Source: Octopus sinensis (taxonomy: Eukaryota). Taken from it: a stretch of 64,000 bases of DNA. The notes below the pieces were generated by a model. It saw only the letters and a list, made by a program, of their open reading frames with translations. It did not search any database and had not been told where the DNA came from. Location of the stretch: contig NC_043009.1 of assembly GCF_006345805.1 (NCBI RefSeq), forward strand, positions 69,192,001 to 69,256,000, read 5' to 3'. This document shows positions 1 to 64,000 of the stretch, piece after piece (the first letter of the stretch is position 1; each line of letters begins with the position of its first letter). Position numbers and translations under genes: made by a program.

Positions 1-173
1 TATTTTATTTCTAAAAGCATACTTTGAATTGATGCTAAGCCGCCACTTCCCTCTGCAAGGGTTACTGGTGTACAATCTGTGTGCTGAAACAATCTTTATT
101 AATGAACGTAATTAAGCATTAAGGTCTGCAGACCATTAAGGATAACTAATTTGATCATTTTATTTCATTAAAG

Positions 174-314
174 GTCAATTCCGCACTGCTGTTGAACGTG
201 TCAATGGTTCATCTGGGGGTTTTAAAGCCAATGTTCATGGTGCTATCAGCCCTTATTCTGTCTTCAGTTTTGGTATTGTTTGGAATGAAGGAACTTCAAT
301 TTCCTCCTTTGTTG
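174..314 (+). CDS. Avidin-family gene A, internal exon (strands beta3-beta6): GQFRTAVERVNGSSGGFKANVHGAISPYSVFSFGIVWNEGTSISSFV
   Basis: aag|GT acceptor and G|gtgagt donor; 141 nt, phase 1-1, no stops. Aligns to chicken avidin GTYITAV...FGFTVNWKFSESTTVF. Paralogue at 31869-32006. Confidence 0.9.
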
Positions 315-457
315 GTGAGTAGCAATAACATCATGTATATTTCATTCATCACTTATCTTACAGAAAGCCAAATCGCTTCCATCCATTATTTCTTTGGCTG
401 AAACTTCATAAACAGAGACTCTAAGTTTCATGTTTTACTAATCCCCAAGGAACCAAA

Positions 458-1190
458 TACGAGGTTGAGTCAAAAAGTGATGCCATTTTGTTTAGGACAG
501 GTATAATTACCAATACAGGAACATGTATCATACACCAAAATGAAGCTGGTCCTTTGTAGATCACATCCCTACAGTCACCGTTTCTCTGAATAGCAATGTT
601 CCACCTTCAAATGAGAGCATGTATCCCTGCCCCATAAAATTCTGTTGACTGTTCTTTGAGTCACTTCTTCACTACAGTTTTCACTTCCTTGTCACTGGAA
701 TAATGTTTGCCTCTCAAACCCTCTTTCATGGCCCCAAAGGGATGATAGTTTGAAGGCACTAACTTTGGTGCATATGGAGGATGTGGTAAAGTTGTCCACC
801 TGAATGAGGCGATTGTCTCCCTTGTCCTGATGCTTGTGTGTGGTCGAGCATTGTCGTGCAGTAGGAGGATATTGTCGACTGGCAACTTGGGTCTTACTTG
901 TCGGATTCTTGCTCTGAGCCTTGTCGGCGTCTCAATGTAGGCATCAGAGTTTATTGTTTTTCCTTTTGGCAAGAAACCAACTCCCCTATCGTAAGGTCAT
1001 GAGTTTGATTACCAGCACCATGTTGTCTCCTTTAGCAAAACACTTTATTTCTTGTTGCTGGACTGCACTCAATTAGCAACAAAGAGTATTACCCGTATTT
1101 CAAAGCGTCAGTCTCATCACATTCTGATACACGATGAATCTGCAGGCTGTTCCATTGATCGGAGCAACTGGAAGGCTCAATATTGCTAAC
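458..1190 (-). mobile_element. Decayed mariner transposon in a gene A intron
   Basis: ORF 661-972 carries HDNARPH and HPPYAPKLVPSNY (degenerate HPPYSPDLAPSDY). TACGAGGTTGAGTCAAAAAGT at 458 resembles a mariner TIR. Confidence 0.85.
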
Positions 1191-1343
1191 TGATGGACTT
1201 TGTTAGTCTTTAAACATGTTTGTTGCTGAAATGTTTTTGAATTTTCTCAAAGTGGAAAAGGCTTTTTGTTGGCAACTTTCAAGCTCATGTCTGAATATAC
1301 AGATATACCCATGCATGTATGTTTTTTTGCTTCTCTTCTCCAG

Positions 1344-1469
1344 GTCAGTGTATCCCCTCATCAAACAATGCCACCTTCTTGAAAACTCAGTGGACAATGC
1401 TTGTGGGACAGGAGACCTTTGATACCAGCTGGAAAGCTTTTTACAATGGAATGAACAATTTCTACAGAG
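1344..1469 (+). CDS. Avidin-family gene A, exon (beta6-beta8): GQCIPSSNNATFLKTQWTMLVGQETFDTSWKAFYNGMNNFYR
   Basis: Pyrimidine tract plus cag acceptor, G|gtgaga donor, 126 nt, phase 1-1. Aligns to avidin GQCF...LKTMWLL...DWKATRVGINIFTR. Paralogue at 33056-33181. Confidence 0.9.
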
Positions 1470-2420
1470 GTGAGATATGTATGATGTTACCTGCAAGGAT
1501 GGGTGGATAAATGGACATAGAGATGAGTGGATAGGGGGATGGATTTATGGGTAGGTGAAGGGATTTATGTATGGATCATTAGGTGAATAGATTGGTGAAT
1601 GGATAGACGGATGATGAGGGGATTATTAGGGTGGTGGGATGAGAGAAGAATGAATGCATGGACGCAATAGATTGATGGTTGGGAGTTGTGTGGGTGGGTA
1701 GGATAAATGTGGTTAAAAGTGTAGTTGATTGGATGATTGATTGGTTGGAGTGATGAATGCATTGAATGATGGTTGAATGAATGGACAAGTGGTATGTCGC
1801 CTGGTTAGATCGACAGTTTGACAGATGGTTTATTGAGTGGATGGTTAGATAAGTATCACAAGGATGGATTGGTGGTTAAACACCTGGTTGGTAAGGAGAC
1901 ATGTCGTACGTGAAGCTGTGGCTATGATGTAGAGCCGGGTACTTGTTACAGGAGTTCTCACAGAGTGTATTTGCTGTTAACCATGGTGAAGTAATTCGCA
2001 AACAGTGTTGAGATAGAACCTGTGTGAGGGTTGCTGGTTGCTGTGTACGTAAGGAGATGTTGTTGATGACATTAAGATGATGGAGACGATGAACAAAGTG
2101 ACTGCTGTATGCTGTTGAACGAGTGTTACTGTATCTCCATGTGGCTGCTCTTGTGCTGTCGCTGGAACTGGCTGTGTGTTCTGTGTGGTCAGTGGCTAGA
2201 CTTTAAGAGGTCTGGAACCGAAAAACCTCAAGACAATGTAAAGCTAGCATTTTATACTGTGTTATCGTCTCATCGGAAGTTTGGAAGAGACTGTCTCACG
2301 TGACCTTGTCAGAAGGCTGCAATTGGTTGGGTTGGATAGTCGTGTGCAATAGAGCAAGAGACAACCCCAGGACTTATTATTTGTAAGCCTAGTACTGTAT
2401 TCTAACAGTTTGGTGCAACT

Positions 2421-5400
2421 TCTGAGCTTGTCACCTCCTGGCCTTATCACCTCCTGGCCTTGCCACCTCCTGGCCTTGCCACCTCCTGGCTTTGCCACTT
2501 CCTGGCCTAATCACCTCCTGGCCTTGCCACCTCCTGGCCTTGCCACCTCCTGGCCTTATCACCTCCTGACCTTATCACCTCCTGGCCTTATCACCTCCAG
2601 CACTTGCCACCACCTGGGCTTTTCACCTCCTGGCCTTGCCACCTCTTGGCCTTGCCACCTCTTGACCTCATCACCTCCTAGCCTTGCCACCTCCTTGCCT
2701 TGCCACCTCCTGGCCTTGCCACCTCCTAACCTTGCCATCTCCTGGCCTAATCACCTCCTGGCCTTATCACCTCCTGGCCTTATCACCTCCTGACCTTATC
2801 ACCTCCTGGCCTTATCACCTCCAGCACTTGCCACCACCTGGGCTTTTCACCTCCTGGCCTTGCCACCTCTTGGCCTCATCACCTCCTAGCCTTGCCACCT
2901 CCTGGCCTTATCACCTCTTGGCCTTATCACCTCCTGGCCTTGCCACCTCCTGGCCTTGCCACCTCCTGGCCTTATCACCTCCTGGCCTTGCCACCTCCTG
3001 GCCTTGCCACCTCCTGCACTTGCCACCTCCTGGCCTTATCACCTCTTGGCCTCATCACCTCCTAGCCTTGCCACCTCCTGGCCTTGCCACCTCCTGGCCT
3101 AATCACCTCCTGGCCTTATCACCTCTTGGCCTCATCACCTCCTAGACTTGCCACCTCCTGGCCTTGCCACCTCCTGGCCTTATCACCTCCTGGCCTTGCC
3201 ACCTCCTGGCCTAATCACCTCCTGGCCTTATCACCTCTTGGCCTCATCACCTCCTGGCCTTGCCACCTCCCGGCCTTATCACCTCCTGGCCTTGCCACCT
3301 CCTGGCCTTGCCACCTCCTGGCCTTGCCACCTCCTGGCCTTGTCACCTCTTGGCCTTATCACCTCCTGGCCTTATCACCTCCTGGCCTTATCACCTCCTG
3401 GCCTTATCACCTCCGGGCCTTGCCACCTCCTGGCCTTGTCACCTCTTGGCCTTGCCACCTCCTGGCATTATCACCTCCTGGCCTTATCACCTCCTGGCCT
3501 TATCACCTCCGGGCCTTGCCACCTCCTGGCATTATCACCTCCTGGCCTTATCACCTCCTGGCCTTATCACCTCTTGGCCTCATCACCTCCTAGCCTTGCC
3601 ACCTCCTGGCCTTGCATCTCCTGGGCTTATCACCTCCTGGCCTTATCACCTCTTGGCCTTATCCCCTCCTGGCCTTATCACCTCCTGGCCTTATCACCTC
3701 TTGGCCTCATCACCTCCTGGCCTTATCACCTCCTGGCCTTATCACCTCTTGGCCTCATCACCTCCTGGCCTTGCCACCTCCTGGCCTTGCATCTCCTAGG
3801 CTTATCACCTCCTGGCCTTATCACCTCCTGGCCTTGCCACCTCCTGGCCTTGCCACCTCCTGGCGTTATCACCTACTGGCCTTATCACCTCCTGGCCTTA
3901 TCACCTTTTGGCCTTGCCACCTCCTGGCCTTGTCACCTCCTGGCCTTATCACCTCCTGGCCTTATCACCTCCTGGCCTTATAACCTCCTGGCCTTATCAC
4001 CTCCTGGCCTTGCCACCTCCTGTCCTTATCACCTCCTGGCCTTATCACCTCCTGGCCTTGCCACCTCCTGGCCTTATCACATCCTGGCCTTTTCACCTCC
4101 TGGCCTTATCACCTCCTGGCCTTATCACCTCCTGGCCTTGTCACCTCCTGGCCTTATCACCTCCTGGCCTTATCACCTTTTGGCCTTGCCACCTCCTGCA
4201 CTTGTCACATCCTGGCCTTTTCACCTCCTGGCCTTATCACCTCCTGGCCTTGCCACCTCCTGGCCTTGCCACCTCCTGGCCTTATCACCTCCTGGCCTTA
4301 TCACCTCCTGGCCTTGCCACCTCCTGGCCTTATACCTCCTGTCCTTATCACCTCCTGGCCTTATCACTCCTGGCCTTATCACCTCCTGGCTTGCCACCTC
4401 CTGGCATTGCCACCTCCTGGCATTATCACCTCCTGGCCTTATCACCTCCTGGCCTTGCCACCTCCTGGCCTTATCACCTCCTGGCCTATCACCTCCTGGC
4501 CTTATCACCTCTGGCCTTATCACCTCCTGGCCTTGCCACCTCATGGCCTTGCCACCTCCTGTCCTTATCACCTCCTGGCCTTATCACCTCCTGGCCTTGC
4601 ACCCTGTTCCTCCTGGCCTTGCCACCTCCTGGCCTTATCACCTCCTGCACTTGCCACCTCCTGGCCTTGCCACCTCCTGGCCTTGCCACCTCCTGGCCTT
4701 GCCACCTCCTGGCCTTGCCACCTCCTGGCCTTGCCACCTCCTGGCCTTGCCACCTCCTGGCCTTATCACCTCCTGCACTTGCCACCTCCTGGCCTTGCCA
4801 CCTCCTGGCCTTATCACCTCCTGGCCTTGCCACCTCCTGGCCTTGCCACCTCTGGCCTTCCTGCCTTGCACCTGGCTGCTTGCTCCTGGCCTTATCACCT
4901 CCTGGCCTTATCACCTCCTGGCCTTGTCACCACCTCCGGCCTTATCACCTCCTGGCCTTGCCACCTCCTGGCCTTATCACCTCCTGGCCTTATCACCTCC
5001 TGGCCTTGCCACCTCCTGGCCTTGCCACCTCCTGGCCTTATCACCTCCTGGCCTTGCCACCTCCTGGCCTTATCACCTCCTGGCCTTATAACCTCCTGGC
5101 CTTATCACCTCCTGGCCTTGCCACCTCCTGGCCTTATCACCTCCTGGCCTTATCACCTCCTGGCCTTATCACCTCCTGCCTTATCACCTCCTGCCTTATA
5201 ACCTCCTGGCCTTATCACCTCCTGGCCTTATCACCTCCTGGCCTTGCCACCTCCTGGCCTTATCACCTCCTGGCCTTATCACCTCCTGGCCTTATCACCT
5301 CCTGGCCTTATCACCTCCTGGCCTTATCACCTCCTGGCCTTATCACCTCCTGGCCTTGCCACCTCCTGGCCTTATCACCTCCTGGCCTTATCACCTCCTG

Positions 5401-6247
5401 GCCTTGCCACCTCCTGGCCTTATCACCTCCTGGCCTTGCCACCTCCTGGCCTTATCACCTCCTGGCCTTGCCACCTCCTGGCCTTATCACCTCCTGGCCT
5501 TACCACCTCCTGGCCTTATCACCTCCTGGCCTTATCACCTCCTGGCCTTGCCACCTCCTGGCCTTGCCACCTCCTGGCCTTGCCACCTCCTGGCCTTGCC
5601 ACCTCCTGGCCTTGCCACCTCCTGGCCTTATCACCTCCTGGCCTTGCCACCTCCTGGCCTTATCACCTCTTGGCCTTGCCACCTCCTGCACTTGCCACCT
5701 CCTGGCCTTATAACCTCCTGGCCTTATCACCTCCTGGCCTTGCCACCTCCTGGCCTTGTCACCTCCTGGCCTTGCCACCTCCTGCACTTGCCACCTCCTG
5801 GCCTTATAACCTCCTGGCCTTATCACCTCTTGGCCTTGCCACCTCCTGCACTTGCCACCTCCTGGCCTTATAACCTCCTGGCCTTGTCACCTCCTGGCCT
5901 TGCCACCTCCTGGCCTTGCCACCTCCTGGCCTTATCACCTCCTGGCCTTATCACCTCCTGGCCTTGCCACCTCCTGGCCTTGCCACCTCCTGGCCTTATC
6001 ACCTCCTGGCCTTATCACCTCCTGGCCTTGCCACCTCCTGGCCTTATCACCTCCTGGCCTTATCACCTCCTGGCCTTATCACTTCCTGGCCTTATAACCT
6101 CCTGGACTTATCACCTCCTGGCCTTATAACCTCCTGGCCTTATCACCTCCTGGCCTTATCACCTCCTGGCCTTATAACCTCCTGGCCTTATCACCTCCTG
6201 GCCTTATCACCTCCTGGCCTTATAACCTCCTGGCCTTGTCACCTCCT
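2421..6247. repeat. 16-bp minisatellite, about 240 units, two main variants (CCTCCTGGCCTTATCA and CCTCCTGGCCTTGCCA)
   Basis: Periodicity is directly visible. It explains all the Pro/Leu-rich ORFs in this interval. Confidence 0.98.
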
Positions 6248-6635
6248 GTTAAACTGGTCGTCCTGTGCTAGCATGGAAAATGGACATTGAATGACAATGA
6301 CAATGATGATGATATTTGTGTATGAGTGTGTATCTGTTTATGTTTATGGGTGTGTTTGTAGATATATGTTAATGTGAATGTATGTTTGTTTGTGTGTGTG
6401 TATGTATATTAGTTTATTTGCATGTTTGTATATATTATATATATATATGTATATATATATACATATATAAATGCAAACAAAACTGTCTGAGGAACAGGAA
6501 TGGGAACGTGAAACTCTGAGTAACAGTTTTTGTGATGTCTTTTCAGCTTTATTGATAAAGTATACTACTCTACCTTCGGTATTTCAGTACTATTTTACCA
6601 CTTTGTTTCAAATTTATGTTGTTACTCTGGTATAT

Positions 6636-6963
6636 TAAAAAAGACTCCGCCGGTTACGACGACGAGGGTCCCAGCTGATACGATCAACGGAACAGCTTGC
6701 TCGTGAAATTAACGTGCAAATGGCTGAGCATTCCACAGACACGTGTACCCTTAACGTAGTTCTCGGGGATAATCAGCGTGACACAGAGAGTGACAAGGCT
6801 GACCCTTTGAAATACAAGTACAACTCATTTTTGCCAGCTGAGTGGACTGGAGCAACGTGAAATAAAGTGTCTTGCTCAAGGACACAACGCGTCGCCGGGA
6901 ATCAAACTCACAACCTTACGATCATGAGCCGAATGCCCTAACCACTAAGCCACGCGCCCTCAC
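6636..6963 (-). mobile_element. Full-length tRNA-derived SINE (family 1)
   Basis: Minus-strand head has box A (TGGCTTAGTGG) and box B-like GTTTGATTCC, then TGTCCTTGAGCAAGACACTT. Flanked by a 12-bp TSD, ACTCTGGTATAT (6624-6635 and 6964-6975). Confidence 0.9.
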
Positions 6964-7379
6964 ACTCTGGTATATATATTTAGATAAATAGGTTATTAAT
7001 TATCAAAGTTGCTTAGAGGATAAGTTCACCTTGTAAAAGGGAGGCTGCATCCAAGGAAATACTGGTTTTATACTTGGTATTTTGGGGAAATTAAATTTCT
7101 TAAAATCAATAGGTACGTATTAAGAATAAAGTTCGTGTTCAGCTAAATGAGTTTGCTTGCATGAATGGAATGGTCCACATGTAATATCTTAATGTATATC
7201 TTTCTCTGATGGAATTATGCTCATAACTTATAAATGCAAATTTATGGCATAAATTTGTAATTTACCTATTGAGCACTAATGGAAACGGCTATAAGAAGTG
7301 AAGATTACCAATTTTTTAATAATAAATAATTGTTATTATCTTAACTCCCCATTTCCTTCCTTCATTTAACCAAACATGA

Positions 7380-7410
<31 letters not shown>

Positions 7411-7610
7411 GTAATGTGACCACGTGTGTACCATTGGCGATTTTTTTTCCTCCATCTTCCCTTCTTTGGATCTTTCCTTTTCCTATGTTTTTGATGAAGA
7501 GCTCCGCTCGAAACGTTAAATCCCCCTTCTTTACTTCCTTTCCTGAGCATCCAATAATACTATATTTGTTCCACGTCCACGCGTTGTTGTGTTTTCCTGT
7601 TTGGATTAAC
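7411..7610 (+). mobile_element. Penelope-like element terminal fragment with a degenerate hammerhead motif
   Basis: TTGATGAAGAGCTCCGCTCGAAACGTT at 7491-7517 matches the hammerhead core found in PLE termini. Confidence 0.55.
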
Positions 7611-7854
7611 TTTATATATATATATATATTATATATATACATATATATATATATATATGCACGTATTTATTCTACTCTTCTCTGCTTTGTCCTCTTCCTC
7701 CTCCTCATCATCATTTAACGTCACTTTTCTATGTTTGCATGAGTCAGATGGAATTTGTTGAAGCAGATATTCTGTGCTCAGATACTTGTTTCCTGCAGCC
7801 GATGCTCATCTGCTTCCAAGCAAAGTAATATGTGTTGACTTCCAAGCACACCAT

Positions 7855-7960
7855 GTGTGTATGTATGTATGTATGTATGTATGTATGTATTTATGTATGT
7901 ATGTATTTATGTATGTATGTATTTATGTATGTATGCATGTATTTATGTATGTATGCATTC
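7855..7960. repeat. (TATG)n microsatellite
   Basis: Directly visible. Confidence 0.95.
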
Positions 7961-8048
7961 TGTATGTGCATGTATCCATTTATGTATACATTCTGTGTAT
8001 ATAAAAATATACATCACATGATTTAATCATGACATTATTTTATTCCAG

Positions 8049-8065
8049 AGTTAATAGAAAAATAA
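8049..8065 (+). CDS. Avidin-family gene A, terminal coding exon (ELIEK*), followed by 3' UTR to about 8350
   Basis: ttattccag acceptor; phase matches the preceding exon. About 300 nt downstream is visibly homologous to 37124-37530 of gene B. Confidence 0.75.
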
Positions 8066-8887
8066 AACAGAAGAATTATAAAATATCTCAGAAAAATTAT
8101 GTTACCGGAACCTTCCATATTTGAACTTAATTTCGAATTTAGATTTTAGTACCTATCTGTTCAACAATTAAAGCAGTAATTAACAATCATCTCCATGTGT
8201 TTCTCTATATTTCTTTGATTCTCTAAGCACAAAGATGTAGTGAGTTCAATTCTTATTATATCCAGTCAACCTATACAATTTACTTAATTATATCACAATC
8301 CAATGAAGGCATGCTAAAGATAGCAGCCAAATCCCCTTCTGGATCACATCTTACTAAGCTTGTATCAGTCAATGTCTGTAGTGTTGTGCAGCTTTCAGTT
8401 TGATCTCAGCCTAATCTGTTAATCTTATTTAGATTATTGGCTTCAGTGAACCCCTTTGGAAATACATGAACACAATGATTTGTAAATGTCATGTCTTGGT
8501 TCAAATTCTTCCATTCCCATTGACCTCAATGACCTTTTAACTTTTCTGCTTTAAATCAAACTTCCTGAAAAGAAGGGTTAGGAGGGATGTTGAATAGCTT
8601 CGCTCTTCAATCCCTCATCCTATTTCCACTCATCTTTGAGACATTACTTCACTTGCCTTACTTCATACTGTGAAGAAGGCATTACAGAGATTTGGGAATA
8701 AAAAATGGAATAAATATTCTTCAATGCTGTCTTCCAGTTCTGAGAAGAATAGTCCAAAAGGCAAGAAATGTTCATTCAACACTGGCCAATCTATTTTTAC
8801 CATTGATCCTTTCAGTAATAAGATCAGCAACTTCATTGCCAAGACTTTATGAAACATGTCTTTCGTAAAGTTCCTTCAACTCAATAA

Positions 8888-9108
8888 TCCTTTCGTTACC
8901 ATATTTCTTTTGAGATGCTATGTGTTTGTTGCAATTATTTTAAATATAACAAAGAATTTAGTAAACTAACTTTGTTGTCATTCAGCTAGTGTTAGGAACA
9001 TAAATTGTGACTAAGGTTTGGTGGAAGATTTTAATTCAAAACTTTTGAAAACAAGACATTCGTGCAACAGAATTAGAGCCGGTTTCAGCCAGGTTGGTAA
9101 CGAAAGGG
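8888..9108. mobile_element. piggyBac-type MITE
   Basis: Termini CCTTTCGTTACC and GGTAACGAAAGGG, followed by TTAA. A partial second copy lies at 26997-27092. Confidence 0.7.
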
Positions 9109-9562
9109 TTAAGACTCTACAGACTTGACTTTTGTGACTCAAAATAATGGTCAGTGTTATATTTGATCTTCTAAAACAACCATGGACAAACCATGTCCCA
9201 TGGAACTTTATGAATGGCACACCAACAAAAATTACCTCAAAAATCTTTGGTTGAGTACCCTGCCTGATGATGAGCCATGTTTCATGTAGCCTGTGTTTTT
9301 TGCCCATGCCTGCTTTGAAAGCTGTCCAATCAAATTAATCCTTTTCAACATCAAAACTTATTTGTTGAAAAAAACGAAACAAACGTATCTTTTGCAATTA
9401 ATCTGTATTTAGTCTTTCTCAAAAACAAACTTGTCATACAATCATAAATCCAGTACTTATCTCTTCTAGTGTTCCTCTTACAGAATACATGATGCCATTT
9501 CCAAAGTCATTGGTTGTCATAGAGGTATTCTGTGAGGCTGCGGCAATAGTAACATTATACCT

Positions 9563-9809
9563 ATTTCTTTACTACCCACAAGGGGCTAAATACAGAGAGG
9601 ACAAACAAGGACAAACGGATTAAGTCAATTATATCGACCCCAGGGCGTAACTGGTACTTATTTAATCGACCCCGAAAGGATGAAAGGCAAAGTCGACCTC
9701 TGCGGAATTTGAACTCAGAACAAAACGGCAGACGAAATACGGCTACGCATTTCACCCGGCATGCTAATGTTTCTCCCAGCTCACCGCCTACTGCCAGCTC
9801 GCTGCCAAG
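9563..9809 (-). mobile_element. tRNA-derived SINE (family 2) with a partly duplicated 5' head
   Basis: Head GGCGGYGAGCTGG and box B GAGTTCAAATTCC. Flanked by a 14-bp TSD, GTAACATTATACCT (9549-9562 and 9810-9823). Confidence 0.9.
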
Positions 9810-10429
9810 GTAACATTATACCTTGGATAAAGCTATCTAAATCTACTTCCTTCAGTATAAAAGAACCACAGCCACCACTCACAGTTTGTGAAAGCTACTG
9901 AGCATGACTCAATAGCTTTCACCAATTGTTTTGGGTCCCTTACGTCATTGCAAATAAAGAAGGGCCCTTTCTCAGTCCTCGTCCACTTTACATAGTGGAG
10001 TGTCCAAAGTGTGACAGCCAGAAGGTGAGTGGACTGTACCGGTACTCAGATGGTACTCAGCTGGTACTCATTTCAGTTGAAAAGATTGGAGACTCTGGTT
10101 CAAGTATTGATTGCACTATGTTATAGTTTGGGGACCCAACACGCTAACCACTGAGCTGTGCAACTGTACTTTCTCAGTGAGCCACACTATAAAATAGTTT
10201 CTTTACTGTTCCAATTTCATCCTTGACTGCTTCATTTGAGGAACACTGTGGAAATCTTAATTGGTGGACATATCTAATGCAGATCGTCAAAAATCTAATT
10301 AGATATAAAAATGGAGTGATAAGAGGAGAATATAAGATCAATAGTTAGTACTATTTTAATTATTTTGTAAGGAAGGGAGACAACTCCAGAATGTTTCAAT
10401 CTTTTTAGACCTCTTCAACAAAGCAAAAG

Positions 10430-11640
10430 CTTCACCATAATTGTGGTGGGCTGGGAACATCACATGGCTGGTCTCATGAGTCACATTACAATAATAAATC
10501 TGAGAATTTTACTCTTGCATGTTAGAAGCAGAATAACACCTGAAACTGAAATTGAACTGAAATTTGGCTTCGTAAAGGGCACTGGATCTAGAGATGCTGC
10601 TTTTGTATTGAAAATGATAATGAAGCAGGCAGTGGAGAGGCCAAAAGAAGTCTTCATGTGTTTCGTTGGGTTACACAAAGGCCTTTGACAAAGTAAGACA
10701 TGACATGTTATTTGAAGAACTCGGTTAGGTTGATCTGCACAGGAAAGACCTCCGCATCTGGAACCAATCAGCATGCATAAATAGAAGCAGAATGCAGTGA
10801 ATACGCTGGCATCAAGAGAAGGGTTCAGACAAGGAAGTGTCATGTCACCAGATCTCTTCAATTACAATAGCAAACTGAACATAAGGGAACTGGAGAAGGA
10901 AAAAGGTCTTAAGGAAGGAAGCAGAAACACCAAAAACATAACATATGCAAATGAAAGTCTTACTTGCAGAATCAGAAAAGGAACATCAGGGTCTTTGGAT
11001 GTTGTGGTAGGAGAAAGTGAGAGGAAGGGTCTGTTTATAAATTGCCAGAAGACAGAGTGTATGGCAGTGACAAAGAAGGGAAACCTGAAGTGCATGTTGA
11101 AAGTGAACAATCAAATCCTTAAGCTGGCACCATCCTTCGGCTACGTTGGAACGTTGATCACAGAAGACACAAGATGTGTAAAGGAGATTAAAAGACGAAT
11201 GGTGCTGGCAAAATTGGCATTTTCAAAGTTGTATAACATCTTGAGAAACTGTACTCTGAGCATCGAAAACAAGGTCTAAGGTATATTGAATTGCTATGTC
11301 TACGTTGTGTTAATGTATAGAAATGAGGCATGGTCTGTAATATCAGAAATGAGAAGGTACTTGGAGAGATGTGAAATGCGGTCCTCAAGGAGAATATTGA
11401 GGATAGCATGGACAAAGTATCTAATGAAGAACTGGTGACCCGTGCTGCAGTAAGTAGGAAACTACTTTATAAGATAAGGGCCAAGCAACTGAGATTTCTT
11501 GGCCATGTGATGGGGAAAGAGCTCCTGGAGAATTTAATGGTGACTGGAAAGATTGAAAGAAGAAGAATCAGACAAAGGAGGTGGATGATGTGGATCTCCA
11601 ACTTGACGAACTGAGGAAGGACAAAAACAAGAAGAATGCT
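10430..11640 (+). pseudogene. RTE-clade LINE fragment (reverse transcriptase to C-terminus), frameshifted
   Basis: Motifs FGFVKGTGSRDAAF, GFRQGSVMSPDLFN, NITYAN(D), FGYVGTLIT and LRFLGHVM...GKIE, spread across ORFs 10443, 10797 and 11408. Confidence 0.9.
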
Positions 11641-12454
11641 AGATTCCCTTGTTCGAAAATAAAAGGACACAGCTCATGTCGTATAGTCAGCCAGAGACGA
11701 TGTCTCCTGGGGCTAAATTACAGCAGCATTCGTCCTAAGCCAGGACTGCCATGTTATGTTGGCAAACAATCTTTACTCCAAAGTACTGTTGCTGAATATC
11801 TCAAGTTGTGAGATTTACAAATAGTAATTTTCTAAGGAGAATGCTGTTTATAATTTCTAGCTCATAATTCTGTTGAATCTTCTGCCACGCCATGTTGAGA
11901 GCCAATGTGGCAGAGTAGGTTCATTAAATCAGTAGGATCTCAGTCTCAAATTCTCGCCCTCCACATCAGACCATGGCTGGTGAAGAGAGAGAGAGAGAGA
12001 GAACATGCTGAGGTCTTCTTCAATCTAATCAAATTCTGCCAAATACAAAATTTAAGATTTTGTCCAAGATATTTGCTATGAAGCTGGCATTTGTTATTTG
12101 TAGTGTGGTTGGGAAAACACAGCCCTGCACCATCCTGAGAAGAGTTATGCACCCCCCCCTCATTTGTGATACTTCATAGAGAGAGAGAGGGTTGCTACCA
12201 AATCTGGTTTCAATTACACTCTGATCAATTTGGATCAATTGAATGCTTTTGGTAGAGTTACTACTTGGCAGTTTGCTACTATTTTCAGAGACAGACCACC
12301 CCGATTTACAACAAAATCTGCTCAGTAACCAGAATAAGTGGTTACCTAACAGAACTATTTTGAATCACGTTATATTGTATCAATTCTAGATTCCTCAAGA
12401 TTTGTCAAAGAAGATTTTTGAGTGAAAAAGAAATTTCATTATTACATGCAATTA

Positions 12455-12655
12455 AAGCAGTGAGCTGGCAGAATCATTAGCACACTGGGCAAAATGCTTA
12501 GTGGCATATCATTGGCCTTTACATTCTGAGTTCAAATTCTGCCAAGGTCGACTTTGTCTTTCATCCTTTTGAGGTTGATTAAATAAGTACCAGTTAAACA
12601 CTGGGGTTAGTATAATTGACTTCCCCACTCCCGAAATTTTCTGACCTTTGCTAAA
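12455..12655 (+). mobile_element. Degenerate SINE family 2 copy (others at about 13785-13995, 22190-22385, 35690-35890, 36225-36390)
   Basis: GAGCTGGCAGAA head, TCTGAGTTCAAATTCTGCC, and TTCATCCTTTT...AAGTACCAG body. Confidence 0.8.
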
Positions 12656-14399
12656 ACATGTAACCAATATTACATGCAATTAGAGGACAATGCTATGTTA
12701 TAGAATCAGTTAAGTGCCCAACCAAATGTCTTGTGGTATTTTGCTTTATCTTGTAGTGGGGAAGGTTTATCAAAAGATGAAGAGGTAGCAGATGCAATAG
12801 GAATGTGAATGACATCAAAGGAAAACAAGGGGAAAGCATTGGATTGTGATTTAAGTAATTTCTTTAATCGATGCTTGCATTTACTTGTTGTGTACCCCAG
12901 AAAATTCACTACCTTACCAACTTGCTTCGAGTTGGTGAGGAAGACAATAAACAGAGGAAATACTGTGTCAATGTGATGAGGAGGTAGAACCAGGCATGTT
13001 TTGTGTCTGTGTGTGCATTGGTCATTCGGTCGTGTCTGTTTATGTTCTGCAGCTGCTACTGTGTTAGGTTGTTTCTACTGAATATGTGGCTCTGTATTGC
13101 CTGCTTGACTGGTGCAAGTTACTTGTTGGCTGTCTCGCTTGGTGATGGCTCTCTGCAGTCCTTTGACGGATTGCTGTATTTATAATGGTCATGACAGCTA
13201 GAAGGACAGACATACCACAGGAGTAATTTCTACTCGTGTAGGTCGCTTCCTGTCCACTTGAACCTTGAATGACACAGCTCAGGTCATAGGTTAAAGGGAA
13301 ATTTATCCATCACTTTTTGACAGATCAAAGAGATTTCTTTCATGCCTATATGGCCAGCGGTGGATCAGATGAGTGACAATCCTTAAATTCAGTTCAAATC
13401 GCAGCTTGGATAAAGGAAGTGTTAGTTTTTACAATCTCCTTTACATTCTAAGTTCAAATCCTAATGAGTCAGTTTTGATCCTTCCAGTCTTAGGTGGGGT
13501 GGAGGGTCAATAAAATAAATATAAGTCAAATACTGAGACAGTATAATCAAATGTACTTCATGAAACCCAAACTCCTAAATTTCTGGTCTTTTATCCTTAT
13601 GAAGAATCAATATTAATAGCCAAGGAAGTGTTGAGACATCTTTGATGATAACATTTGTTTTAGAATTAAAAACCATTTTAATATAACTGGAGAATAAACA
13701 GGTGAATGAAAAAACGAATTTGTACCCTAGAAAATGAAGCAGGGGGGCAGACAATGGGAGATGTTTATATGTTGGTCAAGTGATAGTACAGCAAACTGGC
13801 AGAATTGTTAGCAGACCAGGGGAAAATGCTTAGCAGCATTTTGTCTGTCTTTATGTTCTGAGTTTAAATTCTGCCATGGTCAACCTTGCCTTTAATCTTT
13901 TTGGGGATTGATAAAACAAATACCAGTTATGCTCTGGGGTTGATGTAATCGACTTACCCTCTCCCACTGAAATTGCTTGCCTTGTGCCAGGATTTGAAAT
14001 CAATATATTGGTGTAGAGAGCAATTGAGATGTAAGGTAAAGTGCCAACAGGAATGGAACCTAATTATAAGTCCTTCTGTAGAATTTATTAGGAAGCCAGG
14101 AATATAGCAAAGCTGAAGAATAAACATCAAGATTCAAGTGGTTCAAGAATAGAAGATTTGGGGTTACAGGAATGTGTGTAGATGTTTGCTTCATAGACAT
14201 GTGATTCTGAATTTGACTTCACTTTGGGACACACAGAGAAAAGGTCTTCAACCATAGCATCAGGCTGACCAAAGCCTTATGAGTGAAATTATGTGGAAGC
14301 CTGTCTGATGTATATGTGGGTGGGGGTTACTGGGGAGCATAAATAGTTCTGAAGGAGCAGAAGAATTAGTAAGGCAGAAGCCATTTTACTGTGCATGGG

Positions 14400-14600
14400 A
14401 GAAATCTAGACAACACAGGCATCGGTACTGCGGCGAAGGTCTGATGCCATGGTGCAATAGTCCTGCTAATGCTTTTGTGATGCAACGAAACATGACAGTA
14501 AAGGAGGCTAAAAAGCTGGACACATTCCAGCAATGTTGCCAACTGAAAATCCTCGTTGTTACCTGTGAAGCAAATCCCTGTTGCTGCAAAATATCATTGG
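14400..14600 (+). mobile_element. Short RTE LINE C-terminal remnant
   Basis: KKLDTFQQCCQLKIL resembles the RTE motif KL..F...CLR.IL. Confidence 0.5.
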
Positions 14601-15188
14601 TTTTTACATCCATTTTCCAAGCTTAATATATTTGTGTGTGTGTGAGTTTGTGTGCATGTGTGTGTTTGTGTGTGCGTGTATGTGTGTGTGTGTTTCTCTA
14701 TGTTGTTCTTCGAAGACCTACAGAATATCTTCACAGAGATCCTTTCATCTTCAGCTACGATACAAACAGAAAAAAATGGCAGAGTCATTCTTAAGTAATG
14801 AAAGTAAAATTGTATGGAGATTGGTAAGTATGGAGTAGGTAATTAGAAGAGCATGATAAGATATATGAGAATGGTGTCACAGAGTCGAATGGAGGGTGCT
14901 TGTGTGAAAGTAAGCTTCTGCATTTATGAGTAAGATGAGCAAAACACTGATTATAGAAAAAAAGCTTTGATGAGATTTTTGAAAGATAACATGTGATGGA
15001 TGGTAACATTTTGGAAGCGAAGTGTAGATCACAAACGGTAGAGAAATTAAGCAGTGAATTAATAGAATAGTTAGTGCCAGATAGATACCTTGTAGTATTT
15101 GTTATGGTCCTATGTTTTCTGAATTGAAATCCTACTGAAAAATAAGTTGCCTTTTATAAAGAAAGTACCTCAGCAAGTACAGAAGTGT

Positions 15189-15191
15189 CTT

Positions 15192-15262
<71 letters not shown>
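15189..15262. repeat. (CT)n microsatellite
   Basis: Directly visible. Confidence 0.95.
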
Positions 15263-15264
<2 letters not shown>

Positions 15265-15620
15265 ATTTGTCCTTCTGTCTCACTTTCTGGAAGACATCAG
15301 CCAGGGCCCAGAACTAGATAGCGATGGGCTTCGCATGCTATGAGACAAAACAATGCTTTTATAATCCCAAGGTAAGACAAACGAAGAAATACAACAGTGA
15401 AGTGGGTAAAAAACAAGAGATCCAAGAGTTATGTTTAGAGATCAAACAATAAGTGAAATATTGCATCTGTTTGTGATTATATGAACGGATTGTTGTGGAT
15501 TGTTGAAGTTAGTATACAGATAAATTTAATTCTTCTATCAAACTGCAAAATGTTACAGGCATACTAATCAGAACTAATTGCTCATAATACAGTTCTATAT
15601 TTAAGAGAAGAGGAATTATG

Positions 15621-15849
15621 TACATTATTTACATTTGACAATATTTGTCCTCATCTTGTTTGTTGTTAACACAACGTTTCGGCTGATATACCCTCCAGCC
15701 TTCATCAGGTGTATTGGGGAAATTTCAGACCTGAGTTCTCATTCCTGAGGTATTTTTCGATGTTATTATTATTATTATTATTATTATTATCATTATTATT
15801 CAGGTTATTATACAAACCCCAAGATTCCGAGTTTGATTCAAGGCAGTAA

Positions 15850-15903
<54 letters not shown>

Positions 15904-16052
15904 TAATAATAATAATAATAATATCGAAAAATACCTCAGGAATGAGAACCCAGGTCCGAAATTTCCCCAAGACCCCTGATAAATATCAGCCGAAACGTTG
16001 TGTTAACAACAAACAAGATGAGGACAAACATCTGTCAAATGTAAATAATGTA
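15621..16052. mobile_element. Inverted pair of Penelope-like terminal repeats with (TAT)n/(ATA)n inner arms
   Basis: 15621-15803 is the reverse complement of about 15846-16052. The left arm carries a hammerhead core. Confidence 0.75.
15669..15712 (-). ncRNA. Minimal type I hammerhead ribozyme
   Basis: Minus strand reads ACAC-CUGAUGA-A-GGCUG(GAGGGUAUAU)CAGCC-GAAA-CG-UU-GUGU. The catalytic core is intact, with a 5-bp stem II, a 4-bp stem I and a palindromic minimal stem III. Confidence 0.7.
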
Positions 16053-16324
16053 AATAATGTAATTGGTAATAAATTGACTAAACAAAATGACTGTTACATT
16101 TTACAGATACTGAAGGAAGTTTCGCAAGTGTCTGGTTGAGTGAGGAAGGTATCGGAATCGAATTCAAAGAACCTAATAATGCACTGTCGGCTGAAGTTGT
16201 CTTTCCGTGTGGACGACAATACAGCGTTAAAGGTAAGAGTTTGCTTCTTCGCTTCAGTTACAAAGGAAACAACAAGATCTTAGAGACGTTCTTTCTTGGC
16301 TTATGAGTTCGTCTGAGATGTGAT

Positions 16325-16485
16325 TCATCATCATCATCATCATCATCGTTTAACGTCCGCTTTCCATGCTAGCATGGGTTGGACGGTTCAACTGGGGTCT
16401 GGGAAGCCAGAAGGCTGCACCAGGCCCAGTCAGATCTGGCACAGTGTTTCTACAACTGGATGCCTTTCCTAATGCCAACCATTGC
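16325..16485 (-). mobile_element. RTE-type 3' tail fragment ending in (GAT)n (further copies at about 19081-19245, 19255-19430, 26255-26540, 34260-34680, 34895-35340, 38535-38720, 43430-43770)
   Basis: Shared CATCATC-GTTTAACGTCCGCTTTCCATGCTAGCATGGGTTGG...GGATGCCCTTCC sequence. It is contiguous with RTE coding sequence at 17578-18321. Confidence 0.85.
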
Positions 16486-17310
16486 TGAAAAATAAATATC
16501 TTGGTAGCATGATGGCATTGTCTTACACTGCACTGCAATACAATTGAATTGTCTCAGTCACCAGGTTATAGATGTACAACACGACACCTTAACACTTTAT
16601 ACTATTCAAATAACAGAAAGAAATAAATTAAACGCAAATATGATGGCACCTTCCGATTAAATGGTCGTCATGATTCTTTCACATTAAAGATACTTGAAAA
16701 CATCTTGCTTGTGGAAATCTCTACAAGGGAGATGCAAGTAGGTTTCAGGGGTCAGCAGGTGAGAATGGACACCATTTTGGGGCCTTCCTCTTGACCCACC
16801 CCACTCCCTGAAGTGAGGACCCTGACTGGATCAAATGACCAGTGTTTGAATATGGTAAAGCTTTGAATCAGAAGCAATTCTTTGGTAGAAAGATATCGAA
16901 GAAATGTCTGTTTTTACCATTCTGCAATATTATTTGAATGAAGGAAATGGATTTGAGAAAGTGATTTATTCTTCATTGATTCCTTTTTGCAGGTGCCATG
17001 ACCAACAACAACACATTGTACCTGTATGGAGCAAACCAGAGCACTGCCATTGGAGTAACAGGTACCATACATTTTGTTTTTCGCTCTTTTCCATAATTCC
17101 AAGAGAAGAATCTAGCTGCTCTTTTAAAGACTGGCCTTCACACAAATGCAAAACAAGGAATGGTATTAAAAGAAAAATGGGAAAACTGAAATAAGTGTGT
17201 GTATGTGTGTGTGTGTGTAACAAATGCAAATGTAAAACATAAGAAATGATAAAGTTTTAATATACAATATAAGCAAATGCTAGAATGCAATGTGTGTGTG
17301 TGTATATATA

Positions 17311-17346
<36 letters not shown>

Positions 17347-17347
<1 letters not shown>

Positions 17348-17577
17348 TTCTTTACTACCCACAAGGGGCTAAACACAGAGGGGACAAACAAGGACAGACA
17401 AACGGATTAAGTCGATTACATGAACCCCAGTGCGTAACTGGTACTTAATTTATCGACCCCGAAAGGATGAAAGGCAAAGTCGACCTCGGCGGAATTTGAA
17501 CCCAGAACGTACCGGCAGACGAAATACGGCTACGCATTTCGCCCAGCGTGCTAACGTTTCAGCCAGCTCGCCGCCTT
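17347..17577 (-). mobile_element. tRNA-derived SINE family 2, young copy
   Basis: Closely similar to 9563-9790. Confidence 0.9.
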
Positions 17578-18321
17578 ATCATCATCATCATTTAACGTCC
17601 GCTTTCCATGCTAGTATGAGTTGGACGATTTGACTGAGGACTGGCGAACCAGATGGCTACACCAGGCTCCAATCTGATCTGGCAGAGTTTCTACAGCTGG
17701 ATGCCCTTCCTAACGCCAACCACTCCAAGTGTGTAGTGGGTGCTTTTATGTTCCACCAGCACAAGGGCCAGTAAGGCGGTGCCGGTAATGGCCACACTCA
17801 AATGGTGTTATTTACATGCCACCTGCACAGGAGCCAGTCCAGCGACACTGGCAACGACCTCACTCAAATGTTTTTTCATGTGCCAGTAAGTTGTCGCGGT
17901 AACAATCATGCTCGGATGGTGCTCTTAGTGCTCCACTAGCACAGATGCCAGTCTTTGAATTTGATTTCGATTTTGATTTCACTTGCCTCAACAGGTCGTC
18001 ACAAGCAGAGTTTAGTGTCCAATAAAGGAAAGGTATGCATAAGTGGGCTGGTTACACCCCTGGCATAGGCCACAAGGTTATGGTCTCACTTGGCTTGCCA
18101 GGTCTTCTCAAGCACATCATATTTCCAAAGGTCCTAGTCACTAGTCATTGCCTCGGTGAGGCCTAAAGTCCGAAGGTCATGCTTTACCACCTCATTCCAG
18201 GTCTTCCTGGGTCTAGCTCTTCCACAGGTTCCCTCAACTGCTAGGGTGTGGCACTTTTTCACACAGCTATCCTCATCCATTCTCGCCACATGACCATACC
18301 AGCACAGTCATCTCTCTTGTA
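17578..18321 (-). mobile_element. 5'-truncated RTE LINE (ORF C-terminus, 3' UTR and (GAT)n tail)
   Basis: About 18180-18320 on the minus strand reads WYGHVARMDEDSCVKKCHTLAVEGTCGRARPRKTW, followed by the tail family. Confidence 0.85.
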
Positions 18322-18871
18322 TGTATATATATATATGAAATAGTGTGTGTATTTATACACAAAAGCGATGTCCTTTAACAGGACACCTTACATGCTACAA
18401 AGCCCGAACCATGAATAAGAGTAATTTCAAAGGGAGTAAAAAATAAAAATATTTTTATAGTTACCCTTAGACTCAAGTTTCTGCATCAATGTGCAAATAA
18501 AATAATTTGCCATCCATGCTTCTTCAGTAAGGGCACTAAAATTAATGCATATATATGCAGCACCGAAAGTGAATATGCTACATACTTATAGATTATAATT
18601 TTTCAAATCCACCTTACCAGTGCAGTTACATTCAGCAGCAAATGATAATAAAAACACTTAAAAGTTAAAACTGCGTACCAAAGAGCTTCGAAACTTCGAA
18701 ATTTTACTGTGAAAATAATAAGAGTAGAAAATTTAGAGAAATTTTCCTACCAGCATAATAAAGTCAATAGACAACATATTTTTCATATAAAATTGTGTAC
18801 ATATATATACACAAAATATGTGTCCTTTAACAGGACACTTTACATACTAGAAAGGGCAGTCAAAAGATGAT

Positions 18872-18912
<41 letters not shown>

Positions 18913-19662
18913 GTCTTTCTCTCTTTCGTAGAGGCACAAGCACCTGCACGCACATATACACACACGGCAGTAACTTCCGCCTACTGAATTCAATCACAAA
19001 GCTTCGGTCAGCTCAGGGTTATAGTAGAAGACACCTGCCCAAAGTGCCATGCAGTGGGATTGAACCCAAAACCATGTGGCTAGGAAGAGCATTGGCGTTA
19101 GGAAGGGCATCCAGCTGTAGAAAACACTGCCAGATCAGACTGGGCCTGGTGCAGCCTCCATGACTTCCTAGACCCTGGTCGAACCGTCCAACCCATGCTA
19201 GCATGGAAAACGGACGTTAAACGATGATGATGATGATGATGATATATACCATCATCCTCATCATCATTTGATGTCTGTTTTCCATGCTGGCATGGGTTGG
19301 ATGGTTTGACAGGGCTGGCTAGGCAGAAGACTGCACCAGGCTTCACCGTCTCTTTTGGCAGGGTTTTACAACTGGATGCCCTTCCAAACACCAACTTCTT
19401 TACAGAGTGGACTGGATGCACCACTATTGGTGGGATCACCAAGTGACTTGCAAGACAAAGTTCTTTGAGGGAGGGGACGTTGGAGGACATGGCCAAGTGC
19501 CAGGCAATGAGAGGTCAGAGTGCAACAGAGGAATAGAAACATGTGTCCTTTCTGTCACCAACCCATGTCTATTTCCAAACAAGGTAAAATTTCCCTATGG
19601 TGAGACATATTTTTGAATGATACTGGAAATGAATGACATTCATTTACTAGAATCACAGAAGA

Positions 19663-19695
<33 letters not shown>

Positions 19696-20168
19696 TACAA
19701 CAAATGCTTTTTTTTTCACTTTCTGTCTATCAAATCCACTCACAAGGCTTTAATCAGCCTGGGGTTATCAACACTTACTCAAAATGCCACTTTCATATAC
19801 ACTACACAGACTTGGTAACTTGTCAAGTAGAATGCCATCCAGTGTTTGGTACTGTTTCTTTTATGACTGGATAGTGAAGAATGGATGATGTTAATGGTTG
19901 ATGTGGTTTGTGGATGAAGCCATCAGATATTTTCTGTGTTTGGTTTGTGAGTAGTTTGGTTTGTGTCTAGTTTGATCACTATGTAATTTCAAATACCAAG
20001 TGTTTTGTGTTTGTGTAGTAAGAATATTTCTTGAATGAGTGTTAAATGACTATCATCAGTGGTTATAAATATTTTTAGTTCCATAAAGGTGTTTTTAATG
20101 CCATCATTATTGCATCATATCTAAAAGGATTATTTTTTGTATGTGGCAAGTGTTCTTTTAGATGTATT

Positions 20169-20248
20169 ATGAGTAGATCTGTGATATTGGGAAAAGACTT
20201 AACAATAGTACTTTCTTTCATTGTTGTTGTTGTTTTTTGTTGTCATCG
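20169..20248 (+). CDS. Avidin gene B, candidate first coding exon, signal-peptide-like: MSRSVILGKDLTIVLSFIVVVVFCCH(R)
   Basis: Strong CG|gtaagt donor and a hydrophobic stretch. Phase 2 matches the 21880 exon. Confidence 0.5.
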
Positions 20249-21071
20249 GTAAGTTTCTTGTAAATTTATGTATATTTTAGGAATATTTATGAATGATGTT
20301 CTCTAGTGATATTTGTGTTCATAATTTGTACACTTACTTCTATAGGTGTTCACGAGCCGGCTTTGGGCAGATTCAAAGCATTTGTCATACTGTTATGTTA
20401 TTTACACAGATTAGGATTAATATTTCTGTATGTATTAAAAAAAAAAAAATTCAATCAACATTCAAGCCATAAATCATCGTGTTTTCTTTTCTGGTTTAGT
20501 ATTATACTTATCCTGTTTATTTCACCAGTTTACAGTTGGTGGAGTAGCAACTACTTATAGGTTAAACAAACATTAGGGACATAACCATTTGCTCCTTCAA
20601 AACTAGTCATCCATGATGTTATGGTTATTTCTACAGAAATTACTGCCAGCACTGATTCTTTTGCTGCAAGGCATCAGATGTAAACAAACAATGAAACCAA
20701 AGACAAAGGCCACAATAATTTCTGTAGAAATAACCTTAACAAAATAATGTAAAGAGCACTGCTAACACAGTAGAACATGGTGTTGACCTACAAAAATATT
20801 TAATATACTTTATTTATATTATGGTTGCATAACGAACTACCAAGTACTTAGAGGTCATGTGGTTCGTAAGCAAGTTACTTACCACACAGCCACTCATTAA
20901 CTTATCGAAACAATATCAAACCATAACAAAAATGAAAACAGTAAGAGAGATGATTTGTAATTTTATTAATCAATATTATTAAATGTTCATATATCTTGTG
21001 AATTTCCTGTAAAAAAAAAAAATTGACAAGTTGTAGTGCACCTGAGCACTGTATACAATAATTTCATTATA

Positions 21072-21106
<35 letters not shown>

Positions 21107-21553
21107 CATTATTATTATTATTAAAGTCATCTGTGAGTACTAAATATGCACAGGCTCTACATGAAAAATAAGAATTCACTTTTTCTCTGAGTATAAACTA
21201 TAGCACAGATTCAGAAAATATTCTGTATTCTGGCCCAAAAAGAATCTATTTAAGGAATGACAAATAACCAAATATTTTGTGGGGTGACAGCATAATTTCA
21301 TTGTTGAAATTATGCTGCAGACAAGTAATTTATATTGATCATACTTATTGGGAGAATTCAATTTATTTCAGCTGCTTATAACTGGTGGGTTTTTTTCATT
21401 AAACACAAAATTAATTAATTGCTGTATTTCTGAGAATTCATTATATTCAAACTTGATTTGATAAATTATAGTAAAAAATATCCAAATTGTCTAATAATGT
21501 CAAATATTCTCAGATAATGCAACAAGAAATTATACATAAAAATAATTAGTTTA

Positions 21554-21554
<1 letters not shown>

Positions 21555-21593
<39 letters not shown>

Positions 21594-21624
21594 ATGAGTG
21601 TGTGTGTATATACACACACATACA

Positions 21625-21671
<47 letters not shown>

Positions 21672-21840
21672 GCACACATATACATATCCATGTACATGTG
21701 TATGTATGTATGTATGTATGTATGTATATAAATACACATACACACACACACATATACATATCCATGTACATATGTGTATGTATGTATGTATGTACATATG
21801 TGTATGTATGTATGTATGTATGTATGTATGTATGTATATG
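21555..21840. repeat. Compound (TG)n/(TA)n/(TATG)n microsatellite
   Basis: Directly visible. Confidence 0.95.
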
Positions 21841-21879
21841 TATAGGTATTTACCTGTGATTTTAAATGTGATATTCTAG

Positions 21880-21967
21880 GGCAAATATAACTGAATCACT
21901 TTATAAAAATCAGATAAAATTGTATGCCCCAAAGAAACAAGTTCTGCTACTTTAGGCTGGGACCCTT
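21880..21967 (+). CDS. Gene B candidate exon: ANITESLYKNQIKLYAPKKQVLL(fs)LGWDP
   Basis: ttctag acceptor and gtatgt donor. Needs +1 nt in the TTT at 21951-21953 to remove a TAG and match the next phase. Confidence 0.5.
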
Positions 21968-22583
21968 GTATGTTTAGGACAGGCATGGCAAAACTTTTTC
22001 CAGCAGCAGACCACATGAGACATGGGTTCATCATGTGGCTGGCCACACTGCTAGAAATATTGGAGGTAATTTCTTGTTAGGCGTGCCATTCAGAAAGTGT
22101 GATGGGCCATAGGTTTCTGACAAATGTTTTAGGAAATCTATTCACTCAGCTCTCACTGTGGTTAATATGAAGGATACATCTACGGCAGCAAGCGGGCAGA
22201 AACATAAGCACAATGGGTAAAATGCTTGGTGGCATTCTTTACACTCTGAGTACAAATTCTGCCAAGGTCACTTTGACTCTCATCATTTTGGGGTCAATAG
22301 AATAAGTACCAGTTGAGTACTGGGGTCAATGTAATCAACTTACCCCCTCTCCCAAAATTACTGGCCTTGTGTCAAAATTTGAAATCAATATGCATTGTGA
22401 ATCTACTTATAAAACAAACACTCCAACAGTTACACTCAGGAGTATAGAATTTTTTAAATGATATTTGTTTATAAAGTGTATTGTTTATGTGTTTCAATTA
22501 ATTTTGATAACTTCAATAAATTTAGAGGGATTTAATTAAGTAATTTTCTCATTATTTCTCTGATGTCTGCAAATGTAATTTAG

Positions 22584-22790
22584 CAAAATTACCTAAAATG
22601 AAATTATTATGGAAAGTTTAAATTCAGAGACAAACACTTTAAAATGGTTAGTTTTGTTTCGTGGAACCAGAGATGGTCTCAGAAAAGTTAATATCAAAAT
22701 GGTTAAAGTAATGAGTAAAGGCAATAATTATCGGGTATGGGGTGTAATTAAATATAAATCTAATTTGGGGATGAGGTGGGGATTTACCTG
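22584..22790 (+). CDS. Gene B candidate exon: SKLPK(fs)NEIIMESLNSETNTLKWLVLFRGTRDGLRKVNIKMVKVMSKGNNYRVWGVIKYKSNLGMRW(fs)DLP
   Basis: aatttag acceptor, G|gtaaag donor, 207 nt. Contains ORF 22609-22794. Needs +1 at AAAA 22595-22598 and -1 at GGGG 22778-22781. Confidence 0.5.
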
Positions 22791-24039
22791 GTAAAGATCA
22801 GGGTGGACAACATAACAAATGCTATCAATAGTTATAATAGATTAATGAGATTTTAACCTCATGTTTACAAATGAATAGTCACCAATATCTATAGAATATT
22901 ATAGCTTACAGCTACAAACCTAGTCTGAAAGCTTCGAAAAATAAGTTCCATTATGAAGTCATAGAGAAGCAGAAGCCTTTTGGAGGACAACATTTAAAAT
23001 TTTTGTGGAAATGTAAAAATCAGAAAACAAACACCAAACAACAGATTTTTCTATTTGAAAAAAATTAAAAGTTTAAAAAAACTGCTGGACTGTATTGGGA
23101 TGAATATTGTGTATTCTGTTAAAAATAAGGAAGACTAAAAGAATCTAGATCAAGATATGGAATCAAATGATTTTGGGGATGAGATTTCAACAAAGTGGCT
23201 AAAATCTAAAAGTCAGAAGACATCTTGAATCAATCATAATTACTGGAGAATCCAATTTATTTTATGGGATTTTCTCTTGTTACAAGTGTCTTTTATTTGA
23301 TGTAGAATTAATTACTTTCTCAAAAATTAATTTTATTGTATTTTGAAAATGTGATTTTATACTTAACTGATTGGGAAAGAAATTAATATTTTCTTGTAAT
23401 AGAATATTGACTAAAAGGAATTCTTCAAAGTGGTGCCTCAGCATGGCCACAGTCTAATTAGTGAAACAAATAAAAGATATAAATTAGTCAAATGTCTTAT
23501 TTTACTTCAAGAATTCTCAGGACCATCAAAAACTCTTGTGTGTGTGTCGTGTTGTTTTGTTTTTGCTTTTTTATATAGAATGGGAAATAATGGATTGTAA
23601 AATTCCAACTTTGACCCCAAAAGACTGTAAAATATTTATGGTAAAATAGCTGAATGTGGAAAAGATTTGGTCTTTCATACAAATTTAGTGATGAGGTGCC
23701 GAGGTGGCCCCACAAAGCACAAGGTGGGTTGAAGAATCAATCTGCAAGATTGTAAGGGATGAGGAGGCAGACTGCCAAAATGGGTGGGGCTGAAGGGTGG
23801 ATGAGCGACAAGCTATGAGTCAGGAGAGTTAGAGTGATGCAGAAGAGAGGAAGTGGCAAGCAGCAGGAGTAGATGATACACTTGTCAGTAGGACAAGAGA
23901 GAGGTTGACATGGCTGGTAGTCTGTAGGAATAAGGGGTAGGGTGATGGCAGGGAGATGAGGCTGGCCTGATGCTTGGGTGCTGGGGAGGAGTCACTGTAA
24001 TGTGAGTAGAGAGCACAATACATAGCACTTCCAGAATTT

Positions 24040-24760
24040 AGCTTCAGTGACAACGGAGGGTCTTCTTAAGAACCTCATATCACCAGAGGTCCCAGTTTTT
24101 TGTCATTTCCTTTATCAGACTCAGAGTCCTAAAGTCAGCTTTAACGACTTCATCCTAAGTCTTCCTGGGTCTCCCTTTTCTGCAAATTCCAACCATATTT
24201 TGCATTTGGCACTTCTCTATACAGGTGTCCTCAACCATATGCATCACGTGTCCATACCAGCACAGACTTCTTTCTTGCACACAACAACTGATTCTTTTCA
24301 TGCACAGTTTTTCTCTCCGCACCTCTGTACTAGTTCTTTCTTATCAAATTGCACATTCAACAGAGTTGGCCCACTTAATTTCTTTCCAGTCTTCTCAAAT
24401 CCTCTGCATTCAAGGCCCATGTCTCACTACCATACAGTATTGCAGTTTATACACAGGCATCATACAGTCAGCCCTTCACTCTTAGAGAAAAGCACTCTGT
24501 TGTCAGCAGTGGTAGTAACTCCCTGAATTTTCTCTGGCCAAGTCTCTCTCAGGCTGCAATACCTTTAGAGCAGCCATCTTCCTTGCTAATTACATCTCCT
24601 AGGTAACAAAGCCTATCAACTACTTCTAGTGAGTCATCTGGGCATTTAAGAGAAACCATTTTCAGTGTGTCCAGACAAACTTCTCCAGAAAGCCTACCAT
24701 ATAAGAAGCTTACAGGGATTTCCCATTTCTTGAATGTCCATGGGTTATATTCTTTTCTAC
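24040..24760 (-). mobile_element. RTE LINE 3' coding fragment
   Basis: ORF 24549-24779 contains LEVVDRLCYLGDVIS, continuing toward the GRPRKT-type C-terminus. Confidence 0.8.
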
Positions 24761-25004
24761 TCAAGGCATAAAGGCCCAAAACCTTGGGAAGGGGACCAGT
24801 TGATTAAATCGACCCAGTACGCAACTGGTACTTAATTTATCAACCTCGAAAGGATAAAAGGAAAAGTCAGCCTTGGCGGAATTGTCCATAGTTTATATTG
24901 AAATCAAATAGTTAAACATTTTTTTCACATAAATAAATATTGTAGAAATAAAATATTTCTAAATCTCTCAGAGAGATTTATGCTGTCGCAGTACGATAAA
25001 GTGA

Positions 25005-25270
25005 CAGTATGTTGTCAGCTTAATGTGAGAGTCCCATGAAAGGGAAGATTGCTACTGTTATTTAACCCTAGGAAACACCATTTCCTGCGTCCTTATGCTT
25101 TCATTTCTTTATGTTTCATTTCCTGTGTCCTTATGACTGTCTCCACTTTGAAAACATAAGGACACAGAAAATGTGTCGAGTCCAACAGCAAATGGTGTTT
25201 CCTAGGGCTAAATAACAGTAGCATTCTTCCCTTTCATGGGACTGTCACATTAAGTTGACAATATGCTATC
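25005..25270. mobile_element. Palindromic foldback/MITE, about 80-bp arms plus an inner inverted repeat
   Basis: GTCCCATGAAAGGGAAG...CCCTAGGAAACACCATTT is inverted at about 25190-25270. Confidence 0.8.
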
Positions 25271-25366
25271 AATAAATATTGTCTTAATATTAAAAAAAAA
25301 TAATAATGACAGAATTTTTATTTTATTTATTAATTTTATTTTATTTTATTTTGTAATTTTCTCAAG

Positions 25367-25542
25367 GACTTTTCTTCAAGACAAAGATCGGTCAACTCTT
25401 GAAGATTACACTGGTCAAGTATGATTATGCCAATTGCACTGAATATACTCCAACAAAACTATCTTCACATGAACTGAAACCAACTCAGACACTTTCTTAC
25501 AACCCTGACCTCTGGATGTACCATAACTATGATGATTATATG
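25367..25542 (+). CDS. Gene B exon: GLFFKTKIGQLLKITLVKYDYANCTEYTPTKLSSHELKPTQTLSYNPDLWMYHNYDDYM
   Basis: Long T-rich tract plus aag acceptor, ATG|gtaagt donor, 176 nt open frame, phase 1-0. Confidence 0.8.
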
Positions 25543-26629
25543 GTAAGTTATCTAATAATTAGCATTTGATTTCAATCATTATGTTGATGAGTTAATAATT
25601 TGCTGATAGTATTTCTGTATCTCTTTTTTTCCTGAGTTTCGCTGCACACTTGATTTATTTCAAAATAATAATAATGATAATTCTGCTCAATACCACAGAT
25701 TTGCTTGTCAGTTATTTGACCTTAACCAGTTGAGCATGTCCCTTAGTGGCTGACGATATGTGCATCTCTGATCACGAGCAGAAGTAGTGAGGGAGCATCA
25801 TAGCCATGTGTCGAGAGGGATTCTTTGGGGTTTGAATAATTCACCTCTGGAAACATGGGTGGTTCTTTCAATATCCTTAAACAACCCTTATTCAGGGACC
25901 TTTTGAGCGGGATGGGCTACTCAACCAGAAGAAAATTCTAACTGGGCCCCACCTGCAAGGTCATGTGCTGTTTATCTTTTTATGAGTTCACCATGTCGCG
26001 CACATATGGTTGTGATGCATGTGCCTGGTGTACCTTTATCAGACGGGTAGTCATGATGGGTATATTGGGCTTCGTAAATTTTACCCCAGTGTCACTTTGA
26101 TGGCATGAACTGCTCTCTCACTCAATAATAATAATAATAATAATGATAATAATAATAAGTAAGCATGATAATAATTATAAGTGCACCAGTAAGCATTTTT
26201 GAGACATTTGATGTTGAAAATTGCAAAATTTTTAAAGTCTGTACAATGTAATCATCATCATCATCATCATCATTATCGTTTAACGTCTGTTTTCCATGCT
26301 AGCATGGGTTGGATGGTTCGATCAGGGATCTGGGAAGCCAGAAGGCTGCACCAGGTTCCAGTCTGATCTGGCAGTGTTTCTACAGCTGGATGCCCTTCCT
26401 AACACCAACCACTCCATGAATGTAGTGGGTACTTTTTACGTGCCACTGGCACAGGTGCCAGGCGAGGCTGGCAACGACCATGATCAGTTGGTGCTTTTAA
26501 TGTGCCACCGGCACAGGGACCACAACTACAATTTCCATTGATTTAATTTTACTAGCAATCTAATATTTGCATGTTGTTTATATTTTGAATTTTAAAGTTT
26601 GTTTTTTTCTACTTTTATAAATTCTTCAG

Positions 26630-26652
26630 AATGATCATGGCACCACAGATGC
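26630..26652 (+). CDS. Gene B 23-nt microexon: NDHGTTD(A)
   Basis: ttcttcag acceptor and GC|gtaatt donor. Phase 0-2 exactly bridges the 25542 and 27378 exons. Confidence 0.7.
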
Positions 26653-27377
26653 GTAATTTTGTTTATTAACTGTTATTTGGTTTTTAAAGATTGATAAATC
26701 TTGTAATCCTTTTCGTTTTCTTCATTATTTTCCTGGGAAGTGTGTTGCGTTGTTATTTTAAAGAAACTTTTCCTCCCCACCAGTTTCCTTTCTTTCTTGA
26801 TATGCTGGCATCGGTTGTTAGTTGTCAGAGCACTGCATCCTTCAAAACTTCCATGCTTCCTGAGATTCGCCAACACTACACCTGATTTTCTCCCCTCCAT
26901 ACACACGCAAGCATGTATCTGACTCATACACTGTTCGCTTCCCAGACATTTTTACATTACTGCATATGCTTTATACGCACTTTTGACAAGTTGTGGTAAG
27001 GTTTGGTGGAAGATCTTAATTCAAAACTTACTAAAGCAAGACATTTGTATTCAGAGCCAGAGCCGGTTTCAGCCAGGTTGGTAATGAAAGGGTTAATGTC
27101 TGTGTAATATAGAATACTATTGTAGTGTCACCATATGTAAATGTTTATATAACATAGAATTATAGTTTTTGTTGTGACAAAAGGACATCTGTGTTTTATA
27201 GGGCTCTAAAGGTGTGTAACCCTTTATATAAAATATCAATGTAACATATAACTATATTGATGTTTAACCAAGATGAAATGTCTGTGTAACCATTTATGTA
27301 TGTCTATGGAATAATGAAGTCTATGGCTGTGCTGCCAGATATCAATGTCCATAATATAGAATTCTCTTGCTATGCAG

Positions 27378-27548
27378 TAAGGTGACTTCTGAGAGTTCTA
27401 AACCCCAAAAATGGAACCATGGCATTCATAAGAATTCCAGTCTGATAAAGTTGTTAGAATTTTACTGTTTACCAACGTTAATCTACTTTCTTCTGATTCC
27501 TTTTCATAATGTTGGCTGCATTCTGGGACTTCCGAGCTTATAGTCAAG
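27378..27548 (+). CDS. Gene B exon: KVTSESSKPQKWNHGIH(fs)KEFQSDKVVRILLFTNVNLLSSDSF(fs)FIMLAAFWDFRAYSQ
   Basis: tatgcag acceptor and AAG|gtaagt donor. Needs +1 at AA 27430-27431 and +1 at TTTT 27501-27504. Confidence 0.65.
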
Positions 27549-27817
27549 GTAAGTAGGGCAATAAATTAAAGAATGGAGGGGGTGGAGAGGATGTTAAAAT
27601 AATTATCTACACATTCCCACCCTCCTCTCTCATTTGCTTCTCTTTCTCTCTTCCTTTTTATATACTCATATATATGTATATATGTATGTATATATAAATA
27701 TAGAAATATAATTAAGGGCTCCCAAATAAGGAAGCCTAGTGCTAGGGACACAAAAAGGGATAAATTCATCGAGAGTGAAAATCAAAAACATTTACCATTA
27801 ACCTTTTTGATTATTTG

Positions 27818-27851
<34 letters not shown>

Positions 27852-27854
<3 letters not shown>

Positions 27855-28060
27855 CTCTTACTCTTTTACACATTTCAGTCATTTGACTGCAGCCATGCTG
27901 GAGCACTGCCCTTAGTCGAAAAAATCGATCCCAGGACTTATTCTTTGTAAACCTAGCACTTACTCTATCAGCCTCTTAGGCCAAACCACTAAGTTATGGA
28001 GATGTAAACACACCAACATCGGTTGTTGAGTGATAGTGGAGGTTCAAACACTGACACACA

Positions 28061-28108
<48 letters not shown>

Positions 28109-28863
28109 GCTTCTTTCAGTTTCCATCTACCAAATCCTCTCACAAGGCTTGATCAGCTTGAGGCTATAGTAGAAGACACTTAACCAAGGTGCCATGCAGT
28201 GAGACTTAAACCAGAATCATGAGGTTGATAAGGAAGCTTCTTACCATACAGCCACTGCTGCACACACACACACACACCACACACACACACACACACACAG
28301 AGTCTTAGTCTAATTCAGAATTGCACCCAAAACTCAAAATTTGAAAAGTGAAAGTGGAACCGGTTATTATGTTGGAAGAAAAAAAACCTTATTTTGTAGA
28401 ATATTGCATAAAACCTCTGCAATTATGATTCTCATATATTCTTCAGTCTTGTAAAACAAATCTTGTGTTTTTCCATCTTATTTCTTTCTGTATATATTCA
28501 ACCACTTGTAATATATGTGTGTGTGGAGGCGCATGGCTCGGTGGTTAGAATGTCAAGCTTATGATCATGAGGTTGTGAGTTCAAATCCCGGACCGGGCTG
28601 CATGTTGTGTTCTTGAGCAAGACACTTTATTTCACATTGCTCCAGTTTACTTATCTGTAGAAATGAGTTGCAACATCACTGGTGCCAAGCTGTATCGGCC
28701 CCTTTGCCTTTCCCTTGGATAACACTGGTGGTGTGGAGAGAGGGGAGGCCAGTATGCATGGGCGACTGCTGGTCTTCCATAAACAAACTTGCCCGGACTT
28801 GTGCCTGGAAGGGTAACTTCCTAGGTGCAATCCCATGGTCAGTCATGACTGAAGGGGGTCTCA

Positions 28864-28899
<36 letters not shown>

Positions 28900-29105
28900 C
28901 TCTTACTCTTTTACACATTTCAGTCATTTGACTGCAGCCATGCTGGAGCACTGCCCTTAGTCGAAAAAATCGATCCCAGGACTTATTCTTTGTAAACCTA
29001 GCACTTACTCTATCAGCCTCTTAGGCCAAACCACTAAGTTATGGAGATGTAAACACACCAACATCGGTTGTTGAGTGATAGTGGAGGTTCAAACACTGAC
29101 ACACA

Positions 29106-29155
<50 letters not shown>

Positions 29156-29305
29156 GCTTCTTTCAGTTTCCATCTACCAAATCCTCTCACAAGGCTTTGA
29201 TCAGCTTGAGGCTATAGTAGAAGACACTTAACCAAGGTGCCATGCAGTGAGACTTAAACCAGAATCATGAGGTTGATAAGGAAGCTTCTTACCATACAGC
29301 CACTG

Positions 29306-29340
<35 letters not shown>

Positions 29341-29900
29341 CTTAGTCTAATTCAGAATTGCACCCAAAACTCAAAATTTGAAAAGTGAAAGTGGAACCGG
29401 TTATTATGTTGGAAGAAAAAAAACCTTATTTTGTAGAATATTGCATAAAACCTCTGCAATTATGATTCTCATATATTCTTCAGTCTTGTAAAACAAATCT
29501 TGTGTTTTTCCATCTTATTTCTTTCTGTATATATTCAACCACTTGTAATATGTGTGTGTGGAGGCGCATGGCTCGGTGGTTAGAATGTCAAGCTTATGAT
29601 CATGAGGTTGTGAGTTCAAATCCCGGACCGGGCTGCATGTTGTGTTCTTGAGCAAGACACTTTATTTCACATTGCTCCAGTTTACTTATCTGTAGAAATG
29701 AGTTGCAACATCACTGGTGCCAAGCTGTATCGGCCCCTTTGCCTTCCCTTGGATAACACTGGTGGTGTGGAGAGAGGGGAGGCCAGTATGCATGGGCGAC
29801 TGCTGGTCTTCCATAAACAAACTTGCCCGGACTTGTGCCTGGAAGGGTAACTTCCTAGGTGCAATCCCATGGTCAGTCATGACTGAAGGGGGTCTCAGCA
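27852..29900. repeat. Tandem duplication of about 1.04 kb (27852-28866 and 28897-29900) made of SINE fragments between (TA)n tracts
   Basis: The differences seen between copies are microsatellite and homopolymer lengths only. Confidence 0.95.
28523..28864 (+). mobile_element. tRNA-derived SINE (family 1 head, different tail); duplicate at 29557-29898
   Basis: TGGCTCGGTGG box A, GAGTTCAAATCC box B, TGTTCTTGAGCAAGACACTT. Confidence 0.85.
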
Positions 29901-29929
29901 TATATATATATATATATATATATATACAG

Positions 29930-30021
29930 TCCTAAGAAGTGAAACTATGGTTTATATCTGGCACCTGTCTATCACACACATTCGGTTCACAGCTTGTTTT
30001 CAACTCCAGTCTTTGATTAAG
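29930..30021 (+). CDS. Gene B exon starting VLRSE; downstream frame ambiguous (one base short)
   Basis: tacag acceptor after (TA)n and AAG|gtaaga donor. 92 nt where 93 is needed to join the next exon in phase 1. Confidence 0.55.
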
Positions 30022-30488
30022 GTAAGAAAGTGTTTGCATGCCACAACACCACAACACATAGAAGACCACTTATATCAGTTAGTTTATATATTACAGTTGT
30101 CATTGTTGGAAATGGTGTGATCTATAAACACACTAATCTGGGATGATACATCATAATCTGTAGTAGACTATAAAGATAGTATGTCTACGTTTGGTTCTAC
30201 AGCATAGCCTGGTGTGGTCTATGAATATACCAAATAATAATGCTACATCTTGGTCAGGTTTGGTCTACAAGCATACCATTCTCTGATGCCGTGTCACTTG
30301 TCTGGTGTATCGTCTCCCATACAGAGAGAATAAATTAAAAAGTAGCATTTGAATAGTTAAAATATGTTTATATACCACAACACACAATGGACCCACTCAA
30401 AGCCAGTGGCTTATTTTTCTCACTTAGCTAGACCAGGGATTACATCTGAAACCACATTAATCTAACTACATCTGTTGTGATGTTACAG

Positions 30489-30649
30489 CTTGGCCCAATG
30501 GCTCATCTGTTGAATTTGTCCTTTAATCCTGAACAACATTAATCTTTCATCTGTCATAATAGCACCCTGGTGTAATCTGAATGGAACTTGGTACAATGAA
30601 CTGGGCTCTTCAATGTTTATAAGACAAACTGAAAATGGTTTGTTGGAAG
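30489..30649 (+). CDS. Gene B exon, linker plus avidin beta1-beta3: AWPNGSSVEFV(fs)PLILNNINLSSVIIAPWCNLNGTWYNELGSSMFIRQTENGLLE
   Basis: CNLNGTWYNELGS is the avidin/streptavidin signature (chicken CSLTGKWTNDLGS, streptavidin GTWYNQLGS). ttacag acceptor, G|gtaagc donor. Needs +1 at CC 30520-30521. Confidence 0.88.
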
Positions 30650-31613
30650 GTAAGCAAAATCTATTTTCAATGCATTATAACATAGAATATTATTGTTTAC
30701 ATTATCTGAATTCAGTACCAGACCATTTTATTTCATGAATTTTTGTATTATTTGAAATGTTTTTGCTTATTATTACTTCTACATATTTGTTAACTCTTTT
30801 TGAGTTTCATCTTATTTCTCCGTGTCCCAACAGGACAGGAAAGTCAGCCGGTTTTCAGGGCTTTGACTCTTTTGAACATCTTTACGCTAATGACCCCCTG
30901 TTTTTGGTGGAATCAACCCTTCCACTAACAAATACATTAGTGTAGGAACTTTGATGCAATCCTTTAAAACTAGAATAAAAGTCAAGTCAAAGATTTATAT
31001 ATGTAGATTTAAAGGAACATTTTTTATGGTGCGCACATAATTTTATGTCTATTGAAGGGATAAAGCTTTCAATGCTTTACAGACTCATGGTTGTATAGAA
31101 TATAAACATCAAAGTGGTGTATATAGAGCAGCTGTGTGGAAGAGAAACATCAATGTGGTTTATATACCACAACTATGTACAATATAAAACATTAAAGGGG
31201 TGTGTATATACTGCAATTGTACACACCATCAACATCAATGCATTGTATATACCACAACTTTGTTTAATATACAATGGAACACTGATATAACCACAGAGTT
31301 ATTTCTTGATGTCAAATTCCTAAAACTATTTTTCATAATGTAAACGATGATGATGATGTTAAGAGAACAAGATATGAGAGAGAAGATGGAAGCACCCAAT
31401 ACACTGAAGCTGATAAATCCGTCAAGCCACCTCCCTGTCTTAAAAAAAAGAAAATGAACACATTAAATGATGTAGTCCATGGTACATTGTGACTGGAAGA
31501 AAGACAGAATGGTCAAGGCTTGATCAGAAGCTGACCTGGAGCTAAACTACAAATAATAACAGTTCTTAAGATTTTGTTGTGTCCAGCATTTTTATATTGT
31601 TGTTTTGTATTGG

Positions 31614-31648
<35 letters not shown>

Positions 31649-31868
31649 CACATGCACACACACACACACAATATGATGGGCCAAATCAGTAATCTTGGAA
31701 CCAAGTTCAGCACAATATAACTACCATTAATAGAACAGCAACACCTTTGTCCACCGTTCCCTTAATTTGTCCAAATTTGATGCTCATGGCTTTGAAAGAC
31801 AGTAAAAGCAGTGTTACCAAAGTATTCATAATTTCATTAATTTTGGGTAATTTTTTATTTTATTCAAG

Positions 31869-32006
31869 GTCAATATAACACTGCTGTCGAACGTAACAAT
31901 GGTACCTCTGGAGGAGGTAAAGCAGATCTTCATGGTACCATCAGTTACTCAGTCTTTAGTTTTGGTGTTGTTTGGAATGAAGGAACTTCCATTACTGTCT
32001 TCAGTG
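31869..32006 (+). CDS. Gene B exon: GQYNTAVERNNGTSGGGKADLHGTISYSVFSFGVVWNEGTSITVFS
   Basis: caag acceptor, G|gtgagt donor, 138 nt, phase 1-1. Avidin Y33/T35/W70/S75/T77/F79 equivalents are present. Confidence 0.92.
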
Positions 32007-32251
32007 GTGAGTAGTAGTAACAAAAGTATACACACCCACATATATATATATATGTATGTTATACATACATACATACAACATACAGAAACAAATAAATAAC
32101 AACAGATGGAAAATGTGTCAATACCCTACAGCTGTTTCCAATGAATTTTTAATTGATTAACAGAGATATTACATCATTAGTAAAAAACAGTTACATCAGG
32201 TGAATACATGAGCCACAACATTCAAAAGTATTCAAAGTCAACGGGATGTGA

Positions 32252-32285
<34 letters not shown>

Positions 32286-32439
32286 GGTGGCTGCCCCCTC
32301 ATCGAGTATGGCCATTGCACAAAGCTTAATCAATGTTGTTATCGTGCAATGACTGTGCAAGAAGATTTTTTTTAAGTGGAGAAAGGCTGTGCACTGAGTC
32401 AATCCCACTCACTAAGCAACAGCAGCCATAATCTGAAAA

Positions 32440-32835
32440 GAAGAACAAGTTAACATTATCGGTAACCATTGGGCCGCAGGTTTTATGTCGGAGTTATCCC
32501 AGTTACCTGAGTTACCTTCTCCTAGAAGGATGCCCTAACAAAGGCTAGGAGTCCTTCACTCCTAATGGTTTAACTGCATGATCGGGTATTCAGTCCGATT
32601 ATTTCTATGTCCCCGTGCATGATACAGTCTTAAGATGTTTATTGGATGGCCGTTGACTCTCAAGAGTTCCTCTGCCCTTTGACGGGTTTTGTTTTTCATC
32701 CCGCAGGGTGTCCAATAAACACCCTCCTCACCAAGCAAACTTGGTGGGGTTGCTGGTTTAGTCGCCGACGACCCGACCATGCAACAGGTTGTACTGGGTT
32801 ACATGTTACCAGTAGCACACGAAAGTGACCTGACA
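32440..32835 (-). mobile_element. Hairpin-rich retroelement fragment, possibly an RTE 5' UTR or a derived SINE
   Basis: CTAGGAGAAGG..AACTC motif recalled from RTE 5' regions, plus several consecutive hairpins. Confidence 0.45.
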
Positions 32836-32946
32836 CTATATATGTTGTTAAGATGTTTTTATTTATTGTCACATAATGTGTTTTGTTGACATTTTACTTT
32901 ATTAAATGCCTAATGCCTACCCTGAGAATTAACTTATGGTCTGTCT

Positions 32947-32996
<50 letters not shown>

Positions 32997-32998
32997 TA

Positions 32999-33029
<31 letters not shown>

Positions 33030-33055
33030 AATATGTGTGTGTTTGTGTTCTCTAG

Positions 33056-33181
33056 GTCAGTGTATCCCTTCATCAAACAATGGCATTGTGTTGAAAGCCC
33101 ACTGGTCATTGGTTGCAGCTCAAAGATCTGTTAAGACCAGCTGGAGTGCATTTTACACAGGAATGGACAATTTCTACAAAG
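33056..33181 (+). CDS. Gene B exon: GQCIPSSNNGIVLKAHWSLVAAQRSVKTSWSAFYTGMDNFYK
   Basis: tctag acceptor, G|gtgaga donor, 126 nt. C83/W97/W110/N118 equivalents are present. The following intron start is homologous to that of gene A. Confidence 0.92.
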
Positions 33182-34003
33182 GTGAGAGATCTTTGATTTT
33201 ACCTATAATGATGGGTGGATGAATGGATGGATAACCGAGTGTTGACTGAAATGGTAAGTGGAAAGCATTGAGGATTAACGTATAGATGGGTGAATGAGGG
33301 AATAACAAAGTGAATGGGTAGGTAGATGGGTGGATGGATTAGGAGTAATATGATTGAAAAGTTAGGTGGACAGATGGCATAGATGCATAAAATACCAATG
33401 AATGAATAAATGGATTGATGGGATATGGATGGATGTCTGGAAAGATAATTAGATACTTAGATAAGCATAGATTAGGATTTTCAGATAAACAGACAAACTA
33501 TTAGACAAATAGATGGACAGAAAAATGGATAGTCAGAACAGAACCAAAAGAAGGCATAATTCCACCAGACAAGAACAACCAACAGTTTCACTGTTTAACA
33601 ATTGATTCAGGGTTTTATTTAATAAACTGACAAAATAACAACTAACAGGCAGTAATAATTGATAATCTAACAAAGAACCTCTAAGTGATTGCTAGAACTA
33701 CAAAAATTAGCTGCCAAAATCCATTCAAATTATGCCTTTCCCCCTCATAAAAGGAAGGCTACATTGAAGAAGATAGTCTTAGATACACTGTGTCCAAAAT
33801 CAAAACAGGATATTTAGTGTGAGAATAACTTTGATTATTGGTCTATTCATCCTAGCTCTAGTTTTGTTTCCTATAAGCATACAAAACTAGAGCTACTAGA
33901 TGATAGCCTGGATTCTAACTTTACCAAACTTGATGCCTGTTCAAAATATTCCTGTCAAAGTCTGTCAGTTTGGCTGACAGAAATCTGCAATAACATTACA
34001 GAT

Positions 34004-34253
34004 AAGTGGTTCTCAACCATCCATCCTATGAACCCATTTGATTCCTGCTTCACTCAGAGAGACCTCCATGGCCATTTGATGTTTAAATAATCCTATTCTA
34101 TTTCTATAATTAAATGCTCGTAGGAATTGTATAAAAGAAACAGTTAAAATATTTTGGGTTTGGCAGAAGCAGAACCAGTTTATTGCAAATAAATTTTAAC
34201 AGCAAAATCCTTATATGGACCCCTTCTCCTAAGACCCTGGTTGAAAATCACTG
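34004..34253. mobile_element. hAT-type MITE (reverse partial copy at 47211-47430)
   Basis: Termini AGTGGTTCTCAACC and GGTTGAAAATCACTG. Confidence 0.7.
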
Positions 34254-36755
34254 CTGTAGCTACTTAAAGAGGGTGTGATTAATATTTATCACAATGTGCT
34301 GGTGGCACGTGAAAGCACTTTTTGAGCATTGGGCCTCATAGAGGCAAGGACCAAGACCATTTGGCATTATGCTGGGCTTTGAGCATTGGGCCTCACAGAG
34401 GCAATGACTCAGTCTTTTGGCATTATGTTGGGCTTGAGAATAAAAACCATCAAGCCAAGGAAAATCACAGTAATGGCAGATACTGGATTCATGCAAATGG
34501 CACATAAAAGCACCCATTACACTCTTGGAGTGGTTGGCATTAGGAAGGGCATCCAGCTGTAGAAACCATGCAAAAACAGACTGGTGTCTGGTGCAGACTT
34601 TCAACTTACTAGTCCTGGTCAAACCGTCCAACCCATGCCAGCATGGACAATGGACGTTAAATGATGATGATGATGATGATGTAGACACAATAAAACAACA
34701 GAATCCAGCGAAACTAGTGACAGTCTACATTTGCAAATAGTAAGAGTAAATTGGCAAGGGTTGGCAGCAGCAGTAAGAATAAAGACAAACCTGATGTTTC
34801 AGATTGGGCTTTTCTTCAGAAAGAAGGAACCCAGGTTCCCAGAAGGACTCATGGCATAATTTCAGATCTTTTTTCTAACTCACTGTAACCACCATCATCA
34901 TCATTTAACGTCCGCTTTCCATGCTAGCATGGGTTGGACAATTTGACTGAAGTCTGGCGAACCAGACTCCAATCTGATCTGGCAGAGTTTCTACAGCTGG
35001 ATGCCCTTCCTAATGCCAACCACTCCGAGAGTGTAGTGGGTGCTTTTATGTGCCACCGGCACGAGGGCCAGTTTGGTGGTACTGGCAACGGTCACGCCCA
35101 AATGGTGCTTTTTACATGCCACTTACACAGGAGCCAGTCCAGCGGCACTGACGATGACCTCGCTCGAATGTTTCACGTTCCACCAGCACAATTGCTAGTA
35201 AGGTGATGCGGTAACAATCACGCTCGAATGGTGTGTTTAACGTGCCATCAGCATGAAGGCCAGCTTGTTGCTCTGGCAATGATCTCACTCGTATGGTACT
35301 CTTAGTGCTCCACAACCAACGGATGCCAGTCACCCAGCTTATTTCACTTTTATTCACTTTAAGATTTGAACCTTCCTCTTCCATGTCATTTTAACATCCA
35401 CTTTCCCATGCAGCATTGGTCAAGGAAAATTTCCTAGGGCTGGATGTGCCTCCTGATTGTTGTTTTGAAAAGATATAATGTTGTACCCAGTGTGTTTCTA
35501 AATATTCCAGAAGAGTTTTAATAACAGGATGAGTAATTGGCAGAGTTAAGAGAGCACAGGACAAAATGATTGATAAAATAAAGAACCAATCAAGGAAATT
35601 GGAATGGTAGAAATGTTAGATCTTCAGACAAGATTCCTTGCTGTGTTTGTTTTTGGTCTTTTATAATGTGTATTTTTAGATGAAGTTGGTGAGTTAGCAG
35701 AATTGTCAGCATGCCAGACAAAATGCTTGGCAGCATTTCGTCTATCTTTATGTTCTGAGTTCTAATTCCACTGAGGATGCCTTTCATCCTTTCAGTGTTG
35801 ATAAAATAAGTACCAGTTAAGTACTAGGGTCAATGTAATCGACTTATCCCCTCCCCCGAAATTGCTGGCCTTGTGCCAAAATTTGAAACTAGTATGAATT
35901 ATCCACTTTAAAACCATTACCTGATCCTTGGGTTCCTTTTATGAAGTTTTCAAACATTTGGGTCAGGTGTCTGACTGGGATAGAATTTCTTTCCCACCAG
36001 GTTTATGGGCCCCTTCCATCTTTTCCTCCCTCTGATCCTTCCAAGATTAATTAGTGAAAAATAAATGTCTTGAACACTGAAGTCTGGTTGTCGAAAATAT
36101 AGCTTCTTAGAAAAGGAAACTGCATCCTGTTTGTGAGGGGTGGACAAGGGATGGATTTCACCTTAATGTGACTGCGTATAATTATGTGAATTTATTCTTT
36201 TATACTCTAGGCACAAGGCTCAAAGTTTTGGGGGAGTGGGGGCAGTCGATCAGATCAACCCCAGTACACATCTGGTACTTAATTTATTGACTTGGCAAAG
36301 TCGACCTCAGTGGAATTTGAACTCAGAATGTAAAGACAGACGAAATACTGCTAAGCATTTCGCCTGGAATATAAATGTTTCTGCCAGCTTGCCACCTTCA
36401 TTATGGAAATTGATTCATATCATTCATCTTCCACGCTGGCATCAGTTGGACAGTTTGACAGGAGCTGGCAAGCCTGAGTGCTGCACCAGGCTCCAGCTGC
36501 CTGTTTTGGCAAGGTTTCTATGGCTGAATGCTCTTCCTAAGGCCATCCGCTTCACAGAGTGTACTGGGTGCTTTTTGTAAGACACCAGCACAGGTGCTTC
36601 TTCTGTGGCACTGGCATGGATGCTATATATATGTATATATATGTATATATATATAAATTTAAAATGGTGAGAAATTAGATATTAATTTAATTAACATCGA
36701 TGTCACACCAGTGGTCTAGCATATAAAAAAACTGAAGGTCCAGTAAAATTGTATT

Positions 36756-36915
36756 ATATACATATTAGAGGGAAACCACTATGTGGACACCTTTATGCTA
36801 GAAGTAGATCCGCTATGGTCTTACCACTTGAGAACATTTCTTAGTGGTAAGACCATAGCAGATCTATATCTAGCATAAGGGTGTCCACATAGTGGTTTCC
36901 CTCTAATATGTATAT
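36756..36915. mobile_element. Near-perfect palindrome/MITE, about 72-bp arms, TA-flanked
   Basis: 36756-36828 is the reverse complement of 36843-36915 with few mismatches. Confidence 0.85.
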
Positions 36916-37123
36916 GATATATATAGATGATGATGATGATGATGATATATATCATCATTGTTTAAAATCTATTCTCTATGCTTGCATGGGTTGGACATCT
37001 GTGTGTGTGTGTGTGTGTATATGCACACATGCATGCTTATATATATATATATGTGTGCGCATGTATCTATAAAATTCAGATTGCCATCGTCTGACCTTAA
37101 TTTGTGATATTCCTTTATTTCAG

Positions 37124-37140
37124 ATTCTAAAGAGGAATAA
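37124..37140 (+). CDS. Gene B terminal coding exon (DSKEE*), followed by 3' UTR
   Basis: tttatttcag acceptor and matching phase. Downstream sequence is homologous to that of gene A. Confidence 0.78.
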
Positions 37141-40068
37141 AACAGAAGAACTACAAGCCTCTCAGAGAAATTTCCTTATTATTCTTTCAGCATTTGTTTA
37201 ATTTGAAATTTAAATGTTCATTAATTACACCTTCTGTTAATTAAAGCTGAAATTAGCAAACACCTCCATGTCTTTCAGTTTTCCTTTATTTCTCTAAACA
37301 CAGAGATGTAGTTTCAATCCTTACAATATCTAATCGGCTTATATAATATGCTCAGCTGTATCAATGTACAGAGACAGTGCTCCAGTATGGCCATGGTCAT
37401 GTTGGGTAAAATTAAGTAAAGAACTGAAGCACTCGCTTCAATATCACCATTGTTATGTAGATCACAGGTTCAATCTTCACAAGCCAATGAAAGCCTGCTA
37501 GAAATAGCAGCCGAATCTCCCTTAAATCATGTCCTGTTACTTTAAATATGGAAAAGGCCTAATAGATAACGTAATCATGCAAACCCTTAAAAGTAGAGGA
37601 TGATCAGAGTTGGAATATCTTAGATCATAGGTTTGCTTGATCAGGACTGACCTAGGGTTCAACAACAGCAATAACTTTGCTGTCTTAGTTGTTTCAAGTA
37701 TGGTGTATTTCATAGGTTCAATTTCAGCTGAATCCAGTAATTTTCTGTAGTAACATAAAGAAGCATGAACCATTTGATAGAATGCGATTCTCTGTTTTGT
37801 GTGTGAACTCACTTTCTGAAAACACACACTGATATTGTTATAGGGAAACTTTTATACAAGGACATTTTCCAGTCAAAACATTGCTTGGTATTTTTATTTT
37901 CATATATATATATATTTATACACACACATATATATATATATATGTGGGTGTATATATATATATATATTTATACACACACACATATATATATATATATATG
38001 TGGGCGTATATATATATATTTATACACACACACATATATATATATGTGGGTGTATATAACATGTATATCACATGAAATGACAAAGAAAAAAACGCAGTTA
38101 ATTTATGAACTTCATTAATTACAGCTGTTTCTGCTAAAAGATACAGGAGACTCTTAGTTGAGTGCCAGAAAAACACCCAATAGCTTCATCAGAGCCCTGA
38201 ATATGAAATACAATTTATTTGGGAAAAAGTATTACGTTTCAAAAACACAATTCTTTTATTCAAGTGTGCATGCAATAAATAATCTAATGCACTTTCAATG
38301 CTTTCTTATTACTTTGGATATGTATATATATTTGTGTATGTGTATAGGTATGTATAAATGAGGACAGTACAGCTAGCTTCCCAAGTCATTTGTTCCACAA
38401 ATGAGAGCCATTCACTTTGTGTCAGGACAAGTTTTGCAGCTCTTTCCAGGCCATTTTCTAATATTTCATTGCTGTATACAATGTCTTCAAAATTTCTCTA
38501 ACCAAAATGATGAAAAATCTCCTCATGTATTTTTCTTTGGCATGGGTTGGACAGTTTGACAGGAAGGAACTGACAAGTCAAAAGACTGCACCGAGATCTG
38601 CTGAGTTGGCATGGTTTCTACTGCTGGATATTTTACCTGATGCCAACCACTTTACAGTGTGTACTCGGTGCCTTTTACATGTGACCTGCAGTACAGTTAC
38701 CAAGCAGCTTGCAAATCTACAAAGCCCAAGAAATGGAACGGTGGGGCATCCTTACATTAGATGGGGGAGTTAAGGTATGAGAAAAGATGTTGGAGTAGCA
38801 CAGGTTCATGTTGTAGGCAACTGCAGAGTATATATCTGAAACCTGGTTGGAGAGGTGATGATCTTGAAATGGACTTCCGGTTGAATATCAGTCAGTTGGA
38901 ACAGCAGGTGGGGGCCTCACATCAGTGGTGGGTGTGGTGGTGCCTTCTAGCATTTGGTATACAGAGGTTTTGAATGACTACATTTGCACTGTGTCCAAGC
39001 CTTTCAATGTCCTATATTTATTGGAATGACCTTCCACACTGTCCAGTATCATCAAGCATTCAGCTCTATTGGTTGTCTGAAAAAACTTCAGATTCTAAAC
39101 CTGTAAATTTTCGTATGCTTTGATGAAATGTGGAGCAATAGTCTGTCAATTGATTAAATGTGTTTTTTGTTTTTTATGACCATGTCTCCAAATGCAGGAA
39201 ATCACGAAGTACAAAACATTTTCTCTTCAGTTTTCTAATGTCCTTTCCCCAACAGAAAAGTTGATTGGCAAAAGTTACTGTGATTGAAATTGCTTCAAAA
39301 TGGTCCTTCAGAAGCTGTAGTAAGGTTTCACAAAGTAAATCTTACAGAATTAAGGCTCCACATGGAAAAATGTACAGCTTTTAGTGGAGACAACACAAAT
39401 AGAAATTTTGGAGAATGTTTGTGCAAAAGTGTGAAATAATGTTGATTCAAAATTGAAGCAAACAATTTTTAACATAAAACTGCGTCGATAAATGGTAAAA
39501 ATCAGATGAGAAAATGTGCAACTTTCAACATACATTGATGAAATTTGTGCATAATTTAAAGTTGAATCACAAGACTTGGTTAGAGATTCCAAATGAAAAA
39601 TAGTAAAAGAATAATTTCAGAGTAAACCAATTTTATTTAGATTTCAAATTCTTATGAATATTCAGAAAGAATGATGCAGTGGGAACTCTGAAATTTCAGA
39701 CTTCCAATTGAAATAACAAAATATTTGAGAAAACATGGTCCAACACATTTCAGCATTGACAAAGGACAGCAAAAATATTATTCCACATCCTTTGTGTTTA
39801 GGTCAAGTTTAAGGCCACAATGACACTTGTAAATGACCATTAAGTTACCCCATAATTTCAAGAAGGGACCAGGTCACACAAACCGTTTAGCTCCTTATAG
39901 TGCAGTGAAATACTCTAGTTTATGGTTTCTATATATATTTAGCATCACACACTGATATAAATACGAACATATATAGAACTTTTTAGAGAGTATGATTACT
40001 ACACATATCAGTGATGTGGTTTGTCTCATTAGAAAATATATATAAAGGTTGAGAGAATGACATAGTTT

Positions 40069-41181
40069 CTATACTGTACAAATACATTTGTGCTTAGTTA
40101 AACGATTACTGTGGGAGAAGGAGATACCACAGCTATCACAGTGATATGGTTTTTCTTTAGTATGAATACGTTTATGGACAGTTAAAGCAGTACTTTGGGA
40201 GAAGGATTTACCACAGATATCACAAGGATATGGTTTTTCCCCAGTATGAATACGTTTGTGTCCCTTTAACACATTACTTTGATTAAATGCTTTACCGCAA
40301 ATATCACAATGGAATCGTTTTTCTCCAGTATGAATGCGTTTATGAGCAGTCAAGCCACTATTTCGTGGGAATGATTTACCACAGATATCACACTCATACG
40401 GTTTCTCTCCTGTATGAACATGTTTGTGAATAGTTAATTCATCATTTCGAGAGAATGATTGGTCACAGATATCACAGAGATAAGGCTTTTCTCCTGTATG
40501 AATACGTTTGTGTCTAGTTAGCTGATAATTTAGATTGAATGATCGACCACAGAAATTACACTGAAATGTTTTTTCTCCAGTATGAATGCGTTTATGAGCA
40601 GTCAATTCACTATTTCGAGGGAATGATTTACCACAAAAATCACACCAATATGGTTTCTCTCCTGAATGAACATGTTTATGAGCAGTTAACTGATCATTTC
40701 GCGGAAATGATTTGTCACAGATTTTACAGTGATAGGGCTTTTCTCCTGTATGAACACGTTTGTGTTTAGTTAGCTGATTACTTTGATTGAATGATCGACC
40801 ACAGAAATCGCATTGAAATGGTTTTTCTCCAGTATGAATGCGTTTGTGATCAGCTAAGTTGGAACGTTTAGAGAATGATTTACTGCACATATCACACCGA
40901 TAAGGTTTCTCTCCTGTGTGGATACGCCAGTGTTCGGTAAAAATATCTTTACGAATGAACGCTTGACCACAGATTTCACATCTATATGGTTTCTCTCCTG
41001 TATGGTGACGTTTATGAATAAGCAGCTCATCGGTTCGAGAGAATGGTCGACCACAGATATCACAGTGATATGGTTTCTCTCCCGTATGAATACGTCTGTG
41101 AGTTGTAAGAAGACTTTTTGTAGTCAATGATTTTTCACAAATATCACACTGATACAAAGTCTTTCCTGATTTTTTTGCCAT
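40069..41181 (-). CDS. C2H2 zinc-finger protein, 370 aa, 13 fingers (last is C2HC), no effector domain seen
   Basis: Intact ORF with TGEKP linkers and 28-aa periodicity. Confidence 0.97.
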   Translation of the reverse strand: MAKKSGKTLYQCDICEKSLTTKSLLTTHRRIHTGEKPYHCDICGRPFSRTDELLIHKRHHTGEKPYRCEICGQAFIRKDIFTEHWRIHTGEKPYRCDMCSKSFSKRSNLADHKRIHTGEKPFQCDFCGRSFNQSNQLTKHKRVHTGEKPYHCKICDKSFPRNDQLTAHKHVHSGEKPYWCDFCGKSFPRNSELTAHKRIHTGEKTFQCNFCGRSFNLNYQLTRHKRIHTGEKPYLCDICDQSFSRNDELTIHKHVHTGEKPYECDICGKSFPRNSGLTAHKRIHTGEKRFHCDICGKAFNQSNVLKGHKRIHTGEKPYPCDICGKSFSQSTALTVHKRIHTKEKPYHCDSCGISFSHSNRLTKHKCICTV

Positions 41182-42893
41182 TTCTTCAGAACGAAAAGAA
41201 AACCAAAATCAATCTTTTTAACTCATTTCACCATCATTTCCCTTCTTTCGCCACAATATATGGATACTTCACTTGCTTTTCTTTTTATAATTTATATGTA
41301 ACAAATATTCTTTAAAATATATTTCCATCACCTCTGACCTTTACAAATATCAGATGTCAAAAAGTCCTTTATAGATCTATCCATTTAGAATGCAAAATTA
41401 TCAGGTTTTTTTTTTTTTTACCAGACAGGGACTAATGTAAATGTTTCCAAGAATTTCCCCATAATTCTCCTGATTATATAAATATTATTATATTTATTCT
41501 ATATAACATCCTTTGTCTTCAAAAAAATTATAGATATTGATGATGCTTCGGATCTAAAGTAATTTTTGCAGCCAGTTTCATCAAGGACCTGAAATAATAG
41601 AGAAACAGTATAAGATATAAAGAATAATTAAATTGTAGAGAATCACCAAAAATTCACATTTTTATGGTGATAAATTTTAGAATACAACTGAACTTATCCA
41701 GCGTATCACAACACTATTTCATACATAACAGAGCAGAAATAAACATCTAATAGAGATACATATCATACCACAGAAAAGAAATGTCTACTTGTCTTGATTG
41801 TTGGAAGCAAGGGTCACTACCAAGTGAAAAACATCATTTGTTTCTAGTTTTGCATAAACCCATCTCTGACCAACAAACAATATTACCTTACTGGGAAACC
41901 TATGAGGATTGGTGACAGAAAGGGTTTGTAAAAAATCTGCCCAATGAATAATGTCTATACAAGCATGGGAAGGTGAACATTAAAACGAAGACATACTACA
42001 GCAGATAATTACATACACGTATCATTATCAGTTTTTTATGTCAGCTTTTCCATGTCATCAAAGTTTTACAACAATGTTCTTCCTGATACAAACCCTTTTT
42101 ATTCGCTGTGACTAAATTGTGATCTGGTGGTCTCTAAGTTTGGGGTAAATGAATGATGCTTTGTGAAAGCCATGTACAGAGGTGCTGTCAGCAAAGTGAG
42201 AGTTAATAAAGAGTATAGCTATGAATTCAGTGAGAACGTGGGATTGCATCAAGACTCAGTCTCCCCAAATCCATTTTGTCCATTATAGTCCTTCAAGCCA
42301 TTACACAGTTCAAGACCGCCAGCTCGTGTGAACTCACATTAAAATTGTTCACAGACTTCTTATTGCAGAATCTGAAGTAGAATTAGAAAAGAAATTCCAT
42401 GGATAGATGCAAAGCTTTGAATGGAGAAACCTCCAGCTGAATTTGGCGAAAATCAAAGTATTAGTAAATGTAAAGAAGTTAAGACAGTGCTCGAATCAGG
42501 AAAATAACCATACTCGATATATAGAAAAGGAGTAGGTAGGAATTGCATTCGGTGTATTAGAGGGACGAGGGGTCGGGATAGAAAAAGAAAAAGGAATGAA
42601 ATAGTGAAAACGGCAGAGTTTCTAAATAGCAATCAGTTTAATTAGCAACCAAAAATAACAATCATTACGATTAGCAATCGAGAAGGAAAACGACACACAA
42701 TTAGGAGTTGAAATATTAGGAGAGAGAAAAAAATTCTGAAATTTATGGCTAAAACTTTTTTTTTTGCATCGTAATTGAAAGAATTGGGAGACTTTTCAAT
42801 TAGTTTTCTTGCGTTTTGCTCGATTCCCGAAGAGGTTCTCCGAAAATGCGTTTCGCAAATATTGTAAATAGTTTAAGCATGATAAATACTCAC

Positions 42894-42990
42894 TTGTACC
42901 TTTCTTTTATGTCGCGTTGAAGGAGATGATCGGAGGAAATTGCTTCGGTGGATTGTTTTGACGAAAGAAGGGAAACCAAGAAAGACATTT
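42894..42990 (-). other. Candidate non-coding first exon of ZNF copy 1 (intron about 41589-42893); copy 2 equivalent ends at 50497 (intron 49191-50496)
   Basis: Minus-strand CAA|gtgagt donor and tctattatttcag acceptor; relatively CpG-rich. The 5' boundary is approximate. Confidence 0.6.
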
Positions 42991-43181
42991 TTAAAATAAT
43001 AAATCTAAAGGAAATAGGGATAAACTTAGAGATTTATTGCTAACCACAGTTTCGTAGCCATTCCGATAAAAGTGCGACTTTACCAACGATTTTAGGTGAT
43101 AAAAAGAAAATTAATAAAACTTAAATGCAGTATGGTTGACCTAATAAGCCTATGGCTTAGAAAGTACTTTAGTTCTTTTGT

Positions 43182-43184
<3 letters not shown>

Positions 43185-43253
<69 letters not shown>

Positions 43254-43285
43254 CAGACAAACAGATAGATAGATAGATAGATAAC
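43185..43285. repeat. (GATA)n/(GACA)n microsatellite
   Basis: Directly visible. Confidence 0.95.
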
Positions 43286-44109
43286 TTTCTTTATTGGCCA
43301 CACAGGGCTGAACATAGAGGGGACAAATACAATGTAGAGTTTTTGTTTTTGAGGAGGGCAAAAACAAAACAAAATAAAAAACAAAATTAGGGACAACGAT
43401 CAAAAGGGATTGAAATCATTTGGGATCATCATCATCATCATCATCATTTAGCGTCCGTTTTCCATGCTAGCATGGGTTGGACGGTTTAACTGGAGTCTGT
43501 GAAGACGGGAGGCTTCCTCAGGCCCAGTCAGATTTGGCAGTGTTTCTACGGCTGGATGCCCTTCCTAACGGCAACCACACCGTGAGTGTAGTGTGTGCTT
43601 TTTACGTGCCACCTGCACAGGTGCCAGACAAAGCTGGCAAACGGCCACGAACGGATGGTGCTTTTACGTGCTACCGGCACGGGGGCCAGGCGAGGCTGGC
43701 AACGGACACGAACGGATGCTGCTTTTACGTGCTACCGGCACGGGGGCCAGGCGAGGCTGGCAACGGGATATATAAAAAAAGTCAAAGTAATACAAAACGT
43801 TCCCCAAAAATGGGGAGGTTTATCCATGGAAAGAAAAACCTATGAAAAGACCACGGTAACCTTGGGTAATAATGTCACATAATAACATTTATTTACGAGT
43901 AACTCTCTGTTTTAAATATTTTTTCTTTTCCAGTTCATTGGATCATGCTCAAGGTGGCTTCATCATTCATACGTGCCATCCTTGCTACATTCACCCATCT
44001 TTTTTTGAAACATTCGCTAGACAAAACTTCCCTCTCTACTCTCACTTTCCTTTTCAAGTGATACTTGAAAAAGTTGATGAGAGATTGACCAGAGAGGAAA
44101 GTGTTTGTC

Positions 44110-44740
44110 TCTAATCCTTTCAGGCACGTCCACCAGATACATTATTTCACCATAGCCACGAGTACGATGAAAATAGCTCTTCCTTCCCGTTTGAAGGAAG
44201 GAGGCATGTCGATATTGTTGATAGACTCAGCTGATTAACCGACTCGTCCCACATGTGACAGCAGTCGTTCGACATAAGCCCACAGGTCGGAAATGGTTGG
44301 ACACTGCAAGAGGGCATGCAGAACAGATTTGTCGCTCTGACCGCATCTTTGGCAGTTCAGCCAGGTGTTTCTTGAGCCGTGCCTATAGAGCTTATCCTGA
44401 ACAGGTAGCGCTTCTCGATTGCACTGCCAGGCCAGGGATCTCTGGCAATTGTCCATAGGTCCTGGCCCGAAAGTCGTCTTGAACAGGCAAGTCAGGTATT
44501 CCTCGTCGACACCCAGGTTCTCCCCGAGATCGTCGTCGTACCTCCCCTCCACTAATCCCCTATAGAATGCTTTGGTTGTGATGCAGTCACTCAAGGTCGA
44601 CCCAGGACGGTGTAGTTCCTTGAGAACATGATACTCGCGGTGCCATTCACTCTTCCTCAGCCTCTTCTTGATCCACGACCGCAGCTTTATTTCCCCAAGC
44701 ATTTCAAGGCTAGGGAAATGCTGGTCCATAAACGAATTTG
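44110..44740 (-). mobile_element. L1/Tx1-clade LINE ORF2 C-terminal fragment (zf-RVT-type zinc knuckle)
   Basis: AWQCNREALP...CQRCGQSDKSVLHALLQCPTISDLW in ORF 44235-44789. Confidence 0.8.
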
Positions 44741-47700
44741 ACCAGAGTTCTATAATGACATTTTTCAAAGTCAAGAAGAAAATATACAAATTTAATTAGA
44801 GTTGAAACTGCCCCTAGGGGGTCAATTCCTCCCTTGGAAACACACTCAAACAAAAGTTGGGTGCTTCACACACCTTGTGTACAAAAATGAAAACAAAATA
44901 TGGGCAATAAATGGTCGAAAAAAGCGATTACTTTCGGAGCCGATGCGACAACACATCAGTAGATAGATCGATCGATTGATGGATGGGTGGACAGATGGAT
45001 GGATGGAGAGACGGACGGACGGACGGATGGACAGGTAGGTAGGTAGGAAGGAGGCAGACAGGCAGACATTTCTATTTAAAATTAATCCTAACTGTTTTTT
45101 CTACCACATAAGCTAAAAATTGTATTGAAGAACGTATTTTAAGTTTTGGAAAGCTGACAACAGCATGAACCATTTGATAGAATGCGATTCTCTGTTTTGT
45201 GTGTGTAGAACTCACTTTCTGAAAACACGCACTGATATTGTTATAGGGAAACATTTTCCAGTCAAAACATTACTTTGTATTTTTATTTTCATATATATAT
45301 ATATATGTAGTGGATCTTGCAGGCATGAAGTGGATTCGATCCGCCATAGCCAAATATCAAGTAACAGTCCAACAGAACTTTTCTCACGGTGGAACAATGG
45401 TTTTTCTGTGACAGCAGTTTTACATTTTCTAAATGCCTTAGCTAGGTCGAAATAATATCTTTACCACTTGACCTTTCTAACCTCTTCTATTTTGCCAAAA
45501 GCTAGAATAAAGATAACAAGACCACCAACTAAATCCATTGTTCTCAACGAAAAGTCTACCCTTCTGGATAGTTATAAAAGCAAGAACCCCAAGCAAAAAT
45601 CAGTTAGTCACTTGGTGACAGCTCAGTTAGTTGGTTCATGAATGACAACTCGAGTCAGAGACAGCTACCATCAGTTGGGGAGTGGAACGCTAGAAACATG
45701 ATCACAAGCGAGGCAGCTACTAAAGACAATGGTCAAATGGAGAAATGAAATTTACTATCAGCAGCTATGAGACCCAACTTCCCACACTCTCTCACTTTGT
45801 CTTCTCTGCACTATTACCATCTCTCTCTCTATGGTTTACTACTACAATAAGAACACACAGTCCGAAATTAACTTTTTTACTTTGCATGCTCTCAGATTTT
45901 ATCACCTACCTGTTGAGGCAAGGCATATTCGATGTAACACTAAGTCATAACATATAAAACCAAGTGCTGTACTCGCACGCCTGTTATATGTCTGATCGGT
46001 TCCAGGCCAGGGCATGCAATTCGTAACACCGTTGCTGAAGCAGTCAATATGGCACAATGCTCCAGGAGTGTTATCACTCTGGTTATCAGTACTCGTCATA
46101 TGGTTGGCGATGTAGCTGCTGGCATTAGTGCGGATGCAGCCGGTGGTAACATGGTGCGGGGCCAGTCAGCCCATCAGTGTCAGTGATAATCTTTTGGTCA
46201 TCTGTAGTGGTGGTACTGGAACAGCAGACACCTCCTCTGGTTGCTCGTCCGGGATTGGATAGGTGTGGGGATTGTACTGGTAGTAATATTTGGTGCAAGG
46301 CTGGTCAGTCTATCTGAGTCCATAACAATGGTTTGTTCATCATCTGTGGCAGTGGTCATCGGTTACGTCTTGTGATGCTGGTCCTGGACTGGTCACCATC
46401 TCTGGCTGTGGCAATTATACTGGCATGAGATGTGGTTAATCTGCTAATATTGTTAAATCTCAAGTTCTGAGCATTTCTTCACATCCGTGCCACAGAACAT
46501 TAAAATTTTTTGTCTTTGTATAGAATCTGACTAACTGTCCACAAATCTTTGTGGATACAAAACCTTTAATTAAACTCTATTCACAAAATTTAAATCTCTG
46601 TTGTTATAATTACTGCTCCAATCTTTAGAATGTGCTACTTTTCTGATATGTTTTATTCACTGTATATATATATATATATATATTTGTTTGTGTATATGTG
46701 TATAGGTATGTATAAATGAGGGCAGTACAGCTAGCTTCCCAAGTCATTTGTTCCACAAATGAGAGCTGTTCACTTAGTGTCAGGACAAGTTTTGCAGCTC
46801 TTTCCAGGCCATTTTATAATATTTCATTGCTGTATACAATGTCTTCAAAATTTCTTTAACCAAAATAGTGAAAAATCTCCTCATGTATTTTTCTCTGCCA
46901 TGTACTCTCCTAATTTCAAATTATTGTCTATCATTGTCTAGATATTCCAAACTGTCGTTTTTGTTGCTATTGTCCGTCAAATTCTTATTTCTTGGGATAA
47001 AATATCAAGTGACTCTTTTCAGACCATATTCCATGTTAAGGGAGAATGTATCTGTGGAATACTCAGACTCATGATTCTATAATCCAATAAAGATATTGTT
47101 CAGTTGATAGCACAACTGGAACAGTCATTGTTGAATCAAGAGAAGGGACCATCTGCAATTTGAGATGGTAAATTCTATCTATGACCATGTTGGACCATCC
47201 GTAGCTAGTCCAGTGTTTCTCAACCGGGGTCCTTCTAAGATTTTGTTGCTAAAATTTAAGGGGCCACAGACTGGTTACATTCCTACAATACACAAAAGAT
47301 TTATACAATGCTTTTATACAATTCCTAATAATATTTAATCACAAAAACACAATAGGATTTTTTGGAACATCAAATGGCTATGTGGGGCCTCCTCACCTGC
47401 GTAAAATAGGAATCAAAGGATTCCATAGAAAAAAACGGTAAAAAATAGTAAAAGAATAATTTCAGAGTAAGCCAATTTTATTTAGATTTCAAATTCTTAT
47501 GAATATTCAGAAAGAATGATGCAGTTGGAACTCTGAAATTTCAGACTTCCACTTGAAATAACAAAATATTTGAGAAAACATGGTCCAACACATTTCAGCA
47601 TTGACAAAGGACAGCAAAAATATTATTCCACATCCTTTGTGTTTAGGTCAAGTTTAAGGCCACAATGACACTTGTAAATGACCATTAAGTTACCCCATAA

Positions 47701-47913
47701 TTTCAAGAAGGGACCAGGTCACACAAACCGTTTAGCTCCTTATAGTGCAGTGAAATACTCTAGTTTATGGTTTCTATATATATTTAGCATCACACACTGA
47801 TATAAATACAAACATATATAGAACTTTTTAGAGAGTATGATTACTACACATATCAGTGATGTGGTTTGTCTCATTAGAAAATATATATAAAGGTTGAGAG
47901 AATGACATAGTTT

Positions 47914-48774
47914 CTATACTGTACAAATACATTTGTGCTTAGTTAAACGATTACTGTGGGAGAAGGAGATACCACAGCTATCACAGTGATATGGTTTTTC
48001 TTTAGTATGAATACGTTTATGGACAGTTAAAGCAGTACTTTGGGAGAAGGATTTACCACAGATATCACAAGGATATGGTTTTTCCCCAGTATGAATGCGT
48101 TTGTGTCCCTTTAACACATTACTTTGATTAAATGCTTTACCGCAAATATCACAATGGAATCGTTTTTCTCCAGTATGAATGCGTTTATGAGCAGTCAAGC
48201 CACTATTTCGTGGGAATGATTTACCACAGATATCACATCCATACGGTTTCTCTCCTGTATGAACATGTTTGTGAATAGTTAATTCATCATTTCGAGAGAA
48301 TGATTGGTCACAGATATCACAGAGATAAGGCTTTTCTCCTGTATGAATACGTTTGTGTTTAATTAACTGATTATTTTGATTGAATGATCTACCACAGAAA
48401 TCACAATGATATGGTTTTTCTCCAGTATGAATGCGTTTGTGATCAGTTAAGTTAGTACTTTTAGCGAATGACTTACTACACATATCACATTGATATGGTT
48501 TCTCTCCTGTGTGAATACGTCTGTGTGTGGTTAAAATATCCCTACGAGTGAACGATTGACCACAGATATCACATTCATATGGTTTCTCTCCAGTATGGAC
48601 ACGTTTGTGAATAGTTAACTCATCAGTTCGAGAGAATGCTTTACCACAGATATCACAGTGATATGGCTTCTCTCCCGTATGAATACGTATATGAGTTGTA
48701 AGATGACCTTTTGTAGTGAATAACTTTTCACAAATATCACACTGACATAAGGACTTTCCAAAGTTTTTCGCCAT
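47914..48774 (-). CDS. C2H2 zinc-finger protein, 286 aa, 10 fingers (last is C2HC), paralogue of 40069-41181
   Basis: Intact ORF; the C-terminal fingers are nearly identical to copy 1. Confidence 0.97.
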   Translation of the reverse strand: MAKNFGKSLCQCDICEKLFTTKGHLTTHIRIHTGEKPYHCDICGKAFSRTDELTIHKRVHTGEKPYECDICGQSFTRRDILTTHRRIHTGEKPYQCDMCSKSFAKSTNLTDHKRIHTGEKPYHCDFCGRSFNQNNQLIKHKRIHTGEKPYLCDICDQSFSRNDELTIHKHVHTGEKPYGCDICGKSFPRNSGLTAHKRIHTGEKRFHCDICGKAFNQSNVLKGHKRIHTGEKPYPCDICGKSFSQSTALTVHKRIHTKEKPYHCDSCGISFSHSNRLTKHKCICTV

Positions 48775-51020
48775 TTCTTCAGAACGAAAAGAAAACCAAA
48801 ATCAATCTTTTTAACTCATTTCACCATCATTTCCCTTCTTTCGCCACAATATATGGATACTTCACTTGCTTTTCTTTTTATAATTTAAATGTAACAAATA
48901 TTCTTTAAAATATATTTCCATCACCTGTGATTTGTAGAAACCTCTGAAGATGTTGGAAAGTCTTTAAGAAATTTATTTAGAATGCAAAATCAGTTTGTAC
49001 TTATTCCAGACAGTGACTTACACAAATGTTCCTAATAATCTTGCCGAGAATCCAAGAATTTCCCCATAATTCTCCTGATTATATAAATATTATATTTATT
49101 CTATATAACATCCTTTGTCTTCAAAAAAATTATAGATATTGATGATGCTTCGGATCTAAAGTAATTTTTGCAGCCAGTTTCACCAAGGACCTGAAATAAT
49201 AGAGAAAGAGTATAAGATATAAAGAATAATTAAACTGTAGAGAATCACCAAAAATTCACATTTTTATGGTGATAAATTTTAGAATACAACTGAACTTATC
49301 CAGCGTATCACAACATTATTTCATACATAACAGAGCAGAGATAAACATCTAATAGAGATACATATCATACCACAGAAAAGAAATGTCTACTTGTCTTGAT
49401 TGTTGGAAGCAAGGGTCACTACCAAGCGAAAAACATCATTTGTTTCTAGTTTTGCATAAACCCATCTCTGACCAACAAACAAGATTACCTTACTGGGAAA
49501 CCTATGAGGATTGGTGACAGAAAGGGTTTGTAAAAAATCTGCCCCATGAATAATGTCTATACAAGCATGGGAAGGTGAACATTAAAACGAAGACATACTA
49601 CAGCAGATAATTACATACACGTATCATTATCAGTTTTTTATGTCAGCTTTTCCATGTCATCAAAGTTTTACAAGTACATGCTCTTTCTGATAGAAACCCC
49701 TTTTAGTCGCTGTGACTAAATTGTGATCTGGTGGTCTCTAAGTTTGGGGTAAATGAATGATGCTTTGTGAAAGCCATGTACAGAGGTGCTGTCAGCAAAG
49801 TGAGAGTTAATAAAGAGTATAGCTATGAATTCAGTGAGAACGTGGGATTGCATCAAGACTCAGTCTCCTCAAATCCATTTTGTCCATTATAGTCCTTCAA
49901 GCCATTACACAGTTCAAGACCGCCAGCTCGTGTGAACTCACATTAAAATTGTTCACAGACTTCTTATTGCAGAATCTGAAGTAGAATTAGAAAAGAAATT
50001 CCATGGATAGATGCAAAGCTTTGAATGGAGAAACCTCCAGCTGAATTTGGCGAAAATCAAAGTATTAGTAAATGTAAAGAAGTTAAGACAGTGCTCGAAT
50101 CAGGAAAATAACCATACTCGATATATAGAAAAGGAGTAGGTAGGAATTGCATTCGGTGTATTAGAGGGACGAGGGGTCGGGATAGAAAAAGAAAAAGGAA
50201 TGAAATAGTGAAAACGGCAGAGTTTCTAAATAGCAATCAGTTTAATTAGCAACCAAAAATAACAATCATTACGATTAGCAATCGAGAAGGAAAACGACAC
50301 ACAATTAGGAGTTGAAATATTAGGAGAGAGAAAAAAATTCTGAAATTTATGGCTAAAACTTTTTTTTTGCATCGTAATTGAAAGAATTGGGAGACTTTTC
50401 AATTAGTTTTCTTGCGTTTTGCTCGATTCCCGAAGAGGTTCTCCGAAAATGCGTTTCGCAAATATTGTAAATAGTTTAAGCATGATAAATACTCACTTGT
50501 ACCTTTCTTTTATGTCGCGTTGAAGGAGATGATCGGAGGAAATTGCTTCGGTGGATTGTTTTGACGAAAGAAGGGAAACCAAGAAAGACATTTTTAAAAT
50601 AATAAATCTAAAGGAAATAGGGATAAACTTAGAGATTTATTGCTAACCACAGTTTCGTAGCCATTCCGATAAAAGTGCGACTTTACCAACGATTTTAGGT
50701 GATAAAAAGAAAATTAATAAAACTTAAATGCAGAATGGCTTCAATCATGGCTTTACCTGGGATAACCAATTACAGCAGCAATGTTCTTGCCCTGCACTCT
50801 AAAGATAGCGACTGAATTCCCTCAAATTGCCCCGTTCAGTCTTGAACCAAAGGATCTAATCTTTCTCATTCGCAAAATGAGCCCCAATTAATTTTGCTGA
50901 GATTGCTTTCAAATTTGATGTATCGATGCAACTCTGAATTTTGATTACGATCCACCAACTACTTTATCTCGTAAATTAAAGAATCTGATGTTATTTGGAA
51001 TTAAATTTGGGAAATTTTAA

Positions 51021-51066
51021 CCAATCAACAGACAACGTAGCATTAGCAGCTTGTTACCATGACAAC
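51021..51066. promoter_or_regulatory. CCAAT box (51021-51025) and RFX X-box-like GTTACCATGACAAC (51053-51066)
   Basis: Motif matches in unique sequence about 450 bp upstream of the candidate ZNF copy 2 first exon. Motif evidence only. Confidence 0.4.
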
Positions 51067-52149
51067 CGCACGCTGTGTTATGGTTCACTGTTGTCGTCTA
51101 TTTTGATTTTTCACACTTCATTCTTCACACCACGAGTTTCTTTTCATCCGTGTGTTTTGTTTGAATTTTTCTCTGTGTTAGGATATTACGTATTTTTCTG
51201 TGCCTCTGTGCGTTGGTATTCTTACATATTCTTCATTTCATATATCTTTGGGACTCATTGACTCAGCTGGATTTATGAGTTCACTAGGTTAATTCCATTA
51301 ATAAAAATTTTAATTAGGAGTATTCTTTAACCGTTAGCTCCACATTTAAATAGCTTAACTGAAATTTAGCCCACATAGCAGGAACTGAGAGGGATGCCGT
51401 AGAATAGAGAAACTTTGGGTGATACAGATAATTTGACATTAATTTTGAATTCTGCATGAAAAACATGAGATACAGGTATTCCTTTCCTTGGGACAAATTC
51501 TTTGTTGACCAGCGTTATTCTTATCATAGTTTACAAATCCAAGCAAAAAACGTTAGTCAACTTTGGAGTTTGGGAAACAGAACGCCCCCTTTTCACACAC
51601 ACACACACACACACACATGAACTTATATATTAATGACCTACACAAATACATAACTGAAATACACATAAAGTAAGCACATGCAGACAAATATATTAATATA
51701 GCAAATTAAAAAAAAAACAATCAATGAAAGGACAAAAGAAACAGTAAGATGATACATGATGGTTTTATTAAGTATTTCTGTTTATTAGGAACCTACAATA
51801 AACAGGTCAGACGCTAAACTATAAATTTTACAGGGTACAACCTTAAAGTTGACACTGCTCCGCTAAACACAGAAAATTTCTGTCTTGCTTTTGGCGAAAA
51901 ATATCCAGTTTTTTTTTCTTTTTCTTTTTTTAAACCTCTAACTTTTTTCAATTTTTTTTCTCCACATCATACCTTCAAAGCAATGAGACTGGTGGGGGAC
52001 TATATTATTATAACTGATTTTCAGATTTTTTACTTCCTTTTAAAAAATACATATTTTTCAAATGAAGAAAGGTAAATCCAAACTATATTCCAATTTTAGA
52101 ATATGTACTACCGAAGCTTGTACGAAATGGAAGACTATATTCAATAATG

Positions 52150-52600
52150 TATTGGGTTGGGACAAAAGTTCGTAATGCTTTTTCAGTTGATTGTGTCTAA
52201 ACAAATGATTTCGTTTCCCTCATGTCCGAAGCATATATCATACATATTTTCGGAAAAGTGACATTTCAGCACGTCTTTCTTTCCGATTAATTTGAGGATA
52301 GTTTACGTCTCCTGTTTTTACATTCAAAATGAAAATGATGGAAAATGCGGTACATTTTCCTCATTTGATGCTCTGTTATATCTGCATAGGAAAAAAGATT
52401 TATGCAGTTTATGGCGTTAGTGCTTTGTCAGGCAGCAAGTTAACAAATATGTTGGCAGACAGGAACCTCTGGAATGTCTTACCACTGCCATCTATTTTTG
52501 ATTCCTGGGAAATTCTCTTAAAGCAAAGAACTACAATTCTTTGGAAGACCATAAAAAAACCAGTTGATTTAGTGTTCTGGGTGGTTTTTATGTGGAACAA
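52150..52600 (+). mobile_element. Mariner remnant (left TIR and N-terminal transposase fragments)
   Basis: TATTGGGTTGGGACAAAAGT TIR-like start. MENAVHFPHLML...KIYAVYG resembles a mariner N-terminus. Confidence 0.7.
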
Positions 52601-52829
52601 GCAGCAATGATGTCACCAAGTACTTGCAAGACAAGCTCTCACATCTGAGTGAGTAGTAATATTCAGAAAGGTGGCTATATGCCGGATGATAACAGGTTAA
52701 GTTATCATTAAGAAGGACAGACACGGGTGACATGCTGCTAAGGAGATACATGGCTGCTCTGATCGGAAAAGAGAAAGAGAGGGAGAGAAGATGCGGGTGA
52801 AGAAGATGTGATGGGGTAACACCATCAAG

Positions 52830-53110
52830 GTATAGGGAGGCAAATGTAAGTAAAGTGGTTAGGGTTAGGGTTGTAAATGGTGGGACCCATATCTCACTAC
52901 CACACAGCATTACCGCTGTCACATGAGTATCATACAATCTAGCCTTCATTCTGTTGGCAGCAGCAGTAGTTCCTTCTTGAACCTTTTCCAATTTGTTCTT
53001 AACCTGGTATCTATATTATCAGGTAAACCACCTTCCATGTTAATTACATCTCCAAGGTAGTAAAAGCTACCAACAACTTCTACTAAACTATCCAAGCATT
53101 TAACACAATC
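52830..53110 (-). mobile_element. RTE LINE remnant
   Basis: LVEVVGSFYYLGDVI and ARLYDTHVTAVMLCGSEIW motifs. Confidence 0.7.
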
Positions 53111-53145
53111 TATTTCAGGTGTGTTCCTAGTATGTTCTGCTTCAG

Positions 53146-53347
53146 TGCGCGCACTTGCATACTCGCGCCTCCGCGCAAGCTAGTCGTGACTAATCGATCC
53201 TACAACGAGTACCTAGCAAAGTAAATATTATAAAACACAAAATAGATCATTTTTTTTACACAAAGTAAATAAAACACAAAAACACAAAGTAAGGATCGAC
53301 TAGTCATGACTAGCTAGCGGGGATGCGCGAGTACGCGAGTGCGCGCA
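53146..53347. repeat. CpG-rich inverted repeat, 56-bp arms, 90-bp AT-rich spacer
   Basis: 53146-53201 versus the reverse complement of 53292-53347, about 85% match by eye. Confidence 0.85.
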
Positions 53348-53789
53348 CCGGTACCGCTCTTCTTAAATAGTACCGAATAATTCTCCGTCATACGTCAACT
53401 AAAAACTTTAACACACTTCCAAAATGGGATTTCATCTATGTCTATCTACGTGCGTCTATGTGTAGATGTGTGTGTGTGTGTGAACCATCCCATCAGCAAC
53501 AATCATCATAATCATCTTCACAACAAGAAGCAACTGTTGCTATGCTTCTGAAAATTAATTTTGGTGGTAAGGACTGAACCCATTGTTTCATTATCACAAC
53601 TGAAAACTAAATTTGAAGGATTAACATCGCATAAGTTCATATATTATTTCCGTAAACTCTAATTGAAATCAAGAAGCTACCACAACCAACCCATCAGCAA
53701 CAATCATCTTCATCTTCGTCACAATATTTGTACCCTTTAAAAAGAAGCTGCTGTCGCTATTTTTATGAATTTATTTTACATTGTGTACA

Positions 53790-54430
53790 TCCAGATTGGA
53801 ACTTTTACTGTGCTTTGCACCAGAGAACATTATAGATTATCTGAAGACAAAACATATCACCAATGAAAATCCGTGTGCTTGCACACATTCGATGAATTTT
53901 CAAAATTCTAGTCGTTCTATTGACGGGTTTGTCAATAGAACGTGCGCTAAACGGGAAAAAAAAAGAAGAAAAAACTTTTTCCATCAGGAAAGGTACATTT
54001 ACAGAAATTTTTCATTTCGTGTTAGATTTTATTTTCGAATTGCCTGTAACGATATCTGCAAGAATGAATTGCATTCATATAAAAACTGCCGTTCAGTGAT
54101 ACCAGTTCTGTAGAGATGTTTGTCTGGCAAAACTGCTGCAGGACAGAAGTCCCCACTGGTGGTCCGGATTATAATGTAGAGATCGATGAAGGCTTGTACT
54201 TCAATGGCAAGAACAATGTAGGAAGAATATGTCGCAAAACTTGGCTTGTTGGATGTTATGACACCACAAGCAGGAAAAAGATTTCTTCAACATGTACCCG
54301 ATAGGAGTACAGAGACGTTGGAGACTGGTGTCAGGCAAAACGGGCTTCCAGGAACTACTGTTCTGGTTGAGAATTTGGCAAGCTATTGTAATCTCCACAT
54401 ACTCGGTTACATTCACCATACGGTCACCGG
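53790..54430 (+). pseudogene. Merlin (ISXO2/IS1595-like DDE) transposase pseudogene
   Basis: N-terminal C-x-C...DG..R.C zinc motif remnant, then KTAVQ*YQFCRDVC, GGPDYNVEIDE, VPDRSTETL...PGTTVL and LGYIHHTV, with stops and frameshifts. Confidence 0.85.
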
Positions 54431-54605
54431 GGTAAGTAGAAATCGGAGGAGATCAAGGACCGCACCCCATTTTGGATATCGTTTTGGTTTTAGTTTTAAA
54501 CGAACACACTATATGAAGGGTGCAGATGGCGAATCTGCAAAACAATTTGCATTTCAAATTTTATATTGTACAGGTTAAAACAAAAACAAACATAAACGAC
54601 AAAAC

Positions 54606-54970
54606 ACACCATTACACACCCACTCTATCCACCGCCCTCTCCACCTCTCTCTCTCCAGCTCCTCTCCACCTCTCTCTATCTAGCTCCCACTCCTCCTCCT
54701 CTCTCTCCAGCTCCCACTCCTCCTCTCTCTCTCTCCAACTCCCACACCAGCTCTCTCTCTCCAACACCCACTCCACCTCTCTCTCTATCTAGCTCCCACT
54801 CCTCCTCCTCTCTCTCCAGCTCTCTCTCTCTCCAGCTCCCACTCCACCTCTCTCTCTCCAGCTCCCACTCCTCTCTCTCTCTCTCCAACTCCCACTCCAG
54901 CTCTCTCTCTCTCTAGCTCCCACTCTTCCTCTGTCTCAAGCTCCCACTCCACCTCCCTCTCTCCAGCTCC
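54606..54970. repeat. Pyrimidine-rich tandem repeat (CTCTCTCTCCAGCTCCCACTCC-type units)
   Basis: Directly visible. Confidence 0.9.
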
Positions 54971-55245
54971 CGAAGCAGACGACATCGAAGCGCACTTCTG
55001 AACGGCTGAAAATTTCTGCGCTCCAAATTACTAAAAGGTAAGTGGAAACAATTGATGCCACATCAAAGCTGTTTTGCGGCTGAGACATCCAGAAATCAAT
55101 GTATCCAGTAATTTTAGCAGGAATGTGTAAAACATTGTTTTTATAAACTTTGACTTGTTTCATACAAACATTAAAAAGGTTTATTGTTTTCTCCAGACAT
55201 CGTTACCACTAACTTCAGCATTCGTTTATTATCACCAATTGTCAT

Positions 55246-58200
55246 CTGGCAAGAGATTTTCTCTACGAATTTCTTAATAATTCTTATGTATGCCATTTGA
55301 AAGGCGTCTGTTAAAACTTTTGTTGAAAACAAACTGCATTTTCCCAAAAGTTATGAGGGAAAGGCTCGAATCTTGTGAATTTTACGAGGTTCTGGTCGCC
55401 TTCTGGCAAGAGATTTTCTCTACGAATTTCTTAATAATTCTTATGTATGCCATTTGAAAGGCGTCTGTTAAAACTTTTGTTGAAAACAAACTGCATTTTC
55501 CCAAAAGTTATGAGGGAAAGGCTCGAATCTTGTGAATTTTACGAGGTTCTGGTCGCCTTCTGGCAAGAGATTTTCTCTACGAATTTCTTAATAATTCTTA
55601 TGTATGCCATTTGAAAGGCGTCTGTTAAAACTTTTGTTGAAAACAAACTGCATTTTCCCAAAAGTTATGAGGGAAAGGCTCGAATCTTGTGAATTTTACG
55701 AGGTTCTGGTCGCTTTGGCAAGAGATTTTCTCTACGAATTTCTTAATAATTCTTATATGTATGCCATTTGAAAGGCGTCGCTAGTTAAAACTTTTGTTGA
55801 TGAAACAAACTGCATTTTCCCAAAAGTTATGAGGAGAAAGGCTCGAATCTGTGAATTTTACGAGGTTCTGGTCGCCTTCTGGCAAGAGATTTTCTCCACA
55901 AATTCTTAATAATTCTTATGTATGCCATTGGAAAGGTGTCTGCTTTAAAACTTTTGTTGAAAACAAACTGCATTTTCCCAAAAGTTATGAGGGAAAGGCT
56001 CGAATCTTGTGAATTTTACGAGGTTCTGTCGCCTTCTGGCAAGAGATTTTCTCCACAAATTTCTTAATAATTCTTATGTATGCCATTTGAAAGGTGTCTG
56101 TTAAAACTTTTGTTGAAAAAACTGCATTTTCCCAAAAGTATGAGGGAAAGGCTCGAATCTTGTGAATTTTACGAGGTTCTGGTCGCCTTCTGGCAAGAGA
56201 TTTTCTCCCCACAATTTCTTAATAATTCTTATGTATGCCATTTGAAAGGCGTCTGTTAAAACTTTTGTTGAAAACAAACTGCATTTTCCCAAAAGCTATG
56301 AGGGAAAGGCTCGAATCTTGTGAATTTTACGAGGTTCTGGTTCGCCTTCTGGCAAGAGATTTTCTCCACAAATTTCTTAATAATTCTTATGTATGCCATT
56401 TGAAAGGTGTCTGTTGTTAAAACTTGTGTTGAAAAAAAACTGCATTTTCCAAAAGTTATGAGGGAAAGGCTCGAATCTTGTGAATTTTACGAGGTTTGGT
56501 CGCCTTCTGGCAAGAGATTTTCTCCACAAATTTCTTAATAATTCTTATGTATGCCATTGAAAGGTGTCTGTTAAAACTTTTGTTGAAAACAAACTGCATT
56601 TTCCCAAAAGTTATGAGGGAAAGGCTCGAATCTTGGGAATTTTACGTGGTTGATGGCGCCTTCTGGCAAGAGATTTTCTCCAAAATTCTTAATAATTCTT
56701 ATATATGCCATTGGAAAGGTGTCTGTTAAAACTTTTGTGAAAACAAACTGCATTTTCCCAAAAGTTATGAGGGAAAGGCTCGAATCTTGTGAATTTTCGA
56801 GGTTGGTCGCCTTCTAGGCAAGAGACATGGGTTCTTCGCCTTCCCAACTGAGATTTTCTCCAAATACATTTCTTAATAATCTATATATGTGCCATTTGAA
56901 AAGGGGTTGTCTGTTAAAAACTTTTGTTGAAACAAACTGCATTTTCCCAAAAGTTATGAGGGAAAGGCTCGAATCTTGTGAATTTTACGAGGTCTTGGTC
57001 GCCTTCTGGAGAGATTTTCTCCAACAAATTTCTTAATAATTCTTATATATGCCATTTGAAAGGTGTCTTGTTAAAACTTTTGTTGAAAACAAACTGCTCT
57101 TTTCCCAAAAGTTATGAGGGAAAGGCTCGAATTTGTGCAATTTTACGAGGTTCTGGTCGCCTTCTGGCAAGAGATTTTCTCCAAAATTCTTAATAATTCT
57201 TATATATGCCATTTGAAAGGTGTCTGTTAAAACTTTTGTTGAAAACAAACTGCATTTTCCCAAAAGTTATGAGGGAAAGGCTCGAATCTTGTGAATTTTA
57301 CGAGGTTCTGGTCGCCTTCTGGCAAGAGATTTTCTCCACAAATTTCTTAATAATTCTTATATATGCCATTTGAAGGGGTGTCTGTTAAACTTTTGTGAAA
57401 ACAAACTGCATTTTCCCAAAAGTTATGAGGGAAAGGCTCGAATCTTGTGAATTTTACGAGGTTCTGGTCGCCTTCTGGCAAGAGATTTTCTCCACAAATT
57501 TCTTAATAATTCTTATATGCCATTTGAAAGGTGTCTGTTAAAACTTTTGTTGAAAACAAACAAACTGCATTTTCCCAAAAGGGATGAGGGAAAGGCTCGA
57601 TCTTGTGAATTTTACGAGGGCTGGTCGCCTTCTGGCCAAGGGAAAGAAGTTTTTGGTTCTCCACAAATTTCTTAATAATTCTTATGTATGCCATTTGAAA
57701 GGGTCTGTTAAAACTTTTGTTGAAAACAAACTGCATTTTCCCAAAAGTTATGAGGGAAAGGCTCGAATCTTGTGAATTTTACGAGGTTCTGGTCGCCTTC
57801 TGGCAAGAGATTTTCTCCACAAATTTCTTAATAATTCTTATATATGCCATTTGAAAGGTGTCTGTTAAAACTTTTGTTGAAAACAAACTGCATTTTCCCA
57901 AAGTTATGAGGGAAAGGCTCGAATCTTGTGAATTTTACGAGGTTCTGGTCGCCTTCTGGCAAAGATTTTCTCCACAAATTCTTAATAATTCTTATGTATG
58001 CCATTTGAAAGGTGTCTGTGTTAAACTTTTGTTGAAAACAAACTGCATTTTCCCAAAAGTTATGAGGGAAAGGCTCGAATCTTGTGAATTTTATGAGGTT
58101 CTGGTCGCCTTCTGGCAAGAGATTTTCTCCACAAATTTCTTAATAATTCTTATATATGCCATTTGAAAGGTGTCTGTTAAAACTTTTGTTGAAAACAAAC

Positions 58201-61200
58201 TGCATTTTCCCAAAAGTTATGAGGGGAGGGAAGGCTCGAATCTTGTGAATTTTACGAGGTTCTGGTCGCCTTCTGGCAGAGATTTTCTCCACAAATTCTT
58301 AATAATTCTTATGTATGCCATTTGAATTTGAAAGGTGTCTGTTAAAACTTTTGTTGAAAACAACTGCATTTTCCCAAAAGTTATGAGGGAAAGGCTCGAA
58401 TCTGTGAATTTTACGAGGTTCTGGTCGCCTTCTGGCAAGAGATTTTCTCCACAAATTTCTTAATAATTCTTATGTATGCCATTTGAAAGGTGTCTGTTAA
58501 AACTTTTGTTGAAAACAAACTGCATTTTCCCAAAAGTTATGAGGGAAGGCTCGAATCTTGTGAATTTTACGAGGTTCTGGTCGCCTTCTGGCAAGAGATT
58601 TTCTCCACAAATTTCTTAATAATTCTTATATATGCCATTTGAAAGGTGTCTGTTAAAACTTTTGTTGAAAACAAACTGCATTTTCCCAAAAGTTATGAGG
58701 GAAAGGCTCGAATCTTGTGAATTTTACGAGGTTCTGGTCGCCTTCTGGCAAGAGATTTTCTCCACAAATTTCTTAATAATTCTTATATATGCCATTTGAA
58801 AGGTGTCTGTTAAAACTTTTGTTGAAAACAAACTGCATTTTCCCAAAAGTTATGAGGGAAAGGCTCGAATCTTGTGAATTTTACGAGGTTCTGGTCGCCT
58901 TCTGGCAGAGATTTTCTCCACAAATTTCTTAATAATTCTTATATATGCCATTTGAAAGGTGTCTGTTAAAACTTTTGTTGAAAACAAACTGCATTTTCCC
59001 AAAAGTTATGAGGGAAAGGCTCGAATCTTGTGAATTTTACGAGGTTCTGGTCGCCTTCTGGCAAGAGATTTTCTCCACAAATTTCTAATAATCTTATATA
59101 TGCCATTTGAAAGGTGTCTGTTAAAACTTTTGTTGAAAACAAACTGCATTTTCCCAAAAGTTATGAGGGAAAGGCTCGAATCTTGTGAATTTTACGAGGT
59201 TCTGGTCGCCTTCTGGCAAGAGATTTTCTCCACAATTTTTCTTAATAATTCTTATATATGCCATTTGAAAGGTGTCTGTTAAAACTTTTGTTGAAAACAA
59301 ACTGCATTTTCCCAAAAGTTATGAGGGAAAGGCTCGAATCTTGTGAATTTTACGAGGTTCGGTCGCCTTCTGGCAAGAGATTTTCTCCACAAATTTCTTA
59401 ATAATTCTTATATATGCATTTGAAAGGTGTCTGTTAAAACTTTTGTTGAAAACACACTGCATTTTCCCAAAAGTTATGAGGGAAAGGCTCGAATCTTGTG
59501 AATTTTACGAGGTTCTGGTCGCCTTCTGGCAAGAGATTTTCTCCACAAATTTCTTAATAATTCTTATATATGCCATTGAAAGGTGTCTGTTAAAACTTTT
59601 GTTGAAAACAACTGCATTTTCCCAAAAGTTATGAGGGAAAGGCTCGAATCTTGTGAATTTTACGAGGTTCTGGTCGCCTTCTGGCAAGAGATTTTCTCCA
59701 CAAATTCTCTTATATCTTATGTATGCCATTTGAAAGGTGTCTGTTAAAACTTTTGTTGAAAACAAACTGCATTTTCCCAAAAGTTATGAGGGAAAGGCTC
59801 GAATCTTGTGAATTTTACGAGGTTCTGGTCGCCTCTGGCAAGAGATTTTCCCACAAATTTCTTAATAATTCTTATATATGCCATTTGAAAGGCGTCTGTT
59901 AAAACTTTTGTTGAAAACAAACTGCATTTTCCCAAAAGTATGAGGGAAAGGCTCGAATCTTGTGAATTTTACGAGGTTCTGGTCGCCTTCTGGCAAGAGA
60001 TTTTCTCCACAATTTCTTAATAATTCTTATATATGCCCTTTGAAAGGTGTCTGTTAAAACTTTTGTTGAAAACAAACTGACTGCATTTTCCCAAAAGTTA
60101 TGAGGGAAGGCTCGAATCTTGTGAATTTTACGAGGTCTTGGTCGCCTTCTTCTGGCAAGAGATTTTCTCCACAAATTTCTTAATAATTCTTATATATGCC
60201 ATTTGAAAGGTGTCTGTTAAAACTTTTGTTGAAAACAACTGCATTTTCCAAAAGTTATGAGGGAAAGGCTCGAATCTTGTGAATTTTAACGAGGTTCTGG
60301 TCGCCTTCTGGCAAGAGATTTTCTCCACAAATTCTTAATAATTCTTATATATGCCATTTGAAAGGTGTCGTTTAAAACTTTTGTTGAAAACAAACTGCAT
60401 TTTCCCAAAAGTTAGAGGGAGGCTCGAATCTTTTGAATTTTACGAGGTTCTGGTCGCCTTCTGCAAGAGATTTTCTCCACAAATTTCTTAATAATTCTTA
60501 TGTATGCCATTTGAAAGGTGTCTGTTAAAACTTTTGTTGAAAACAAACTGCATTTTCCCAAAAGTTATGAGGGAAAGGCTCGAATCTTGTGAATTTTACG
60601 AGGTTCTGGTCGCCTTCTGGCAAGAGATTTTCTCCACAAATTCTTAATAATTCTTATATATGCCATTTGAAAGGTGTCTGTTAAAACTTTTGTTGAAAAC
60701 AAACTGCATTTTCCCAAAAGTTATGAGGGAAAGGCTCGAATCTTGTGAATTTTACGAGGTTCTGGTCGCCTTCTGGCAAGAGATTTTCTCCACAAATTTC
60801 TTAATAATTCTTATATATGCCATTTGAAAGGTGTCTGTTAAAACTTTTGTTGAAAACAAACTGCATTTTCCCAAAAGTTATGAGGGAAAGGCTCGAATCT
60901 TGTGAATTTTACGAGGTTCTGGTCGCCTTCTGGCAAGAGATTTTTCTCCACAAATTTCTTAATAATTCTTATATATGCATTTGAAAGGTGTCTGTTAAAA
61001 CTTTTGTTGAAAACAAACTGCATTTTCCCAAAAGTTATGAGGAAAGGCTCGAATCTTGTGAATTTTACGAGGTTCTGGTCGCCTTCTGGCAAGAGATTTT
61101 CTCCACAAATTTCTTAATAATTCTTATGTATGCCATTTGAAAGGTGTCTGTTAAAACTTTTGTTGAAAACAAACTGCATTTTCCCAAAAGTTATGAGGGA

Positions 61201-62290
61201 AAGGCTCGAATCTTGTGAATTTTACGAGGTTCTGGTCGCCTTCTGGCAAGAGATTTTCTCCACAAATTTCTTAATAATTCTTATATATGCCATTTGAAAG
61301 GTGTCTGTTAAAACTTTTGTTGAAAACAAACTGCATTTTCCCAAAAGTTATGAGGGAAAGGCTCGAATCTTGTGAATTTTACGAGGTTCTGGTCGCCTTC
61401 TGGCAAGAGATTTTCTCCACAAATTTCTTAATAATTCTTATGTATGCCATTTGAAAGGTGTCTGTTAAAACTTTTGTTGAAAACAAACTGCATTTTCCCA
61501 AAAGTTATGAGGGAAAGGCTCGAATCTTGTGAATTTTACGAGGTTCTGGTCGCCTTCTGGCAAGAGATTTTCTCCACAAATTTCTAATAATTCTTATGTA
61601 TGCCATTTGAAAGGTGTCTGTTAAAACTTTTGTGTGAAAACAAACTGCATTTTCCCAAAAGTTATGAGGGAAAGGCTCGAATCTTGTGAATTTTACGAGG
61701 TTCTGGTCGCCTTCTGGCAAGAGATTTTCTCCACAAATTTCTTAATAATTCTTATGTATGCCATTTGAAAGGTGTCTGTTAAAACTTTTGTTGAAAACAA
61801 ACTGCATTTTCCCAAAAGTTATGAGGGAAAGGCTCGAATCTTGTGAATTTTACGAGGTTCTGGTCGCCTTCTGGCAAGAGATTTTCTCCACAAATTTCTT
61901 AATAATTCTTATGTATGCCATTTGAAAGGTGTGTTAAAACTTTTGTTGAAAACAACTGCATTTTCCCAAAAGTTATGAGGGAAAGGCTCGAATCTTGTGA
62001 ATTTTACGAGGTTCTGGTCGCCTTCTGGCAAAGATTTTCTCCACAAATTTCTTAATTCTATATCTATATTGCCATTTGAAAGGTGTCTGTTAAAACTTTT
62101 GTTGAAAACAAACTGCATTTTCCCAAAAGTTATGAGGGAAAGGCTCGAATCTTGTGAATTTTACGAGGTTCTGGTCGCCTTCTGGCAAGAGATTTTCTCC
62201 ACAAATTTCTTAATAATTCTTATGTATGCCATTTGAAAGGTGTCTGTTAAAACTTTTGTTGAAAACAAACTGCATTTTCCCAAAAGTTAT
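55246..62290. repeat. Satellite A, 157-bp monomer, about 45 copies
   Basis: GAGATTTTC recurs at 55253, 55410 and 55567. Confidence 0.98.
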
Positions 62291-64000
62291 GACGGAAACG
62301 CTCGGATCTTGTGAATTTCCAGAAATCATCTCCCCACCCTTTTCGGAAAAGACTGTCCCCATAAACTTCTAGGTAATCTGAATGTATGTCAAAAGAAATG
62401 CATTTCTATTAAATTTCACTAAAGAAAAACCAAATTTTCCTTAAAGATACGAGGGAAACGCTCAGATCTTGTGAATTTCCAGAAATCTTCTCCCCACCCT
62501 TTTTGGAAAAGACTGTCCCCATTAACTTCTAGGTAATCTGAATGTATGTCAAAAGAAATGCATTTCTATTAAATTTCATTAAAGAAAAACCAAATTTTCC
62601 TTAAAGATACGAGGGAAATGCTCGGATCTTGTGAATTTCCAGAAATCTTCTCCCCACCCTTTTTGGAAAAGACTGTCCCCATAAACTTCTAGGTAATCTG
62701 AATGTATGTCAAAAGAAATGCATTTCTATTAAATTTCATTAAAGAAAAACCAAATTTTCCTTAAAGATACGAGGGAAATGCTCGGATCTTGTGAATTTCC
62801 AGAAATCTTCTCCCCACCCTGTTTGGAAAAGACTGTCCCCATTAACTTCTAGGTAATCTGAATGTATGTCAAAAGAAATGCATTTCTATTAAATTTCATT
62901 AAAGAAAAACCAAATTTTCCTTAAAGATACGAGGGAAATGCTCGGATCTTGTGAATTTCTAGATATCATCTCCCCACCCCTTTTGGAAAAGACTGTCCCC
63001 ATAAACTTCTAGGTAATCTGAATGTATGTCAAAAGAAATGCATTTCTATTAAATTTCACTAAAGAAAAACCAAATTTTCCTTAAAGATACCAGGGAAATT
63101 CTCGGATCTTGTGAATTTCCAGAAATCATCTCCCCACCCTTTTTGGAAAAGACTGTCCCCATAAACTTCTAGGTAATCTGAATGTATGTCAAAAGAAATG
63201 CATTTCTATTAAATTTCATTAAAGAAAAACCAAATTTTCCTTAAAGATACGAGGGAAATGCTCGGATCTTGTGAATTTCCAGAAATCATCTCCCCACCCT
63301 TTTTGGAAAAGACTGTCCCCATAAACTTCTAGGTAATCTGAATGTATGTCAAAAGAAATGCATTTCTATTAAATTTCACTAAAGAAAAACCAAATTTTCC
63401 TTAAAGATACGAGGGAAACGCTCGGATCTTGTGAATTTCCAGAAATAATCTCCCCACCCTTTTTGGAAAAGACTGTCCCCATAAACTTCTAGGTAATCTG
63501 AATGTATGTCAAAAGAAATGCATTTCTATTAAATTTCACTAAAGAAAAACCAAATTTTCCTTAAAGATACGAGGGAAACGCTCGGATCTTGGGAATTTCC
63601 AGAAATCCTCTCCCCACCCTTTTTGGAAAAGACTGTCCCCATAAACTTCTAGGTAATCTGAATGTATGTCAAAAGGAATGCATTTCTATTAAATTTCATT
63701 AAAGAAAACCCCAATTTTCCTTAAAGATACGAGGGAAACGCTCAGATCTTGTGAATTTCCAGAAATCCTCTCCCCACCCTTTTTGGAAAAGACTGTCCCC
63801 ATAAACTTCTAGGTAATCTGAATGTATGTCAAAAGAAATGCATTTCTATTAAATTTCACTAAAGAAAACCCCAATTTTCCTTAAAGATACGAGGGAAACG
63901 CTCGGATCTTGTGAATTTCCAGAAATCCTCTCCCCACCCTTTTTGGAAAAGACTGTCCCCATAAACTTCTAGGTAATCTGAATGTATGTCAAAAGAAATG
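62291..64000. repeat. Satellite B, 160-bp monomer, about 11 copies to the window end
   Basis: GAGGGAAA recurs at 62451, 62611, 62771 and onward. Confidence 0.98.

What the first reader, a model, noticed from the sequence alone, without database searches (positions are those of the whole stretch)
20169..37140. Cryptic multi-exon gene: putatively secreted protein fusing an unrecognised domain of about 270 aa to a C-terminal avidin domain
Seen: about 11 exons with canonical GT-AG sites whose phases chain together, giving about 425 aa ending in a full avidin barrel (CNLNGTWYNELGS...GQC...W...W...GMDNF). Established: avidins are biotin-sequestering beta-barrels, usually single-domain and about 125-130 aa when mature. 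Extended forms exist, such as the EGF-avidin fibropellins of sea urchin and some bacterial fusions. Inference: this is an extended avidin with an N-terminal domain I do not recognise (motifs LLGWDP, YRVWGVIKYK, PDLWMYHNY, WNHG, RILLFTN, LAAFWDF). It may be a biotin-depriving antimicrobial or a biotin-targeted effector in eggs, mucus or saliva. I know of no characterised cephalopod avidin. Exons upstream of 25367 are less certain.
Basis: partly seen in the sequence, partly recalled or inferred. Interest (0 to 1): 0.88.

Follow-up and report, generated by a model that had tools for sequence, protein, structure and literature searches.

The report
Octopus gene chaining avidin-fold barrels
In this genome the splice site that should join the two barrels reads TG instead of the normal AG.

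Summary
The C-terminal avidin is confirmed: Pfam Avidin E=1.6e-25, five exons from 27512 to 37140, and 15 of 19 biotin-contact residues kept.

Only exon 25367-25542 has homologues. The proposed exons at 20169, 21907 and 22597 have none. Three of the motifs lie in three different frames within 120 nt.

The idea itself survives. An Argonauta hians protein (536 aa) reads signal-[N-domain-linker-avidin]x2, and the window holds the matching N-domain exons at 16107-16232, 16993-17061 and 25367-25542. An upstream avidin (174-1469) is in phase to splice into them.

An AlphaFold model of the Argonauta N-domain (about 50% identical to the window's) matches only avidin-family structures. A whole-module model best matches engineered single-chain dimeric streptavidin. 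The N-domain lacks the biotin-contact tryptophans.

The best reading is a secreted natural single-chain avidin with alternating inactive and active barrels.

One problem remains. The linker-exon acceptor is TG, where Argonauta has AG, and published Octopus gene models break at or near this junction. Whether the barrels are joined here needs RNA data. This is a new variant of a known kind, of moderate interest.

The parts
174..314 (+). Exon 2 of the upstream avidin barrel (avidin-1). Its first exon and everything 5' of it lie off the window.
   Evidence: tblastn with the avidin query, 69% identity, E=3e-19. AG|...|GT sites, phase 1 in and out.
1344..1469 (+). Exon 3 of avidin-1 (GQCIPSSNNATF...NNFYR). 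The donor is in phase 1 with a G.
   Evidence: tblastn E=9e-15. Splice sites. In phase to join either 8049 or 16107.
8049..8065 (+). Relic or alternative terminal exon of module 1 (..R-ELIEK*), followed by a homologous 3' UTR and a poly(A) signal at 8167.
   Evidence: 8030-8295 is 70% identical to 37105-37363. Sequence. Poly(A) signals lie about 100 nt after both stops.
16107..16232 (+). N1, the first exon of the diverged avidin-like barrel (N-domain) of module 2: (D)TEGSFASVWLSEEGIGIEFKEPNNALSAEVVFPCGRQYSVK.
   Evidence: tblastn to A. hians P0003 residues 280-324, E=6e-8, and to O. bimaculoides P0004, E=2e-5. cag|..|gtaaga sites, phase 1 to 1. No ATG in the upstream frame.
16993..17061 (+). 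N2, the second N-domain exon: (G)AMTNNNTLYLYGANQSTAIGVT.
   Evidence: tblastn E=1e-4 (P0003) and 9e-6 (P0004). gcag|..|gtacca sites, phase 1 to 1.
25367..25542 (+). N3, the third N-domain exon: (G)LFFKTKIGQLLKITLVKYDYANCTEY...NYDDYM.
   Evidence: It was the only part of the 277-aa concatenated query to hit anything in the exhaustive search, E=5e-19 and 7e-11. tblastn E=7e-14 and 3e-19. caag|..|gtaagt sites, phase 1 in and 0 out.
27202..27219 (+). Short phase-0 terminal exon (GSKGV*) at which the O. vulgaris 230-aa model ends. It may be an annotation patch or a real alternative end after the N-domain.
   Evidence: The O. vulgaris gene end at L001 9711 maps here. The tatag| acceptor is shown. 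The length arithmetic 13+217=230 aa fits the chain A2'-A3'-N1-N2-N3-GSKGV (inference).
27512..27548 (+). Linker exon (L)AAFWDFRAYSQ joining the N-domain to avidin-2. The acceptor is non-canonical: TG at 27510-11 or 27513-14. The ATG at 27509 is used as the start codon by the O. vulgaris annotation. The donor AAG|gtaagt is a perfect match to consensus.
   Evidence: Homologous to the A. hians module-2 linker TSFWDTPLNNK, which has the acceptor tgtag|. Identical in O. vulgaris. TGA at 27494 closes the frame upstream. The next AG is 22-25 nt downstream and out of frame.
30563..30649 (+). Avidin-2 exon 1: (A)PWCNLNGTWYNELGSSMFIRQTENGLLE.
   Evidence: Present in the O. vulgaris protein P0002.
31869..32006 (+). 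Avidin-2 exon 2: (G)QYNTAVERNNGTSGGGKADLHGTISYSVFSFGVVWNEGTSITVFS.
   Evidence: 87% identical to the O. bimaculoides protein P0001.
33056..33181 (+). Avidin-2 exon 3: (G)QCIPSSNNGIVLKAHWSLVAAQRSVKTSWSAFYTGMDNFYK.
37124..37140 (+). Terminal coding exon (D)SKEE*, with a poly(A) signal at 37240.
   Evidence: Matches the C-terminus DSKEE of P0001 and P0002. Poly(A) signal.

Best explanation
The finding sits inside a larger octopod gene that encodes a chain of avidin-fold beta-barrels built from repeated modules.

Anatomy. Each module has three parts:
- a short linker exon;
- a canonical avidin barrel (three exons).

In Argonauta hians the annotated product is signal peptide plus two such modules (536 aa). 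The window holds the second half of module 1's avidin (174-1469), a relic terminal exon (8049), all of module 2 (16107-33181) and the terminal exon (37124-37140).

Inferred mechanism. The protein is secreted through the signal peptide of the off-window first exon. Each module folds on itself like a single-chain avidin or streptavidin dimer. The canonical barrel binds biotin; it keeps 15 of 19 contact residues and the disulphide. The diverged barrel lacks the biotin-contact Trp and Tyr residues, so it would act only as a structural partner, replacing the neighbouring subunit of classical tetrameric avidins. The likely role is biotin sequestration, as for egg-white avidin.

Open point. In this genome and in O. 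vulgaris the linker-exon acceptor is TG where Argonauta module 2 has AG. Joining the diverged barrel to avidin-2 therefore needs a non-canonical GT-TG splice. An out-of-frame AG lies 22-25 nt downstream. Whether that splice happens is not shown.

What is shown and what is inferred. Shown: the exons, their phases and homology, and the fold of the relative's domain as modelled. Inferred: a single transcript, secretion, biotin binding, intramolecular pairing and use of the TG site.
For: Avidin-2:
- Pfam Avidin E=1.6e-25, full length.
- 40% identical to chicken avidin, with N12, L14, S16, Y33, T35, V37, T40, W70, S75, T77, F79, W97, L99, W110 and C4-C83 conserved.

N-domain exons and their relatives:
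- P0003 is A. hians GAB1601784.1. P0004 is O. bimaculoides A0A0L8HYN0, which consists of signal peptide plus N-domain.
- tblastn places the other N-domain exons at 16100-16234 and 16980-17072, with canonical sites and chained phases.
- The chain A2'-A3'-N1-N2-N3-linker-A1-A2-A3-terminal is one open frame of 346 aa with two Pfam Avidin stretches.

One multi-module gene:
- The A. hians gene maps to 16 exons in the order signal, N1-N3, linker, A1-A3, N1-N3, linker, A1-A3, terminal.
- The window junction FYR-D-TEGSFASVW mirrors the A. hians junction FYR-E-SERGFSSSW.
- The O. vulgaris 230-aa Avidin-containing model spans the same stretch, and its length equals 13+217 aa of that chain.

Fold:
- The N-domain model has 8 strands, core pLDDT 70-84 and pTM 0.60.
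- All of the top 50 PDB matches are avidin-family proteins. Shwanavidin scores E=2e-4 and avidin TM 0.71.
- The N2|N3 intron sits in a Gly codon, phase 1, at the seventh residue of strand 6, exactly as the A2|A3 intron does in the avidin barrel.
- The whole-module model has pTM 0.74. Its best match is single-chain dimeric streptavidin 6s50 over both barrels, TM 0.67 against about 0.41 for single avidins.

TG acceptor:
- The pyrimidine tract is 0.75, as at the other acceptors. The exon is 34 nt from the ancestral site, as in A. hians.
- The annotated A. hians module-1 linker also uses a TG acceptor with an AG 15 nt downstream.
- TG acceptors are documented within 28 nt of an AG (PMC2374985).
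Against: - No transcript or protein data were available. The A. hians, O. vulgaris and O. bimaculoides proteins are all computational models. The A. hians models came from GINGER, which mixes ab initio, RNA-seq and homology evidence (PMC12682272).
- Both Octopus annotations break at or near the N-domain/linker junction.
- In humans, TG acceptors were never the sole acceptor of an intron, and AG-to-TG mutants used a neighbouring AG instead. Here that AG would give a frameshift and a stop (LIVKHPGVI*).
- Sequence methods do not link the N-domain to avidin: hhalign probability 0.1%, no Pfam hit, no PDB sequence hit.
- The structure models rest on alignments of 5 and 11 rows. They are of the A. 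hians relative, about 50% identical, not of the window's own protein. Only the best of five module models is confident (75 against 54-64).
- The relic terminal exon at 8049 keeps a poly(A) signal, so module 1 may end there.
- UniProt names P0004 a 'Reelin domain-containing protein'.
- The signal peptide is off the window.
Confidence: 0.55

Rival explanations
1. The gene is split, as currently annotated in Octopus. The AG-to-TG change destroyed the linker acceptor. The upstream transcript then ends after the diverged barrel, through the GSKGV* exon at 27202 or through the downstream AG with a frameshift. Avidin-2 would be either an untranslated relic or a separate 135-aa product starting at ATG 27509 without a signal peptide.
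For: - The O. vulgaris protein P0002 starts with MLAAFWDFRAYSQ at this ATG, and the neighbouring model ends at 27219.
- O. bimaculoides P0004 ends by reading into the intron after its N3-type exon, and P0001 starts inside avidin exon 1.
- There is no AG between 27497 and 27534, and TGA lies at 27494.
- Human AG-to-TG mutants do not splice at the TG.
- The ratio of non-synonymous to synonymous changes between the window and O. vulgaris in avidin-2 is about 5:4, which cannot be told apart from weak constraint.
Against: - MLAAFWDFRAYSQ is not a signal peptide: its best 8-residue hydropathy is 1.3. Yet the barrel keeps the disulphide cysteines and NxT sequons expected of a secreted protein.
- Two short upstream ORFs precede ATG 27509 in the same exon.
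- The avidin-2 reading frame is intact in the window, O. vulgaris and O. bimaculoides, which is 87% identical.
- The linker codons stay in frame with N3 and resemble the A. hians linker at FWD.
- Pipelines that accept only canonical splice sites would break the model here even if a TG junction were used.
Confidence: 0.33
2. One reading: one 425-aa secreted protein that starts at ATG 20169, has a 270-aa domain of unknown fold encoded by exons at 20169, about 21907, about 22597, 25367 and 27378-27548, and ends in the avidin barrel.
For: The motifs exist in the sequence. Exon 25367-25542 and the avidin exons are real.
Against: - Three motifs of the 27378-27548 'exon' are in three different frames.
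- The phases do not chain at 20248 to 21914/21955, or at 25542 to 27378.
- There are no homologues for the 20169, 21907 and 22597 pieces.
- The true N-domain exons are at 16107 and 16993.
- These pieces lie in the 8.3-kb N2-N3 intron, among microsatellites and SINE-like repeats, with a LINE-like remnant on the opposite strand.
Confidence: 0.02
3. The N-terminal domain is a Reeler (reelin N-terminal) domain, as the UniProt name of O. bimaculoides A0A0L8HYN0 suggests, and not an avidin-like barrel.
For: The source name is 'Reelin domain-containing protein'.
Against: Pfam shows no Reeler hit at E<=1 for the window domain, P0003 or P0004. The model has 8 strands, and all of the top 50 Foldseek hits are avidins; none is a reeler domain.
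Confidence: 0.05

Closest known systems
Vertebrate avidins (chicken avidin, AVR4/5, xenavidin, zebavidin)
   Same: The C-terminal barrel is a full-length Pfam Avidin domain. It is 40% identical to chicken avidin, with E=9e-16 to AVR4/5. It shares the disulphide and 15 of 19 biotin contacts. The modelled relative superposes on these structures at TM 0.83-0.88.
   Different: The vertebrate proteins are single-domain, about 128-aa subunits that form homotetramers. Here the barrel is one unit of a multi-barrel chain. Contacts F72 and S73 and loop 3-4 differ, and N118 is Asp, which by my recollection is what streptavidin has at the equivalent position.
Sea-urchin fibropellin avidin-like domain
   Same: Both are extracellular mosaic proteins in a marine invertebrate. 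Both contain an avidin-fold domain that has lost biotin-binding residues and is thought to serve in assembly (Yanai 2005, cited in PMC10336842).
   Different: Fibropellins combine a C1s-like N-terminal domain and up to 21 EGF repeats with one non-binding avidin-like domain. The octopod protein has no EGF hit in Pfam. It alternates non-binding with apparently binding-competent barrels.
Engineered dual-chain and single-chain avidins and single-chain dimeric streptavidin (PDB 2c4i, 6s50)
   Same: Two avidin-fold barrels sit in one polypeptide. 6s50 is the best structural match of the module model across both barrels, with TM 0.67 and E=2.5e-11. 2c4i is the best PDB sequence hit.
   Different: Those proteins are laboratory constructs made of two active barrels. 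The octopod module is natural, its partner barrel is only 10-17% identical to avidins, and that barrel probably does not bind biotin.
TG-AG tandem 3' splice sites of human U2 introns (Szafranski et al. 2007, PMC2374985)
   Same: A TG lies at the position of the acceptor, behind a normal pyrimidine tract, with an AG within the 28-nt limit: 22-25 nt in the window and 15 nt in A. hians module 1.
   Different: Use of the TG is unproven here. The AG alternative is out of frame in the window. In humans, TG was never the sole acceptor.

Membership tests
Avidin/streptavidin family (Pfam PF01382): C-terminal barrel | Full-length match to the family profile above the curated cut-off | tested here: met
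   90.2 bits against a cut-off of 24, positions 1-115 of 116, E=1.6e-25. Two stretches are found in the 346-aa chain.
Avidin/streptavidin family (Pfam PF01382): C-terminal barrel | Eight-stranded up-and-down beta-barrel | tested here: met
   In the module model of the A. hians relative (56% identical), the avidin part has 8 strands and pLDDT 84-90. It matches avidin structures at TM 0.80-0.88. The test is on a relative, not on the window protein itself.
Avidin/streptavidin family (Pfam PF01382): C-terminal barrel | Conserved biotin-contact residues (Asn12, Ser16, Tyr33, Trp70, Trp97, Trp110 and others) and the Cys4-Cys83 disulphide | tested here: met
   15 of 19 contacts are identical and both cysteines are present. 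The differences are F72E, S73G, T38N, A39G and N118D. The chicken sequence and residue list came from my own knowledge.
Avidin/streptavidin family (Pfam PF01382): C-terminal barrel | High-affinity biotin binding | not testable with these tools
   Needs recombinant protein and a binding assay.
Avidin/streptavidin family (Pfam PF01382): C-terminal barrel | Secretion signal | tested here: inconclusive
   No signal-type first exon in phase 1 was found between 8066 and 30562. Relatives carry a signal peptide on the first exon (P0003 MGRLVVVGLFLVLCWCCVES, P0004 MRLSIAFALLSLSLCQA), which would lie off the window.
Avidin fold: N-terminal (diverged) barrel | Structural match to avidin-family barrels | tested here: met
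   The AF2 model of the A. hians module-2 N-domain (about 50% identical) has avidin-family proteins as all of its top 50 Foldseek PDB hits, with E from 2e-4 and TM 0.57-0.71. Confidence is moderate and the alignment is shallow.
Avidin fold: N-terminal (diverged) barrel | Detectable sequence homology to PF01382 | tested here: not met
   No Pfam hit at E<=1. hhalign probability 0.1%. No PDB sequence hit. Only one shared intron position and short motifs (G.W, LHG, GQ...N..ILK) point to common descent.
Avidin fold: N-terminal (diverged) barrel | Biotin-contact tryptophans and Tyr33 | tested here: not met
   No Trp is conserved after strand 1 across the four N-domains, and there is no Tyr at the strand-3 position (alignment). 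The domain should therefore not be called a biotin-binding avidin.
Reeler domain (Pfam PF02014) | Profile match or reeler-type fold | tested here: not met
   No Pfam hit and no reeler structure among the top 50 fold matches, despite the UniProt name.
Fibropellin-type mosaic avidins | EGF repeats and a C1s-like N-terminal domain N-terminal to the avidin-like domain | tested here: not met
   Pfam on P0003 and on the window chain shows only Avidin.
TG-AG tandem acceptors | A TG acceptor with an AG no more than 28 nt downstream, behind a pyrimidine tract | tested here: met
   TG at 27510-11 and 27513-14, AG at 27535-36, pyrimidine fraction 0.75. The limit comes from PMC2374985.
TG-AG tandem acceptors | Spliced transcripts that use the TG | not testable with these tools
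   No transcript data could be reached.

The most novel reading that the evidence does not exclude
Octopods make a natural single-chain pseudo-tetrameric avidin: four avidin-fold barrels in one secreted polypeptide, two active and two inactive, the inactive ones replacing partner subunits. In Octopus its production depends on a conserved non-canonical GT-TG splice at the exon that links an inactive barrel to an active one. That splice could act as a switch between a full-length biotin binder and a truncated product.
Probability: 0.25. Interest if true: 0.7.

Novelty: new variant of a known kind. Interest (0 to 1): 0.5.

Why it matters
Classical avidins bind biotin tightly partly because four identical subunits assemble and exchange a tryptophan. 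To control how many sites a molecule has, engineers have fused barrels into dual-chain and single-chain avidins and streptavidins.

A natural protein that already chains avidin barrels, and has let every second one lose its binding residues, would show how evolution solved the same problem. It would offer a new scaffold with a defined number of binding sites. It would also be the first cephalopod avidin worth characterising, whether for egg or mucosal defence or for biotin transport.

The TG acceptor makes this locus a concrete test case for non-AG 3' splice sites outside vertebrates. It also explains why three annotation sets cut this gene into pieces.

Tried and rejected
- The first avidin search returned only two short Octopus models.
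- A search with the upstream paralogue found no candidates, so a search was wasted.
Only the exhaustive HMMER search found the relatives, and only through exon 25367-25542.
- I first concluded that the N-terminal extension was spurious and that 27509-27548 was a truncated signal exon. I dropped this once P0003 showed that the exon is an internal linker.
- A scan for an alternative signal-peptide first exon in phase 1 between 8066 and 30562 gave nothing convincing. The best candidate, 13042-13117 (MFCSCYCVRLFLLNMWLCIACLTGA), has a weak donor.
- A-to-I editing of AA to AI at 27508-09 would create an acceptor, but in the wrong frame, so I rejected it (sequence).
- Splicing N3 directly to avidin exon 1 is out of phase (0 against 1).
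- I found no relic terminal exon in the A. hians A3-to-N1 intron.
- Substitution counts between the window and O. vulgaris are too few to test for selection.
The relative had to be modelled instead.
- Literature searches found no characterised cephalopod avidin and nothing for LOC115218491.

Full report
**What the window is.** The window is AT-rich eukaryotic DNA, full of microsatellites and dispersed repeats. It is 92-99% identical, mostly 95-99%, and collinear to Octopus vulgaris chromosome OX597826.1 at 81.24-81.27 Mb (locus L001; L001 position 1 = window 21950). It therefore comes from O. vulgaris or a very close relative.

The avidin part is correct:
- Exons 30563-30649, 31869-32006 and 33056-33181, plus a 17-nt terminal exon 37124-37140 (DSKEE*), all have GT-AG sites and phase-1 junctions.
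- The product matches Pfam Avidin end to end, E=1.6e-25.
- It is closest to vertebrate avidins among solved structures: AVR4/5 E=9e-16, and 40% identity to chicken avidin.
- It keeps 15 of 19 biotin-contact residues and the Cys4-Cys83 pair.

- WNHG, RILLFTN and LAAFWDF lie in three different frames within 120 nt.
- The LAAFWDF frame is closed by TGA at 27494.
- Exon 25367-25542 ends in phase 0 and cannot enter the 27378 acceptor in an open frame. The 20169 exon (phase 2) runs into stops at the candidate acceptors of the next piece.

**The turn.** The exhaustive HMMER search with the same concatenation gave two hits, both only through exon 25367-25542.
- P0003 is Argonauta hians GAB1601784.1 (536 aa).
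- P0004 is O. bimaculoides A0A0L8HYN0 (161 aa).

P0003 reads: signal peptide, a roughly 135-aa domain, an avidin barrel, the same domain again, and a second avidin barrel. Its stretch 'DYL-TSFWDTPLNNK-ALNCSLEGTWYNDLGSS' is homologous to the window's 'DYM-LAAFWDFRAYSQ-APWCNLNGTWYNELGSS'. The short exon that the O. vulgaris annotation uses as a start exon (P0002, MLAAFWDFRAYSQ...) is therefore an internal linker exon in the relative.

tblastn of P0003 and P0004 against the window placed the missing exons of the domain at 16107-16232 and 16993-17061. Both have canonical sites, and their phase-1 junctions chain into 25367-25542.

**The gene is probably larger still.**
- The window starts inside another avidin barrel (exons 174-314 and 1344-1469).
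- The phase-1 donor of that barrel joins exon 16107 to give FYR-D-TEGSFASVW, the same junction as FYR-E-SERGFSSSW in A. hians.
- Chaining all these exons gives one open frame of 346 aa in the window, with two Pfam Avidin stretches.
- The A. hians gene maps to 16 exons in exactly this order.
- The O. vulgaris annotation has a 230-aa Avidin-containing model that runs across this stretch and ends at a tiny exon, GSKGV*, at window 27202-27219. Its length equals 13 residues from an internal Met in avidin exon 1 plus the 217 residues of A2'-A3'-N1-N2-N3-GSKGV (my arithmetic, since the sequence itself could not be retrieved).
- A relic terminal exon (8049-8065, ELIEK*) has a 3' UTR 70% identical to the real one and a poly(A) signal at the same distance. 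This shows that the modules arose by duplication of a complete unit. It also leaves open that module 1 can end there.

**What the 'unrecognised domain' is.** Sequence methods give nothing: no Pfam hit, no PDB sequence hit, and hhalign against the octopod avidin profile gives probability 0.1%. UniProt calls P0004 a 'Reelin domain-containing protein', but no Reeler profile hit appears.

Structure gives a clear answer:
- An AlphaFold2 model of the A. hians module-2 domain (about 50% identical to the window's; the window's spliced sequence was not accepted as first row) has eight strands, core pLDDT 70-84 and pTM 0.60.
- All of its 50 best PDB matches are avidin-family barrels, including shwanavidin, avidin, rhizavidin, hoefavidin and streptavidin. 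E starts at 2e-4, TM is up to 0.71, and identity is 10-17%.

Three further observations fit common descent:
- The N2|N3 intron interrupts a Gly codon in phase 1 at the seventh residue of strand 6, exactly as the A2|A3 intron does in the avidin barrel.
- Short motifs line up: G.W in strand 1, LHG in strand 4, and GQ...N..ILK across strands 6-7.
- The other intron position is not shared.

The domain has no conserved tryptophan after strand 1 and no Tyr33 equivalent. It is therefore very unlikely to bind biotin.

**How a module may fold.** A model of one whole A. hians module (255 aa) reached pLDDT 75 and pTM 0.74. Its best PDB match is engineered single-chain dimeric streptavidin 6s50. That alignment covers both barrels (284 columns, TM 0.67, E=2.5e-11), whereas single avidins reach only TM 0.41 on the query length. 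The best PDB sequence hit of avidin-2 was likewise dual-chain avidin 2c4i.

This suggests that the diverged barrel packs against the active one as a neighbouring subunit does in avidin or streptavidin. It is a model-based inference from shallow alignments, and only one of the five models was confident.

**The splice-site problem.** In the window, and identically in O. vulgaris, the linker exon is preceded by '...ttctgattccttttcataatgTTG|GCTGCATTCTGGGAC'. A. hians module 2 has '...ttccttttcctattttctcttgtag|ACTTCATTCTGGGAC'.
- The ancestral tAG corresponds to tTG here. The exon measured from that point is 34 nt in both species.
- There is no AG between the upstream in-frame stop and 27535. That AG would give a frameshift and the ending LIVKHPGVI*.
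- The only in-frame way to join the diverged barrel to avidin-2 is therefore a GT-TG intron, with the acceptor at 27510-11 or 27513-14.

For use of the TG:
- The pyrimidine tract is normal.
- The linker stays in frame.
- The avidin-2 reading frame is intact in three Octopus species.
- The barrel looks like a secreted protein, yet its annotated start has no signal peptide.
- The annotated A. hians module-1 linker also uses a TG acceptor with an AG 15 nt downstream. That annotation came from a pipeline that includes RNA-seq evidence (PMC12682272).
- Human TG acceptors exist within 28 nt of an AG (PMC2374985).

Against use of the TG:
- In the same study, TG was never the sole acceptor, and AG-to-TG mutants activated nearby AGs.
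- Both Octopus annotations break at or near this junction, although pipelines that accept only canonical splice sites would do that in any case.

I could not reach transcript data.

**Verdict.** The avidin is real. The extension exists but is about half the claimed size.

The gene is best read as part of an octopod multi-barrel avidin, a natural counterpart of engineered single-chain avidins. It is probably a secreted biotin binder in which inactive barrels stand in for partner subunits. Whether this Octopus genome still joins the barrels across the TG acceptor is open: I put the fused product at about 0.55 and the split gene at about 0.33.

No cephalopod avidin has been characterised in the searchable literature. 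The proteins exist in databases only as 'uncharacterized' or mislabelled models. I rate this a new variant of a known kind, of moderate interest.

Noticed in passing
window 2427-6248: A 3.8-kb GC-rich satellite with a 16-bp unit (CTTATCACCTCCTGGC, about 239 copies, 87% matches) and strong strand skew. It lies between avidin-1 exon 3 and the relic terminal exon.
   Followed up: no
window 55245-64000: A tandem satellite of more than 8.7 kb with a unit of about 157-160 bp and a 313-bp higher-order period. It runs off the end of the window.
   Followed up: no
window 40069-41181 (-) and 47914-48774 (-): Two intronless C2H2 zinc-finger ORFs (370 and 286 aa, 84-bp finger period) sit inside a duplicated block of about 3.3 kb (39596-43135 and 47441-50738, about 91% identical). 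The first corresponds to a 370-aa O. vulgaris gene model for which no Pfam hit is on record. Pfam here gives zf-C2H2 at E=1.7e-70.
   Followed up: partly
window 27822-29926: A tandem duplication of about 1.05 kb (98.4% identical copies) lies in the intron between the linker exon and avidin-2 exon 1. O. vulgaris L001 has a single copy, so the duplication is specific to the window's genome.
   Followed up: no
window about 23650-24750 (-): The minus-strand translation reads '..LYDACV.TAILYGSETWALNAEDLRRLERN..'. From my own knowledge this resembles the C-terminal part of a LINE reverse-transcriptase ORF, broken by stops. Pfam gave no hit, so it is unconfirmed.
   Followed up: partly
window 12457-12670, 13789-14006, 17408-17578, 22181-22415, 35688-35895, 36189-36400; and 16325-16481, 19092-19243, 19250-19395, 26255-26520, 34492-34681, 34890-35137, 43425-43690: Two families of short dispersed repeats, apparently SINE-like, 70-92% identical and in both orientations.
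   Followed up: no
L001 (O. vulgaris) 13294-13493, corresponding to window 31869-32006: The O. vulgaris protein P0002 skips the second half of avidin exon 2 by using an internal donor (GGAGGAG|gtaaag). The full exon is intact in both genomes. The 105-aa model would lack strands 4-6, so it is probably an annotation artefact or a minor isoform.
   Followed up: partly
window 174-314: In the upstream avidin barrel (avidin-1) the biotin-contact Tyr33 is Phe (GQFRTAVE, against GQYNTAVE in avidin-2 and GNYYTAVE in A. hians). The three tryptophans are kept.
   Followed up: no
L001 3716-8667, against window 25681-26182: About 5 kb present in O. vulgaris has no counterpart in the window, which has about 0.5 kb of other sequence there. 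This is a large indel in the intron just after exon N3.
   Followed up: no
L002 (A. hians) 14332-14334: The annotated A. hians gene model uses a TG acceptor (aaattttg|ATTCAC) for the module-1 linker exon. An in-frame canonical AG lies 15 nt downstream and would simply omit five residues (IHMYE).
   Followed up: partly

What the first reader, a model, noticed from the sequence alone, without database searches (positions are those of the whole stretch)
30571..33181. Gene B avidin domain keeps essentially the whole canonical biotin pocket
Seen, by alignment to chicken avidin numbering: N12, L14, S16 (NELGS), Y33, T35 (GQYNTAV), W70, S75, T77, F79 (VWNEGTSITVF), W97 (AHW), W110 (TSW), D at N118 (as streptavidin D128), and the C4-C83 disulfide pair. 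Established: these residues form the ureido H-bond network and the aromatic cage, and W110 is donated by a neighbouring subunit. Inference: a real high-affinity, probably tetrameric biotin binder, unlike the fibropellin avidin-like domain, and a possible new avidin scaffold for biotechnology.
Basis: partly seen in the sequence, partly recalled or inferred. Interest (0 to 1): 0.72.

Follow-up and report, generated by a model that had tools for sequence, protein, structure and literature searches.

The report
Octopus avidin domain, intact biotin pocket
Three exons in an octopus genome encode a true avidin-family domain that keeps every residue gripping the ring end of biotin, and it looks like the last module of a larger protein that alternates working avidin barrels with unrecognisably diverged ones, not a small stand-alone avidin.

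Summary
Exons 30563-30649, 31869-32006 and 33056-33181 (+ strand, all phase-1 introns) encode a 116-aa avidin domain: Pfam PF01382 E=1.6e-25, AlphaFold2 (AF2) model pLDDT 95, TM 0.9 to zebavidin and avidin. "Essentially the whole pocket" overstates it: of the 20 avidin residues within 4 Å of biotin, 13 are identical and N118 is D. Six at the valerate end differ (T38E, A39R, T40N, F72E, S73G, S101A), all at positions that vary across the family.

The window is from a close relative of Octopus vulgaris (94-97% DNA identity). "Gene B" is probably not a small stand-alone avidin. Upstream exons (16107-16232, 16993-17061, 25367-25542) encode a 124-aa domain with no sequence match to anything, yet its predicted fold matches only avidins. 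In Argonauta the same order, signal peptide then [cryptic barrel + avidin] twice, is annotated as one 536-aa protein.

In Octopus the splice acceptor that joins the second pair is TTG, not TAG. So it is unresolved whether the domain is secreted as part of the larger protein or made as a leaderless 135-aa avidin. Biotin binding is likely but unmeasured, and a homotetramer is unproven. I class it as a new variant of a known kind, of moderate interest.

The parts
30563..30649 (+). Avidin domain B, exon 1 (beta1 to start of beta3): (A)PWCNLNGTWYNELGSSMFIRQTENGLLE(G). Carries C3 (avidin C4), N11 (N12), L13 (L14), S15 (S16) and the sequon N6-G-T.
   Evidence: Acceptor ataatag|CA and donor GAAG|gtaagc read. 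Translation. Identical in O. vulgaris.
31869..32006 (+). Avidin domain B, exon 2 (beta3 to mid beta6): (G)QYNTAVERNNGTSGGGKADLHGTISYSVFSFGVVWNEGTSITVFS(G). Carries Y31, T33, V35, the L3,4 loop E36-R37-N38 with sequon N39-G-T, W64, E66, G67, S69, T71 and F73. It also holds a cryptic internal donor, GGAG|GTAAAG, at 31917.
   Evidence: The O. vulgaris exon is intact with three differences, two of them synonymous. The O. vulgaris model P0002 uses the cryptic donor.
33056..33181 (+). Avidin domain B, exon 3 (rest of beta6, beta7, L7,8, beta8): (G)QCIPSSNNGIVLKAHWSLVAAQRSVKTSWSAFYTGMDNFYK(D). Carries C77 (C83), W91 (W97), L93 (L99), W104 (W110) and D112 (N118).
   Evidence: Four of the five non-synonymous differences from O. 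vulgaris fall in the L7,8 region of this exon.
37124..37140 (+). Terminal exon (D)SKEE-stop. An AATAAA signal at 37136 overlaps the stop codon.
   Evidence: The same C-terminus, DSKEE, occurs in the O. bimaculoides and O. vulgaris proteins.
27509..27548 (+). Linker exon, MLAAFWDFRAYSQ(A). It is orthologous to the Argonauta linker TSFWDTPLNNK(A). The position of the Argonauta TAG acceptor reads TTG here (27512-27514). There is an in-frame TGA at 27494 and no AG in between. So this is either the first coding exon (ATG at 27509) or an internal exon entered through a GT-TG intron at 27515.
   Evidence: The 100 bases around it are identical in O. vulgaris.
16107..16232 (+). Cryptic avidin-fold domain, exon N1: (D)TEGSFASVWLSEEGIGIEFKEPNNALSAEVVFPCGRQYSVK(G). 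Its phase-1 acceptor fits the phase-1 donor of gene A's last avidin exon at 1469.
   Evidence: tblastn with Argonauta P0003; sequence and splice sites. It is the only AG|AT.C..A.G-type acceptor between 1470 and 16200.
16993..17061 (+). Cryptic avidin-fold domain, exon N2: (G)AMTNNNTLYLYGANQSTAIGVT(G). It ends in phase 1 in a Gly codon seven residues into predicted beta6, the same position and phase as the avidin exon 2/3 junction (VFSG|QC).
   Evidence: Strand positions from the two models.
25367..25542 (+). Cryptic avidin-fold domain, exon N3: (G)LFFKTKIGQLLKITLVKYDYANCTEYTPTKLSSHELKPTQTLSYNPDLWMYHNYDDYM. It ends in phase 0 at ATG|gtaagt.
   Evidence: 97.9% identical in O. vulgaris.
174..314 (+). 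Gene/module A avidin domain, exon 2 (exon 1 lies upstream of the window): (G)QFRTAVERVNGSSGGFKANVHGAISPYSVFSFGIVWNEGTSISSFV(G). Y33 is Phe and T77 is Ser.
1344..1469 (+). Gene/module A avidin domain, exon 3: (G)QCIPSSNNATFLKTQWTMLVGQETFDTSWKAFYNGMNNFYR, ending in phase 1.
27202..27219 (+). Mini-exon GSKGV-stop, which the O. vulgaris annotation uses to end the upstream 230-aa gene. It is doubtful: it is not conserved in Argonauta and no poly(A) signal follows it.

Best explanation
Exons 30563-33181 encode a canonical avidin domain that should be able to bind biotin. I propose it is the C-terminal module of an octopod-specific secreted protein. That protein is built from repeated pairs of a cryptic, pocket-less avidin-fold barrel followed by a canonical avidin barrel.

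Shown:
- Avidin family membership and fold.
- Retention of the whole bicyclic-ring binding site and the L7,8 Trp.
- The order of exons in the window: avidin A, cryptic barrel, linker, avidin B, stop plus poly(A) signal.
- The same order annotated as one signal-peptide-bearing 536-aa protein in Argonauta.

Inferred:
- The domain binds biotin tightly through the avidin mechanism: ureido H-bonds from N11, S15, Y31, T33 and D112; a Trp/Phe cage of W64, F73 and W91; and W104 capping a neighbouring barrel's site.
- It reaches the secretory pathway as part of the larger chain, with the linker exon entered through a non-canonical GT-TG intron.
- The cryptic barrels serve as built-in partners for the avidin barrels.
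- The biological role is biotin sequestration in defence or egg protection, as proposed for other avidins.
For: Family and fold:
- Pfam E=1.6e-25.
- PDB sequence hits are avidins only.
- The AF2 model has pLDDT 95.3 and eight strands. Foldseek gives TM 0.87-0.91 to 4bj8, 2uyw, 1avd and AVR4.

Pocket:
- 13 of 20 residues within 4 Å of biotin are identical, plus N118D.
- Gene B carries the family consensus at the strongly conserved columns (N 59/62, S 61/62, Y 54/62, W 58/62, W 62/62, W 61/62, D 50/62). F73 is the minority residue at its column (W 48, F 12), as in chicken avidin.
- The pocket is kept in O. bimaculoides and in both Argonauta domains despite 54-61% overall identity.

One larger gene:
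- Argonauta GAB1601784.1 is signal peptide + N-domain + avidin + N-domain + avidin.
- Its N-domain exons are found in the window between the two avidin domains, on the same strand and in the same order.
- Module A's last avidin exon ends in phase 1. The only matching acceptor downstream is N1 at 16107, and no separate terminal exon for A was found.
- There is no AATAAA or ATTAAA between 27200 and 27560, whereas AATAAA overlaps the final stop at 37136.
- The linker exon is orthologous to Argonauta linker 2, and entry at 27515 is in frame with N3.
- Argonauta linker 1 is itself annotated with a TG acceptor. TG 3' splice sites are documented in humans (PMC2374985).

Secretion:
- A conserved Cys pair in each barrel, and conserved N-X-S/T sequons.

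Cryptic barrel:
- The AF2 model has eight meander strands and pLDDT 71.
- All 50 top Foldseek PDB hits are avidin-family proteins, TM 0.54-0.71.
- An intron of the same phase sits at the same beta6 Gly as in the avidin domain.
Against: - The acceptor of the linker exon is TTG in both the window and O. vulgaris. An in-frame TGA lies five codons upstream and there is no AG in between. Canonical splicing therefore cannot join the cryptic barrel to avidin B.
- The O. vulgaris annotation splits the locus into a 230-aa gene and a 105-aa gene.
- The Argonauta model may be homology-projected rather than supported by transcripts. I had no RNA data.
- The N-domain model rests on three sequences. It has only moderate confidence and weak Foldseek E-values (about 1e-3). 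Sequence and profile methods see no avidin similarity.
- Between the window and O. vulgaris, the 408-nt CDS has 5 non-synonymous and 4 synonymous differences. That is too few to show constraint.
- Six valerate-end contacts differ, and E66 puts an acidic side chain where avidin has F72.
- No binding, oligomer or expression data exist.
Confidence: 0.55

Rival explanations
1. Stand-alone leaderless avidin. After loss of the AG acceptor, the second avidin domain became its own gene. Translation starts at ATG 27509 and gives a 135-aa cytosolic protein (MLAAFWDFRAYSQA + domain + DSKEE). It would form homo-oligomers and bind biotin, comparable to the leaderless fungal tamavidins.
For: - The reading frame from ATG 27509 to the stop at 37140 is complete, uses canonical splice sites throughout, and has A at -3 of the ATG.
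- The O. vulgaris annotation calls exactly this gene start.
- The acceptor is TTG, with an in-frame stop just upstream.
- A TATATAAAA motif lies about 280 bp upstream.
- From my own knowledge: tamavidins lack signal peptides.
Against: - No poly(A) signal separates it from the upstream coding exons. The upstream 'terminal' mini-exon is not conserved in Argonauta.
- The conserved disulfide pair and N-glycosylation sequons fit a secreted protein.
- The 14-residue N-terminus is simply the orthologue of an internal linker.
- The putative 5' leader contains several upstream ATGs.
Confidence: 0.25
2. An avidin-like module that no longer works mainly as a biotin binder. It would instead be an oligomerisation or structural module, or a binder of another small ligand, as in sea-urchin fibropellin.
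For: - It sits in a multi-domain context.
- Six of 20 contact positions are changed at the valerate end, and a sequon lies in the lid loop.
- Module A has Y33F and T77S.
- Fibropellin is a precedent (Yanai 2005, cited in PMC10336842).
Against: - All ring-binding residues and all four aromatic residues are kept, including W110, the residue that is Lys in fibropellin (ref 55).
- They are conserved across octopods.
- The changed positions are the ones that vary among proven binders.
Confidence: 0.1
3. A decaying remnant. Loss of the acceptor cut the second avidin domain off from its gene, and it is no longer expressed as protein.
For: - TAG has become TTG at the acceptor.
- The ratio of non-synonymous to synonymous differences from O. 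vulgaris is 5:4.
- Public gene models are inconsistent and partly mis-spliced.
- No O. sinensis-type model turned up in the protein searches.
Against: - All exons are open with intact canonical splice sites in the window and in O. vulgaris, and the O. bimaculoides protein model is intact.
- The pocket is fully conserved, and none of the 13 differences from O. bimaculoides touches it.
- The stop codon is embedded in a poly(A) signal.
- Argonauta linker 1 also lacks an AG acceptor although that model is otherwise intact.
Confidence: 0.1

Closest known systems
Vertebrate avidins: chicken avidin, AVR4, BBP-A, xenavidin, zebavidin
   Same: - Same Pfam family and the same eight-stranded barrel, TM 0.87-0.91.
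- Same ring-binding residues, aromatic cage, L7,8 Trp and C4-C83 cysteine pair.
- Exon sizes are comparable to zebavidin's 211, 120 and 42 bp: here 87+138, 126 and 17 bp.
   Different: - Only 33-37% identical.
- N118 is Asp, as in streptavidin.
- The L3,4 lid is E-R-N-N-G-T rather than T-A-T-S; F72 is Glu and S73 is Gly.
- There is one extra intron.
- It is not preceded by its own signal-peptide exon. A linker and a cryptic barrel come first.
Sea-urchin fibropellin C-terminal avidin-like domain
   Same: An avidin-fold domain at the C-terminus of a larger extracellular invertebrate protein (PMC10336842).
   Different: - Fibropellin has Lys at the W110 position and does not bind biotin (titles of Laitinen 1999 and Yanai 2005). 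Here the Trp and the other contacts are kept.
- No EGF repeats: Pfam finds only Avidin in the Argonauta protein.
Engineered dual-chain and single-chain avidins (e.g. PDB 2c4i)
   Same: Several avidin barrels in one polypeptide. 2c4i is the best PDB sequence hit, E=7e-20.
   Different: The engineered proteins are fusions of circularly permuted, binding-competent avidins. Here natural, non-permuted barrels alternate, and every other one appears to have lost the pocket.
Tandem two-avidin-domain proteins of other marine invertebrates (Argonauta LOC115218420-like, Sepia pharaonis, Owenia, Ridgeia, Actinia)
   Same: They are the next-best database relatives, 35-40% identical, and share the invertebrate-type 'Y-x-T-A-V-E' motif and L3,4 loop.
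   Different: Both of their domains are recognisable avidin domains, and many end in a hydrophobic tail. None has the cryptic barrel.
Tamavidins (fungal, leaderless)
   Same: If the ATG-27509 model is right, this too is an avidin without a signal peptide. Tamavidin 2 is a distant PDB hit, E=1.7e-4.
   Different: Much lower similarity than to animal avidins. The octopus domain keeps the animal-type disulfide cysteines.

Membership tests
Avidin family (Pfam PF01382) | Profile match above the curated threshold over the full domain | tested here: met
   E=1.6e-25, 90.2 bits against a cut-off of 24, profile positions 1-115 of 116.
Avidin family (Pfam PF01382) | Eight-stranded up-and-down beta-barrel | tested here: met
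   AF2 model with pLDDT 95.3 and eight strands. Foldseek TM 0.87-0.91 to zebavidin, xenavidin, avidin and AVR4. This is a prediction, not an experiment.
Biotin-binding avidins | Ureido/thiophene H-bond residues N12, S16, Y33, T35, T77 and N118 (or D) | tested here: met
   N11, S15, Y31, T33, T71 and D112 by HMMER alignment to avidin and AVR4. Reference residue list from PMC1831776.
Biotin-binding avidins | Aromatic cage W70, F79 and W97, plus W110 in loop L7,8 | tested here: met
   W64, F73, W91 and W104. W is present in 58-62 of 62 homologues at the three Trp columns. Whether W104 really reaches a neighbouring site cannot be tested here.
Biotin-binding avidins | Valerate/carboxylate contacts T38, A39, T40, F72, S73 and S75 | tested here: not met
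   Only S75 (S69) is kept. The rest are E36, R37, N38, E66 and G67. These columns vary across the family, and BBP-A binds biotin with Ala at S73. This lowers confidence in the affinity, not in membership.
Biotin-binding avidins | Measured biotin binding | not testable with these tools
   Needs recombinant protein.
Tetrameric avidins | Homotetramer (dimer of dimers) | not testable with these tools
   No multimer modelling was available. The alternating-barrel context makes a simple homotetramer uncertain.
Animal (chicken-type) avidins | Intramolecular C4-C83 disulfide and an N-terminal signal peptide | tested here: inconclusive
   Both cysteines are present (C3, C77). There is no signal peptide in the ATG-27509 model. 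A signal peptide is seen only at the start of the Argonauta two-module protein.
Fibropellin-type non-binding avidin-like domain | Loss of W110 (Lys instead), attached to EGF repeats | tested here: not met
   W104 is present. No EGF domain in the Argonauta orthologue. The flanking exons encode the cryptic barrel.
Dimeric bacterial avidins (rhizavidin, shwanavidin, hoefavidin) | No L7,8 Trp (feature recalled from my own knowledge) | tested here: not met
   The L7,8 Trp is present, and the best matches are tetrameric animal avidins.
Avidin fold (for the upstream 124-aa N-domain) | Avidin-type barrel, with or without sequence similarity | tested here: inconclusive
   For: all top-50 Foldseek hits are avidin-family, TM 0.54-0.71, E about 1e-3. 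The strand register matches, and the phase-1 intron sits at the same beta6 Gly. Against: no Pfam hit, hhalign probability 0.7%, pLDDT only 71 from three sequences.

The most novel reading that the evidence does not exclude
Octopods make a natural 'single-chain avidin'. One secreted polypeptide carries four avidin-fold barrels in alternation: two have diverged beyond sequence recognition and lost the pocket, and two are fully competent biotin binders. The dead barrels would replace the partner subunits of the classical tetramer, giving a defined two-site binder. In Octopus the last live barrel is joined through a non-canonical GT-TG intron, or is in the course of splitting off as a separate leaderless gene.
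Probability: 0.3. Interest if true: 0.7.

Novelty: new variant of a known kind. Interest (0 to 1): 0.45.

Why it matters
Avidins are workhorse reagents, yet their natural biology outside birds, frogs, fish, fungi and bacteria is barely explored. I found no paper on a cephalopod avidin in the searchable library.

If the domain binds biotin, it adds a mollusc member with a streptavidin-like Asp and a different lid loop. The context would matter more. A chain that alternates live and dead avidin barrels would be nature's version of the engineered dual-chain and single-chain avidins. It could give defined valency without protein engineering, and it would show how a tetramer interface can be internalised by duplication and decay.

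The TAG-to-TTG acceptor change gives a concrete, testable case of either non-canonical splicing or gene fission in octopus.

Tried and rejected
1. A 10-nt micro-exon path, N3 -> 27202-27211 (GGCTCTAAAG|gtgtgt) -> 30563, is in frame. I rejected it as unsupported because the segment has no counterpart in Argonauta. It is better explained as a gene-finder's way of closing the upstream ORF.
2. I looked for an alternative signal-peptide exon for gene B between 17062 and 30562. Apart from microsatellite artefacts, only one candidate appeared: 20613-20679, MMLWLFLQKLLPALILLLQGIR, with a weak GTAAAC donor, inside the N2-N3 intron. I did not adopt it.
3. Sequence-level identification of the N-domain failed. 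Pfam gave nothing at E<=10. hhalign against the avidin alignment gave nothing. The word-indexed protein searches gave nothing. The PDB profile search gave only a 50-residue hit to one RCC1 blade of RPGR at E=0.001, which I take as spurious.
So I could make no three-species dN/dS estimate and could not see module A's upstream part.
5. Literature searches for cephalopod, mollusc or invertebrate avidins found only immunostaining uses of avidin and papers on vertebrate and bacterial avidins. Yanai 2005 (PMC2253421) is not held.
6. The dimeric bacterial-avidin type is rejected because the L7,8 Trp is present. The fibropellin type is rejected for the same reason and for the lack of EGF repeats.
Full report
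**What is at the coordinates.** The window is eukaryotic, with microsatellites, only short ORFs and clear GT-AG introns. Three + strand exons, 30563-30649, 31869-32006 and 33056-33181, each bounded by a canonical acceptor and donor and all with phase-1 introns, join to a 116-residue peptide, PWCNLNG...MDNFYK. It matches Pfam Avidin (PF01382) at E=1.6e-25 over essentially the whole profile. Among solved structures it matches only avidin-family chains. The best is a dual-chain avidin; AVR4, zebavidin, AVR2, avidin and xenavidin follow at E=1e-15 to 1e-12, and streptavidin and tamavidin are far weaker. An AlphaFold2 (AF2) model built on 62 homologues has mean pLDDT 95.3 and eight strands. Foldseek places it on zebavidin, xenavidin, avidin and AVR4 at TM 0.87-0.91 and rmsd 1.4-2.1 Å. 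The feature is real and is not a chance resemblance.

**The residues.**
- C4/C83 -> C3/C77
- N12, L14, S16 -> N11, L13, S15
- Y33, T35 -> Y31, T33
- W70, S75, T77, F79 -> W64, S69, T71, F73
- W97 -> W91
- W110 -> W104
- N118 -> D112

As a yardstick I used the 20 residues within 4 Å of biotin listed for BBP-A and avidin (PMC1831776). Thirteen are identical and N118D is conservative. Six differ: T38E, A39R, T40N, F72E, S73G and S101A. All six surround the valerate/carboxylate end. The part of the site that holds the bicyclic ring is untouched.

Across 62 homologues, gene B has the majority residue at every strongly conserved pocket column except F79, where W is commoner (W 48, F 12) and gene B, like chicken avidin, has Phe. 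Five of the six changed positions (the three L3,4 columns, F72 and S73) are the variable columns; S101 was not tabulated. BBP-A binds biotin with Ala at the S73 position.

**Which organism, and is the site conserved.** The nearest proteins are an uncharacterised O. bimaculoides protein (A0A0L8HYT7) and a hypothetical O. vulgaris protein. The O. vulgaris locus is 94-97% identical to the window at the DNA level, so the window comes from a close relative of O. vulgaris. None of the 13 amino-acid differences from O. bimaculoides touches a pocket residue. Both avidin domains of the Argonauta hians orthologue keep the pocket, apart from T35S in one and T77A in the other, at only 54-61% overall identity. 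Between the window and O. vulgaris the 408-nt coding sequence has five non-synonymous and four synonymous changes, too few to say anything. Four of the five non-synonymous changes fall in the L7,8 region and one in the L3,4 loop.

**The gene is not what it seemed.** The public O. vulgaris model starts at an ATG at 27509 (MLAAFWDFRAYSQ), runs through the three avidin exons and ends in a 17-nt exon, DSKEE-stop, at 37124-37140. That model also mis-splices exon 2 at a cryptic internal donor at 31917. The resulting 135-aa protein has no credible signal peptide, although it keeps the disulfide cysteines and two N-glycosylation sequons.

The exhaustive representative search returned a 536-aa Argonauta hians protein, GAB1601784.1, named after O. 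sinensis LOC115218491. It reads: signal peptide, a domain of about 140 aa, avidin, a second domain of about 125 aa, a linker, avidin. tblastn of that protein against the window finds the second unknown domain as three + strand exons, 16107-16232, 16993-17061 and 25367-25542. They lie exactly between the partial avidin domain at the window's start ('gene A', exons 174-314 and 1344-1469) and gene B.

Several points fit one transcription unit:
- Gene A's last avidin exon ends in phase 1.
- The only fitting acceptor before gene B is the one at 16107, and no separate terminal exon for A was found.
- There is no poly(A) signal between 27200 and 27560, whereas AATAAA overlaps the final stop codon at 37136.

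**The splice-site problem.** The 'first exon' of the O. vulgaris model is the orthologue of the Argonauta linker exon: AAFWDFRAYSQ against TSFWDTPLNNK. In Argonauta it is entered through a normal TAG acceptor. At the aligned position the window and O. vulgaris read TTG. They are identical to each other over 100 bases there, with an in-frame TGA at 27494 and no AG in between.

The preceding exon ends in phase 0 at 25542, so splicing to 27515 would be in frame (...DDYM|AAFWDF...), but only through a GT-TG intron. The Argonauta model uses just such a TG acceptor for its first linker exon. TG acceptors are documented, though as rare alternatives, in human genes (PMC2374985).

Without RNA data I cannot decide between three possibilities:
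- A multi-module secreted protein. I prefer this because of the cysteines, the sequons, the missing poly(A) signal and the non-conserved 'GSKGV-stop' mini-exon that the O. vulgaris annotation needs.
- A leaderless stand-alone avidin created by gene fission.
- A module on its way to decay.

**The unknown domain.** It has no Pfam match at E<=10. It shows no profile similarity to the avidin alignment (hhalign probability 0.7%). The word-indexed protein searches found no relatives. The PDB profile search gave only a weak hit, probably spurious, to a single RCC1 blade.

Its three known copies share two invariant cysteines and an N-C-T sequon. An AF2 model from these three sequences (pLDDT 71, with the last 18 residues disordered) is an eight-strand meander. 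Its strand register nearly superimposes on that of the avidin domain. Its 50 best Foldseek matches in the PDB are all avidin-family proteins: shwanavidin, wilavidin, hoefavidin, avidin, BBP-A, rhizavidin, bradavidin 2, afifavidin, streptavidin and others, at TM 0.54-0.71 and 10-21% identity.

As independent support, its second intron lies in phase 1 in a Gly codon seven residues into beta6 (IGVTG|LF; VAG|QLF in Argonauta). That is the same phase and position as the avidin exon 2/3 junction (VFSG|QC). By strand-register mapping, which is an inference, it lacks N12, S16, Y33, W70, W97 and W110. I therefore read it as a very diverged, pocket-less avidin-fold barrel, with moderate confidence.

**How it most likely works.** The avidin domain should bind biotin in the standard way:
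- The ureido ring is held by N11, S15 and Y31 on one side and T33 and D112 on the other.
- The thiophene is contacted by T71.
- The ring is enclosed by W64, F73 and W91.
- W104, from loop L7,8 of a partner barrel, closes the site.

This mechanism is established for avidin and streptavidin and is inferred here. The lid loop (E-R-N-N-G-T-S-G-G-G), E66 and G67 make the carboxylate end different. That could lower affinity or change off-rates, and glycosylation of N39 could interfere.

However, if the chain really alternates dead and live barrels, part of the tetramer's contacts would be intramolecular and heterotypic. By analogy with other avidins the biological role would be biotin sequestration in defence or egg protection. 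No expression data were available.

**Comparison with what is known.** By every test I could run, the domain is a member of the avidin family. It is closest in sequence and fold to the animal avidins at 33-37% identity. It is not of the fibropellin type, because the L7,8 Trp is kept and there are no EGF repeats. It is not of the dimeric bacterial type either. What it works like (a biotin binder) is well supported by sequence but untested.

Relatives are widespread in marine invertebrates: amphioxus, hemichordates, a crinoid, corals, an anemone, annelids and a cuttlefish. Some are labelled 'avidin-like' automatically and several have two canonical domains in tandem. I found no paper on a cephalopod avidin in the held library. 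The pairing with a cryptic avidin-fold barrel was seen only in Argonauta and in the window; the O. vulgaris locus also has the last N-domain exon.

**Verdict.** I class it as a new variant of a known kind, with interest 0.45. The most novel reading not excluded is a natural single-chain pseudo-tetrameric avidin, with probability about 0.3.

Noticed in passing
window 16107-16232, 16993-17061, 25367-25542 (+): A 124-aa domain with no detectable sequence relatives outside octopods. Its predicted fold matches only avidin-family structures, and it shares an intron position and phase with the avidin domain. It appears to be a cryptic, pocket-less avidin barrel.
   Followed up: yes
window 27494-27515; L002 (Argonauta) 23995-24010 and about 14325-14340: The linker-exon acceptor is TTG in the window and in O. 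vulgaris where Argonauta has TAG. The first linker exon in Argonauta is itself annotated with a TG acceptor. This points to non-canonical GT-TG splicing, or to gene fission or decay.
   Followed up: partly
window 31917 (inside avidin exon 2): A cryptic donor, GGAG|GTAAAG, sits inside the exon. The O. vulgaris protein model uses it, which deletes beta4-beta6 in frame. It is probably an annotation artefact, but it could be an alternative isoform.
   Followed up: partly
window 174-314 and 1344-1469 (+): A second, partial avidin domain ('gene A'), 65% identical to B over the shared part. It has Phe at the Y33 position and Ser at T77, so its pocket is slightly weakened. Its first exon and everything upstream lie outside the window.
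   Followed up: partly
window 2427-6248: A 16-bp CT-rich minisatellite (CTTATCACCTCCTGGC) of about 239 copies. It causes the local GC of 0.56-0.61 and strong strand skew, and it generates long spurious ORFs. It lies in the 14.6-kb gap between avidin A and the cryptic-barrel exons.
   Followed up: no
window 40069-41181 (-) and 47914-48774 (-): Two intronless C2H2 zinc-finger ORFs of 370 and 286 aa with nearly identical C-terminal halves. O. vulgaris has a 370-aa gene at the matching place downstream of the avidin locus.
   Followed up: no
window 55245-62318 and 62274-64000: Two long satellite arrays: a 157/313-bp unit (about 45 copies of the 157-bp period, 91-95% matches) followed directly by a different 160-bp unit (about 11 copies, 97% matches) that runs off the end of the window.
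   Followed up: no
window about 27870-29935: A tandem duplication of about 1 kb in the intron between the linker exon and avidin exon 1, relative to O. vulgaris. The ORF sets at 28651-28951 and 29682-29935 are duplicates, and both copies map to the same stretch of L001.
   Followed up: no
window 20613-20679 (+): A signal-peptide-like ORF, MMLWLFLQKLLPALILLLQGIR, followed by a weak phase-1 donor (GTAAAC) that would be in frame with avidin exon 1. It lies inside the N2-N3 intron and may well be chance.
   Followed up: no
proteins P0004, P0005, P0007, P0010, P0013 (Argonauta, Owenia, Actinia, Ridgeia, Sepia pharaonis): A separate, widely distributed family of proteins with two canonical avidin domains in tandem. 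Many have a C-terminal hydrophobic tail, which suggests membrane or GPI anchoring. They look like natural 'dual-chain avidins', and I found no literature on them.
   Followed up: partly
window 17578-17921, 26251-26522, 34890-35137: Copies of a short interspersed repeat (ATCATCATC...TTTAACGTC...CCATGCTAGCATGGGTTGGA...). It also occurs several times in the O. vulgaris locus and once in the Argonauta locus.
   Followed up: no
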